From NCBI GenBank assembly GCA_963771515.1, contig CAVYTG010000002.1, forward strand, positions 46,607-110,606: a stretch of DNA of 64,000 nt. Reading direction: 5' to 3'. A program made the translations under genes and the position numbers. The notes under the pieces are model-generated. The model worked only from the letters and a program-made list of their open reading frames with translations. It made no database searches and had not been told where the DNA came from. Positions 1-64,000 of this stretch are shown one piece after another. The stretch comes from an uncultured Gammaproteobacteria bacterium. Its GTDB lineage: Bacteria; Pseudomonadota; Gammaproteobacteria; CAVYTG01. Each line of letters starts with the position of its first letter. The stretch's first letter is position 1.

Positions 1-857
1 ACAGGACGAATTGGGAGTTTGGGAAAGAGCCTGTCAATGTATTAATGTTGGGGATTGCATATGAGGGGATGTCCATACCTCTATTATGGGATTTGCTCCC
101 TAAGAGAGGTACCTGCAATACAAAGGAAAGAAAAGCATTAGTTAAGCGATTCATCGATCAATTTGGTAAAGAGTGTATAGAAGGGTTGCTCTGTGACAGA
201 GAATTTATAGGGGAAAGCTGGTTTGAATGGTTAATCAGGCAGGAAATTCCTTTTTATATTCGAATTAAGAACAATACGTTAATTCGTGCTGGGAAAAAGA
301 AATTATGGGAAGCAAAGAAAATTTTCCGTTTTGTCAGCCCAGGAAACGCTCAGGTTTTTGGAATGTCGGTAGAGATAGGAAGAAACAAGGTTTACCTGGC
401 GGGATCCCGTTCAAAAAGAGGGGAATTGATGGTCGTTGCAACTAACATAAAATTAAGAGTCAAGCAGGCTATCAGTATCTATCTTCGCAGATGGGAGGTG
501 GAGTGTTTGTTTCAAGGGCTAAAATCCAGAGGTTTTAGATTTGAGGATACCCACATGACAAAGCCAGAACGCATTGAAAAGCTATTAGTTCTGCTAGCCC
601 TAGGTTTTACATGGGCTCATAGGATAGGAGAATTTAAAGCTCAAACCAGGCCTATTGCCTTAAAAAGGCATAAAGATGGACAACTGAGACCTCAAAACAG
701 TTATTTCAGGTATGGGTTTGATTTTATTCGACACACCATCCTAAACCAGGAGAAAAGTTCAGATGAAAACCTTTGGGTGACACTTTTTAACTTGTTGATT
801 TATAAAAAAGAAACCCCTTTGGAGGAAAGTCATGTTTGAGTTTTGTCCAGTGCAGAG
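1..857 (+). mobile_element. IS4-family (ISAba1/IS10-like) insertion sequence, left part outside window
   Basis: Contains transposase 45-839. Right end 841-857 (reverse complement CTCTGCACTGGACAAAA) resembles the ISAba1 IR CTCTGTACACGACAAA. Confidence 0.8.
45..839 (+). CDS. IS4-family DDE transposase, 5' part runs off the window
   Basis: Motifs LLCDREFIG and YLRRWEVECLFQGLKSRGF. The frame continues upstream (RTNWEFG) to the window edge. Confidence 0.9.
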   Translation: MLGIAYEGMSIPLLWDLLPKRGTCNTKERKALVKRFIDQFGKECIEGLLCDREFIGESWFEWLIRQEIPFYIRIKNNTLIRAGKKKLWEAKKIFRFVSPGNAQVFGMSVEIGRNKVYLAGSRSKRGELMVVATNIKLRVKQAISIYLRRWEVECLFQGLKSRGFRFEDTHMTKPERIEKLLVLLALGFTWAHRIGEFKAQTRPIALKRHKDGQLRPQNSYFRYGFDFIRHTILNQEKSSDENLWVTLFNLLIYKKETPLEESHV

Positions 858-1662
858 CATTTTGATGACAAAAAGAGCCCCTTTCCCCAAAATTTAGGCG
901 CAAAAAGCCTGACTAGCTGCGAAATTCCAAATTTCTTTGGCTTCCTTAAATTTTACACGTTGTTCTTGAGCGGTATTTTTATAGCGCCCAACCGCGACAG
1001 AAAAGATATTCCGGGTTTTCCCCATCAGAGAAAGTGTTTTCTGTACCCCTCCTGGAGATTTAAATTTGATCAGACATTTCTCTTTTCTTCGAGTGGGCTG
1101 ATGAGCGTTCTCAACCCGGTTATTCAAGCCTTTATGCTGTCTGTGCTCAGTTCCTTTGCACATATGCTGAATGGGCTTGTTATAACTCTTCAGTTTATCC
1201 GTCACAATAACACGAGGTTTTGGGTATGAGCCTAACAGCCTGGATAAAAATCGAGTGGCCGCTCTCTTGTTTCGACATTTTTGAAGTAGAACATCCAGCT
1301 CATAACCTTCAGAATCAACTGCTCGCCAGAGATAATAGGGCTCTCCATTGATTTTCAACACCATCTCGTCTAAATGCCATTTATTCCCGGGCTTCGTTTC
1401 TCGCTTTTTGAGCACGTCTTGAAATTGATCTCCAAACTTCAAACACCAACTACGAATGGCTTCATGGCTTACCGATATACCTCGATATAAAAGTCGCTCC
1501 TTTACATCTCTATAGCTGTCATTGAATCGGTGATAACTCCATACAACCCCAATAATTTCCATCGGAAAACGGTGCCTCTTCGGCTTCTTTTGCAACATCA
1601 TCAAGGATGACTCCAATATCAATTCCCAGCAGTCTAGCATAATCAGTTAACTTGACGGTGCC
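858..1662 (-). mobile_element. IS6-family element copy 1, right IR lost or displaced by the IS4 element
   Basis: IR GGCACCGTCAAGTTAA ends at 1662. Body near-identical to copies at 4385 and 41684. Sequence stops at 858 where the other IR should begin. Confidence 0.9.
894..1640 (-). CDS. IS6-family transposase
   Basis: WHLDEM, YLWRAVDSEG, IVTDKL, LNNRVENAHQP motifs. Confidence 0.95.
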   Translation of the reverse strand: MLDCWELILESSLMMLQKKPKRHRFPMEIIGVVWSYHRFNDSYRDVKERLLYRGISVSHEAIRSWCLKFGDQFQDVLKKRETKPGNKWHLDEMVLKINGEPYYLWRAVDSEGYELDVLLQKCRNKRAATRFLSRLLGSYPKPRVIVTDKLKSYNKPIQHMCKGTEHRQHKGLNNRVENAHQPTRRKEKCLIKFKSPGGVQKTLSLMGKTRNIFSVAVGRYKNTAQEQRVKFKEAKEIWNFAASQAFCA

Positions 1663-2455
1663 GTTTACAGGCTTCCTCTGCGCCAGGCGCAGGGATTCAT
1701 CGACTCCATTTTTGAAATCATGGGACTTGAATTAACCTGTCCGAGCTATAGCCAGCTGAGTAAGCGTCTAGCCGAGCTTAACATCGAGGCTCCGCGCTAC
1801 TATGTCCATCGAGACAGAATAGATGATGAGATTAGGGCTATTGCGATTGATTCGACAGGGCTTAAGCGGTTTGGAGGTGGAGAATGGCATCAGGAGAAAT
1901 ATGAGCTATCAAGCAAGGCCAGTTGGAGGAAATTGCATCTGGGAGCGAATGATGAATACTACTATGAAGCCTGTGTATTGACGGACAGATTCTGCTCAGA
2001 TGACCAGGCAGTCGATGAATTATTGGAGCAGATCAAGGAGCCGGTTGATCATATTACAGGGGATGGCGCCTACGATAAAACACCTGTTTATGAAGCAATG
2101 AGAGCCCATTCGCCACAGGCTGACATTGTTATTCCACCCAGTGCTGTAGCCGTTCTGAATGAAAAGGCATCACCGCTCAGGAATCGAAACATAGCAGAAA
2201 TTAAGGCTCATGGACGAATGCAATGGCAAAAAATACGGCATTATGGAAGACGCAATACCTCAGAATTGAATGTGCTGCGGTACAAGCGCATTTTAGGCGA
2301 TTCCATGCATGCGCGAGAACTTGGCCGACAAAAAACAGAAGCCATGATTGGATGTGGAGTCATCAATAAAATGACATCCATCGGTATGCCTAAAAGCTAT
2401 CGCTGCGCCTGAATTTTGGGAAAGGTATGCAGGCTCAGAGTTAGGAAACAAAGCC
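1663..2455 (+). pseudogene. IS5-family (IS903-like) transposase, 5'-truncated by IS6, with right IR
   Basis: Reads VYRLPLRQAQGFIDSIF from 1663, then IAIDSTGLK, WRKLHL and GDGAYD (ORF 1720-2412). IR-like GGCTTTGTTTCCTAACTC (reverse complement) ends at 2455. Confidence 0.85.
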
Positions 2456-2497
2456 GCTGATCGAAGTGATCCGGTCGGTCTACTCACCCCGGAGGTC
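2456..2497. repeat. Short mobile-end repeat ...GTGATCCGGTCGGTCTACTCACCCCGGAGGTC
   Basis: 33 bp (2465-2497) identical to the reverse complement of 24440-24472. Confidence 0.85.
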
Positions 2498-3196
2498 AAT
2501 ATACAGAAAACACTGGGTGAAAGTAATTTTGATTTGAGGGATTTTTTAAAAGGTAACATGGATATCTTTGTTATTTTGCCGGAGGATCAGGTGAAAGAGC
2601 ATAACCGTCTTTTCCGTATGATCTTATCTCCCATGATGGGTCTTATCATCAGAGCAAATCCAAGTGAATTACCAGAGAAGAAAATGCTGTTTTTGCTGGA
2701 AGAGATCGCTCAGCTCTCGGCTTGTGAAGATATCGAGCAATGTATCGAGGTATTAAGAGCAAGAGGCATCCGGATATGGGCAGTGTTCCAGACGCTTAAA
2801 CAGATCAAACAGTTTAAAAAACCCGATCTTTTCCTGACGATGAAGCTAAAACAAATCTTCGGTAATGATGATCCTGAAACGATGGAATGGATACAAAAAC
2901 TGTGTGGTAAAAAAACGATACTGACCAAAACCCTATCGAGCAACAAAGGAGACTCCAGGCAGAAAATGCAGATGGTGGGTGGCACCAAAACGCGAGGAGA
3001 TGGGGAAAGCGTACATGAAACAGGGGTTGACCTGATGCCCCTCAACAAAATCAGAGAAATGCCAGCAGAAGAGCAGTTAGTGTTTCTAGTAGGGGAGAGA
3101 CCCATCCATTGCAGGAAATCACGATATTTTAAGATGGAAGCATTTGAAGGGAAGTATGATGCAAATCCCTTGGAGAAAAAACATCAAAATAAGTAG
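2498..3196 (+). pseudogene. 3' fragment of a TraG/VirD4 coupling protein gene
   Basis: Clear paralog of the C-terminal third of 51296-53272 (NIQKTLGESNFDL, LLEEIAQL, EVLRARGIRIW). Begins abruptly after the repeat. Confidence 0.85.
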
Positions 3197-3284
3197 ATCA
3201 AAAGCAAGTTATGGCGGAATTTTTATACTTAAAATTCAATGCGCCTTAGCCAGATGTTTTTGCTAGAACTTAAATGAAATTGCG

Positions 3285-3310
3285 AAATATTATCTTTTAT
3301 GATAATATTT
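3285..3310. promoter_or_regulatory. Palindromic operator overlapping the TA promoter
   Basis: AAATATTATC-N6-GATAATATTT just upstream of the ATG at 3315. Confidence 0.5.
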
Positions 3311-3314
3311 AAAG

Positions 3315-3641
3315 ATGAAGTGGTTAGTTTCTTTTTACAACGAAAAGGTCGAGCGTAGAATATTAGATTACCCTAGAGGTATTTATGTGCGCTTCCTGAA
3401 ATTGCTAGAAATTATGGAAAGTAAAGGTGCAAATATTGGAGAACCTCATACTAAGTCGTTAGGTGATGGTTTATTTGAAATACGAGTAAAGGCGAAAGAG
3501 GGGTTGGGACGCTTTTTTTATTGCACGTTGGTGGATAAAGAAATTGTGATTTTGCATAGCTTCATCAAAAAAACACAACACATCCCCAAAAAAGAACTAG
3601 ATGTTGCAAAAAAACGTATGAAAGAGGTAAAGCTATCATGA
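3315..3641 (+). CDS. RelE/ParE-family (Gp49/HigB-like) toxin
   Basis: GEPHTKSLGDGLFEIRVK and LHSFIKKTQ motifs; overlaps the downstream HTH gene. Confidence 0.9.
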   Translation: MKWLVSFYNEKVERRILDYPRGIYVRFLKLLEIMESKGANIGEPHTKSLGDGLFEIRVKAKEGLGRFFYCTLVDKEIVILHSFIKKTQHIPKKELDVAKKRMKEVKLS

Positions 3642-3940
3642 ACAAAAGACCAACTTTAAAAAGTTTTAGAGAAAAAGTATTAACCGATGAAAAGGCTAAA
3701 GCACTTTATAATGAATTAGATTTCGAATATCAATTGCTCGAGGAGTTGATTGAGCAACGCAAAGCATCTGGATTAACACAAGAGGAAATTGCAAGGCGCA
3801 TGGGTACAAAAACCCCGAATATTTCGCGCTTTGAAAATAGTTTGCTCAAACCTTCTCCAACATTAGCAACATTAAAAAAATATGCACATGCATTGGGCTG
3901 TCACCTGGAAGTACATGTTGTGCCAAACGCAAACCATTAA
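3638..3940 (+). CDS. XRE/HTH antitoxin (HigA-like)
   Basis: SGLTQEEIARRMGTKTPNISRFE helix-turn-helix; ATGA coupling to the toxin gene. Confidence 0.9.
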   Translation: MNKRPTLKSFREKVLTDEKAKALYNELDFEYQLLEELIEQRKASGLTQEEIARRMGTKTPNISRFENSLLKPSPTLATLKKYAHALGCHLEVHVVPNANH

Positions 3941-4118
3941 GGACTTAACAACGCCAAAGGATAGTATTTTATGGATAAAAAAGTATCAAAAGGATCTCTT
4001 ATGCCTACTTATTTCCACTGTGCTGATGAGCTAATGAGGCGCTGAGGTAAAGGACTTTAGATTTTACGACATGTTTTGTTGTTATAATTAATTTTGATGC
4101 TAGGGGTTCTAAGCCGTA

Positions 4119-4384
4119 CAATGGCATTCGGTTAAGCTAAAACTGCATGATACACTGATTCTCTATTGTTAGATATGCTCACTTTGGAGAAACATTCATG
4201 GATTTTTGGAGTCCTTATCAAGAAATCATCCAGGGAATTTGCTTAAATTTTGATGGCAGATGGAAAATTCGGAATCGGGTAATAGACACTCAATTTTTAG
4301 TTTTATTTATTTTCAAGTTGGTTTTGAGCAAAAATCAACAGGGATATAAAAGTTTACTGAATGAACTGTGGGAGGGCTCAGAAA
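4119..4384 (+). pseudogene. IS4-family left end and transposase N-terminal fragment, cut by IS6
   Basis: IS4-like IR CAATGGCATTCGGTTAAG at 4119-4136; ORF from 4198 interrupted at 4385. Confidence 0.6.
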
Positions 4385-5205
4385 GGCACCGTCAAGTTAA
4401 CTGATTATGCTAGACTGCTGGGAATTGATATTGGAGTCATCCTTGATGATGTTGCAAAAGAAGCCGAAGAGGCACCGTTTTCCGATGGAAATTATTGGGG
4501 TTGTATGGAGTTATCACCGATTCAATGACAGCTATAGAGATGTAAAGGAGCGACTTTTATATCGAGGTATATCGGTAAGCCATGAAGCCATTCGTAGTTG
4601 GTGTTTGAAGTTTGGAGATCAATTTCAAGACGTGCTCAAAAAGCGAGAAACGAAGCCCGGGAATAAATGGCATTTAGACGAGATGGTGTTGAAAATCAAT
4701 GGAGAGCCCTATTATCTCTGGCGAGCAGTTGATTCTGAAGGTTATGAGCTGGATGTTCTACTTCAAAAATGTCGAAACAAGAGAGCGGCCACTCGATTTT
4801 TATCCAGGCTGTTAGGCTCATACCCAAAACCTCGTGTTATTGTGACGGATAAACTGAAGAGTTATAACAAGCCCATTCAGCATATGTGCAAAGGAACTGA
4901 GCACAGACAGCATAAAGGCTTGAATAACCGGGTTGAGAACGCTCATCAGCCCACTCGAAGAAAAGAGAAATGTCTGATCAAATTTAAATCTCCAGGAGGG
5001 GTACAGAAAACACTTTCTCTGATGGGGAAAACCCGGAATATCTTTTCTGTCGCGGTTGGGCGCTATAAAAATACCGCTCAAGAACAACGTGTAAAATTTA
5101 AGGAAGCCAAAGAAATTTGGAATTTCGCAGCTAGTCAGGCTTTTTGCGCCTAAATTTTGGGGAAAGGGGCTCTTTTTGTCATCAAAATGTTAACTTGACG
5201 GTGCC
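4385..5205 (+). mobile_element. IS6-family element copy 2 (821 bp)
   Basis: Terminal IRs GGCACCGTCAAGTTAAC at both ends; no target duplication. Confidence 0.95.
4407..5153 (+). CDS. IS6-family transposase
   Basis: Protein identical to copy 1. Confidence 0.95.
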   Translation: MLDCWELILESSLMMLQKKPKRHRFPMEIIGVVWSYHRFNDSYRDVKERLLYRGISVSHEAIRSWCLKFGDQFQDVLKKRETKPGNKWHLDEMVLKINGEPYYLWRAVDSEGYELDVLLQKCRNKRAATRFLSRLLGSYPKPRVIVTDKLKSYNKPIQHMCKGTEHRQHKGLNNRVENAHQPTRRKEKCLIKFKSPGGVQKTLSLMGKTRNIFSVAVGRYKNTAQEQRVKFKEAKEIWNFAASQAFCA

Positions 5206-5300
5206 CTTGAAGCAGCTCCTCGCAAAGCACATGATTTTCTGAGCTGCCTTGCCAAAATCCCAAGGGTTTTTTCTCACCATTAATATCTACACCTTGCACT
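5206..5300 (-). pseudogene. IS256-family transposase fragment
   Basis: Minus strand reads GVDINGEKKPLGFWQGSSENHVLCEELLQ, typical of the IS256 catalytic region. Confidence 0.55.
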
Positions 5301-5480
5301 TCAACCAGTACTCGTAATAAACTTTTAGGGATGGCATATGGCTTGCATCAGTTTTTACTGTAATTGCTGTCTTCTCTACTGATTTTGACATTTTTTTATC
5401 AAAATACCGGGCATCACGAGTTTGGGCGGACTCAAGAGCCATGATAAAAACTACTTTAGGTATCAAATGCGAATCCAGAG

Positions 5481-5848
5481 CTAAATTGGCTTGAAGAGGA
5501 TCAAGCATGCGGCAGCGATTTTTCCAAAGACATGTACCATTAACCCCTTGTATGAGCGAACTTTACTTGCAATTTGAATGCCTGTTTTTTCATTAATCCA
5601 GTTAAAGAAAGATTCAATAGGCTGCCTAACACTTGCAATAGCAGTTGTTAATAGGGCGTCTGTAGCATCCTTTAAAATTTGCCCTTTTTCCTTTTTTGGT
5701 GGGGTATACAAAGTGTAATGCTCAGACTCAAGTAAAGGCGTATTACCTATTTGATAAGCTTTATCAGCGAAAACTTTTGACTGAACCTCAGGTTCAATCT
5801 GTTCATAAGCCTTACGATCATGCACGCCTGCATGGGTTAGACCTATTT
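5481..5848 (-). pseudogene. IS982-family transposase 3' fragment, truncated by the Tn3 element
   Basis: VHD, FADKAY and VRQPIESFFNWINEKTGIQIASKVRS motifs. Confidence 0.75.
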
Positions 5849-5895
5849 GGGGTGTGACAATCATTGGAACGAAAAGGTACTCTAAGCAAAAATTC

Positions 5896-8800
5896 CTAGG
5901 CCAGTTCTAACGTTTCAGAGATATTTAGCGACCTGAGTTTTCCTTCTGTCACCGTTTTTGGCAACATAAATGAAAAATGTCCCAAGAAGTTAATATGCTT
6001 TCGTCCCAACGGTGATAACCGTGCTTCATCTTCTTCGTTTATCACTTCACCTTGCGCACGTAAATAATCTAATGCCGCCTGCATATATACTGTATTCCAT
6101 AAAATAATTGCATTGATTGCCAATCCAAGTGTATTGAGCTGATCTTCTTGTCCCTCTCGATATTTTTCGTAAATTTCGCCACGGCGACCATGATATACGG
6201 TACGCGCTAAACTGTGACGACTTTCCCCTTTATTGAGTTGCGTCAAAATATGGCGTCGATATTCTTCGCTATCAATATACTTGAGTAAATGCAATGTCTT
6301 AATAATACGTCCTAAATTCATTAATGCCTTAGCCAACCCTGAAGGTCTGTTCTTTCGAAATAAAGATCGAACTAAATCAGAAGCGCTCACATGGCCCAGT
6401 TTTAATGAAGCAGCAACTCGCAAAATATCTTCCCAGTGCTTTCTTATGGATGCTTCGTTAATTTTATGGTTTGAAATATCATTCAATACGCCATAGTCTG
6501 CATTAACGTCAATTCTCCAAAACCTTGCGCCACCTACATCGGAAAGTCTTGGACTAAATTGGTAACCCAACAACCAAAATAAGGCAAAGATAATTTCGCT
6601 GGCTCCCGCTGTGTCTGTCATGACCTCCCTGATATCAAGACTTGTTTGTTGGTCTTGCATGCCATCCAACAGATATAGTGAATCACGCAAAGTCCCTGTG
6701 ATAACAATCCCGTGAAACCCTGTGTTTTGATCCGATAAAAAGTTATACCAAGTAATTCCGCGACCTGGACCAAAGTATTTTCGATTCGCTCCAGAGTTCA
6801 CTGTTTTTACAGCACAGGAAAATCTAATTCCATCAGCAGAAGCAACATGACCTGTACCCATTTTTTTTGCAAGCGATTGTTGAGACTGGAGATCTACAAG
6901 TCTCGCGTTGGATTTGGCAATGGTCTCTGCGCGAATACAATTTTGCTGAACCCAGCTTAATCGATTGCGTGTTAATTGTGGGCTGTCTTCGTCAATTAAT
7001 GGCTCAAGACCAATATTGCATGCTTCTGCCATGATAGTTGCACATAATGATATTTCAATGTCCTCGACTCGAGTGTTGTTATCACTAATATGCGTACACT
7101 CGTGCGTAAAAGAGGACATTTGATTTACTTCAAGTAGCAATTCTGGAAAACCAATGCGAGGCATCAGGTTATCCACTTTCTCTTTTAATATTTTCAGACT
7201 TTGTGGCTCATCAATTTTTTCTAATCGAGACAGTTTGATCCGGTCTTTGTCCTTACTGTTTTTAACAATCTCAACGGCATCGTTTTTAGGTAATCGATGC
7301 AGCACATTCTGATAAGTCTCTTCCAGAGTTGAAGAAAGATAACTAAACATTCCATCAAAGTCAGCACTTAAATTGAGGGCTTGGCAAACAGGCAGCTTAT
7401 TTTGCTCCCACGCTAGAGCGCTTAATAATTTTGCACGTGGATCGCACCACCGTTCACTATGAACCACATGAATATCTCGGCTACGCATATTAGCCTGCAA
7501 ATGGTCCATGACACACAGTGTATATCCGGGCCTATCGACTTCATTCGTCTTAGCGTTAATCACCTTATCTCGCCAGCCTGCATTAATAATATCAAGTGGT
7601 GCGTTTTTAATTGAAGATGGGCGTTTTCCTTCGATAGAAGCTAGGAATTTTATAGCCTCTTGTACAGGTTTTCCTTCTTTAGTCGATTGAAATTGGATTG
7701 TATTAAGAAGAGTTGGCAAGAACCGTCGTACGGTCTTGTATTGCTCAAGCAGCTCATCATAGTATTTATCATGATTGGGTTTTGCAATTTGCCGAATGGT
7801 GGTTATTGCATTAGATATAGCATCCCTGGAAATCGCCTTGTAAATCATAGCAGGTAAGTCTTTATTTTCCTCATGCTGCAAAAATAAATCAGAGAAATCG
7901 GATAGCTTTAAAGCGGCCTTATCCAAATCACCCAAACTTCGAATGCGTTTTTTCTCACCTAATCGTTTGGCTGCTGCAGTAATTTCTGTGATTAACATGT
8001 CCAATAAATCTAATGCATCATCCAGGGCTTTGATTTCATACACATAAGCAAATGAAAATAACACGGCAATCCGTCTATCATCTGGCATCCTTTTAATAGA
8101 AGGTGCCCAAGAAACAGCAACATATCTGGCTAAGTGATTAATCTTAGCTTTTGGGATGTTTCCAATATCTATTTTACCTATCCCTAAGTCACATAGATAT
8201 TGATAGCGCTTCAGTGCAAGCACTAAACCGCTGCTGCTGATACGCACTGGACCATTTTTTAATTCATCAAGCTTGCTGTATCGCTTACCCTCAGGAACCA
8301 ATAATAAGTCTTCAAGTTGCTTTTTCTGATCATCATTAACTAACAAGGTGAGTCGATTCCATAGCCGCTTTGAGACACGATCTCGAACTTTTGCAATCAA
8401 AACAGTTAACGTACTCATGCCTGGCAAAAGTACTTTTCTGCTGATGAGCCATAATACGCAACGTTCAAATAGAATGCTGGGCCTTTCATTACCAAACCAA
8501 GCTTGAGCGTATAACCAGCGAGTTAAGCGATATCCCCAGATACCACTGAGATCTTTGTAATCAAATAGCATCTTGATTTCACTAGAATGTGCCAATCGGG
8601 TTGCTTTTCGTTCCAGATAACACGCAATATCTACCGGTAATTCAAGCCCTAATTGTTTAGCAAGATAACAGACAACCTCATTAGGCACATCAATCGGATT
8701 TGATAGAAAAGCCCCAAGAAATCTGACGGTAGTTAACTGTAATGCATAACCAAGTTTGTTGTAATCGCGTCGGCAGGTATCAATCAATGCTTTATCCTTA

Positions 8801-8919
8801 TCATCAAGATAAAAATACTTATCCAGTTGATCTTGCGTAAGTACCGCAGGATATTTTACATAGGACTGATGTTGCTCATCGGTTAAAAAATCAACAGGCA
8901 TGCATGGCTCAAAAAACAA
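5896..8919 (-). CDS. tnpA: Tn3-family transposase
   Basis: About 1000 aa; LGYALQLTTVRFLG, ASADGIRF, MTDTAG, QLNKGESRHSLAR motifs. Confidence 0.97.
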   Translation of the reverse strand: MFFEPCMPVDFLTDEQHQSYVKYPAVLTQDQLDKYFYLDDKDKALIDTCRRDYNKLGYALQLTTVRFLGAFLSNPIDVPNEVVCYLAKQLGLELPVDIACYLERKATRLAHSSEIKMLFDYKDLSGIWGYRLTRWLYAQAWFGNERPSILFERCVLWLISRKVLLPGMSTLTVLIAKVRDRVSKRLWNRLTLLVNDDQKKQLEDLLLVPEGKRYSKLDELKNGPVRISSSGLVLALKRYQYLCDLGIGKIDIGNIPKAKINHLARYVAVSWAPSIKRMPDDRRIAVLFSFAYVYEIKALDDALDLLDMLITEITAAAKRLGEKKRIRSLGDLDKAALKLSDFSDLFLQHEENKDLPAMIYKAISRDAISNAITTIRQIAKPNHDKYYDELLEQYKTVRRFLPTLLNTIQFQSTKEGKPVQEAIKFLASIEGKRPSSIKNAPLDIINAGWRDKVINAKTNEVDRPGYTLCVMDHLQANMRSRDIHVVHSERWCDPRAKLLSALAWEQNKLPVCQALNLSADFDGMFSYLSSTLEETYQNVLHRLPKNDAVEIVKNSKDKDRIKLSRLEKIDEPQSLKILKEKVDNLMPRIGFPELLLEVNQMSSFTHECTHISDNNTRVEDIEISLCATIMAEACNIGLEPLIDEDSPQLTRNRLSWVQQNCIRAETIAKSNARLVDLQSQQSLAKKMGTGHVASADGIRFSCAVKTVNSGANRKYFGPGRGITWYNFLSDQNTGFHGIVITGTLRDSLYLLDGMQDQQTSLDIREVMTDTAGASEIIFALFWLLGYQFSPRLSDVGGARFWRIDVNADYGVLNDISNHKINEASIRKHWEDILRVAASLKLGHVSASDLVRSLFRKNRPSGLAKALMNLGRIIKTLHLLKYIDSEEYRRHILTQLNKGESRHSLARTVYHGRRGEIYEKYREGQEDQLNTLGLAINAIILWNTVYMQAALDYLRAQGEVINEEDEARLSPLGRKHINFLGHFSFMLPKTVTEGKLRSLNISETLELA

Positions 8920-9058
8920 AGAATAAACGAAACAATAAACCCAATAAGGTACGGTATTGGAACATCCAAATGGAACAGAATTTTTGTTCCATTTAAGTTG
9001 ATTTGTGTATTTTGGTCCATTATCATCTGATCGTCTAGACTCTAACGGAACAAAAACT
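8920..9058. other. Probable res site between divergent tnpA and tnpR
   Basis: Position, plus palindrome AAATGGAACAGAATTTTTGTTCCATTT at 8968-8994. Confidence 0.6.
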
Positions 9059-9616
9059 ATGGCTTGTTATGGTTACGCACGCGTATCAAGTATTGATCAA
9101 GATTATACACTTCAAGAAAAAACCCTACGAACCGCCGGATGTGATATCGTTCGCGCTGAAAAAGCATCGGGAACCCGTCGAAATTCACGCGCAGAATTAG
9201 AATTGTTGCTCGAATTTTTGCAAGAAGGCGACACCCTAATGGTGACTCGGGTAGATCGGCTTGCACGCAGCATCAAAGATTTACAAGATATTGTACATAT
9301 CCTTAAAGAAAAAAAGGTCATCTTAAAAGCAACCGAACAACCCATCGATACTCATACAGCTACCGGAAAGGCTTTCCTGGATATGTTGGGAGTGTTCGCA
9401 GAATTTGAAACTAATCTTCGGCGTGAACGCCAGCTTGAAGGGATCTCTGCTGCAAAACAAAGAGGGGCTTATTCTGGGCGAAAAAAATCAATTAACGATC
9501 TAGAAATCCAACGGCTTCGTTTTGAAGAAAAATTAAGACCTACGGAAATATCACGACAATTAGGAATTGGGCGCACTTCTGTTTACCGAGCCATTGCTAA
9601 AGAAAAAAGAAAATAA
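9059..9616 (+). CDS. tnpR: Serine resolvase
   Basis: YGYARVSS, VTRVDRLARS and C-terminal HTH; ATG at 9059 preferred over the longer ORF start. Confidence 0.95.
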   Translation: MACYGYARVSSIDQDYTLQEKTLRTAGCDIVRAEKASGTRRNSRAELELLLEFLQEGDTLMVTRVDRLARSIKDLQDIVHILKEKKVILKATEQPIDTHTATGKAFLDMLGVFAEFETNLRRERQLEGISAAKQRGAYSGRKKSINDLEIQRLRFEEKLRPTEISRQLGIGRTSVYRAIAKEKRK

Positions 9617-9671
9617 CAATGAGTCTATTTAAAAAGACTTCTGTTTTTTAAAACTAAAAAGGAAGCCACTG

Positions 9672-10061
9672 ATGAAAAAAATAAGTTACGAATACCATCA
9701 TATGGGGATACCCACTAATACACAAAGAGAAGGTGAAAAATATAGTTCTACGTTTAAAATGTACACTACTCAGGGTAATAATGAATTCCGCATTCAATGG
9801 CATCGTTATGAAGAGGGTTGTCCATTACATCCGCTTATACAATCTGTTCCTCATGTAGGTTTTAAAGTTTCTAGTATTGATGAAGCTATAAAAGGGGAAA
9901 AAGTTTTACTTGAGCCTTATTATCCTTTTGAAGGTTTTCGTGTGGCTATGATTGAAGTTGAAGGTGCTCCAGTGGAGCTAATTGAAACTAACCTAAGTGA
10001 GGAAGAAATCTGGGGTAGTTCACACAAAGGTTCAGTTATTTATCCAGAAAATGATGAGTAA
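9672..10061 (+). CDS. VOC/glyoxalase-family protein (transposon cargo)
   Basis: YHHMGIP, PHVGFKVSSIDEA, VAMIEVEGAPVELIE motifs. Confidence 0.7.
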   Translation: MKKISYEYHHMGIPTNTQREGEKYSSTFKMYTTQGNNEFRIQWHRYEEGCPLHPLIQSVPHVGFKVSSIDEAIKGEKVLLEPYYPFEGFRVAMIEVEGAPVELIETNLSEEEIWGSSHKGSVIYPENDE

Positions 10062-10265
10062 CCTCGGTCCATGATGTCTCTGAAACGCTAGAACTGGCCT
10101 AAGGATTTTTGCTTAGAGTACCTTTTCGTTCCATTGATTGTCACACCCCATGTTAAGGAAATGATCTTCACGACCCTTGATATCTCGCTTTTCTACAAAG
10201 AAAGGCAGCTAAAAGAAATTTTCTACGATCCCATCTTCGCAAAATCCTTTATGAGCAGATGATAA

Positions 10266-11813
10266 ATGAATGCACAAGAGAGAAAGAAATTTGGTTTTTG
10301 GGTGGTTGTCATTGTACCGCTGATTTTTTGGTATATAGCGGCTAAGTATACGGAAACCTTGAGTAAGAAAATCAACTTAAGGGAGTTGTTCCCACTTTTA
10401 CTGGAAACACCTCATAAACCCTGGCTATTAAGTGCACTCATTTTAGGTCTTGTCGTTGGAGGCTTAATCGCCTGGTATTTAAATCGGGATGGAAATGAAA
10501 GCTTTGCGGGTGCTAATTTTAAAAAGTTCTTGCGCGGTACAAAGTTTGAAACAGCATCAACCCTCAAATCCAAAACTCTGGAAAAAGGGATAAGACAGGT
10601 AACCATTGCCGGTATCCCCATGCCAACAAAAGTTGAGAATTTGCACTTACTGGTTGCAGGATCAACGGGCAGTGGCAAGTCAGTCTTAATCAGGGAGCTT
10701 GTCTTTAAAGCTTTTTTAAGAAAGGATCGCCTGATTATCACAGACCCTAATGGGGATATGGTGTCCAAGTTCTACAAAGAAGGGGACATGATCCTAAATC
10801 CTTATGATGTAAGAACCTCTGGTTGGACATTTTTTAATGAGATACGAAATGACTTTGATTTTGAACGTTATGCTTTCTCGCTTGTCCCACTGGGTGAGAC
10901 AAAAGAGGCAGAGGAATGGTCAGGTTATGCAAGGCTGCTTTTAAGAGAGACTGCCAGAAAGCTCTCCTGTATGGGTAATCCTTGTGTTAATGAGCTAAGG
11001 CGCCTTACCACCATTGCATCACCTGATGAGCTTAAATCTTTTTTGGCAGGTACTGATGCAGAATCCCTCATAGTAGAAGGGGCTGAAAGAGCTTTTGGTT
11101 CTGCAAGGTTCATTCTTTCTAATAAGTTGCCAGAGCATGTGAATATGCCAAAAGGTGATTTTAGTCTTCGATCCTGGCTTGAGGATGAAAGTGCTGGAAA
11201 TCTATTTATTACCTGGCGAGAAGATATGGCAGTAGCTTTAAGACCTCTTATTTCCTGCTGGATCGATATTTTATGTGCATCCATCCTTTCCTTACCAGAA
11301 AATAGGGAAAGACGGCTTTGGATGATATTAGATGAGCTGGCATCACTTGATAAGCTGGCAGGATTAGAGCCTGCTTTAACTAAAGGCAGGAAGGCAGGGC
11401 TTTGTGTTGTAGCAGGTCTTCAGTCAACTTCCCAGCTTGAAGATATCTATAGCAGGTCGGAGGCTCAAACCTTAAGAGCCTGTTTTAGGTCACTGGTTGT
11501 ACTCGGAGGCTCTAAAACCGACCCTCAAACCTGTGAAGATTTAAGCAAGAGTTTAGGAGAACATGAGGTAGAGCGGGAAACTGAAACCAGAAATACAGGC
11601 AGCAGTACAACTACCTCTAAACGGATTGAAACGGTTAGAGAGCGTGTAGTCTTACCTTCAGAAATCCCATCGCTGCCTGAACTTTCAGGCTATTTAGCAT
11701 TCTCTGGTGATCTACCCATTACCAGGATAAGGCTTGAGATCATCCGTTTTAAAGAAAGAAATCCAGGTTTCCTGGATAAACACCATGCCCAGCAGCTAGA
11801 AACATCGTGTTAA
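10266..11813 (+). CDS. trwB: TrwB/TraD-type type IV coupling protein
   Basis: Two N-terminal TM helices, Walker A GSTGSGKS, LDELASL, GRKAGLCVVAGLQS. Confidence 0.92.
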   Translation: MNAQERKKFGFWVVVIVPLIFWYIAAKYTETLSKKINLRELFPLLLETPHKPWLLSALILGLVVGGLIAWYLNRDGNESFAGANFKKFLRGTKFETASTLKSKTLEKGIRQVTIAGIPMPTKVENLHLLVAGSTGSGKSVLIRELVFKAFLRKDRLIITDPNGDMVSKFYKEGDMILNPYDVRTSGWTFFNEIRNDFDFERYAFSLVPLGETKEAEEWSGYARLLLRETARKLSCMGNPCVNELRRLTTIASPDELKSFLAGTDAESLIVEGAERAFGSARFILSNKLPEHVNMPKGDFSLRSWLEDESAGNLFITWREDMAVALRPLISCWIDILCASILSLPENRERRLWMILDELASLDKLAGLEPALTKGRKAGLCVVAGLQSTSQLEDIYSRSEAQTLRACFRSLVVLGGSKTDPQTCEDLSKSLGEHEVERETETRNTGSSTTTSKRIETVRERVVLPSEIPSLPELSGYLAFSGDLPITRIRLEIIRFKERNPGFLDKHHAQQLETSC

Positions 11814-14584
11814 GTCACAAGATTTTGCAAAGGCAAAACATCGATGATCTTTCAAGGTACTATGAAGATGGTGCAGATGATTATTATGCCAATGAGGGCA
11901 GTGCCTGTTCATGGCAAGGAAAGGGTGCTAAATATCTGGGTCTTTCAGGTCATGTTGAAAGTGATAAAGTCAAAGAACTTCTGGCAGGAAATGTGGATGG
12001 AGAAAATACACGTTCTTTCATACGCCATGATAGCAGGCAGAGAATCGGTATCGATTTAACATTTTCAGCACCCAAGAGTGTATCTATCCATGCTCTAGTC
12101 GGTGAGAAGGTTGAACTCATTAAAGCGCATGACAGGGCAGTTGAAAAGGCAATCGAAAGGGCAGAATCTCTGGCTCAGGCGCGTTTTAAAATCAAAGGGA
12201 AAACCCGGGTTGAAAATACAGGCAACCTGATCGTTGCAAAATTTCGGCATGAAACCAGTCGGGAGCAAGACCCGCACCTTCACACCCACGCTGTTGTGAT
12301 GAATCTGACCAAACGATCAGATGGCAAATGGAGAGCGCTTCGAAATGATGAGATCATCAAGGCGACCCGTTATCTTGGGATGGCTTACCGCTCAGAGCTT
12401 GCCAAAGAGTTAGACGCAATGGGTTATGAAATCAGGCATGGCAGGGATGGTCTTTTCGAGCTTGCAGGTATTGATCGAAAACAGTTAGAAGGATTTAGCC
12501 AGAGGGCACTTCAGGTTGAAGAGAGACTAAAAGAGGGAGGTCTTACCCGAGAGAGTGCAACTGCCGATCAAAAGCAGCACGCAACCCTTGAAACCAGAGC
12601 TAAAAAAACCATCCTTGAGCGAGAAGTCCTATTTGAGTCATGGAAGAACAAGGCAGAAGGGTTGGGTATCTGTTTTGATAAAAAGCATGTATCCAGAGAT
12701 TATGTAAAAGAAGCGGCTATTAGCAAATCTATTGATATCGAAAAGCAAATGGCAGAAAGGGCCGTTCGATTTGCGATTAAGCACTTAACAGAGCGGCAAA
12801 GTGTTATGAATGAAAGTGCCATCATCAAGACAGGGCTTGTTCATGCCATAGGACAAACTCAGGTGTCCGACATTGAAAAGGCGATGAAAGGTTTAATCGA
12901 GGATGGTTATCTTATCAGGGAAGAGACCCGTTATATCGCGGTTAGTCAGAAAGATGGGATAAGTCAGGTTCGATCTGATTGGGTGGATACCTTGATAAAA
13001 GAAGGGTGCACCCGATCTGATGCAAAGCGATTTGTTAAGGCTGGGATTGAAAAGGGTGCTTTGGTTCCCTTAAGCCCGAGGTATACAACTACTACAGCTT
13101 TGATTAGGGAGAAGAGTATATTAAAAATGGAAAAGGAGGGTAGGGGATTGGTAAACCCTATCATGGAGCAAGAAGATGTCATATCGCATCTTTCACAAAC
13201 AGGATTAAATAAAGATCAGCAAGAGGCTGCAAGGATTTTGCTCTCAAGCAGTAACAGAATCACAGGGATACAAGGGTTCGCAGGGGTTGGGAAAAGTTAT
13301 CTGTTAGAGACAGTCAAAGGTCTTACCGAGAAGGAAGGTTATCAGTTTAAAGCCTTGGCGCCTTATGGCAGTCAGGTCAAAGCGTTAAGAGAGCTTGGTG
13401 TTGAATCTAATACACTGGCATCCTTCTTAAAGGCAAGAGATAAGAACATCAATGAGAAAACTATCCTGATCATCGATGAGGCAGGCGTTGTGCCTACCCG
13501 CCAGATGGAGCAAGCTTTAAGGCTTGCAGATAGAGCAGGAGCTAGAGTGGTGCTTCTGGGTGATATCCAGCAGACCAAGGCAATCGAGGCTGGAAAACCC
13601 TTTGCACAATTACAGGAAGCAGGGATGGAAACATCCAGGATCGAGATCATACAAAGACAGAAAAATGAGACGCTAAAAGAGGCCGTACTTCTAGCAGCTA
13701 AAGGCAATACCGCCCAGTCTCTTGAAAGGCTCACATCAGTTCAGGAGATCAAAAATGATCAGAAGCGCTGGAAGGTCATCTCCAAGGACTACCTGAAATT
13801 ACCAGAAGATCAGCAGGAGAAAACCTTGATCGTATCAGGTACCAATGAGGCAAGGCGTACGATCAATAAGCATGTCAGAGAAGGTTTGGGACTTTCCGGA
13901 AAAGGGATAACCCTTGATATCCTTATCCGGCGTGATACCACACAATCAGAGCGTCAACATGCCAGATATTATCGGGTAGGAGATGTTATTTCACCTGAGA
14001 AAGACTATAAAGGTGCAGGTCTTGAGAGGGGCGCATTATATCGGGTAGAAGAGTCAGGACTGGGGAAGCATTTAACCGTAACTGACAAGGAAGGTAAGCA
14101 GATCAAATTTAATCCCATGGTTTACTCAAGGTTATCTGTTTACAGGCCAGAGAAAGCTGAAATCTCAATCGGTGAAAAAGTCAGGATCAACCGAAATGAG
14201 GCAAAGCTTGATCTTGCAAATGGAGATCGATTTACCGTGAAAGCAGTAGATCAAAAGCAGGTAACACTGACAGATGGCAAAAGGGAAGTGCAACTCTCAA
14301 CTGAAAAACCTCTTCACATGGAGCACTCCTATGCTACCACCATACACAGCAGCCAGGGTTTAACCTCCGAACGCGTCTTTATCGACAAGCCTACTTCAAA
14401 AGACCTTTATTATGTCGGGATTTCCAGAGCCAAAACAGATGCAAGAATCTATACCGATGACAGAAAAGAACTACCCAAGAACATTTCAAGAGAAAGTATT
14501 AAATTTACAGCCCTTGACATAAATAGAAGTAAAAATCACAAAGAAAAAGAGTTTGAACAAACTACTTTAAAAGGAAATAAATAA
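11807..14584 (+). CDS. trwC: MOBF relaxase-helicase (TrwC/TraI)
   Basis: RYYEDGADDYY, DLTFSAPKSVS, HETSREQDPHLHTH, Walker A GFAGVGKS, YATTIHSSQG. Confidence 0.95.
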   Translation: MLSHKILQRQNIDDLSRYYEDGADDYYANEGSACSWQGKGAKYLGLSGHVESDKVKELLAGNVDGENTRSFIRHDSRQRIGIDLTFSAPKSVSIHALVGEKVELIKAHDRAVEKAIERAESLAQARFKIKGKTRVENTGNLIVAKFRHETSREQDPHLHTHAVVMNLTKRSDGKWRALRNDEIIKATRYLGMAYRSELAKELDAMGYEIRHGRDGLFELAGIDRKQLEGFSQRALQVEERLKEGGLTRESATADQKQHATLETRAKKTILEREVLFESWKNKAEGLGICFDKKHVSRDYVKEAAISKSIDIEKQMAERAVRFAIKHLTERQSVMNESAIIKTGLVHAIGQTQVSDIEKAMKGLIEDGYLIREETRYIAVSQKDGISQVRSDWVDTLIKEGCTRSDAKRFVKAGIEKGALVPLSPRYTTTTALIREKSILKMEKEGRGLVNPIMEQEDVISHLSQTGLNKDQQEAARILLSSSNRITGIQGFAGVGKSYLLETVKGLTEKEGYQFKALAPYGSQVKALRELGVESNTLASFLKARDKNINEKTILIIDEAGVVPTRQMEQALRLADRAGARVVLLGDIQQTKAIEAGKPFAQLQEAGMETSRIEIIQRQKNETLKEAVLLAAKGNTAQSLERLTSVQEIKNDQKRWKVISKDYLKLPEDQQEKTLIVSGTNEARRTINKHVREGLGLSGKGITLDILIRRDTTQSERQHARYYRVGDVISPEKDYKGAGLERGALYRVEESGLGKHLTVTDKEGKQIKFNPMVYSRLSVYRPEKAEISIGEKVRINRNEAKLDLANGDRFTVKAVDQKQVTLTDGKREVQLSTEKPLHMEHSYATTIHSSQGLTSERVFIDKPTSKDLYYVGISRAKTDARIYTDDRKELPKNISRESIKFTALDINRSKNHKEKEFEQTTLKGNK

Positions 14585-14706
14585 CTAGAACTTGACCCTT
14601 GGCTGGTATCATGCAAAAAATAAGCATGACCCTTTTTTCACGAATCCCGCCCGAGAGTTTTATTGACTAGTTGCAACTGTTTAACGGCTAAAGGTTGAAG
14701 ATTTTA

Positions 14707-15723
14707 ATGAATGCACCAAAAACACAAACTAAAAATGATTTTGACAAAATTTACCAAATGATTTCTGATGCAAAATCTCAGGTGTGGAAAAAAGTTAATA
14801 AAACCCTGGTTTCATTATACTGGGAAGTTGGAAAGCACCTTAGCCAAAAAGTTGAAACTGATGGATGGGGAAAACAGATTGTAGAAGAACTGGCAGGACA
14901 TATTGCACATAGAAGTCCGTCTTTACAGGGTTTTTCTGCCAGAAATCTTTGGAGAATGAAGCAGTTTTATGAAACCTACGCCCCTTTTCCAAAACTGTCA
15001 GCACTGCTGACAGAAACTACTTGGACTAATCATCTTCATATTTTATCTAAAACAAAGACAATTGAAGAGAAAGAGTTTTACTTACAACTATCTGCAAAGA
15101 AGGGTTATTCTGAGAGAAATTTTGCCCGTCTAATTGAAAGTTCAACTTTTGAACGAACCATACTTTCTGATAAAAAACTGCCAGCAATGCTGACAGAATT
15201 TCCAAACAGTGGCAAAGGTATCTTCAAAGACAGATACATCTTCGAGTTTTTGGAATTACCAGAAGATCATCACGAAAATGATTTAAGATGTGCACTCATC
15301 CGGCATTTACGTAAATTCTTACAGGAACTTGGACCAGATTTCACTTTGATCGGCGAGGAGTACCCTATTCAGGTTGGTAATAAAGATTTTAGAATTGACC
15401 TTCTAATGTTTAACAGGGCTTTAAATTGTATGGTTGCATTGGAGCTAAAAGTCACTGACTTTCAGCCCTCACATTTAGGTCAGCTACATTTTTATCTTGA
15501 AGCGCTTGACCGAAACATTAAAAAGCCTCATGAAAATCCCAGCATCGGCATATTAATCTGCAAAAGCAAAGATGATGAGGTGGTAGAATACGCGATGAAT
15601 CGAAACCTCTCTCCCACTTTGATAGCAGAATATGAAACCAAATTAATAGATAAAAAACGTCTACAAAAGAAATTACATGAAATTTCTCTGGCTTTAGACG
15701 AACCAACTAAAGAAGAACGTTAA
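14707..15723 (+). CDS. DUF1016/YhcG PD-(D/E)XK nuclease-family protein
   Basis: LYWEVG, GFSARNLWRMKQFY, FRIDLLMFNR, ELKV motifs. Confidence 0.9.
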   Translation: MNAPKTQTKNDFDKIYQMISDAKSQVWKKVNKTLVSLYWEVGKHLSQKVETDGWGKQIVEELAGHIAHRSPSLQGFSARNLWRMKQFYETYAPFPKLSALLTETTWTNHLHILSKTKTIEEKEFYLQLSAKKGYSERNFARLIESSTFERTILSDKKLPAMLTEFPNSGKGIFKDRYIFEFLELPEDHHENDLRCALIRHLRKFLQELGPDFTLIGEEYPIQVGNKDFRIDLLMFNRALNCMVALELKVTDFQPSHLGQLHFYLEALDRNIKKPHENPSIGILICKSKDDEVVEYAMNRNLSPTLIAEYETKLIDKKRLQKKLHEISLALDEPTKEER

Positions 15724-16167
15724 TCATTCATGATCCAAGAATTAGAAAATCCTCTGTCAACCTTATGGGAAGACCTCGTTCCATTGGCTATTTATTTTTT
15801 TGGGTATATACCACTTCAACATTAGGTGGATATTATGAATTCGAATATCTCGTAATTTTATTGTTCCTCGTTCTACAGCAGGCATTTAATCAGCCCATTG
15901 CTTGAAACCCTCAAAACAACTGAAAAGTCGGGGCATTCAGTGGTTTTTTAACGGTTTGAGTGGGAGGATAAGGAAACTTGCGTTCTCCATTCTTATGGGA
16001 TATACGCTCGAAGAGCATCTTATCAAACGAGAAATGTATGATCAATAAATTTTAGTTCATTACCGAATAGCCCTGTCAGTTCTTAGTTAGATAATAAGTT
16101 GTTCTATACTATTTTAAGGTTCAAATAACTTTTATGGATAAGCCTGTTTTAAAATGAGGGTATTTAT

Positions 16168-16323
16168 ATGTTGGGTACTATTTTAATTATTGTTCTTGTT
16201 TTGCTGCTACTGGGTGTAATTCCTGTATGGCCGCACAGTGGTTCTTGGGGGTACTATCCCTCTGGGATAGTAGGTGTATTATTATTAATCATTCTCATAC
16301 TGTTCTTGACAGGCAGGTTGTGA
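16168..16323 (+). CDS. DUF3309-family small membrane protein (51 aa, below the ORF-track cutoff)
   Basis: MLGTILIIVLVLLLLGVIPVWPHSGSWGYYPSGIVGVLLLIILILFLTGRL, with GAGG RBS upstream. Confidence 0.8.
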   Translation: MLGTILIIVLVLLLLGVIPVWPHSGSWGYYPSGIVGVLLLIILILFLTGRL

Positions 16324-16729
16324 TGTAGATGAACTTAGTGCTTCTTATCAACCTCAGTTCGGAGTTTTCGCTAGAAACCTCCTCTTATTTCCTGGTTTTT
16401 CTATGATGCTTGATAAAGGGGTAAGTCATTCCTATAGCTTACTCCGATTAGAAATTGGAAAAAACTTGAGGATCGAGTATTAGAACCCAAATAAAACACT
16501 TTCCTTATGACCAAGTGGAATTAGCAAAGAATGGATTGAGCAATTAAATTATAAGTTGCGATCTTATGGCGGCCACACCCACAATATCGCTGGAATTGCA
16601 GTTACCATAACAATTAATTGAAGTGGCAAGCCTAACGGCCCACTGTGTACGTAGGGGCATTTTCCGGACAAGATTAGTTCCGACTTTAATGTTGTAGCTG
16701 GCATTTCCATAGCTGTCTTTTGCTATCAC

Positions 16730-17835
16730 GGGTACTGCAACTATACGTGTAAAAAGTGACGATGGTGATTAAGTAATCACAGGCGCGGTTTTAATTTTTT
16801 CCAGATCCTTATTAAATACCTGCAAATCCAGGATGTAATCGCCAAACCGCTTGATGTGTTCAGTTAAATATGGACTCAATTTAGCAAGATCTTCTTTTTT
16901 TATTACCCAGCCTTCATCCCTGAGTTGCTGGATGATTTGGCTCATATCAATAACATTCTGTAAAATAATTAGATTGGTGACCAAGGTATTATATCGGATT
17001 GCCTTTTCCATTTCAGTAACATCATTGCTGGCTACGGTTATACGTGAAGCAAATGAGATCCAGTCGCTCAGATTGTGAAATGATTCTACTTTATTGGTCT
17101 CAGCTGTAATGGACTCACGTAACTCTACATCAGAGATATATTCCAATAAAAAAATAGTGCGGATAACTCTGCCTAATTCTCTGAATGCCAAGTACAGCTG
17201 GTTTTTTCTACTTCGGGTTCCCAGTCGCTTTAACACAAGTGTAGGCGATACTTTGCCGTGTTGAATTGATAGCACCATCTGCATCATATCCTTCCAATTA
17301 TTTTCAATTAACGTCCAATCCACAGTATCCTTAAATAAGGAATCGATATGCTTATATTTTGTTTCTTTACTGGGCCTGAAGAAGGTAAGGTCTTTCCAGT
17401 TTCTGATTCTTGGCATGATATCAATACCAAATAAGTACCCAAGTCCAAAAACAGTTGCTGATTGAGATTGGGTATCACCGTGTATTTTAGTGGGCTTCAC
17501 ATCTGACTGGTTACGAAGTAATCCCTCAATGATAGCAATGGCTTCCCATACTCCACAGGGAATGAAGCTGGAGAACAAAGCAATATAGTGATCTGCGATA
17601 TGATGATAGGCGATTCCACCTTTAGCACCATATCGGATATGACTTTCAGCTAGCAGGTTTTGCTCATAGATGCTACGCAAGGTGCCATCTACACTAGCGC
17701 TCTTTCCTGTTCCCCACGCTTTTATGAGAGGAAATTGGTTGTAATAGTTAATGACTCGAGCCAACGCTGATTCTAGCTTTTTCAGATTGACATGCGATTT
17801 ATTCACCAATGCGATTGTTCTTGCGCTAATACCTA
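16730..17835 (-). pseudogene. Second Tn3-family transposase, 3' fragment with probable terminal IR
   Basis: SASVDGT, IHGDTQSQ, PRIRNWKD, TNKVESFH (ORF 16769-17887). IR-like GGGTACTGC...ATTAAG at 16730-16773 overlaps the stop codon. Confidence 0.85.
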
Positions 17836-18041
17836 TAGTGGTCCAGTTTTTGCCGTCCACTATATCCTGGGTGGACTTGCAGTTCATGACGTTAGCTCTG
17901 GATTCGCATTAGAGATGGCTGCCAGAAAGAAAGTGTCTGTCCATATTGCAAAAAAAAATTTAAACCACAATATCTAGCACCAATTCTTTCTCAAAAAACA
18001 CCATATCTTGTGTTCATTTTATTTTTTGCAACGGAGCCAAA

Positions 18042-18098
18042 TTTACATCGTAACTAAAAAGGAGTTGAGAATTTATTTACTGTTAGTTACGATGTAAA
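18042..18098. promoter_or_regulatory. Inverted pair of Ter-like sites upstream of the tus-like gene
   Basis: TTTACATCGTAACTAA at 18042-18057 and its perfect inverse at 18083-18098; shares GTAACTAA with E. coli Ter sites. Confidence 0.6.
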
Positions 18099-18115
18099 AG
18101 GATTTGGAGTATTCA

Positions 18116-18982
18116 ATGCCTTTTATTAGCAAAATAGAAGTAGATCAAATTACCTCCCACTTCAATGAGTATTTGGTGGAGCTAAACACTTTGTGTGGCC
18201 ATATCCAAAAACAACTTACTAGTTTCCCAGCCTCTATTAGCCTGGATGAAAAAAACTTCTTAAATGATCCCCAATACATTATCCAATCTATCAAATCTCT
18301 TAGTCCTGACCCTTCGCTGAAAGCCCAAGAAACCCCTTCATTTCCAGGTGCCATGGCCTGCAACTCAGAAACTATTGAACTGATTAATCAACTTAATAAG
18401 AGAAAAGATTTACTAAGAGCACAATTTGAACAGCACAAAAGAAAGTCGTCTGCCAACCCAACTAAACACATCCGAGACATCCTTAAAAAGGAAGGATATG
18501 GTGCTATTAACCTAAAGCAGGCTTACAGACATATTTATTATGTAAATTATCATCCTGAAAGAATTGCTTGGGTCAAATCTAAATCTCTCAGTAATGTGGT
18601 ACTCTCACACAAAGAGGCAGAGACAATGTTATTAAAAGCTGGGGTAGGAAAAAATATTGAGATACAGCTCAATAAACTTAAAGGTCTATCTTCATCTGAA
18701 AAAATCATTAAACAAAGAAAAATAAAGGCTAGGCTCCAAGTTAATGTCAGCCATCGTAATTGTGAAGACAAGTTTGAAACTCAATGTATTCATACCACAT
18801 TGCCCTTGTTCTATCTATTTGATGAAACTAAGTTGCCGCCTGTGGTTTGTTTTAGCAAACCCATATCAAATAAGGAGAGTAGGGCGGTAAGATCGGATAA
18901 AAAACTTGAGGAAAAACCATTCTTACCCTCGATTAGTGCTTACCTTTATCAAAAGGGCCTACGGAACAACATTGTAAAATAA
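18116..18982 (+). CDS. Tus-like replication terminus site-binding protein
   Basis: Size about 290 aa; ETPSFPG, NLKQAYRHI, RIAW, RKIKARLQVNV, TTLPLFY and RSDKKLE motifs recall the Tus/Ter family. Confidence 0.7.
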   Translation: MPFISKIEVDQITSHFNEYLVELNTLCGHIQKQLTSFPASISLDEKNFLNDPQYIIQSIKSLSPDPSLKAQETPSFPGAMACNSETIELINQLNKRKDLLRAQFEQHKRKSSANPTKHIRDILKKEGYGAINLKQAYRHIYYVNYHPERIAWVKSKSLSNVVLSHKEAETMLLKAGVGKNIEIQLNKLKGLSSSEKIIKQRKIKARLQVNVSHRNCEDKFETQCIHTTLPLFYLFDETKLPPVVCFSKPISNKESRAVRSDKKLEEKPFLPSISAYLYQKGLRNNIVK

Positions 18983-19007
18983 TGGAACTGAGCTTTCAAA
19001 GCATACA

Positions 19008-19024
19008 GACCTCCAGGGTGAGTA
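19008..19024. repeat. Variant copy of the short mobile end, GACCTCCAGGGTGAGTA
   Basis: 16/17 identical to 24440-24456. Confidence 0.65.
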
Positions 19025-19087
19025 ATGCCCTCATATGAGACAGATGCTGATCGTAAAATACTAAAATAACCCTCATAGGAAAATACC

Positions 19088-22000
19088 ATGCAAGCATTCA
19101 CTCCAGAAATGGAAACCCTTGAAACTGAATATGGATCGATTGAGCAGGTTCGCTTTTTTACAGGTTCTGGCGCCAGTGCGCACTTTTATTATTTTATGTT
19201 AGATGAGCAGGGTGAGCGATGGATTGCCAAAGGAGAGCTGTATGATCCACGGCCACGGCGCGTTCTCGGCACACTCGAGACTGTGCATAGTGAGATCGCA
19301 AAAGAGTTGATTGCTAATGCCCTTTATGCCCGATTAGGTATCCCTGTGGCACGCATCCAAATGGCTATGGTGCCTGTACATATCCCCGAAGGAATTTATT
19401 GGAAAGAACTCGCTCAAGAGATTGGGATAACAGAAACCCCTGCGATATTAACCCGCTTTTTAGATCACTTTCAGGAGTATCCTTACCTACCCGAGTTTTA
19501 TGAGACACAAGCGAATTACCTCTCATTAGAAATCGAAAATCAATGGGTAGTCGAGGCAGGTTTAGGCCGAGTGCTTGCCGTAGCACAGTGGCTCAATGAT
19601 ATTGACGTGATCGGCGGCAGTGGTAAAAACATTGGTTACCGCCTACGTCAACATCCTAACAGTGAGGTAGGAGCGCTATTGGTTGAAACCTGTAAAATTG
19701 ATCCTGGTTATGCTTTTCATGACTTTGAGCAAGAAAAGACTGCCACCATCGGTGATGAACAGACCCTTCAGCTAGCGACCATGGGAGAAGCACATCGTAT
19801 CCATACCCACTGGACACAATGGCCAGTGCAAACGCAAGCAGAGTATTGGGAAACAATCAACGCCATTGTCGCCTTACCTGTCAATGAGATTGAGGCAATT
19901 TTTACCCAGACTGACCCTAATGGACATTTTCGAGAGACTGACTTGTGCCTAGCGCGTCTGATAAGCCGTCAAGCGAGCTTATGTGAATATCTTGACCATT
20001 ATCAGGCCAACGTCAATCCCAAACCACAGATGACGATCCACTTACCCCCGATTCATCCTGATCAAGATCAACCTCAAGATCGTCTTGCACAACACAATCA
20101 ATGGATGTTACAACGCCCCAGTGTACAACAAGCCTTTCATTTTTATTTAACGCCCAGCCTCATGAGCACTGATCGAGACCCAGATGCCCCTCGGTATGAT
20201 TGTAGTGAGAAGATCATGGATTTTTTAACCAATCCCCAATATCGTGCCCTACTCTTGTTGGGTAAAAGTGGGGCAGGCAAATCCATTGAAACCTATCGCT
20301 TAATTGAGCGAGCCACTGAACTGGGTTTTATGCCGCTGCGTATTGAACTCAAACGATTTTCAAGTACCACCGTCCCTCACTGCATACTCAACACGCTGCA
20401 AGATGACTTCCAACTCTCCCTGACCCAGATTGAAAATCTGAAAGAGGCACCCTTGTTATTTATCCTCGATGGATTTGACGAAATCCAGGGGCGTGCCCAA
20501 CCTAACCTGTATGACACCCACCAGCTGGGTGAGTGGGTTAACAGCAAGGTGATTACTACTTGCCGTAGCCAATACTATACCCATGATATGAAGCCTTGTT
20601 TTATCCCAGAGAATCAACCACAAGCATTACAACTTTGGCACTTAGCGCCAGTGAATGAGATGGAGCAAACAGATTACATCCTGGCCCATCATGAACAACT
20701 TAACACCCAAGCTTGTCTGGCTTACCTGGATGAAAACCCAAAAGCCAGAGGGTTTCTGGATACTCCCCTGATGCTCAAACTTTTTGTGGATGCCTACCCC
20801 ATTTTGCAACGTGAGACTGAAAACAACCCAACGCTTCGTTTTACCCGTTATCGTTTATATGAAGCTTTTTTAACCACCTGGACGCAACACCAGGCTGTTC
20901 GTACCATTCAGCAACTGGGGCATTATGAAGATCTCACGGATCGATTTCAAAGCTTTTCAGAAACACTTGCCTTTACGATGTATGCTCATGCCAAAGATGC
21001 GATTGAATATCAAGAAGACAGTACCCTGATTCAACGGGAAGAAGATGCCTTGTGGTCACGATTTTTTACGGATCGAGACCCGGATGTAGTCAAGCTTCGC
21101 CTGGGTTGCCCCTTAACGCGAACAGGCAACACCTACAGTTTTCTACACAAATCCTTTGCTGATCACCTGGTCGCAAGGCGGTTGTGGCAAAGCTTGGAGG
21201 AGCATGTAACGATTGAAGAGCGCTTAAGGTTGTGGAATGCTCGTTTTTTAGTGGATGAACGTGCGATTTTAGAAGTTTTAGCAGAAAATATTCTCACACT
21301 TCCTAATGAGCATCCCATCATCGAGCGTTTGTATGAACTCGTACTAAGTAGCCGAGGTGAACCTGCTCATGCTAAAGCTAGCAGCAATGCCATCAGTTTA
21401 TTGAATGTAAATCAAGCGCTGTGCCGATTAATAGGAAGAGACTTCTCAGGTATTCATGCACCCCGAGCGGATTTGTCGTTTAGTAACTGCACAGGAACTG
21501 ATTTCACCGGTGCAGATTTATCAGGATCACACCTTGAGGCAGCGATCTTTATCCAAACGAATTTCACACAAGCCAGGCTTTATGGGGTATTTTTTGGGGA
21601 GTATCCGTCGATTTTGGCTGACGATTACGTGTACTGCATCGCCTATTCTCCCGATGGACGTTTGCTGGCGATAGCGATGGAAAGTAAGATTCAACTGATT
21701 ACTGCAGAAAGCGGCCGTTGTGAGCAGGTGCTTGAGGGGCACACGAGTTTGATTACCAGCGTCATGTTTAGCCCGAATGGCGAGCAACTGGCATCAGGAA
21801 GTGGGGATAATACGATCCGCCTGTGGAATGTTGTCAGTGGTCGTTGTGAGCAGGTGCTTGAAGGGCACATGAGTAGTAGTGTTACGTTTAGCCCGAATGG
21901 CGAGCACCTGGCATCAGGAAGTCAGGATAATACGATCCGCCTGTGGGATATTTCCAGTGGTCGTTGTGAGCAGGTGTTTGAGGGGCACACGAATTATGTT

Positions 22001-28491: not shown

Positions 28492-31400
28492 ATGTTAGAA
28501 AAAATCTTTAATGTTAGAGAAAATAGACAAGGTATTTTTAATATTTTCATGAAACATGGTGTGAAGGACTCGGCTGTTATGGTGCAGACTGAATACTTTA
28601 AGCTTTCCTTTATGAAAATGCTTACTTTTGGGATTGATAGACAAGTTTCTCAAACTCAACGGGAAGAGATGGAGAGGGAGTTATCTGAATTGCTAAAAAT
28701 TTCAGTATCTATCTCTTTTGTTGACATCGTAGAGCAAGGAAATATCAATTATTTATTTCACTATTTAAATAAATATGAGAAAGACTATGTTTTTTATCAA
28801 AAAATCACAGAGTATTGTAATGAAATTGATCTCTATTCGGATAAAAACTATTACGAAATAGATCAGCTTATTACCTGTTTTTATAACGATAGGGCTGAGA
28901 TGGAAGTCCTTTTTAAAGACCTGTTTGAAAAGGAAGTTGATGAGGCCATTAAGCTCTCTGAACAGTGGAATCCTCACTACGTTATAGAAAAAGAACTTAC
29001 TGATGGGCGATTAGAAAAAATATTACAACTGGAAGATAAAAAGGAAAGACGTCTTTTTTATATAAATACTTTCAGTGATTCAGGAGATACTTGTTTACAT
29101 GTAGCAATAAAAACCAAACAGATGGAGGTGTTTAATCGATTGGTTAGCTCTGGTGCAGATTTGTGGGTTAAAAATAGAGCTGGCGTTCTGGTTTATGATT
29201 TGATTAAAGATACAGATTTTTTTAATGAAATTTATAAAAATTTCATGGATGAAATTAGATTTAATATTGCAGATAGTTTGAATAAATTGCTAGACAACAA
29301 TGAACAAACACTTCTCTTTTTAAAATCAAACTTCCCTATGGATGAAAATGAATATATCTCAAAAGATAAGCTAAAGGAAACGCATATAGCCTCCCTTTCT
29401 CATATTGCTTATGCAGTTTTTGCTTTTGATGAAGATGCCGATGATATCTATGAATTGACTTCACCAAGAGTAATGCTTGATGATTTGGTACTATCAGAGA
29501 AAGAGAGGACTATTATAGATTTTTCAAGAGATTATCATCCATTTTTACTGATTTTAAAAAATGATCAAAAGAATCTTGAGATTTTTTTGGAGACAGGAAA
29601 GAAAGATAACCTATACAACAATATCAATAATATGAGATCAGTGTCAGGAGACACCTTGTTACATTATGCCGTCAAATGTGGGAAGGAAGATATATCCGCC
29701 ATATTATTGAGGTTTGATGCAGACCTGATGATAAGAAATAATCGAGGTGCATTAGCCTTTACACCGAAAAGCACAGATTTGGAAGCAAATCAATCATTAC
29801 CTTATCAAACAGGTATTCAATACCCCGAACACATTTTGGAATTTCCAGATGCCATGGTTGATATACTGCGCTTTGAAGAAGAGATAGCAAAAAAGGTCAA
29901 AGAAAACCAGTTTATGGAGATATATTTTTTATCTAAATATGCTGGTCACAAATATAGTCATGAGGAAAATGTTAGGCACTTCCCACCCACATCCGTCGTT
30001 TTATTTTTGGTTGTCGATAATTATAAGCCCAAAGAACGAATCAAGAAGATGCTGTCCAATTTCAAGAAATTTATGTTTGATTTAGTAAGAGAGGCTAAAA
30101 TCAATTGCGCTCCGCACATTGCCTATGTTTCAGAAATTGAAAAGGAAAAAAAATTCAAACCTTACAGTGGACAAGTTTTTTCCCTTCAAGAGGTTTCAGG
30201 CTTTTATGAAGAAGCAAAAAATAAAGCTGAAGAGATTGAAGCCTTTATCCACAATAATGGTATTCACGAAACACTTTGGGAAGAGGTGGAGACATCTATA
30301 TCACCTAAACTTACTTCGTTCACAGGAGAAGACCTCTATAAATTTGTTGAGTATTTAGAAGAGTGCGAAAGTTATGATGGATTAAAGCATGATTTGAGAG
30401 AGACTTTTTCTAAGATACCCTACCTACTTGAAATTATTTTAAAAGACTGTGTTGAGGAGAGTAAAAAGTATCCAAAAGGCATGCACATTTTGGATTCGTT
30501 TGAAAAATATGAAGCCAATTTTGATCTTCTCAAAGAGTACGATTCCAACCGAGTAGCTACATGGGCTCCCACATTATCCCAAAGGGTTAATCCCTCTTTA
30601 AATAATATCAAAAATTTCTTTGAGCAATTATTCAGCTTAATGGATAACTTCTTAAGTGATGATGAAAATCAAAAAGTTTTTGATGCAGAGAGGGATAACT
30701 ATAAGAATTTTTTTGAACTTGTAGAAAATCTGTCAGGTGATAGAACTAAATGGATTGGAACTATTTTTATCGATCAATTTGATATAAGCAAGGAAGACAA
30801 AACGCTCTTTCAGGAGAAAATGTCTAAATACCCTATTATTGAGGATGTTTATCACTACTACCTCCTTTCAATATTTAAGAAGAAAAGCGCTTTTCATGGT
30901 GCAAGAACGGATTCCAGTTTCGATATTCTTACCATGAAAAACAACATCCATGCACTAGGGAAAAAATTTGAAGAATTTCTTGATAGTGTGAATATCCCAA
31001 CGGAGTATGCTGTTTTTCATTTATTGCCTTCCATGCCTGAAGAATTAAAAGACCCTATTAAACGCCTTTATTTTAATAATGAGTATCGGGAAGCCCTAAA
31101 ATTGGAGGCCTTAAAAAAGCAAATCATGTGGAAAGTAAGGGATTTTATTAACTTTCGAGCGTCTAGTCCAAGTGAACTTGACAGATTGATGAAAAGCTTC
31201 AAATTTCCAAGCGCATTTTCCGATGCAGAAATAGAGTTTTTTATCGCTTTGGCGCGCGATGCTGAACATATAATGGAAAATCATAAAACAATTTACAATT
31301 ACCTGGAACCCACATGCCAGTCAATCATGAATAATATGTTAAAAAATTGGCTGCCTTATAATGTATTGTTTGCATCCATGATGAATAGCTTGGACTATAT

Positions 31401-33531
31401 TGGGCATTGGGGTACAAGCGATTCACATATAATCGAATCATATAATGTCATCATTAATTACCTTGAGCAGATTAAATTTGATTTTTTCCATGAGATTCAA
31501 TTCACTGAAATTAAACTTCCATTGAAAAATTCTTTATTAGCAGAATGTGTACACAAGGGGAAATATCAATCCTGTGTACTTCTTCTTAATTTAGGTGTTT
31601 CTCCAATAGCTTATTTAGTAGGCAAACAGCGTATTCAAGAAATGAAAAGAGTAGCAGAAGAGTCCCATCTGAGAAAGCTGAGCCAAACTCCAGAAAATCA
31701 GATAGGGCTATTAAGAGAAGAGCATCAGTCGCTACTTTTAGATCAGCAGTCACTTAGGAAATGGACTGAAGTGAAAGTAGATTTGCTTGAACGAGAAATA
31801 GAAAAAAATAGGGTAAATATAAATGACCTTAAAGCTGTTTCAGGCATAATTATTGAAATGGTTGAAAAAAACACAGCGGATATTAAAAACAACAAAACGG
31901 GCTTAGACACCATTGAGGTGTTGCGTTCATACTTAATCAATATGGAAGAAGAACTGAATGGTGAAATTGCCGTATTGGTAGAAAAAATAGAAGCCAGTGA
32001 TGAAACGATAAAACGTCTAATAGGGGAAGAAGTAAAAAGGTTGGAAATCCGGCTTGAGGAAACCAAACAATCTTTCAGGATTTTAGATTTTCAACAAGAA
32101 ACATTAGAAATGTCTCATCGCATTTTGGAAGAAAAGGTCAATTACTTTCATCGAAATCATCAACCAGAGTATTTTGTTGAAGATGATTTGATTGTCCACT
32201 ACGAGGGGTTTCAGAAGAAAAAACCAAATAAAGCATTGCCATTTTTCAGAAGTGTAGTTGAGGATGCGCCTGTTGAACTAAGAGAGGCCAATGAAGATAT
32301 AGAGCCTAAAAAGAATCTTGCTACCTTGTCTATTGGGATATTTTACGAGTCTACAGAAATTTTTCCAGAAGAGACTATCACAAGAAGACGCTTCGGTTTT
32401 ATCCCTCTAAATTTCGATGGTCGGAATAAACTGGGATTTCAAGGATCTTGTAAATTTACGCATAAGAGTGCGGAACAATTATCAAATGCTATTATTGAGA
32501 TGATAAATAGAGGGCATCGTATTGGGAGTGATCACAGAGACGGTGGATCTGATCTGGTAACGCTTGATTTTATTGATAGTGATCGCGTAAGGCAATCATA
32601 TAAATACGGTTATTATAAAGGAAAAAAAAATGGCAAGACAAACCGATATCCAACACCACACAGCCATTCTGAACAGCATCTTTATCAAGCATTAAATGTT
32701 TATGATATTTCCAACTTGTTGTCTCAATTCCATGAAAAGTATTCAGATTTTAAGACGGGATGTAAAATTTATGCTGTGACCTTTGATCTTTATTCCGATA
32801 GGACTATGTGTGATGGCTGTAAGACCTCTGCTATTGCTTTGCAGAATCTACAGAATGAAGAAGGCTATATGTACACAAACAGTAGTATAGATAGCTTCTT
32901 GGACTCAATCTTCAATATTAAAAAAAGTGAAGCCGTTCAACGCTTGCTAGAAGCAATGGATAATAAATCGGAAGAAGATTTAATCAAAGAACTAAATAGC
33001 TTTTACTCACAGCCCATGAAACTTTTAGCAGAAACACTTGGTATTTCACTTTACTTCTGGCAAATGAGTGATAACAATCACCTTATTTTCGATGGAATTC
33101 ATAACCGTGGTGGCACCGAAAGGAAAGACATTCTCATGATTGGGGAAAAATTATTTCCTATAGAATTTATGGGTTATGGTGATGCGTTGCCAAATGGCTC
33201 TGAATCTGTCCCACCTTGCTACAGCTTTTTAGCTAAATTCAAAGCTTATGTTCAAAAAGAGGGATATAAATTACCTAAAGCTAGAATAGAGGGGGAGGAT
33301 GAAAACACACTTTATGCAGTAACCCGAGCGGTGACACATGAGTTGGATGGTGGTTTCAATAGATTTGGAGAACCTAAACACCCCTATTTATACGAGGATC
33401 CAAAGTCGAAAAACATTAAGCTACTAGAAAATATGGGAATTTTTGAAATCATTGACTCTAGAGAGTCTAATATAATTAATTCAACTCCAACCGTTGGTGG
33501 TAGTTATAATTTTTCTAATAAGCGAAATTAG
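28492..33531 (+). CDS. Large ankyrin-repeat/coiled-coil protein with C-terminal zinc deaminase-like domain
   Basis: GDTCLHVA and GDTLLHYA ankyrin motifs; HSE...LYSDRTMCDGC. Confidence 0.75.
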   Translation: MLEKIFNVRENRQGIFNIFMKHGVKDSAVMVQTEYFKLSFMKMLTFGIDRQVSQTQREEMERELSELLKISVSISFVDIVEQGNINYLFHYLNKYEKDYVFYQKITEYCNEIDLYSDKNYYEIDQLITCFYNDRAEMEVLFKDLFEKEVDEAIKLSEQWNPHYVIEKELTDGRLEKILQLEDKKERRLFYINTFSDSGDTCLHVAIKTKQMEVFNRLVSSGADLWVKNRAGVLVYDLIKDTDFFNEIYKNFMDEIRFNIADSLNKLLDNNEQTLLFLKSNFPMDENEYISKDKLKETHIASLSHIAYAVFAFDEDADDIYELTSPRVMLDDLVLSEKERTIIDFSRDYHPFLLILKNDQKNLEIFLETGKKDNLYNNINNMRSVSGDTLLHYAVKCGKEDISAILLRFDADLMIRNNRGALAFTPKSTDLEANQSLPYQTGIQYPEHILEFPDAMVDILRFEEEIAKKVKENQFMEIYFLSKYAGHKYSHEENVRHFPPTSVVLFLVVDNYKPKERIKKMLSNFKKFMFDLVREAKINCAPHIAYVSEIEKEKKFKPYSGQVFSLQEVSGFYEEAKNKAEEIEAFIHNNGIHETLWEEVETSISPKLTSFTGEDLYKFVEYLEECESYDGLKHDLRETFSKIPYLLEIILKDCVEESKKYPKGMHILDSFEKYEANFDLLKEYDSNRVATWAPTLSQRVNPSLNNIKNFFEQLFSLMDNFLSDDENQKVFDAERDNYKNFFELVENLSGDRTKWIGTIFIDQFDISKEDKTLFQEKMSKYPIIEDVYHYYLLSIFKKKSAFHGARTDSSFDILTMKNNIHALGKKFEEFLDSVNIPTEYAVFHLLPSMPEELKDPIKRLYFNNEYREALKLEALKKQIMWKVRDFINFRASSPSELDRLMKSFKFPSAFSDAEIEFFIALARDAEHIMENHKTIYNYLEPTCQSIMNNMLKNWLPYNVLFASMMNSLDYIGHWGTSDSHIIESYNVIINYLEQIKFDFFHEIQFTEIKLPLKNSLLAECVHKGKYQSCVLLLNLGVSPIAYLVGKQRIQEMKRVAEESHLRKLSQTPENQIGLLREEHQSLLLDQQSLRKWTEVKVDLLEREIEKNRVNINDLKAVSGIIIEMVEKNTADIKNNKTGLDTIEVLRSYLINMEEELNGEIAVLVEKIEASDETIKRLIGEEVKRLEIRLEETKQSFRILDFQQETLEMSHRILEEKVNYFHRNHQPEYFVEDDLIVHYEGFQKKKPNKALPFFRSVVEDAPVELREANEDIEPKKNLATLSIGIFYESTEIFPEETITRRRFGFIPLNFDGRNKLGFQGSCKFTHKSAEQLSNAIIEMINRGHRIGSDHRDGGSDLVTLDFIDSDRVRQSYKYGYYKGKKNGKTNRYPTPHSHSEQHLYQALNVYDISNLLSQFHEKYSDFKTGCKIYAVTFDLYSDRTMCDGCKTSAIALQNLQNEEGYMYTNSSIDSFLDSIFNIKKSEAVQRLLEAMDNKSEEDLIKELNSFYSQPMKLLAETLGISLYFWQMSDNNHLIFDGIHNRGGTERKDILMIGEKLFPIEFMGYGDALPNGSESVPPCYSFLAKFKAYVQKEGYKLPKARIEGEDENTLYAVTRAVTHELDGGFNRFGEPKHPYLYEDPKSKNIKLLENMGIFEIIDSRESNIINSTPTVGGSYNFSNKRN

Positions 33532-33718
33532 TGTGGTAAAGAAAACGAGGATTTTTTTACTACTATGATTGATTTCGATCTGCTACCATTTTGCTAGGCT
33601 TGAAAAGCAAACAAACGTTGGCAAATAATCAAAGTAAATTTTATTATGCTGCTTTAGAGTTTTTTAACGGATTTGAGGGCTATGGAAATTGGACAAATTC
33701 GGGTACCATAGAAGATAA

Positions 33719-34873
33719 TAACTCACCTAACGCGCTCCCCATTGACTAATGCTGTAAATTAATTAAATTTTGTTCATTGTTTTTAAAAGGAAAAGGACGA
33801 TGAACAAACAACTATTAGATATTTATAGCGATTATCTGATTAGCCAAAATCATCATGCGACGGCTACGGGCTTGTCAGCGATGCTGGATGGAGAGATCAG
33901 TCACGATCAAGTCAGTCGGCTTTTGCGGGCAGAAGATTATGGTGGTAAGGAGCTTTGGAGTTACATCAAGACTGAGGTGCGCCGCCATCAGGAAGCTAGA
34001 GGAGGTGTTCTGTTGCTGGATGATACCATCTCAGAGAAAAGCTATACGGATGAAAATGAGGTCAATTGTTGGCATTTCTCGCATGCCAAACATCGACATG
34101 TAAAAGGGATCAATCTTCTTTCATGTCTTGTTCGTTATGGGGACGTAGCGCTTCCTGTGGGGTATGACATTGTGAAAAAAGATATCCTTTATTCTGATAT
34201 TGAAACTCGTAGGCGAAAGAGAAAATCCAGTATCAGCAAAAATGTCATGTTTCGCTCTCTCGTTCAGCAAGCTATTGATAATCAGGTGCTCTTTGATTAC
34301 GTGCTGGCTGATAACTGGTTTGGCTCAAAAGCAAATATGGTTTTCATTCATGAAGCTCTGAACAAAAATTTTATTTTTGGTATCAAGTCAAATCGGTGCG
34401 TAGCATTGACAGGACAAGATGCTAAAAGCGGTCAATTTCAACAGATTAATTCACTGGACTGGAACGACGGTGACTGTCTCACTGTCTATCTTAGGGATGT
34501 GTTTTTCCCTGTTAAGCTTCTCAAAAAAGTCTTCACAAACGAGGACGGATCCATTGGGACGCTTTATCTGGTCACAAATGATTTGTCAATTGATGCTGAC
34601 CGCATCTACGAAGTCTACCAAAAACGGTGGCGAATTGAAGAGTTTCATAAATCTATTAAACAAAATGCCAGCTTGTCAAAGTCTCCTACCAAAACCACTC
34701 GCACCCAATGTAATCATCTGTTTGCCTCAATGATCGCTTTTTGCAAGCTCGAGCTTTTGAAAGTAAAAACTTCTCTGAATCATTTTGCCATTAAACAAAA
34801 ATTGCTCCTCAAGGCTAATCAAATGATGTTTAACGAGCTGCAGCTCTTGAAAGCCTCTGCGTAAGGTGAGTTA
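33719..34873 (+). mobile_element. IS701-family insertion sequence
   Basis: IRs TAACTCACCT(A/T)ACGC at both ends around the transposase. Confidence 0.8.
33800..34864 (+). CDS. IS701-family transposase
   Basis: ISHDQVSRLL, LLLDDT, VLADNWF, YQKRWRIEEFHK motifs. Confidence 0.9.
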   Translation: MNKQLLDIYSDYLISQNHHATATGLSAMLDGEISHDQVSRLLRAEDYGGKELWSYIKTEVRRHQEARGGVLLLDDTISEKSYTDENEVNCWHFSHAKHRHVKGINLLSCLVRYGDVALPVGYDIVKKDILYSDIETRRRKRKSSISKNVMFRSLVQQAIDNQVLFDYVLADNWFGSKANMVFIHEALNKNFIFGIKSNRCVALTGQDAKSGQFQQINSLDWNDGDCLTVYLRDVFFPVKLLKKVFTNEDGSIGTLYLVTNDLSIDADRIYEVYQKRWRIEEFHKSIKQNASLSKSPTKTTRTQCNHLFASMIAFCKLELLKVKTSLNHFAIKQKLLLKANQMMFNELQLLKASA

Positions 34874-36246
34874 CGTACATACACTAATGCCATTGCACAA
34901 GAGGCTTTACGAGAGATCTCATCACTCCCGCGGCTGGTTAAAATAATAGGAACTGTCGCACCCATCACAATGCCGGCGGCTTCCATGTCAGACATATAAG
35001 TCATTTGTTTATAGAGCATATTGCCAGATTCAACATCGGGTACGACAAGAATGTCAGCATTACCCGCGACTTCAGAATGAATATTTTTTTCATGTGCAGA
35101 TTGAATAGAGATTGCATTATCCAACGCGAGCGGCCCATCTAAAATACCGCCCATTATTTGGCCTCGTTCTGCCATTTTACATAACGCAGTAGCATCCAGC
35201 GTGGAAGGTATTTTTGCATTGACCGTTTCGACGGCCGACAAAATAGCAACTTTTGGAATACCAAAACCTAAGACGTGAAACAAATCAATGGCATTTTGCA
35301 CAATATCTTTTTTAGCGTCTAAATCAGGTTGAATGTTAATGGCTGCATCGGTGATAAATAAAGGTTTGAAATAATCAGGCGCCTCCATAAAAAATACATG
35401 ACTCATTCTTCGACCAGTGCGCAAACCGTTTTCTTTATTAAGAATAGGTTCCATCAATTCGTCCGTATGAATCTTTCCCTTCATAATGGCTTCCACTTTG
35501 CCTTCTTTTGCCAGTTTGACAGCCATCTCGGCCGATTCATTGCTATGACGAGTTGCAATGATGGGGTATTGAGAAATATCTAGATTGGCATCGCTGGCAG
35601 CAGCGAGAATTTTATCTTTTGGACCGACCAGAATAGGAATAATGAGGTTTTCTTCTGCAGCATCAATAGCACCTCTCAAGGCCAGTGGATCGACAGGATG
35701 AACAATGGCAGTCTTAAGCGGGGCAAAATTATTTTTTAATGCAATGAGTTTTTTGTACCAAACCCCCTTAGGTTCTTTCAGAATGACTTCGGGTAATTCA
35801 ATTCGTTTTCTTTTTATTTTAGTCGTGGGGGCTTTCACAATGGCAACGCCGCTGATCACTGTTTTATCGTCTTGATTGACACACTTGCATTCTAAAGTCA
35901 CGATATGCTTTTCCGGTTTTTTATCCGTGACCATCACACTCACCGTGACCGTATCACCAGGTGCAACGGGGTGAAGAAATTTAAGTGACTGATCCAGATA
36001 AACGGTGCCAGGTCCAGGCAGCTCCGTGCCAAGCACCGTGGATATTAGGGATGCACCCCACATGCCATGGGCAATGATTTTATGGAACCTATCATCTTTT
36101 GCAAAGGCTGCATCCACATGCGCTGGATTGACATCCCCCGACATGGCAGCAAAGAGTTCAATATCTTTGTGTGTTAAGGTGTGCTGAATGCTTGCACAGT
36201 CACCTATTTTAAGCTCATCAAAAGTCCGATTTTCGATATAAGCCAT
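34819..36246 (-). CDS. Bifunctional MaoC-type enoyl-CoA hydratase/phosphate acetyl(butyryl)transferase; last codons supplied by the IS
   Basis: SGDVNPAHVD and IAHGMW (MaoC); MKGKIHT, DGPLALDNA, PIILTSR (PTA/PTB). Confidence 0.92.
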   Translation of the reverse strand: MAYIENRTFDELKIGDCASIQHTLTHKDIELFAAMSGDVNPAHVDAAFAKDDRFHKIIAHGMWGASLISTVLGTELPGPGTVYLDQSLKFLHPVAPGDTVTVSVMVTDKKPEKHIVTLECKCVNQDDKTVISGVAIVKAPTTKIKRKRIELPEVILKEPKGVWYKKLIALKNNFAPLKTAIVHPVDPLALRGAIDAAEENLIIPILVGPKDKILAAASDANLDISQYPIIATRHSNESAEMAVKLAKEGKVEAIMKGKIHTDELMEPILNKENGLRTGRRMSHVFFMEAPDYFKPLFITDAAINIQPDLDAKKDIVQNAIDLFHVLGFGIPKVAILSAVETVNAKIPSTLDATALCKMAERGQIMGGILDGPLALDNAISIQSAHEKNIHSEVAGNADILVVPDVESGNMLYKQMTYMSDMEAAGIVMGATVPIILTSRGSDEISRKASCAMALVYVRNSPYAEAFKSCSSLNII

Positions 36247-36267
36247 CTCTGTTCTCCCTCTTCGTTA

Positions 36268-37035
36268 TCAACCCATAATGGAATATCCTGAATCCACATA
36301 AAATACTTGTCCTGTGATATTGATGGCAGCGTCGCTGGCAAGAAATGCGGCCAGATTTCCAACATTTTCGATATTCACTAAACGATGTAATGGGGATCGT
36401 TTTTCTTCTGCCTCTATATATTCATAAAAATTACGAATACCAGAAGCTGCTCGTGTTTTAATAGGGCCTGGTGATATGGCATTAACCCGTATGTTTTTCT
36501 CTCCCAACTCATACGCTAAATATCTAACAGCCGACTCTAATGCTGCTTTAACCACACCCATCAAATTATAGTTTTGTATAATTTTTTGACTGCCATAATA
36601 GGTCATCGTCAATATGCTTCCACCCGTTTTCATTAGGGGTTCTGCATATTTCGACATTCGAATCAAGGAATGGCAGGAGATATCCATCGCTTCCAGGAAT
36701 CCTTCCTTAGTGCAATCGACGACTCTACCCTGTAAGTCAGATTTAGGTGCAAAGGCAATGGAATGTAACATGAAATCCAGTTTTCCCCATTGTTTGCGAA
36801 GGGCTTCAAATAAAGCCGCCATCTCCTCTTCTTTTCGAACGTCACAGGGAAGAATAATCGGTGATTTTAATTGTTCTGCGAGAGGGCGCATGAAAGGTTC
36901 TGCATTTTCATTCAAAAATGTAGTGGCCAATTCTGCATTGGCTTCGCAGAATTTTTGCGCACATCCATAGGCAATGCTGTGTTCATTCGCGATGCCAATG
37001 ACCAATCCTCGTTTTCCTTTTAAATCGATTAACAT
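36268..37035 (-). CDS. fabI: Enoyl-ACP reductase
   Basis: GIANEHSIAYG, YNLMGVVKAALE, ISPGPIKTRAA motifs. Confidence 0.93.
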   Translation of the reverse strand: MLIDLKGKRGLVIGIANEHSIAYGCAQKFCEANAELATTFLNENAEPFMRPLAEQLKSPIILPCDVRKEEEMAALFEALRKQWGKLDFMLHSIAFAPKSDLQGRVVDCTKEGFLEAMDISCHSLIRMSKYAEPLMKTGGSILTMTYYGSQKIIQNYNLMGVVKAALESAVRYLAYELGEKNIRVNAISPGPIKTRAASGIRNFYEYIEAEEKRSPLHRLVNIENVGNLAAFLASDAAINITGQVFYVDSGYSIMG

Positions 37036-37049
37036 TTATTTTTCCTTAT

Positions 37050-39518
37050 TTAATGTGATATGGCTTGTTGATCAAAGGAGGGATCTAAAATCCTGTAAGC
37101 AAGCAGCTTTATACGATCACTCACAAGCGCCCATATCAGTGCATATCCCCAAACGAATAATGCCCAACTCCAACCAAGGGGTGGCATCAGAAACCCGTAG
37201 ACTGCGATTAAAGTCGCCACGATTTGTGTGCCAAGCACAGCTACCCATAAGATTCGCGCAGGGCGTATGGACCAGAATGGGCCGCGCGTACGGGTAAGGA
37301 AGATGGTCATGTGTCCAGCCACAGACAGCATCAGATACATCATCGGCTGGAGATGCTTATGGTCAAGATGAAAAACGCGGTCACCTAGGTAGAACAGGCC
37401 AAATGCAGCTATGGGGCCAATGATGCCCAGCACGGTAGCAATCCCCAGTACTAGACGCATGTTCCAGGCCTCTGGCTGATTCTTGTAGTGGACATTGTCA
37501 TAGGCAATGGACAGGATAGCACCGTCATTGAGCAATGCCAGCATCACGATCATCACTGCCGTCAATGGATAAAAATTGAAGATGAGGATCGCCAGCGTCA
37601 TGAACAACAGCACGCGCAGCGTCTCAGCGATGCGGTAGATTGCATAGCTATTCATCCGCTGGAATATTTTTCGGCTTTCCTTGATCGCATCAATAATCAC
37701 CGAAAGGCCAGGTGTCATCAGTACAATGTCTGCCGCCGCGCGTGCCGCGTCCGTTGCATCCGAAACAGCGATGCCACAATCAGCTTTTTTCAACGCAGGT
37801 GCATCATTCACTCCATCGCCTGTCATACCGACGATATGACCACATTTTTGCAGAAGATCCACAATGTGGAACTTCTGTTCTGGGAATACCTGAGCAAAAC
37901 CGTCAGCCTTCTCGATGGATTTTGCCATCGCTGCCGTCTCTTTCCGTTTGGTATCACCTAAGCTGCTGGCATCAAGAATATCTGTATCCATCCCCAATTT
38001 CTTGGCAGTTTCCTGTGCGATGGCCAGTTGATCACCCGTGACCATCTTGATCTTTACGCCCATCTGTCCTGCAGTCTCGATGGTTGCCTTAGCATCTTTC
38101 CGTGGTGGATCAAACAGGGGTAGCACGCCTAGAAACTGCCATGAGCCTTTGGTATCAGAGCGCGCCACGCCCAAAGAACGAAAGCCACGTGCCGCAAATT
38201 CGTTGACCGTCTTCTCAACGGCAGTCTTCGTCTCGGTTGCATTGGTCGACAATTCCAAAATTACCTGTGGTGCACCTTTAGTTACCTTAAATTCTTTTCC
38301 ATCTGTTCCCTTGATGGTGGCTTCGGTGCGTTTATGAACCGAGTCGAATGGCTGGAAATGGAGCATCTTGTAGCCTTCCAATGCCTGGTCATTCTTTAGG
38401 CCGCCCAAAACAGCCAGATCAATGGTGTCGTTATTGTCCATGCGCGACGCCAGCGCGGCATTAAGAATGACTTGTTCAGCAGGGATATCATTGACGCTGA
38501 AAGGATCTCCCAACGTCAATTTGTTTTGGGTCAGGGTGCCAGTCTTGTCCGCGCACAGTATATCCACACCCGCCAATTCCTCGATGGTCACCAGCCGGCT
38601 TACAATCGCCTTTTTCTTGGCAAGCAGGCGTGCGCCGACTGCCATCGTCACCGACAACACTGTCGGCATCGCTACGGGAATCGCTGCCACGGTTAGCACT
38701 AGGGCGAATTGGAGCGTGGTTAGGATCGGGTCACCGCGAAAAATCGAGACAGTAATAATTACTGCTACCATAATGACCGCGAGGATGATGAGGTAATTAC
38801 CAATCTTTAGCACTGCGCGTTGAAAATGGCTGACAGTTTGCGCTGCCTGCACCAATTGCGCCGTTTTTCCGAAATAGGTGTTTGCGCCGGTGGCGTAGAC
38901 CAGTGCGCCAATTTCACCCTGACGAATGATTGAGCCGGAAAACACGGTATCGCCGGGTTTTCGTTCAATGGGTAAGGATTCTCCTGTCAATGCAGACTGA
39001 TCCACCTCAATCGGGTCACCTTCAAACAAGCGTGCATCTGCCGGCACAATGTCGCCCAGTCGCAGACGGATAAAATCGCCTGGCACCAAATCACGCGCCG
39101 GAGGATTGACCCAATTCCCATCACGTTTCACCCTGGCTTTGATTGCTAGCTTAGCTTTCAGCGCAGCGATGGCATTACCCGCCTGGTATTCTTCCCAAAA
39201 CCCAACCACAGCATTGGCCAGAAGCAGAAAAAGGATAATAGCAAAGCCCGGCCAATGCCGAGCTACTGCGGAAAGGATCACTGCCGCCTCGATCATCCAC
39301 GGGATTGGACCCCAAAAATAGGTGAGGAATTTCAGAAATGGATTGGTCTTCTTTTCTTCAATTTCATTGGACCCATATTGAGTTAGGCGTTTCTTTGCCT
39401 CGATTTGGCTTAAGCCTTCTGGTGATACTCTTAATTTTACCTGCAATTCCGGCATGGAAAGGGATTTCAGATCATCATTTGTATTAGGCTGATCAGTATT
39501 AGGTTTCATCACGCGCAC
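37050..39518 (-). CDS. Plasma-membrane-type proton-efflux P-type ATPase (P3A)
   Basis: TGES, IPVAMPTV, DKTGTLT, KGAPQ, MVTGD, GDGVNDAPALKKA, ALLNDG motifs. Confidence 0.93.
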   Translation of the reverse strand: MRVMKPNTDQPNTNDDLKSLSMPELQVKLRVSPEGLSQIEAKKRLTQYGSNEIEEKKTNPFLKFLTYFWGPIPWMIEAAVILSAVARHWPGFAIILFLLLANAVVGFWEEYQAGNAIAALKAKLAIKARVKRDGNWVNPPARDLVPGDFIRLRLGDIVPADARLFEGDPIEVDQSALTGESLPIERKPGDTVFSGSIIRQGEIGALVYATGANTYFGKTAQLVQAAQTVSHFQRAVLKIGNYLIILAVIMVAVIITVSIFRGDPILTTLQFALVLTVAAIPVAMPTVLSVTMAVGARLLAKKKAIVSRLVTIEELAGVDILCADKTGTLTQNKLTLGDPFSVNDIPAEQVILNAALASRMDNNDTIDLAVLGGLKNDQALEGYKMLHFQPFDSVHKRTEATIKGTDGKEFKVTKGAPQVILELSTNATETKTAVEKTVNEFAARGFRSLGVARSDTKGSWQFLGVLPLFDPPRKDAKATIETAGQMGVKIKMVTGDQLAIAQETAKKLGMDTDILDASSLGDTKRKETAAMAKSIEKADGFAQVFPEQKFHIVDLLQKCGHIVGMTGDGVNDAPALKKADCGIAVSDATDAARAAADIVLMTPGLSVIIDAIKESRKIFQRMNSYAIYRIAETLRVLLFMTLAILIFNFYPLTAVMIVMLALLNDGAILSIAYDNVHYKNQPEAWNMRLVLGIATVLGIIGPIAAFGLFYLGDRVFHLDHKHLQPMMYLMLSVAGHMTIFLTRTRGPFWSIRPARILWVAVLGTQIVATLIAVYGFLMPPLGWSWALFVWGYALIWALVSDRIKLLAYRILDPSFDQQAISH

Positions 39519-39521
39519 TCC

Positions 39522-41324
39522 CTATTTTTGAAAGACATAGGTGCCTGGAGCATCATCGAGAATCTTATAACCTTGTTGAGAATTTCCTGTGGGTGGAGGC
39601 GATACCTTTCCTCTAGAATGACTGGCTAGCCATTGTTCCCATGCAGGCCACCAGGATCCTTCATTCTCTGGCGCTTTTTGTTGCCAAAGTTCAGGAGAAA
39701 TATGCTTCTCTCTTTTTTTATGCGTCATGAGTTGATAACTACGCCCAGGATGACCGGGTTCGTTAACAATGCCAGAATTATGGCCTGTATTCGTTAATAC
39801 AAAGGTGACATCCGATTCAGTAAAGAAATGAACTTTATAAACAGATTTCCAAGGTGCGACATGGTCCTTTAAAGTGCCCACTGCAAAAATGGGGATATCA
39901 ATATCCGACAAAGAAAGTGTTGTTTCATCCAGACTATAATGTCCCTCTACAAGATCATTATTTAAAAATAATTTCCTAAGATACTCTGAATGCATCTTAT
40001 AGGGTAAGCGTGTCGCATCGTAATCCCAAGCCATCAGATCATTGATCGGTCTTCTTGTCCCTAGTTGATAATCCAGAATGATTTTAGACCAGATCATATC
40101 AATGGATCGCAGCATACTGAATGTACCTGCCATTTGTGATCCATCTAAATATCCTTTTCCCCACATAATATCTTCGATATAAGCTAATTGACTTTCATCA
40201 ATGAATAAAAGGAGTTCACCCGCATCTTTAAAATCGACTTGGGCGGCAAACAGTGTGATGGACTTTAATCGATCATCATTTCTTCTGGCCATGACTGCAG
40301 ATGCAAGCATTAACAAACTTCCACCAATACAATATCCCACTGCATGGATTTTTTGTTGCGGTATAATATGACCCACGGCATCCATCGCATCCATGATGCC
40401 AAGATTGATATAGTCTTCCATACTTAAGTCTTTATCTTGGCTTTCAGGATTTCTCCAGGAAATCATAAATACGGTGTACCCTTGATTAACTAAATACTTG
40501 ACCATTGAATTGTGAGGAGAAAGGTCAAGGATGTAATATTTCATGATCCAGGCAGGCAAAATTAATATGGGTTCTGCATGTACTTTTTGGGTTGTTGGTT
40601 CATATTGAATGAGTTCAATTAAGTGGTTTCGATAAATGACTTTTCCGGGCGTAATCGCCACATTTTTTCCAACCTTGAACTGTTCTGAACCCACAGGCGG
40701 CTGCTTGTTGATAAGACGTGTCAAATCTTCAGCCCAATTATTGAACCCGTTAACAAAATTCATCCCCCATTTTTTCTGAGTGACATCGATGACTTCTGGG
40801 TTCATCCAAGGGAAATTGGAAGGGGCGTAAATATCCAGCGCTTGTCGTGTTGTAAAATTCACAATATTTTCATGATGCTTTGAAACGCCTCTAGTTTTCG
40901 TAGTAGCTTCATCCCAGACACGTTCATTCAATAAAAATAATTGGGAACACAGATTAAATGGAAGTTGATTCCATAATGGGCTTTGAAATCGATGGTCTTT
41001 CTCTCTTATTTTCACGCAGGGTTCACAGTGTTGACCGCCACAAGATTGCAGGGTGTAGAGAGAAAATTGCGAAAACCTTTGTATCGCATTTTTATAGAGA
41101 TCGAGGCATTTTTCAGGAGAGAAGGTTAAATGGGTGAGCCAATCAGAATAAGCCAATAAGCAAGCGGCAGGTGATAACCAGCCGGTGAAATGGCTCAAAT
41201 AGCCGTGTAATATTCTGTCTAAATTAGGGTTTTCAACCTTTGCTGATTCTTTGGAGGGCACATGGGATTTCTTCCTCCTTGAGCTTCTATTCGCTTTTTG
41301 TTTTTTTGCAGCGTTCATATCCAT
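39522..41324 (-). CDS. phaC: Class I polyhydroxyalkanoate synthase
   Basis: WIMKYYILDL, lipase box GYCIGG, DHVAPW, GH, SWWPAW, DAPGTYV. Confidence 0.93.
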   Translation of the reverse strand: MDMNAAKKQKANRSSRRKKSHVPSKESAKVENPNLDRILHGYLSHFTGWLSPAACLLAYSDWLTHLTFSPEKCLDLYKNAIQRFSQFSLYTLQSCGGQHCEPCVKIREKDHRFQSPLWNQLPFNLCSQLFLLNERVWDEATTKTRGVSKHHENIVNFTTRQALDIYAPSNFPWMNPEVIDVTQKKWGMNFVNGFNNWAEDLTRLINKQPPVGSEQFKVGKNVAITPGKVIYRNHLIELIQYEPTTQKVHAEPILILPAWIMKYYILDLSPHNSMVKYLVNQGYTVFMISWRNPESQDKDLSMEDYINLGIMDAMDAVGHIIPQQKIHAVGYCIGGSLLMLASAVMARRNDDRLKSITLFAAQVDFKDAGELLLFIDESQLAYIEDIMWGKGYLDGSQMAGTFSMLRSIDMIWSKIILDYQLGTRRPINDLMAWDYDATRLPYKMHSEYLRKLFLNNDLVEGHYSLDETTLSLSDIDIPIFAVGTLKDHVAPWKSVYKVHFFTESDVTFVLTNTGHNSGIVNEPGHPGRSYQLMTHKKREKHISPELWQQKAPENEGSWWPAWEQWLASHSRGKVSPPPTGNSQQGYKILDDAPGTYVFQK

Positions 41325-41559
41325 TCCTTTCTATTAAACCATCATCTCAATTGCAATCGCAGTTGCCTCGCCCCGCCAACACAAAGTGCTGAAATCCCAT
41401 GGTGTAATTTTTTTCTATGTAACGCATGATTGCAGGGATTCTATCGAGGCTCATATATAGTATTGTGGTTAACGTAGGGAATTTCTGCAACAAGTTGTCG
41501 CAGTTTTGGATGATTCTTATATTCGGTGGGTGCACACAAAAGGATATCAACCTTTGATT

Positions 41560-41683
41560 TTGACTGACATAGTCTGGATTTTTATAGTTCGGCTGACCCG
41601 TTTTTTCATCCCGCGGGATATGATCCAAGTGCCACCCGCCGATACAAGGATACCAACCCTCCATCAACATATGCACCCTGGAA
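41560..41683 (-). pseudogene. Fragment of a phage-like hypothetical (possible 2OG-Fe oxygenase) gene cut by IS6
   Basis: RVHMLMEGWYPCIGGWHLDHIPR with HxD motif. Confidence 0.35.
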
Positions 41684-42504
41684 GGCACCATCAAGTTAAC
41701 ATTTTGATGACAAAAAGAGCCCCTTTCCCCAAAATTTAGGCGCAAAAAGCCTGACTAGCTGCGAAATTCCAAATTTCTTTGGCTTCCTTAAATTTTACAC
41801 GTTGTTCTTGAGCGGTATTTTTATAGCGCCCAACCGCGACAGAAAAGATATTCCGGGTTTTCCCCATCAGAGAAAGTGTTTTCTGTACCCCTCCTGGAGA
41901 TTTAAATTTGATCAGACATTTCTCTTTTCTTCGAGTGGGCTGATGAGCGTTCTCAACCCGGTTATTCAAGCCTTTATGCTGTCTGTGCTCAGTTCCTTTG
42001 CACATATGCTGAATGGGCTTGTTATAACTCTTCAGTTTATCCGTCACAATAACACGAGGTTTTGGGTATGAGCCTAACAGCCTGGATAAAAATCGAGTGG
42101 CCGCTCTCTTGTTCCGACATTTTTGAAGTAGAACATCCAGCTCATAACCTTCAGAATCAACTGCTCGCCAGAGATAATAGGGCTCTCCATTGATTTTCAA
42201 CACCATCTCGTCTAAATGCCATTTATTCCCGGGCTTCGTTTCTCGCTTTTTGAGCACGTCTTGAAATTGATCTCCAAACTTCAAACACCAACTACGAATG
42301 GCTTCATGGCTTACCGATATACCTCGATATAAAAGTCGCTCCTTTACATCTCTATAGCTGTCATTGAATCGGTGATAACTCCATACAACCCCAATAATTT
42401 CCATCGGAAAACGGTGCCTCTTCGGCTTCTTTTGCAACATCATCAAGGATGACTCCAATATCAATTCCCAGCAGTCTAGCATAATCAGTTAACTTGACGG
42501 TGCC
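41684..42504 (-). mobile_element. IS6-family element copy 3 (821 bp)
   Basis: IRs GGCACC(A/G)TCAAGTTAAC; near-identical to the other copies. Confidence 0.95.
41736..42482 (-). CDS. IS6-family transposase
   Basis: Protein identical to copies 1 and 2. Confidence 0.95.
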   Translation of the reverse strand: MLDCWELILESSLMMLQKKPKRHRFPMEIIGVVWSYHRFNDSYRDVKERLLYRGISVSHEAIRSWCLKFGDQFQDVLKKRETKPGNKWHLDEMVLKINGEPYYLWRAVDSEGYELDVLLQKCRNKRAATRFLSRLLGSYPKPRVIVTDKLKSYNKPIQHMCKGTEHRQHKGLNNRVENAHQPTRRKEKCLIKFKSPGGVQKTLSLMGKTRNIFSVAVGRYKNTAQEQRVKFKEAKEIWNFAASQAFCA

Positions 42505-42987
42505 CTTGATCGAGGCTACTTTAGTTATTTAGTGCTCTACGAAGCCATGCGAAAAGGCATTCATCTTATTTGTCGCCTGCAGTCTGGAAGCATGAATGAA
42601 ACCATCAAGTTATTTTGGGAAAGTGATTTAACCGATACCATTATTGATTATAATCCCTCTTCCTCAGTCAAATCAGAAATAAAAAAGCAAGGATATTCTT
42701 TGAATTATAAGACAATCCCATTGCGTCTTATTAAATATAAAATTAATGATGAAACCTATGTTTGCGCAACAACACTGATGGGTGAATGCTATCCATTAGA
42801 TGATTTTCCCCGCGTTTATCATGGCCGATGGGGAATAGAAGAGTTGTATAAAATATCCAAAATGTTTATTGGTATTGAAGATTTTCACAGTAAAACTGAA
42901 CGAGGAGTCAAGCAGGAGTTGTACGCTCACGTCTTATTGATAAATAGTGAAAGGGCAATGGAAGTATCTTTATCGTGCCATTGCTAA
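42505..42987 (+). pseudogene. IS4-family transposase internal/C-terminal fragment
   Basis: LDRGYFSY from 42505; YHGRWGIEELYK; FHSKTERGVKQELYA. Confidence 0.8.
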
Positions 42988-43144
42988 GCGCAAACCTCAG
43001 AAATTTTTGATTGATTCCCTTGCTACATTTTTCTGTAACCACAGGCCGGAGAGAGAAGGGTTTCAGCTAATCCTTTAATTCTATAGAAGCTTAATCCTAT
43101 TAGCGTGTATTTACGGACAATTCTCCCTGGTGCTCTTATTCAGT

Positions 43145-43172
43145 TTGAAAAAATACGCCAATGACGTATAAT
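43145..43172 (+). promoter_or_regulatory. Sigma70 promoter with embedded palindrome
   Basis: TTGAAA-16-TATAAT containing TACGCCAATGACGTA; ATG only 8 nt after the -10 box, implying a near-leaderless mRNA. Confidence 0.55.
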
Positions 43173-43180
43173 ATAGGTCT

Positions 43181-43507
43181 ATGGTTATTAAAGAAACATC
43201 CGTTTTCACTCGCTTAATTAAAGAAATGATGGGTGATAGAGACTACAATGCACTGCAACTTTCTTTAGTTGCCAATCCAACTCAAGGAGCAGTGATACGT
43301 GGTAGCGGTGGACTTAGGAAGATGCGATGGTCAGACTCTTCAAAAGGTAAAAGAGGAGGTTTTAGGCTAATTTATTACTATTTATCTTGTGATAACCAAG
43401 TTTTAATGATTTATCTTTATAAGAAGAATCATCAGTCTGACTTAACGCAAGAACAGTTAAAGCAACTTAAACAAGTCGTAGAGGAGGAGTTAAAAAATGA
43501 ATCATGA
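43181..43507 (+). CDS. RelE/HigB-type toxin
   Basis: GAVIRGSGGLRKMRW and KGKRGGFRLIYY motifs. Confidence 0.9.
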   Translation: MVIKETSVFTRLIKEMMGDRDYNALQLSLVANPTQGAVIRGSGGLRKMRWSDSSKGKRGGFRLIYYYLSCDNQVLMIYLYKKNHQSDLTQEQLKQLKQVVEEELKNES

Positions 43508-43784
43508 TGCATTTAATGAATTGCTAGAAAGTACTCGAGAGGCAGGTAAAATTGTACGAGGTGAGCGGAAAGCCAAAAGAATTTTTTCCTATAGCCCTTT
43601 AGATGTTAAAAGCATTCGAAAAAATTTAGGCTTGTCACAAGAGAGATTCTCTCAACTTATTCATGTAAGTTCAAGAACACTTCAAAATTGGGAGCAGGGA
43701 AGGCGTCAACCGGTTGGTCCTGCATTGGTTTTGTTAAAAGCATTGAAAGAAGACCCTAAGCATGTTATTGCGGCGTTAAATTAA
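43497..43784 (+). CDS. HigA/NadS-type HTH antitoxin
   Basis: LGLSQERFSQLIHVSSRTLQNWEQGRR. Confidence 0.9.
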   Translation: MNHDAFNELLESTREAGKIVRGERKAKRIFSYSPLDVKSIRKNLGLSQERFSQLIHVSSRTLQNWEQGRRQPVGPALVLLKALKEDPKHVIAALN

Positions 43785-43895
43785 AAAGACAAAGGTTGTT
43801 TGCTACATTCAAGCTTTTGGCTCCGTTGCAAAAACTTCATCGAATAAAATTTCCTTGATTTGATCGTCTGTTTTTTATCCAGTTAACCCAAAGAG

Positions 43896-43952
43896 TGAAA
43901 TGCTCCCAAATATTTAATTTAATATATCGATTAAATACTTGGGAGCATTTCA
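43896..43952. repeat. Long palindrome (23-bp arms, 1 mismatch)
   Basis: TGAAATGCTCCCAAATATTTAAT-N11-ATTAAATACTTGGGAGCATTTCA. Confidence 0.85.
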
Positions 43953-44061
43953 TTGGGAGAATTAACTCCCCATGAGGCGTTTGTTCAGACAAAAATTATT
44001 TCTTAATTTAGGACCCTTTTTGTCGGAACCGAAGGAGGTATTTCAGTTGTTTTTATAGGTC

Positions 44062-44090
44062 TTGATAATTGTGCCCCTAAGAGCTATACT
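44062..44090 (+). promoter_or_regulatory. Sigma70 promoter of the TA operon
   Basis: TTGATA-17-TATACT. Confidence 0.5.
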
Positions 44091-44126
44091 TTATGATGTA
44101 ATGATTGTACAAAAAGGGCACTGTCA

Positions 44127-44501
44127 TTGAGAACTTTCAAGATAAAGGTTTTCTCTAAATGGGCAAAAAAAGCTGGTTTGTCTGATGAGGCGCTGAAAAA
44201 GGCGCTTGAAGAAATTGACCAAGGTTTATTTGAAGCAGATTTGGGAAGACATCTTTTTAAGAAACGTATCGCGAAATCAGGTCAGGGTAAGAGAGGTGGA
44301 TATCGAACGATTGTTTTATTTAAAAAGAATCAGACGGCTTTTTTCTTGTATGGCTTTGAAAAGAATAAAAAGAGTAACCTTAGCAAGCAGGAACTAGAAG
44401 GTTACAAAATGCTTTCTGATGACTTGCTCAAGTTGAAATCGGAAGAGCTTGCTAAAGGTGTAGAGCAAGGTTTATTTTTAGAGGTAGATAATGATGAATA
44501 A
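44127..44501 (+). CDS. RelE/ParE-family (DUF1044-like) toxin
   Basis: EADLGRHLFKKRIA, GKRGGYRTI, FLYGFEKN motifs. Confidence 0.88.
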   Translation: MRTFKIKVFSKWAKKAGLSDEALKKALEEIDQGLFEADLGRHLFKKRIAKSGQGKRGGYRTIVLFKKNQTAFFLYGFEKNKKSNLSKQELEGYKMLSDDLLKLKSEELAKGVEQGLFLEVDNDE

Positions 44502-44799
44502 ATCTCCATTAGAAACTATCCATGACTTGGCAAAAGATATGCATAGTGTTGGATTAATTAGTGCTCGTCGATTTAAGGAGTACGAGGTTTTATGTTTACC
44601 TAAAGTAAAAGAGCTAAAACCGGAAGAGATAAAAAAGATACGATTACATGAAAAGTTGAGTCAAGCTGTTTTTGCAAAACTTTTAAATACTTCTTTATCG
44701 ACGGTTCAGCATTGGGAGCAAGGGCAAAAACATCCGAGAGGTGCAACCTTGAAGTTACTTAATTTGGTTTCTGAGAAGGGCATAGATATTTTAGTATAA
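44491..44799 (+). CDS. HTH antitoxin
   Basis: LSQAVFAKLLNTSLSTVQHWEQGQKHP. Confidence 0.88.
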   Translation: MMNKSPLETIHDLAKDMHSVGLISARRFKEYEVLCLPKVKELKPEEIKKIRLHEKLSQAVFAKLLNTSLSTVQHWEQGQKHPRGATLKLLNLVSEKGIDILV

Positions 44800-44826
44800 T
44801 GGCCGATAAATCTGATTATCGGCCAT
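44799..44826. terminator. Hairpin between convergent genes
   Basis: ATGGCCGATAA-N6-TTATCGGCCAT; no U tract. Confidence 0.4.
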
Positions 44827-44876
44827 GCAGAAAATATCCTTGAAATCAAACGGTTACCTCTGGCCCAGGGGAAGGT

Positions 44877-47261
44877 TTAGAAAAACTGTGGGCCGCCCCC
44901 TGTGTTGTTCTCATTCGTATCATCGCTTTCTTCTTCTAGTTTTTCATGTTTCTCGAATAATTCTTGATATCTTTCAAGTAGGTATTTTTTTCCTTCTTCT
45001 AGGTTTTTATTATTATCTAATAAATCTTTATTCTCACCAGTTAACTTCTCAAGTTTTACTTTTTGATATTCATTCGTCCCATATAAAATATTGATCAAGT
45101 TATCTTGGTCTTTATTTTCTAATTCTAAACTTTGAACTTTTTCCTTAAGCTGTAAATTTTCGTTAGTTAATCTATTTCTCTCATTCGTATCATCGCTTTC
45201 TTCATTATTAGAAGACTTCGATTGATTCCTATAACCCTCATTCTCTTCTTTTAACCTTTTATTTTCTTCAATTAGCTCAATATGTTCTGCGTCTAGCTTT
45301 TCATATTTTACGAGTACGTGCTCTATTTGTTCTTCCTGACGTTCATTCTCGCTTCTTAAACCTTGAATTTCGCCTCTTAAACTTTGAATCTCTTTATTTA
45401 AACCTTGATTCTCACGTGTTAAACCTTGTTTTTCATCTGTTAATTTCTCAATCTTTGCTTCGTCCTTTGCTTTCTCTGCATATAAATTATGAACCAAGTC
45501 GTCTTGTTGTTTTACAATTACATCTAAAGTCTCTGCTCTTTCTTCATAAGCTATACATTGTTTTTTAAGCTGCAAGTTATCATTGTTTAATTCAATAATT
45601 TCCCTAGATTGCACTTCAACTACATTCTCCAGCATTACTATCTGAGTATTCCTTTCTTCTATTTCTCGATAACCTCCATTGAGCAGCCTTGTGTTGTAGG
45701 TTTGCATATTCACGAATTCTTTGAATCCTTCAAAAAAAACACCTCTCGGTAAATCTGTATGGTTTAAATAGTGTCTGAAAGATTCAACATCATTATCCTT
45801 GTAACAGTTATATAATTGCTCATAACATTCCATGACCTTTTCCACAAACTCTTTTGTGCCCCTTTTAGGGTAGGTTGCAATGAAGCTTTTCCAGGGGGGT
45901 TGATTAACAGCTAAATAGGCCAAATAAGGCAAAACTTGCTCACCCATCTGTACATCCAGCTCACCCTTTACATCTATAAAAAGTGTCCAAATACTAGATG
46001 CCTGATACTCTACCAATAGATTTACTGATTTTGTTTGCTCCCAGCCCGCCATTTGATAAAAGGGAGCTGAGGGGTTAAAGAAAATTTCTGAGAGATTTTC
46101 TCTAGATGTTTTCTCTTTAAGAAACTCAAACATACTATACAATATGTTTACCCTGCCTTCTTCTTTCGCTAATCCCAAGACAGACATTCCATTCAAATCT
46201 CTCAAAAATGGGTCGGCTCCAACTTCCAGTAATATCCGAACCATTTCTGGTTGATTTTCAATGACCGCCATATGTAATAAGCTTGACCCTTCATCATTGA
46301 CTAAAGAAGGGCTGATATTACTTTCAATCAGGTTTTTCGCTGCAAATGAAAATAACTCTTCATCCCTTTCAACATTTTGTTCTATTTCATCCAGGGTTAT
46401 CGCACTATAAAGCAGCTCGGGTGCTTCTTTTAATAAAACTTGTATTTCCTCATATTTCTCTGATAACACCTCTTTCTGTTTTTTGGTTAAATCCAAAAAA
46501 CTTCCTTTGCAGGATTTTCTCTCTCTTTCAATACTTCTACTTTCTTGACGGGATTTTTCTAGATGATTTTTAAGCGATGCAAGAACAGATTCAAACCAAT
46601 TAGAATCTTCCTGATTCTGGGTAATATCTAATAAGTATGCTTTTAACTCAGATTCAGCCTTATCAAACACATGATCCAAAAACTCATCATTGTCTTCCTC
46701 CTTTCCTGGCAAATCACCCAATATAAGGACTTTACCATCAGATAGAGAAACTCTGTTAAGGTTTTTATTCAATGGTATTTTGAGTTCTACTCTGGCTTCA
46801 CACTTACCCCTGATTTCTATCAAATCATCAAAGCAAGCATTTTCTATTTCTATCTTTTTTTCTGATAAATGCTCATCATTGACTAATCCATTTTCTATTA
46901 AGTCGCTTAGATTTTCATAACGGTCATACCAAGCTACATAAGTCTTAATTTTAAAATCTAAGACCCACTCCTGCTTATTAAAAGAGAATAAATCTTGATC
47001 AAGTTTGTTCAGTTTAAAGTTCAGATATTTTTCATAATCCTTTTGAAGGACTCTTAATAACCAATCTGCATTAATTTCCTCGGTAGACCCAGCTTCCCGG
47101 ATAGACTCAAATAATCTTTGCTCTATATTCAGTCTCAGTGTATCCAGATCAAGTTCATCTATACTGGGCACTATCTCCTCTGGTGCTAAAATATCGTTTT
47201 CTTCACCATGCATTTCTTGTGGGGTTAAATTTTGATTTATTTCAGCTGGTTCTGTTGACAT
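44877..47261 (-). CDS. Ankyrin-repeat, acidic coiled-coil protein (candidate effector)
   Basis: GSSLLHMAV...VRILLEVGADP ankyrin repeats; long heptad region; duplicated EESDDTNE. Confidence 0.8.
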   Translation of the reverse strand: MSTEPAEINQNLTPQEMHGEENDILAPEEIVPSIDELDLDTLRLNIEQRLFESIREAGSTEEINADWLLRVLQKDYEKYLNFKLNKLDQDLFSFNKQEWVLDFKIKTYVAWYDRYENLSDLIENGLVNDEHLSEKKIEIENACFDDLIEIRGKCEARVELKIPLNKNLNRVSLSDGKVLILGDLPGKEEDNDEFLDHVFDKAESELKAYLLDITQNQEDSNWFESVLASLKNHLEKSRQESRSIERERKSCKGSFLDLTKKQKEVLSEKYEEIQVLLKEAPELLYSAITLDEIEQNVERDEELFSFAAKNLIESNISPSLVNDEGSSLLHMAVIENQPEMVRILLEVGADPFLRDLNGMSVLGLAKEEGRVNILYSMFEFLKEKTSRENLSEIFFNPSAPFYQMAGWEQTKSVNLLVEYQASSIWTLFIDVKGELDVQMGEQVLPYLAYLAVNQPPWKSFIATYPKRGTKEFVEKVMECYEQLYNCYKDNDVESFRHYLNHTDLPRGVFFEGFKEFVNMQTYNTRLLNGGYREIEERNTQIVMLENVVEVQSREIIELNNDNLQLKKQCIAYEERAETLDVIVKQQDDLVHNLYAEKAKDEAKIEKLTDEKQGLTRENQGLNKEIQSLRGEIQGLRSENERQEEQIEHVLVKYEKLDAEHIELIEENKRLKEENEGYRNQSKSSNNEESDDTNERNRLTNENLQLKEKVQSLELENKDQDNLINILYGTNEYQKVKLEKLTGENKDLLDNNKNLEEGKKYLLERYQELFEKHEKLEEESDDTNENNTGGGPQFF

Positions 47262-47327
47262 TATTTGTCTCCATAAAATTTATTAACTACTCCTCCCCTC
47301 CAGTACAAAGACACATAGCAGGCCAGG

Positions 47328-49505
47328 TTATGAGAAACCTAAAATTTTCTCCTGTTCTTCTGCTTCTACTTCTTGATTCTTCAGTTTATTTCTTACCTGT
47401 TCTAGTTTCTCTATTCTAACTATGGCTTTAGCAAGATTTTCTCCTGACTTCTCTTGCTTTTTCCTTAATTCTCCAGTTTCTATTTTTAATTCTCCAGCTT
47501 CTATTTTTAATTCTTCAGTATTTACTTTTAATTTTTCATATTCTTTTCCTAGTTCCTTCAGATTTTCCCTATTTTCTTTGAATCCCTGCATTAAGAATTC
47601 AATTTCAACTTTCATCTTAGCAGTGTGATCTTCCGCTTTTCCAATGTATCCTTCTAATAAAGCATTAATTTTTCTTAATATTTCATTCTGTTCCTCAACC
47701 AGGGCAACCTTATATTCGCTATTGTATTCTTTTTGCAAAGTTAACAAAAATTCATCAACGGCGTCCAAATCCTCTTCCTGAAGGCCATATTCAAAATATT
47801 TATCTACTTTTTCTCTGAGATCAATTAACGCCTGCATAATGAGTTTAGATGTTGCAGCATCAAGATCTGATTTGCGGTCAGGATGATACTTCAACGCAAG
47901 ACTTGTCCAACTCTTTTTAAATTTTCTTTCCGCTTTCGCGATATTTCCTTCATGCGTCTTAAGCTCTATTTTTCCATCATTAAAATCAAGACAAGATTGC
48001 TTTGCATCCTTAAGCGCAGAGACAGCAATAGTAAACTCAGAGATAACCTCTTTTTCTATGCCCTTGGTTACATCTGGCATTGAAGTATTTTCTTCCCTAT
48101 GAGGAACTATTGTTATCCGATCTTTTACCTTTGCTTCTGAATCAACACTCCCTGCCCTGTTTTCCGGCACTATCACCAAAGCACGACTATTAGTAGCTTC
48201 CTCTCTTTGGGGAGGCGCGATGAATGAGTTTTTCTTTTTAGGAGTACTTGTTTTTCTACTTTGATGAACAGTATTAGGAGTAACTTTATTGCTAGATCGT
48301 GCACGATGATTCGTAGTGGAACCTGTAGTGGAATACCTTTCGACAGGATGTTGTCGGTTAAGGCTGTTATAGGTAGAGCGAGTATAGGTAGGACGAGCAT
48401 AATGCCTTATAGGATGCTGTCTTTCAGGAGACCCATAATGGATAATGTTGATTCGATGAGGGTCTCGAGGAGTGAAATAAGAGCCTAGCTTCTCACCCAT
48501 CTCTTCTAAAATTCTGACACCGGTTGCAGCTGCTGCTGTTAGTATACCTGTTGATAGTACACTTGCTGTTTGTGGCGCAAATGATGCACCAAAAGCCATA
48601 GCTGATGTCGTGGTTAACCATCCCTTCACTCCTAAATATGCAAACAGGAGTCCTTCGGATAAAGCAGCATGCATACTCATTGGAAGTAATGCGCCTAAAC
48701 CTTGGAACGCAACAGGCCCTAAAAACACAACGGCTGGCATGTACAATACAATACTGGCTAAATAACTAACCCCTCTGAACACATTACCTAAAATGATTCC
48801 GGGAACTCCACCTGCTGACTTGCCTAATGCATAGGCCATGGATGCGGCTTTAATCGGAGAGGTGATCAGCATCCCCACTCCAACCCAAAGCTTGCTGACT
48901 GCATATACCAAAGATAAAGCTGGAAAAGCAATGACACCTGCTGCGATCCCTAATCCCTGTTTGATGCCACTCCACTCTCCTATCTTTGAAGCTAAAGCAT
49001 GTATCCCTACCCCTGTCACACTATTTAATAAATCAGGAATGACTTCTGTAATAACCTTCAGAAGGCTTACGGGTGTGGTTAAGCAAAAACGGGCAATATT
49101 AAATAATGCAGCAAAAGGCATCAGGAAAAGCAGAAAATCATGATCTTTATTCCAACCTATCAAATCCTGCAGAAGTTCTTTTAAGGTTGGTTTTCTGATC
49201 GAACCTCCTCTTTCATCTTCTCTAAGACGATTGGGTAAACCAAAAAAACTGGTAAGCCCTGACTTGAGATCATATTCCTTTATGACATCTCTTTTAACGA
49301 CCTTATGACCGTTCACGGAAGCTTTAGATGACAATGGTACAACCCCATCGCCTGGATAGGCATCAAAAAAGACTTTTTTTAGTAGTATATTGAATAAATC
49401 ACTTTCGTTAGTCCGCAAGCCTGCTTCTCTGTAAATGCTTTGTTTTGTACGGGGTAGAAAATAAGTTTTTAATCGATCCAAAAAGCTGCGCTGCTCTTGA
49501 GCCAT
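47328..49505 (-). CDS. Multi-TM protein with J-domain and coiled coil (candidate effector)
   Basis: Hydrophobic N-terminal half; FKKSWTSLALKYHPDR; C-terminal heptads. Confidence 0.75.
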   Translation of the reverse strand: MAQEQRSFLDRLKTYFLPRTKQSIYREAGLRTNESDLFNILLKKVFFDAYPGDGVVPLSSKASVNGHKVVKRDVIKEYDLKSGLTSFFGLPNRLREDERGGSIRKPTLKELLQDLIGWNKDHDFLLFLMPFAALFNIARFCLTTPVSLLKVITEVIPDLLNSVTGVGIHALASKIGEWSGIKQGLGIAAGVIAFPALSLVYAVSKLWVGVGMLITSPIKAASMAYALGKSAGGVPGIILGNVFRGVSYLASIVLYMPAVVFLGPVAFQGLGALLPMSMHAALSEGLLFAYLGVKGWLTTTSAMAFGASFAPQTASVLSTGILTAAAATGVRILEEMGEKLGSYFTPRDPHRINIIHYGSPERQHPIRHYARPTYTRSTYNSLNRQHPVERYSTTGSTTNHRARSSNKVTPNTVHQSRKTSTPKKKNSFIAPPQREEATNSRALVIVPENRAGSVDSEAKVKDRITIVPHREENTSMPDVTKGIEKEVISEFTIAVSALKDAKQSCLDFNDGKIELKTHEGNIAKAERKFKKSWTSLALKYHPDRKSDLDAATSKLIMQALIDLREKVDKYFEYGLQEEDLDAVDEFLLTLQKEYNSEYKVALVEEQNEILRKINALLEGYIGKAEDHTAKMKVEIEFLMQGFKENRENLKELGKEYEKLKVNTEELKIEAGELKIETGELRKKQEKSGENLAKAIVRIEKLEQVRNKLKNQEVEAEEQEKILGFS

Positions 49506-49775
49506 TCTTTGCCCTCCTCTTCTGACTATTATTCAGTTATCTCAGTCATGGAATGCTTAAATAATACTTCAAAACCCCTTAAAAAGCCAATAAACACTAG
49601 CATTTCCCGTGAAATGTGAATGGGTGAGCAATGTCTCACAAACCAAAACGCAAATAGATGCTTTTTAGGTTTTTTTGTTTTTAATACAATAGATTGTTAG
49701 GTGATTGACTTACTCATTTGTCTCCATTCCCTCCTTTCTTTTAGCGTAAGTTAAATTTCTATTGTCACCTTGCCT

Positions 49776-49801
49776 CCGGAGTCCATCTAACTGGACTCCG
49801 G
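49776..49801. terminator. GC-rich hairpin after the trb/traG/toxin operon
   Basis: CCGGAGTCCA-N6-TGGACTCCGG, 6 bp beyond the toxin stop; T tract is on the plus side. Confidence 0.5.
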
Positions 49802-49807
49802 TTTTTA

Positions 49808-50860
49808 TCATCTTTTTCTGCTTCGACCCTCTGTTAGATTTTGTCTGTTTTGCATAACCTGCCCTCTTGCATGTTTAAGCACAGCCACCAAATCTTCTCT
49901 CTTGAGCTGATTACTTTTCATCCGCTCTGATATCTGCTCGAATCCTCTCCTCTGCTTGATCGTAATATCTTCGCTTAAACTGGCGTTGGTAAAACCTCTA
50001 TCAGCCACGATTTTCTCTGCGATTTCTCCTGCCTCTCGATTACACTCAACAGCCTCTTTGGAATATTCCCTGGCAACCTCGGGATTTTCAGACAGATGTT
50101 GCATCTTTTGATTGAACAGACGACCAACCTCTGTTTGCTTCTCAACATAATCTTGCAACTTTTGTTTTGATTCCTGATCTAATTCATAACCAGGGATGGA
50201 GAAGGTCTGCTCTCTTGATTCCAACCGTTCTCTCATATTATGACAAATATCATCAAGGTCATAAGCTGATAAAATGGTATCCATCTCAAATGCCTGCTCA
50301 AACCGCTCCTTAAGCTCTGAACCTCTAAAAAGTCTTGCAAGCTCCTTTTGCTGATGGTCAGAAAGAAGATCAGGATAGTTTCTTAAAATAAAGTGGACAT
50401 CATACACATCTCTTGCCTGCGTCCTGCCTTTGAGAGCCTCAACCTTTTGATCAGCCAAAACCGGTAATTGATAAACCTTGATTCCATTTACCAGATGGGA
50501 AGGTTGTAATTCCTGATTCCGATAGGACACTTCTATTTTCAGACGATTGCCCTGGCTGATAGGGGTATCATAAACCACACGGTATCTTGTCGTTGTATCG
50601 GTATTTTTAGGAGTATCAATAGACCTGATTTTAACTGGCGCTTTAACAGCCTGCCGGATACGATTTTCAAGATTTATCTTTTTAGTGCTGTCAAAATCTA
50701 AATCTTCCGAATGACGATCCAGTCCATAGGCAAGCAGTAAGGCAGTTCCACCTTTTAAGACAAGCGGTGTATCTGAGACAGCTTTGGCAATTGATGACAT
50801 CACATCAACATGCCACTGATTATCATCAAGGTTATTTTTGGTTAAATCATCTTGAGCCAT
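49808..50860 (-). CDS. AbiEii-family nucleotidyltransferase toxin with ~135-aa C-terminal extension
   Basis: LVLKGGTALLLAYGLDRHSEDLDF, KIEVSYR, KVEALKGRTQARDVYD; basic tail GRSRKR. Confidence 0.88.
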   Translation of the reverse strand: MAQDDLTKNNLDDNQWHVDVMSSIAKAVSDTPLVLKGGTALLLAYGLDRHSEDLDFDSTKKINLENRIRQAVKAPVKIRSIDTPKNTDTTTRYRVVYDTPISQGNRLKIEVSYRNQELQPSHLVNGIKVYQLPVLADQKVEALKGRTQARDVYDVHFILRNYPDLLSDHQQKELARLFRGSELKERFEQAFEMDTILSAYDLDDICHNMRERLESREQTFSIPGYELDQESKQKLQDYVEKQTEVGRLFNQKMQHLSENPEVAREYSKEAVECNREAGEIAEKIVADRGFTNASLSEDITIKQRRGFEQISERMKSNQLKREDLVAVLKHARGQVMQNRQNLTEGRSRKR

Positions 50861-51312
50861 TGCTCTAAAAGCTCCTGTTCTGGTTTGGATAAGTGAGATT
50901 CAAGTTTTTGGATATGCTGAAAAAGCTTTTCTTTTTGCCAACCGGTATCAAACCATCTATCGATTTCAATATAATTTGGAATCTGTTGATTTTTGATGGA
51001 AAGATAAATCATGTCCAGGATCGCCCTGTAGTGATTTGCAGCATAAACTTCTTCGTCTAAAGGAATATTAACGCCAAGCTTTCTTAAAATGTCAGAACAC
51101 TCATAAACTCCAAAGCTTCCCAAAATAGCATTGGTATTCCAGCGCTCCCCTGCACCTGCTATAAAAATCTTAGGTTTCTTACTTCCCCTTCCAAAAAATG
51201 CCTCTCTAAAATGCCAATCTCCATGACTTTCTTCAGATGGGATATTAAGTGCTGTCATTCCTGTTAAATAACGACCTTGATGGGTACTTAATAGCTTAGA
51301 CATTTTCTTCAA
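50842..51312 (-). CDS. Putative cognate antitoxin of the AbiEii toxin
   Basis: Overlaps the toxin start; YLTGMTALNI...GDWH...AANHYRAILD resembles AbiEi-like partners. Confidence 0.65.
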   Translation of the reverse strand: MKKMSKLLSTHQGRYLTGMTALNIPSEESHGDWHFREAFFGRGSKKPKIFIAGAGERWNTNAILGSFGVYECSDILRKLGVNIPLDEEVYAANHYRAILDMIYLSIKNQQIPNYIEIDRWFDTGWQKEKLFQHIQKLESHLSKPEQELLEQWLKMI

Positions 51313-53272
51313 CCAGTTGTGGATTCTGTTTATTATACTCTGCTCTCAAGACTTTTTTGCCTTCCAGTGGATTTGGATCAAATTTGCCTGCAAAGTCAGG
51401 ATGGTAAATGTATTGTACTTTTCGGCAATGAATGGCCTTGGTATGTCTTAGAAAAACATACTGCTCATCGATGGGAAGTTCTCTGATCTTGTTCATAGGG
51501 ATAAGGTCAACGCCCGTCTCGTGCACACTCTCCCCTTCCCCTTTTGAAACGGTACCACCGAAAAGCTGTGCCTGCTGTCTAGAGTCTCCTGAATTCGTTG
51601 ATAAGGTCTTTGTCAATACCGTCTTCTGACCACCCAAGGTTTTAATCCATTCCATGGTGTCTGGATCATCATTGGCAAAAAACTGTTTTAATCGAAGGCT
51701 CTTAAAAAGATCGGGTTTGTCATAAAGCTCAATTTGAGAAAGCGCCTGAAATACCGTCCAGATTCGAATACCTCTTGCCCGCAAAACCTCTATACACTTC
51801 TCAACATCTGGCACCCCGCCTAACTGGGCTAACTCCTCCAGCAAAAAAAGGATTCTTTCCTCGGGTAAGTCGCAAGGCTCTGATTTGATGATCATCCCCA
51901 TTAATAGGGACATCAGCATTCTAAAAAGACGATTGTGCTCCTGTGTTTGATCCTCTGGAATAATCACAAAAATATCCATGCTCCCTGCCAGAAATTCCTT
52001 AAGATCAAAGTTGCTTTTGGTAAGTGTTGTCTGGATATTACTATCGCTAATCCAATCGATTTGTCGATAGGTCGTTGACAGGATACTTCCCCTTTCATCA
52101 GACCCTACCCGTTCAATCTGATTGGCAGCCGCCGCTGCTCTTCCGCCTGATTCTTTCATCTCGCTCAAGGTCATTCTGGCCTCTTCATAACTTTCAGATA
52201 AAAGATTATAGAGATTGGGTAAATTTCTCCCCTCTAAATTTCCCTTCATTAAAAAATCCACATATCCTCTGATTAATATTTTGGCATTATCATCAAAGTG
52301 GGTCACAGCCCCTCCTTCATTGATAATAAAAGAGGCTGCAAATTCATTGATCATCCTGTCCCTTTCTGCCTCATTCTCTGGTATGAAATCAAAAGGATTG
52401 ATTGTATATTTTTTAAGGAGATAATCAGGTTTTCCAAAACTAAAGTCTTTTCCTTGTATGATATTAAAAGGATCAATGGTGACCACCTGCTTGCCAAAAG
52501 CCTTCGACCTGTGTCTTGCCGTGACTGCCCAAAGCTCCCCTTTAGGATCAAAAACGACCACAGGTCCTTTGTGGGAAAGCAATACTGGGATACTGGAACT
52601 ACTGGTTTTACCACCACCTTCAGGAGATATGACCAGTTTGTTATAAAGCGGTAAATATAAGGAGTTCCCCTTCTCATCTACACCAATTAAAGGACCATTA
52701 TTGGGATCATAAGCATTTAATGCCTTAAGGTCTTTCTCTGATGCAAACTGGGCGGTTCCAAAATTCCCGCTGGTATCTTCCAGCTTCCCCTCTTCATTAA
52801 ACTGCTTTTTCCTGATTAAGGAGTACATCAAAATTAAGGGAATGAACAGTAAAAAAAGCGGGATAAACTGATAAATATTGTCCTCGAAAACATCGATACT
52901 TGTTGAAAGATTACTCCAGAAAGGCAAATGCTTTGCCATGCCAAAGCTCATGTTTGTATAAAACAGCAAGCCTATTTCAACGAAAACAATGGCTGCCTGT
53001 ATAAAAAACTGCAACTGTAATAATCTTTTGATCCAGCTAAGGCTCATTTTATTTTGATGCCTAAAGCCATATGTCAGAAAGATCATCACCAGGATAATAA
53101 AAAAATACAGGCAATTCCCCACCAGTATTTCATTGCTCTTAGGATAGAGGAAAACATGAGATTTGGTGCTCTTTAAAAAATGAACCACTGGTGCAGGCAA
53201 TAATGTTGCCAAAGGTAGTGCCATCAGAATCAATAAATCTAATGCCTTTTTACTCATGATCCCCTCCCTCAA
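51296..53272 (-). CDS. traG: TraG/VirD4 type IV coupling protein
   Basis: N-terminal TMs, FGTAQFA, SPEGGGKT, FDPKGEL, LLEELAQLG; start probably 53257. Confidence 0.9.
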   Translation of the reverse strand: MREGIMSKKALDLLILMALPLATLLPAPVVHFLKSTKSHVFLYPKSNEILVGNCLYFFIILVMIFLTYGFRHQNKMSLSWIKRLLQLQFFIQAAIVFVEIGLLFYTNMSFGMAKHLPFWSNLSTSIDVFEDNIYQFIPLFLLFIPLILMYSLIRKKQFNEEGKLEDTSGNFGTAQFASEKDLKALNAYDPNNGPLIGVDEKGNSLYLPLYNKLVISPEGGGKTSSSSIPVLLSHKGPVVVFDPKGELWAVTARHRSKAFGKQVVTIDPFNIIQGKDFSFGKPDYLLKKYTINPFDFIPENEAERDRMINEFAASFIINEGGAVTHFDDNAKILIRGYVDFLMKGNLEGRNLPNLYNLLSESYEEARMTLSEMKESGGRAAAAANQIERVGSDERGSILSTTYRQIDWISDSNIQTTLTKSNFDLKEFLAGSMDIFVIIPEDQTQEHNRLFRMLMSLLMGMIIKSEPCDLPEERILFLLEELAQLGGVPDVEKCIEVLRARGIRIWTVFQALSQIELYDKPDLFKSLRLKQFFANDDPDTMEWIKTLGGQKTVLTKTLSTNSGDSRQQAQLFGGTVSKGEGESVHETGVDLIPMNKIRELPIDEQYVFLRHTKAIHCRKVQYIYHPDFAGKFDPNPLEGKKVLRAEYNKQNPQLVEENV

Positions 53273-53918
53273 TGTTTGCAGGCTTTATTGGTCTTTGACG
53301 TGCTAACTCCTTTACTCTTTCATAAAAACCATCAACTCTTGTAGATGCCGTGTAAGGGTTTAGTGGCTCTTGAGGTTGGCTTGCTTCTCTTCCTGGCAAG
53401 TGCACTTTATCAGCTCTAACCAGGCTTTCTTTCCTGGCTTCCTTTTTGCTGAAAAAACGGCCAGCCTTCTTCATTTGAGCTAACACTTTGTCAACATACC
53501 CATTTTTAATACCCCGTTCAAAACTGCCAGTATTGTATGCACTTAAAGCAGAGAGGAATGCCTTCTCACCTTCGCCATATTTTAAAGAGGCTCTTTGATA
53601 GTTCCTTATCAAAATCTGGCTTCCAGTTTTGATATTCTGGCAAGGATTAAACAGGGCGCTTAATGGCATACCCATTTTCTTATAGTTTCTTGAGTTAATT
53701 TGCATAAGCCCCATATCAATGTCATAACCCTTATCCATCAGGGATTGGGCGATAGCAACTGCTTCACCCGGTGATTGAGGCTGTTTTTTAAGCCTGAAGT
53801 TTGGGTGATTAACGCCTATCTGAAATGGCTTTGCACCTGATTCATGCTTTAGGATGGCAAAGACTGTTTGAGGGGCTAACCGATGGGCACAATGTTCTAT
53901 TGCAGCTTGTAAGTCCAA
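53250..53918 (-). CDS. VirB1-like lytic transglycosylase
   Basis: HESG, IDMGLMQINS, ALSAYNTG motifs. Confidence 0.9.
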   Translation of the reverse strand: MDLQAAIEHCAHRLAPQTVFAILKHESGAKPFQIGVNHPNFRLKKQPQSPGEAVAIAQSLMDKGYDIDMGLMQINSRNYKKMGMPLSALFNPCQNIKTGSQILIRNYQRASLKYGEGEKAFLSALSAYNTGSFERGIKNGYVDKVLAQMKKAGRFFSKKEARKESLVRADKVHLPGREASQPQEPLNPYTASTRVDGFYERVKELARQRPIKPANIEGGDHE

Positions 53919-53930
53919 AATAGTTTCTCC

Positions 53931-54524
53931 TCAATGTTTAAAAATAAGCAGTGGCTTTACGCCACTTATGATTTCTTCTTTTAAAACCTTTCCAAAATAC
54001 TTACTGTCCAAGCTACAAGGATGTTTAGTATTTAGAACAAAATACTCACCATTTTTCAGATGATAAGTCGCATTTTGGTTTATTTGCCTGCAAGGTAAAG
54101 GTTTATTAAATTTCTCTTCTTGCAATCTAACTCCATTAACCCATACTTTTATTCCTTTTAGTTTGACCTGATCTCCTTCAATGGCGACTATCTTCTTTAG
54201 TAACGGCACATGGCCACTGAAACAGCTGCCAGGAGACAGATATCTTTGGTAAGACACTCCTACCCGCTCTTTCAATAGGCAAACCAGGACATAATCTCCT
54301 TTTTTAAAGCCGCTCATTTCTTTCCAAACCCCTATAGGCGCCGATTCACTCAGATTAACTCTGATGCCTGCTAAAAGCCCCAAAGAACCCAGAAGCAAAA
54401 TAGAAACAAATAGCCAAAAGCAAACCGCTTCCAGATAACCAAACCTAATAAGGCTTGTAGGGCGCTGCAAAAACGATATCTTTTGAAACCTTGATGACAA
54501 ACTCATAACCATTACCAATTTCAA
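53931..54524 (-). CDS. traF: TraF-type S26 pilin maturation peptidase (true start probably near the trbI end)
   Basis: NLSESAPIG, LLKKIVA, SLDSKYFG motifs. Confidence 0.85.
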   Translation of the reverse strand: MKLVMVMSLSSRFQKISFLQRPTSLIRFGYLEAVCFWLFVSILLLGSLGLLAGIRVNLSESAPIGVWKEMSGFKKGDYVLVCLLKERVGVSYQRYLSPGSCFSGHVPLLKKIVAIEGDQVKLKGIKVWVNGVRLQEEKFNKPLPCRQINQNATYHLKNGEYFVLNTKHPCSLDSKYFGKVLKEEIISGVKPLLIFKH

Positions 54525-55602
54525 TGGTGGGTTGGATGTTCAGATTTTTTTCACTGACCTTCATTCCAAGGGCTGTTAGTTGCTGTCCGATACTGGCTGC
54601 TGCTAACTGTTGGGTCGTGACAACATCAGCTTGTTGTTTCTGAGGTTGCGAAAGCTGCAAGCCAACTGATAACGCCGAGGTTAATAGTGCTCCTGAGATT
54701 AATTTGGCGTAATGATTATTTACCCGATCCTTAAAGCCGCCATAACCGCCTTTGTCAGAACCTGTCATGCCGCTTAGGTTAAGAGAAGACCCATCAGGAA
54801 ATATCAAACGGGTCCAAGCAACTTGTATACGTTCCTGACCATAGACAATCTGGTTATCATAAAGCCCGAAAAGCCTTGTTCCTTTAGGAATTAAAAGGTA
54901 ATTCCCTGAAGCTGTATCATAAACATCCTCTTTAACTTGCCCAATAATCTCACCTGGCAGGTCTGAATTAATCCCTGTAATCAGGGTGCCTGTTATGACA
55001 GACCCTGCTTTTATTTCATAAGGGGAAATTGAAGCTTTTCTGGTATCTGGTAATATTTCTGGTCGATCTTTAGATGCATTAAAGCGGCTGGCCGCCTCAT
55101 TTAAGGAAGCAGCGCCTTTTTCAAGATCATTTGATGCCTCTTTGGCATTATCTGATTTTTTATCTTCCCCGGATACCAGATTATCCCATCCTTCCAAACG
55201 ACTATCAGCACTCATTGCCTTGAGGTGCTGCTCTATCTGGTAGCGCCTTAGTTCTTCTCTTTTCCTGTCTACAGGATTTTCATTTTCATCAGAAGTCACT
55301 TCTTGCCTTGAGTCTGAATGACTGGAAGATTCATCCTTTACATGCCTTTCCTTATCTTCCCTAACGATCCGATCCGCCATCTCTTTCCCTTCATCAATGG
55401 CCGGATATAAGTTTTCTGGCACTTTGCTTCCTTCAAATTTCTCAGGCTCATCTCCCCTGGACATAATCCCATAAAATGCAGTGCCAATTAGTGCAGTTGC
55501 TAAAATCCCAATGATGATCATGGCACGTGTACCTAAATGCACTCCCTTATCTGGTGTGCCATGGAGTTTAATAGCAGGCTTAACCTTTTTTGAGTGTTCC
55601 AT
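54445..55602 (-). CDS. trbI: TrbI/VirB10
   Basis: GINSDLPG, LIPKGTRLFG, WTRLIFPDG, NIQPTI motifs. Confidence 0.93.
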   Translation of the reverse strand: MEHSKKVKPAIKLHGTPDKGVHLGTRAMIIIGILATALIGTAFYGIMSRGDEPEKFEGSKVPENLYPAIDEGKEMADRIVREDKERHVKDESSSHSDSRQEVTSDENENPVDRKREELRRYQIEQHLKAMSADSRLEGWDNLVSGEDKKSDNAKEASNDLEKGAASLNEAASRFNASKDRPEILPDTRKASISPYEIKAGSVITGTLITGINSDLPGEIIGQVKEDVYDTASGNYLLIPKGTRLFGLYDNQIVYGQERIQVAWTRLIFPDGSSLNLSGMTGSDKGGYGGFKDRVNNHYAKLISGALLTSALSVGLQLSQPQKQQADVVTTQQLAAASIGQQLTALGMKVSEKNLNIQPTIEIGNGYEFVIKVSKDIVFAAPYKPY

Positions 55603-55606
55603 GGTT

Positions 55607-56503
55607 TTATCTCACACATTGTCCAAAAAGATTTTTCTTCTGGCAGGAGCGAATAATCTTCACATATCGCTGACCTTTGCCTGTGCCAATGACAAGAGCT
55701 GCCTGGCTAAACAGCTTATCTACGATGTAGTAATCATCCTTGACTCGATAGTTCACAAGCTCTGCCCTTTTATCTCTTCCAATTAATAAAAGACTAGGTG
55801 CCTCCCTGTGCGCATAGCTTCTTGGCATTTGAATATAAACTTTCCTGCCATCATCAAACACCCTGACGGGTCTAAAATATTGAGCGCCACGAGTACAGAA
55901 AATTTGATAATGAAAATTCAGATGATCAGGTGAAATACCAGGAAGTCTTGATACTGTACGTGCCCTATCTCTTGCAGCTATTTTAATCTTTGCTTCCCAT
56001 GCTTTTTTGGCATTTTCAGGATAGTAAAACCCTGCTCGTGTTACATATTGCCTATGCAGAGAATCAAGTGAACGCAGACGGATATAATAAGTGCGACGGT
56101 TAGTTGGGATAATCGCATTGGTTTCAAGGTTATAATTTCTAGGTTTGATCACTACGTGATAGGTTCTCTTTTCTCCTTCTCCTGAAATGGCAGGTGTGAT
56201 GTTCCAGTTAACTTTATCACCCACATGAGGCGCATCGGTTGGTACCTCTCCAGCTTCCAGTTCAATGTCACAAACATATAAAGGCGAACAAATGATCATC
56301 GGGCTTGATTGACCATAGGTAAAAACCACTTTGCCATCATCCTCCATTGCAGGCTTTGCTTTTCTGTCATTTGCCCATTTTGTAGAAAGATTAAGCGCTT
56401 CAATGGGTGGTGCCACCGCATGTTTTGCAGGTTTTTTTTGGGCAAAGCCTGCTGCTGGAATCAGGCTCCCAACACACAGGATAATCAAAGATATTTTTTT
56501 CAT
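55607..56503 (-). CDS. trbG: TrbG/VirB9
   Basis: Signal peptide, DIELEAGE, TNRRTY, PVRVFDDG, VNYRV. Confidence 0.93.
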   Translation of the reverse strand: MKKISLIILCVGSLIPAAGFAQKKPAKHAVAPPIEALNLSTKWANDRKAKPAMEDDGKVVFTYGQSSPMIICSPLYVCDIELEAGEVPTDAPHVGDKVNWNITPAISGEGEKRTYHVVIKPRNYNLETNAIIPTNRRTYYIRLRSLDSLHRQYVTRAGFYYPENAKKAWEAKIKIAARDRARTVSRLPGISPDHLNFHYQIFCTRGAQYFRPVRVFDDGRKVYIQMPRSYAHREAPSLLLIGRDKRAELVNYRVKDDYYIVDKLFSQAALVIGTGKGQRYVKIIRSCQKKNLFGQCVR

Positions 56504-56539
56504 GACTTAGGTTCTCCCTCAGAATTAAAGCAGATAAAA

Positions 56540-57298
56540 TTAAAGTTCTTGCGACCAGTTAATGTCGGTAATAAAAAGACCCAAAGGGTTAGTTAACATC
56601 AAACGTTCATCATTGACCTGCTGAAAAGCAATATTAAAAAAGGCTTTCCATCTAAGGGTATTTTTCTCTTTTCCATCAGGGTTTCTGATAATTTCTACCC
56701 ACTCTACCTGCCAAGTATTTTTGGAAAGGGGTAGCAAAGTTTTCACCTGAACACTTACGGTATGCATCTTTGCCACCTTCAAAGGAGAGTTGCTTTTATA
56801 AAACCCATTGATTTTTTCAACCGCAGGGGAGTTGGCAGGCAACATGGAATAAAGCGCATGAATCGATTTGTTCTGAACCCTGGAATCTGTTGTGACCATT
56901 CGCCAGTTATTTAAAAAGCTCACCAGATAAGCCTTGATAAGCTTCTCATCCATAACACCAACTTTTTGGGCAAATCCTGCCCTTGCCGCCTTTCCATGTT
57001 GATCAACCTCTACAATGTAGGGAACATAAGTCTTTTGAGATGCAATCCAGAACATGCCAATCACTGCAAAAAGAGCTGTTACAGATGAAATGGCTGCAAG
57101 GTATCGATAGTTTTTTGCTCTTGAAATATAATCCCCATAGCGTTCATTCCACTCCTTTTTAGCTGCCAGAAACGGATCATAAAGCTCCTGCTTTTCTACA
57201 GTTTCTTCCTTTTGTTCTTTCTGGGATGTCTTACCTTTTAAAACGGTACTCGACTTTTCCATCAGCATGGAAACATATTTTTGGACAGTATCTTTCAT
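56540..57298 (-). CDS. trbF: TrbF/VirB8
   Basis: EWNERYG, PYIVEVD, WQVEW, NPLGLFI motifs. Confidence 0.92.
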   Translation of the reverse strand: MKDTVQKYVSMLMEKSSTVLKGKTSQKEQKEETVEKQELYDPFLAAKKEWNERYGDYISRAKNYRYLAAISSVTALFAVIGMFWIASQKTYVPYIVEVDQHGKAARAGFAQKVGVMDEKLIKAYLVSFLNNWRMVTTDSRVQNKSIHALYSMLPANSPAVEKINGFYKSNSPLKVAKMHTVSVQVKTLLPLSKNTWQVEWVEIIRNPDGKEKNTLRWKAFFNIAFQQVNDERLMLTNPLGLFITDINWSQEL

Positions 57299-57322
57299 TG
57301 AAATCTCCCTCGCTAATATTAA

Positions 57323-58711
57323 CTAGTCAGTGTGGTTCATACGGATTTGAGGTGTACCGCCTGGTCCCTCATCATTTGCAATGTGAGCACCTCTATTTCT
57401 TCTACCAGGTCTTTTAAAATTTCTTCTAAGTCCAGAACCATCCGAAGTAGTACTTGCTATCGCCTTGCTAACATCAGATGTATGACTTTTAGATGATGAA
57501 CTATTACTGCCTGAACTGGTTGATCCAGATGACTTTGAGGGGCCTTGTGTATTTTCACTTGTTGTATGGGTTGAGTGACTGCTACTTGGGCTAGCCGCTG
57601 TTGCACCTTTAGAAGAAGCATGACCTCCTCCACCTCCTTGAGTCCTGGGAGATGGTCCAGAGGGTGAGCCACCAGAGCCACGATTAGAAAGCACATTTCT
57701 GATACTGTTAAACCCTTCTCTACCCGATTTAATTGCAGTACCGATACCATTTACACCGGCCTTGGTAGCCGCAACACCCATAGTACCTGCCGCAGCCGCA
57801 GTTGCTACAACGCCAACAGCAGCTCCTGTTACATTACCCGCTGATAGAGAAGGCGCACCAGACAACATGCTAGCTGCAAGTTTTGGAACACCCCAGCTAA
57901 GTCCTGCCAATATTAAAGATCCAGCTAAAACATAAAAAATGTGGTTGTAATCAACTTTTTCTGCATCCAAAAATATATTTCCCCATTTATCTGCATTCGC
58001 AGTTCCCACCCCTATAATCAGATAAATGGTGAAAAGCCTGACACCTATGGAAAACGCATAACCAATATATTTTTGCGCATAATCAGTGGTCCATCGACTT
58101 CCGCCAAGACCTAAGAAAAGCACTCCCGCTCCCGTAACAATATAACTTTCAATCAGAGTAACTAACATTTGATAGGCAATACACAAAAAAGCTAAAAAAA
58201 TTAAAAGTGCTGCAATCACCCCTACAAACCCAGGTCCAACATCGCTCAAAATGCTTAACTTTTTAAGCGATTCAAGCAATGCAACTGAAGTATTAATGCC
58301 AAGATCTAAAACTTTGGATGGATTTAATGCACCTACATTGGCAGCCAAACCACCTGCCTTGGCAAAGCCATTTATAATCATTGGAAGCCATTGGTCCGCC
58401 TGTTGCACCAACATATAAAAAAAGCTGATACTCATGATTTTTTTCAAAAGTGCAGCGGTTAGGCTTTGGGTATCCCGCTCTTTCAAAAGCCAGGTTATCG
58501 CAGACCAGGCAAACTCAATGGCTGCCAACTTCCAAAAAAGATTTCTGGCAATATCCTGAAGTTTGGGAAACCATTTTAGAGACTCTATCTGATAGTCCCT
58601 TGCAATCGTTGACATAACATTGCTTGCCATTACATCCGTACAAAAAAATATCATCAGCCCTGTCAGAAGCCACCAAAATTTAAAAGGTATATTAAAAGCC
58701 TTTATCTGCAT
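57323..58711 (-). CDS. trbL: TrbL/VirB6
   Basis: Polytopic; LGLGGSRWT; S/G-rich tail. Confidence 0.9.
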   Translation of the reverse strand: MQIKAFNIPFKFWWLLTGLMIFFCTDVMASNVMSTIARDYQIESLKWFPKLQDIARNLFWKLAAIEFAWSAITWLLKERDTQSLTAALLKKIMSISFFYMLVQQADQWLPMIINGFAKAGGLAANVGALNPSKVLDLGINTSVALLESLKKLSILSDVGPGFVGVIAALLIFLAFLCIAYQMLVTLIESYIVTGAGVLFLGLGGSRWTTDYAQKYIGYAFSIGVRLFTIYLIIGVGTANADKWGNIFLDAEKVDYNHIFYVLAGSLILAGLSWGVPKLAASMLSGAPSLSAGNVTGAAVGVVATAAAAGTMGVAATKAGVNGIGTAIKSGREGFNSIRNVLSNRGSGGSPSGPSPRTQGGGGGHASSKGATAASPSSSHSTHTTSENTQGPSKSSGSTSSGSNSSSSKSHTSDVSKAIASTTSDGSGLRRNFKRPGRRNRGAHIANDEGPGGTPQIRMNHTD

Positions 58712-58722
58712 GATTTGCTCTC

Positions 58723-59013
58723 TTATTCGCGATCCAATGTCCCGCCTTTGAACCCTTCATGTTCCTCGAGCTTATTTGGTTTTAACATCCAGGCAGAAAT
58801 CGCCTCTTTACAGCTAAATTTCTCATCTTCTGTTAAATGCTTTCCTTTCTCCTGACTTTCCATACAGAGCTTCATCATCGTCTGAGCCTCATCAAGGTGA
58901 GCCTTATAATACTGATAATCTTTTGGCGGTAATTTTTCTTTTTCACAACCAGCGAGCAGCACAAAGGCACTAACGACCATTGCCATCGTGATTTTTCTAA
59001 ACTTATCTTGCAT
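58723..59013 (-). CDS. trbK: Entry-exclusion lipoprotein (TrbK/EexN-like)
   Basis: Lipobox LAGC, YYKAH; lies between trbJ and trbL; shares C-terminal FKGGTLD with TrbJ. Confidence 0.75.
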   Translation of the reverse strand: MQDKFRKITMAMVVSAFVLLAGCEKEKLPPKDYQYYKAHLDEAQTMMKLCMESQEKGKHLTEDEKFSCKEAISAWMLKPNKLEEHEGFKGGTLDRE

Positions 59014-59683
59014 CTAAAGTGCCTCCTTTAAAGGTTTCATAATACTCCCCTCGCCCAGCCTTTTTCTTTGGAAAAAGACGTTCTCTTGAAGCCCTAAGAT
59101 GAGCTTCCTTTTGTTCTTGTGCTGCCATGTAAACATTTTGTGATTGTATTTGTGACATCAATAACTGCCTTACCTTCTGCATCTGGGCAAGCTGCTCTAT
59201 CGCAATTTCATTGTTCACCTGGATAGCCTCCATACGACCCCCTGTTTTTTCAGTTTGTTGTTTTAGCCTTTGAAGATGACGAGTTTCTCTTGCCAGCTGC
59301 TCGTTTTGTGTTTGAGTGATCGCTAAACCTGCCTGCAAAGTATCAATGGCCGTATTTGACCAAAGCTGATAATCTCCCTTGTATTGCTTAGCATCCTTAT
59401 AGCCCGGAAATCTTTTGGAAAAAAGATCATGCTGGCTAAGATAGGTAATACCACTAACAGTTTGCGTCGCCTTTTCCAGTGCCGCCAGATCACCTTCTAT
59501 ATCTGTCCATTCATGCTGCGTTATGCCCTTTGTGTTTTTTTCCAAATCATGCAGCTGCTCCTTGATATCCCCTAATGAAGAAATGATTTTGGCTATGTCC
59601 ACAGGGCTAAATGCTAGAACCTGGCTTGATGCCAGACACAAGCTCACCAACAACCATAAAAAAAATGTATTCTCTCTTTTCAT
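59003..59683 (-). CDS. trbJ: TrbJ/VirB5
   Basis: Signal peptide, GRMEAIQVNNEIA, QKVRQLLMSQ. Confidence 0.85.
   Translation of the reverse strand: MKRENTFFLWLLVSLCLASSQVLAFSPVDIAKIISSLGDIKEQLHDLEKNTKGITQHEWTDIEGDLAALEKATQTVSGITYLSQHDLFSKRFPGYKDAKQYKGDYQLWSNTAIDTLQAGLAITQTQNEQLARETRHLQRLKQQTEKTGGRMEAIQVNNEIAIEQLAQMQKVRQLLMSQIQSQNVYMAAQEQKEAHLRASRERLFPKKKAGRGEYYETFKGGTLDAR

Positions 59684-64000: not shown

Follow-up and report, generated by a model that had tools for sequence, protein, structure and literature searches.

An AbiEii-type toxin gene at the end of a conjugative transfer operon encodes a complete nucleotidyltransferase domain followed by a helical tail, homologous to the C-termini of TraA-like MOBQ relaxases, and its product probably passes into partner cells when the bacteria mate. 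We give a probability of about 60% to the reading that this is a conjugation-delivered toxin like VbhT, which would leave the donor through TraG and the Trb channel. The operon lies in a window of 64,000 nucleotides, the whole stretch of DNA analysed, within a contig of about 127 kb, probably a plasmid. Its gammaproteobacterial host bears a Dot/Icm system as well. In window coordinates, the module and its surroundings are as follows.

53250-63890, minus strand: remaining Trb operon, coding for SLT transglycosylase, TraF peptidase, TrbI, TrbG, TrbF, TrbL, TrbJ, TrbE, TrbD, TrbC and TrbB
51296-53272, minus strand: traG, TraG/VirD4-type coupling protein (T4CP), 658 aa; PF02534 at E 2e-50, profile positions 15-451 of 468
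50842-51312, minus strand: short AbiEi-type antitoxin, 156 aa, overlapping both neighbours; PADLOC PDLC02280 at E 1.6e-45
50195-50860, minus strand: AbiEii (DUF1814) nucleotidyltransferase toxin domain, residues 1-222 (PF08843, PADLOC)
49811-50194, minus strand: toxin tail, residues 223-350, helical, with the basic end EGRSRKR; homologous to TraA-like MOBQ relaxase and FIC toxin C-termini
49776-49801, no strand: inverted repeat with a 10-bp stem (seven G-C pairs) and a 6-nt loop, starting 6 nt past the toxin stop

The initial annotation placed overlapping traG, antitoxin and AbiEii genes at the end of the Trb operon, and the coordinates bear this out: the three follow one another in that order on the minus strand and close an intact operon in which every frame of 53250-63890 is open. 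The ATG of the antitoxin falls within the last codons of traG and that of the toxin 19 nt ahead of the antitoxin stop. Antitoxin and toxin form an AbiEi/AbiEii type IV toxin-antitoxin (TA) pair, whose translation is coupled to that of traG where the P-type (Trb) operon ends. The hairpin reported after the toxin gene is there as well, at 49776-49801; its T-run is on the plus-strand side only, and it is no canonical terminator in the sense direction of the operon. The extra helical C-terminus ending in GRSRKR is also present, at 128 residues instead of the approximately 135 given at first.

The traG product, which also matches PF12696 (TraG-D_C domain, E 6e-17), is a member of the T4SS-DNA_transf and TraG-D_C families, and its P-loop GGGKT is invariant in seven orthologues. 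The antitoxin is an AbiEi protein matched over its full length by the PADLOC profile (residues 6-154 of 156), and searches of Pfam and NCBIfam profiles gave no match to it. AbiEi homologues lie upstream of AbiEii in 27 of the 30 genome_contigs loci examined. The toxin gene (49808-50860, minus strand) encodes 350 residues, with the AbiEii domain complete at residues 14-222 and the 128-residue tail after it. Membership of the AbiEii/DUF1814 family covers the whole catalytic domain: PF08843 matches residues 21-175 (E 2e-22; 80.5 bits against a cut-off of 22.5), and PADLOC AbiEii PDLC02307 matches residues 14-222 at profile positions 5-204 of 219 (E 1e-56). DUF1814 nucleotidyltransferases block translation by modifying the acceptor ends of tRNA. 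Four conserved nucleotidyltransferase motifs are described for the toxin family (pol-beta-type G[GS]...D.D; C-terminal K/R...D) in PMC7450476. The toxin contains GGTAL...SEDLDFD and RTQARDVYD, tentatively assigned by us to motifs I-IV, and the stretches KGGTALLLAYGLDR.SEDLDFDS and RT.ARD.YD are invariant across four tail-bearing AbiEii proteins.

The AlphaFold2 model of the tail is helical (pLDDT 85.5), with four main helices at tail residues 7-33, 38-64, 84-93 and 99-122 and a 20-residue connector. K and R outnumber D and E within the last 20 residues of 16 of the 18 aligned tails, the positively charged kind of end that BID-type signals have. The BID domain was considered as an identity for the tail, and no detectable match to it in sequence or fold was found. 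Profiles A1 and A2 retrieved no BID entry among all PDB chain sequences (best E 0.26 and 0.043, unrelated proteins), and hhalign of A2 with the C-terminal 180 residues of four alphaproteobacterial TraA proteins gave a probability of 0.1, from a shallow alignment that may not include the BID region. A Foldseek search of the PDB with the tail model returned 117 matches, none at E <= 0.001, with no BID among the 50 listed; helical bundles are hard for this method.

What, then, is the tail related to? Searched alone against 1.84 billion representatives, it gave only eight matches. Three are FIC domains with the same tail (P0005-7); the other five are an FIC remnant with the tail, a Toprim fragment with the tail, a free-standing tail (P0003), the toxin itself and a spurious repeat protein. 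Two further FIC-plus-tail proteins came from another search. Profile A1, run over 400 genomes of the class, found the tail in eight. Outside the source genome it hit 13 sites, of which ten lie at the C-terminal ends of large frames, 671-1994 aa long, in six related genomes and three are small decayed frames in G376. Nine of the ten large frames combine MobA_MobL with an AAA_30 helicase, some also with Toprim, and the tenth is a broken copy that keeps the helicase alone.

The homology of toxin tail and relaxase is confirmed in both directions by two non-circular profiles. A profile built only from the ten TraA-like C-termini had two matches among all 11,983 frames of at least 50 aa in the source genome, namely the toxin tail (E 7.3e-16) and an orphan frame at 26186-26407 (E 4.5e-14), and a toxin-only profile matched nine of the ten relaxase C-termini at E <= 1.5e-4. 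The relaxase kinship that had been put forward for checking, and without which the proposal would have fallen, thus stands, as does the claimed homology to the orphan, which pairwise comparison also supports (32% identity over 50 aa, E 5e-7). The tail-bearing relaxases share 32-36% identity with annotated Ti-type TraA along 74-99% of their length, and the T4SS of this locus shares TraG, the TraF peptidase and the Trb genes with Ti-type systems; the C-terminal 180 residues of Ti-type TraA, in contrast, are not alignable with the tail family (hhalign probability 0.1). Judged by this homology, the tail is a putative recruiting domain, the C-terminal one of TraA-like MOBQ relaxases, with four helices and then a basic end.

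Could the toxin nonetheless belong to an ordinary plasmid-addiction or phage-defence AbiE module, riding in the operon with a tail that is a relic or structural appendage and has no part in export? AbiE modules are common as stand-alone TA or abortive-infection systems (described in PMC7450476), a reading with which the PADLOC matches agree, and 89 of the 119 nearest AbiEii clusters are without any extension. The same tail occurs on three other AbiEii toxins among those 119, so that it is rare in this family and not the common AbiEii feature that would have spoken against the proposal. T4SS genes went undetected within 10 kb in 27 of the 30 AbiEii loci of genome_contigs, by BLAST with the window proteins, a weak detector. 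Decay is plausible too, because the TraA relaxase has been lost and the plasmid carries many IS copies. Against this, the tail is full length in an open frame, and the conserved positions of its family and the basic end are retained. The tail phylogeny, which rests on a short alignment with weak support on many forks, shows apparent repeated exchange and not passive inheritance, the AbiEii tails needing four changes for four rows. The locus also shows one and the same tail moving among relaxases, FIC toxins and AbiEii toxins.

An independent case bears on the same question. In two other genomes (L041 and L042) the order is TraA relaxase, AbiEi, AbiEii, the last of 328-329 aa and 48% identical to our toxin. 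Their AbiEii tail is different and unrelated to the toxin tail; it shares 34% identity with the final 70-100 residues of the relaxase next to it (E 2e-11 and 2e-12). A third AbiEii tail family is common to FIC proteins, another nucleotidyltransferase and a MobV relaxase. The AbiEii clade bears at least two unrelated families of relaxase-matched tails, each suiting its own context, which would be difficult to account for if the tail were not under selection. On this evidence we regard an ordinary module whose tail has no part in export as unlikely.

The distribution of the tail also follows that of the coupling protein. TraG orthologues (at least 50% identity) occur in six of the 400 genomes, including the source, and all six have the tail; among the other 394 it is found in two, one of them 66% complete and the other with a broken relaxase. 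TraG lies 3-10 kb from a tail-bearing relaxase in four elements, including those of G179 and G182, whose orthologues have 50-57% identity. Nothing AbiE-like was found between TraG and relaxase in these four related elements, which counts against the delivery reading. The tail is shared by relaxases and toxins and linked to a VirB/VirD4-like T4SS, which is the linkage seen with BID-type signals, and TraG is its presumed receptor. A predicted complex of TraG residues 165-657 with the tail scored 0.43, against 0.20 for the best control; its three runs agree in at least 86% of contacts, and partner pLDDT is at least 78. Of 80 solved complexes, 58 reached the mark that it passed, as did two of 110 mismatched pairs; these counts hold only roughly here because our own alignments were used as input. 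With scores of 0.60 or less the mark was reached by only seven of the 80 solved complexes, yet by both passing mismatches. By the calibration of the tool, a pass as weak as this is more often wrong than right unless contact was likely beforehand, and the model lends weak support to TraG-tail contact.

Such contact would also suit a control of fertility or entry in which the tail docks the toxin, or the orphan as a free peptide, on TraG and so regulates or blocks the coupling protein, with no toxin exported, and free-standing tails do exist (P0003; orphan frames in the window and in G376). Our literature searches found no precedent for this, however, and the orphan frames resemble what decaying relaxases leave behind, those of G376 adjoining a helicase fragment; we consider control by docking very improbable.

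The source genome has lost its TraA-type relaxase, a loss that the initial annotation did not remark on. The window holds these related features.

26186-26407, plus strand: orphan relaxase tail, a 73-aa frame with the last ~55 residues of a lost TraA-type relaxase
10266-11813, plus strand: TrwB coupling protein, in the unit 10266-14584
11807-14584, plus strand: TrwC MOBF relaxase, the only relaxase found in the genome, with no tail
2534-3196, plus strand: truncated second TraG copy, reduced to a C-terminal part (59% identity with TraG residues 380-640) and flanked by IS elements

The orphan matches relaxases L018 and L019 in tblastn (E 5e-6 and 2e-5), and no relaxase domain was found upstream of it. 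No TraA-type relaxase was found in the genome, so the system may be decaying. As the toxin tail is close to no local sequence, and only distantly like the orphan, the fusion is old or imported, and its fit to the local TraG is assumed.

The surroundings raise the question of a eukaryotic target. Beside the module lie genes for proteins of eukaryote-like type (ankyrin repeats, a J-domain-like stretch and a 1729-aa WD40 protein), and IcmQ is found on the chromosome of the source genome and in three of the five tail-bearing relatives. The Dot/Icm system of Legionella can mobilise a MOBQ plasmid. The tail might therefore send the nucleotidyltransferase into a eukaryotic host, through the chromosomal Dot/Icm or through Trb, as Bartonella Beps evolved from VbhT-like toxins; for FIC-BID proteins, the evolution of an interbacterial toxin into a host effector is described in PMC5675462. 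Yet the tail tracks TraG orthologues in six of six genomes, including two where IcmQ was not found, and the gene is coupled to traG with its antitoxin kept, as expected for a toxin acting on bacteria. The relaxase-only profile, moreover, finds no further tail-bearing protein in the genome, which argues against an effector family using this signal. A host-directed effector is accordingly an improbable reading.

We thus favour a toxin delivered to other bacteria by conjugation. In this proposal, the toxin would have acquired the C-terminal recruiting domain of the TraA-like MOBQ relaxases of these Trb/TraG elements; TraG would recognise its tail as it would that of a relaxase; and the Trb channel would pass the unfolded toxin into the mating partner, where it would stay active until the plasmid has brought in the antitoxin gene and this gene is expressed. 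TraG binding, translocation, toxicity and benefit to the plasmid are all inferred, and the role may be competitor killing or enforced plasmid acceptance.

A bolder reading, which we think less likely than not, starts from a Trb/TraG machine that has lost its TraA, with the toxin as the sole intact carrier, in this genome, of the tail that TraG would recruit. On this reading the conjugation apparatus may be on its way to becoming an injector dedicated to toxins or effectors, the bacterium being an intracellular one with Dot/Icm, and short AbiEii proteins across bacteria would repeatedly capture the recruiting domain of the local relaxase. With a Dot/Icm system present and the cognate relaxase gone, the organism could represent a natural stage between conjugation and the secretion of effectors. 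Repeated tail capture, if true, would amount to a widespread class of translation toxins, so far unrecognised, that are delivered by conjugation. Should the tail prove to be a portable TraG signal, it would provide a defined module of ~130 aa with which to study substrate choice by coupling proteins, and would suggest toxin delivery alongside DNA as a general feature of conjugation.

Several known systems share parts of this arrangement. The stand-alone AbiEi/AbiEii of Streptococcus agalactiae and MenAT of Mycobacterium tuberculosis, as described in PMC7450476, have the same toxin fold family, motifs and upstream AbiEi-type antitoxin; those toxins act within the producing cell and have no relaxase-type tail, whereas here a tail is present and the antitoxin is the short 156-aa form unrecognised by Pfam and NCBIfam. 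PezT/Zeta-BID toxins of alphaproteobacterial conjugative plasmids (Chelativorans plasmid 1 and others) are proposed T4SS substrates in PMC5675462 and PMC6509941. They likewise join a non-FIC TA toxin to a relaxase-type signal, with translocation inferred from context in both cases, and their modules sit between T4SS and Dtr genes. The toxin family, the signal family and the bacterial class all differ from ours.

The closest counterpart is VbhT/VbhA of the Bartonella schoenbuchensis plasmid pVbh. In the account of PMC5675462, VbhT joins a FicT toxin to the BID signal found on the TraA relaxase, its tail is virtually identical to that of TraA, and CRAfT showed its secretion through the conjugative Vbh T4SS. 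From this and the PezT/Zeta-BID toxins, all alphaproteobacterial, Harms et al. proposed that TA toxins are repeatedly recruited as conjugative T4SS substrates (PMC5675462). The present locus would extend their idea to a third toxin family, AbiEii/DUF1814, to a second family of recruiting domains that is not detectably BID, and to another bacterial class. It differs from VbhT in that the FIC AMP-transferase is replaced by the nucleotidyltransferase of a type IV TA pair, the T4SS is of the Trb (P-type) kind in a gammaproteobacterial host, the cognate relaxase is absent from the genome, and the tail resembles the local remnant only distantly. As in VbhT, a TA toxin carries a helical C-terminal domain with a basic end, common to a TraA-type (MobA/MobL plus helicase) relaxase, and the module, antitoxin upstream, lies beside the genes for the T4SS and the coupling protein on a conjugative plasmid. 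The parallel with VbhT drawn in the initial annotation is closer than was claimed, the same tail being found on FIC toxins also, and by analogy the toxin would be the counterpart of VbhT among nucleotidyltransferases, in a gammaproteobacterium with a Dot/Icm system.

Three overlapping genes close the conjugation operon, which runs uninterrupted on the minus strand from 63890 to 53250 (TrbB, C, D, E, J, L, F, G, I, TraF peptidase and SLT transglycosylase):

51296-53272, minus strand: traG, the T4SS coupling protein (PF02534, E 2e-50)
50842-51312, minus strand: short AbiEi antitoxin, 156 aa (PADLOC short AbiEi model, matched end to end, E 1.6e-45)
49808-50860, minus strand: AbiEii toxin, 350 aa (PF08843 at residues 21-175; PADLOC PDLC02307 at residues 14-222)

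The PDLC02307 match spans nearly all of the 219-position model, and the 156-aa antitoxin had no Pfam or NCBIfam match. The antitoxin ATG is inside the last codons of traG and the toxin ATG is 19 nt upstream of the antitoxin stop, overlaps that fit translational coupling. A 10-bp hairpin begins 6 nt past the toxin stop, and the initial annotation, which placed overlapping traG, antitoxin and AbiEii genes at the end of the trb operon followed by a hairpin, was thus correct in gene order, overlaps and hairpin. As the T-run of this hairpin is on the opposite strand, the hairpin was rejected as a terminator of the sense strand. On the same strand as the toxin, the following gene begins 302 nt further on. 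Past the toxin the G+C content falls from about 41% to about 35%, and the toxin-antitoxin pair is therefore compositionally part of the conjugation backbone. A DNA search of the locus among plasmids found no match. According to the available text of PMC7450476, DUF1814 toxins, MenT3 among them, inactivate the acceptor stems of tRNA; the putative activity of the window toxin is taken from knowledge of its family.

By sequence comparison, the tail of the toxin (residues 223-350) is an addition to AbiEii. In tblastn against plasmids only residues 10-205 of the toxin align (15 records), and among the AbiEii clusters nearest to the toxin, 89 of 119 have fewer than 270 aa (best 120 of the 290 found, query included). 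An AlphaFold2 model of the tail, built on an alignment of eight tails, is helical (pLDDT 85.5), with predicted helices at tail positions 7-33, 38-64, 84-93 and 99-122, and the C-terminal end reads EGRSRKR.

What other proteins carry this tail? With the tail alone as the query, phmmer found eight proteins among 1.84 billion representatives. Three of these, of 328-332 aa, have a FIC domain in front of the tail (PF02661, E ~1e-16), and HPFREGNGRT is visible in their sequences; the others are the query, a FIC remnant with the tail, a Toprim_3 fragment with the tail, a free-standing 129-aa tail and, as the eighth, a spurious repeat protein. A tail profile, A1, adds two FIC-plus-tail proteins among longer proteins. 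When A1 was applied to 400 genomes sampled from the same class, 8 genomes were matched, with 13 places outside this genome. Ten of the 13 lie at the very C-terminal end of frames 671-1994 aa long, and three are small stop-interrupted frames in one genome, G376. In nine of the ten large frames MobA_MobL (E 1e-54 to 1e-69) precedes an AAA_30 helicase, and four of the nine add DUF7146 and Toprim_3; the tenth, in G340, has kept the helicase only and has a TAG in its tail. Against annotated Ti-type TraA the tail-bearing relaxases are 32-36% identical over 74-99% of their length.

Because A1 included two relaxase-like rows, the test was repeated with clean profiles. The second tail considered here is the orphan:

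26186-26407, plus strand: orphan tail, a 73-aa frame holding no more than the final ~55 residues of the tail of a TraA-type relaxase

A profile of the ten relaxase tails, run against the 11,983 six-frame ORFs of at least 50 aa in the genome, matched the toxin tail (E 7.3e-16) and the orphan (E 4.5e-14) and no other of these ORFs. In the other direction, a profile of six toxin-side tails, searched with Z at 50,000, recovered the C-termini of nine of the ten relaxases at E <= 1.5e-4. Both searches being positive, the homology to relaxase C-termini predicted for the tail is real, and the homology proposed between the toxin tail and the orphan is likewise borne out by their common match to the relaxase-tail profile. 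We consider it very probable (about 95%) that the protein is a fusion of an AbiEii toxin with a C-terminal domain of relaxase type, the tail. The present relaxase of the plasmid, TrwC, was ruled out as its source, as the tail has no similarity to it.

In a tree of 21 tails, from which the orphan and a truncated row (L024) were left out as too short, the AbiEii tails are scattered: every bootstrap tree has 4 changes for the 4 rows. The tail of the window toxin groups with FIC tails (support 93/97), that of P0012 (a tail-bearing AbiEii protein) pairs with a FIC tail (99/97), and that of P0028 (another) is placed among relaxase tails. These placements come from a short alignment, with weak support at several forks.

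The genome (2.23 Mb, six contigs) is the only representative of its order among the species representatives compared. IcmQ is present on its main contig, and it therefore carries a Dot/Icm system. By gene content, contig C2 (126,692 bp, 39.7% GC), whose positions 46607-110606 make up the window, looks like a plasmid, with the Trb operon, two coupling proteins and a fragment of a third, the TrwC relaxase, Tn3-type and IS elements, and eukaryote-like cargo genes. The features outside the operon are:

858-1666, 4382-5205 and 41684-42507: three copies (~820 bp) of an IS6-type element, 99.6-99.9% identical
2534-3196 (or 2399-3184), plus strand: truncated second TraG reduced to its C-terminal part, with 59% identity to the intact TraG, among IS copies
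5896-9616: complete Tn3-family transposase and resolvase
14695-15723, plus strand: YhcG/DUF1016 PDDEXK nuclease gene, after TrwC
16769-17887: second Tn3 transposase gene, partial
19088-24277, plus strand: WD40 protein, 1729 aa, eukaryote-like cargo, internal repeats ~82% identical
25146-25715, plus strand: WD40 fragment, eukaryote-like cargo
27272-28381, plus strand: second YhcG/DUF1016 PDDEXK nuclease gene, directly after the orphan tail
44877-47261, minus strand: ankyrin and coiled-coil protein, 794 aa, eukaryote-like cargo
47328-49505, minus strand: membrane protein, 725 aa, with a weak J-domain match, eukaryote-like cargo

The ~36 kb between two of the IS6-type copies holds the TrwB/TrwC module, the Tn3-type transposase genes, the giant WD40 protein, the orphan tail and polyhydroxyalkanoate genes. 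Within it TrwB, TrwC and a YhcG-type nuclease sit between the complete Tn3 transposase/resolvase and the partial Tn3 transposase (5896-17887). The MOBF transfer module may have been brought in by a transposon. The two cargo genes adjoining the toxin are within the stretch of ~35% G+C, and the truncated TraG looks like the remnant of a second Trb/TraG element.

Where is the relaxase to which such a tail would belong? Neither MobA_MobL (PF03389) nor MOBP (PF03432) relaxase domains were found in the genome, which is 95% complete, and tblastn with the ten relaxases returned the orphan tail (26237-26404) and, beyond it, only matches of their helicase part to TrwC. Upstream of the orphan there is no remnant of a relaxase or a helicase. 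In sequence it comes nearest to relaxase tails of the type in genome G182, and its strand is the one expected for the remnant of a TraA gene that formerly pointed towards traG, the convergent layout seen in G179 and G182. Similar orphan tails with a helicase fragment are found in G376 (locus L028, 4509-4733 and 6033-6572). The relaxase is gone but the orphan is left and the operon is uninterrupted; thus the Trb/TraG system is intact and its TraA-type client has decayed. Among the ORFs of at least 50 aa in this genome, no intact protein other than the toxin still has the tail.

TraG is the presumed receptor of the tail. Orthologues at 50-57% identity were found in G156, G179, G182, G196 and G376 of the 400-genome class sample, besides this genome, and the tail is present in all six. 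Two tail-bearing genomes have no such TraG, G336 (66% complete) and G340 (broken relaxase), and in G279 the TraG is no more than 34% identical and the tail is absent. Because the genomes are related, this co-occurrence counts as an association rather than a statistical test. In G179 and G182, with two elements each, cargo genes separate TraG from the tail-bearing relaxase, at a distance of 3-10 kb; AbiE was not found between TraG and relaxase in any of these four elements. Complex prediction with TraG residues 165-657 and the tail scored 0.43 versus 0.20 for the best control, with at least 86% of contacts agreeing between runs and a partner pLDDT of at least 78. Of 80 solved complexes 58 reached this mark, versus 2 of 110 mismatched pairs; at a score of 0.60 or under, only 7 of the 80 did, and so did both passing mismatches. 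These counts hold only roughly here, with our own alignments used. The prediction lends weak support to a modelled contact between TraG and the tail.

A pattern scan of species genomes with four tail-bearing AbiEii proteins gave 80 loci, of which the 30 most similar were examined; scans with a single protein (the window toxin or P0012) found no relatives. With a second tail profile, A2, the window's tail was absent from the 30 genome loci and 13 metagenome loci of highest identity (of 80 each). The closest two loci, 48% identical in the toxin domain, have a TraA-like relaxase of ~1500 aa beside the pair, with an AbiEii of 328-329 aa:

L041, 4863-10906: TraA-like relaxase, then AbiEi, then AbiEii
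L042, 1281-7261: TraA-like relaxase, then AbiEi, then AbiEii

The tails of these AbiEii proteins are from a different sequence family than the window's, and each resembles the end (70-100 residues) of its own adjacent relaxase (34% identity, E 2e-11 and 2e-12). This is the gene arrangement of VbhTA on pVbh in the available text of PMC5675462, in an independent instance with AbiE and another tail. In four Helicobacter pylori loci (L057, L059, L061, L073) AbiEi/AbiEii are ~40% identical to the window pair, with AbiEii frames of 256-267 aa; L061 also has VirB11-like and VirD4-like genes 7-10 kb from the pair.

Extensions are not confined to one type. Among the best 119 of the 290 AbiEii relatives found, 30 are at least 270 aa long. 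Three of these (P0012, P0028 and P0033) carry the window's tail (E 1e-31 to 3e-23), one (P0032, 452 aa) joins two toxin domains in a single chain, AbiEii first and FIC after it, and the rest have at least four further extension types. One of these, with a consensus of roughly AYTFW...EADW...HSPGAVT (P0064, P0094, P0102, P0105, P0114, P0116, P0118, P0121), is also the C-terminal end of Fic family proteins of Rhizobium, of a DUF6036 nucleotidyltransferase of Xanthomonas and of a MobV relaxase on 3-kb Klebsiella plasmids (L214-L216). It may be a second portable signal.

On balance we favour the view that the tail still works as a TraG-dependent export signal, through which the toxin would enter mating partners. 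Candidate benefits to the plasmid would be killing of non-recipients, enforced retention and help in establishment; the reason for a plasmid to send VbhT is likewise left open in the available text of PMC5675462. That text contains neither 'abie' nor 'nucleotidyltransferase' (0 occurrences), and the literature searched yielded no description of a T4SS signal on an AbiEii toxin; the papers listed there that name AbiEii are, from their titles, genome surveys.

The tail was compared with the BID domain, described in the available text of PMC6509941 as a ~100-aa four-helix bundle with a hook on top and a basic tail after it, carried by alphaproteobacterial relaxases, FIC, PezT and Zeta toxins, and Beps. 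Tail profiles matched no PDB chain sequence, and neither Foldseek of the tail model against the PDB nor hhalign of the tail profile against the C-termini of four alphaproteobacterial TraA gave a significant match. Membership of the BID family was therefore not adopted, and the tail is regarded as BID-like in role. It resembles BID in its position, size, helical nature and basic end, in being common to relaxases and toxins, and in its linkage to a T4SS.
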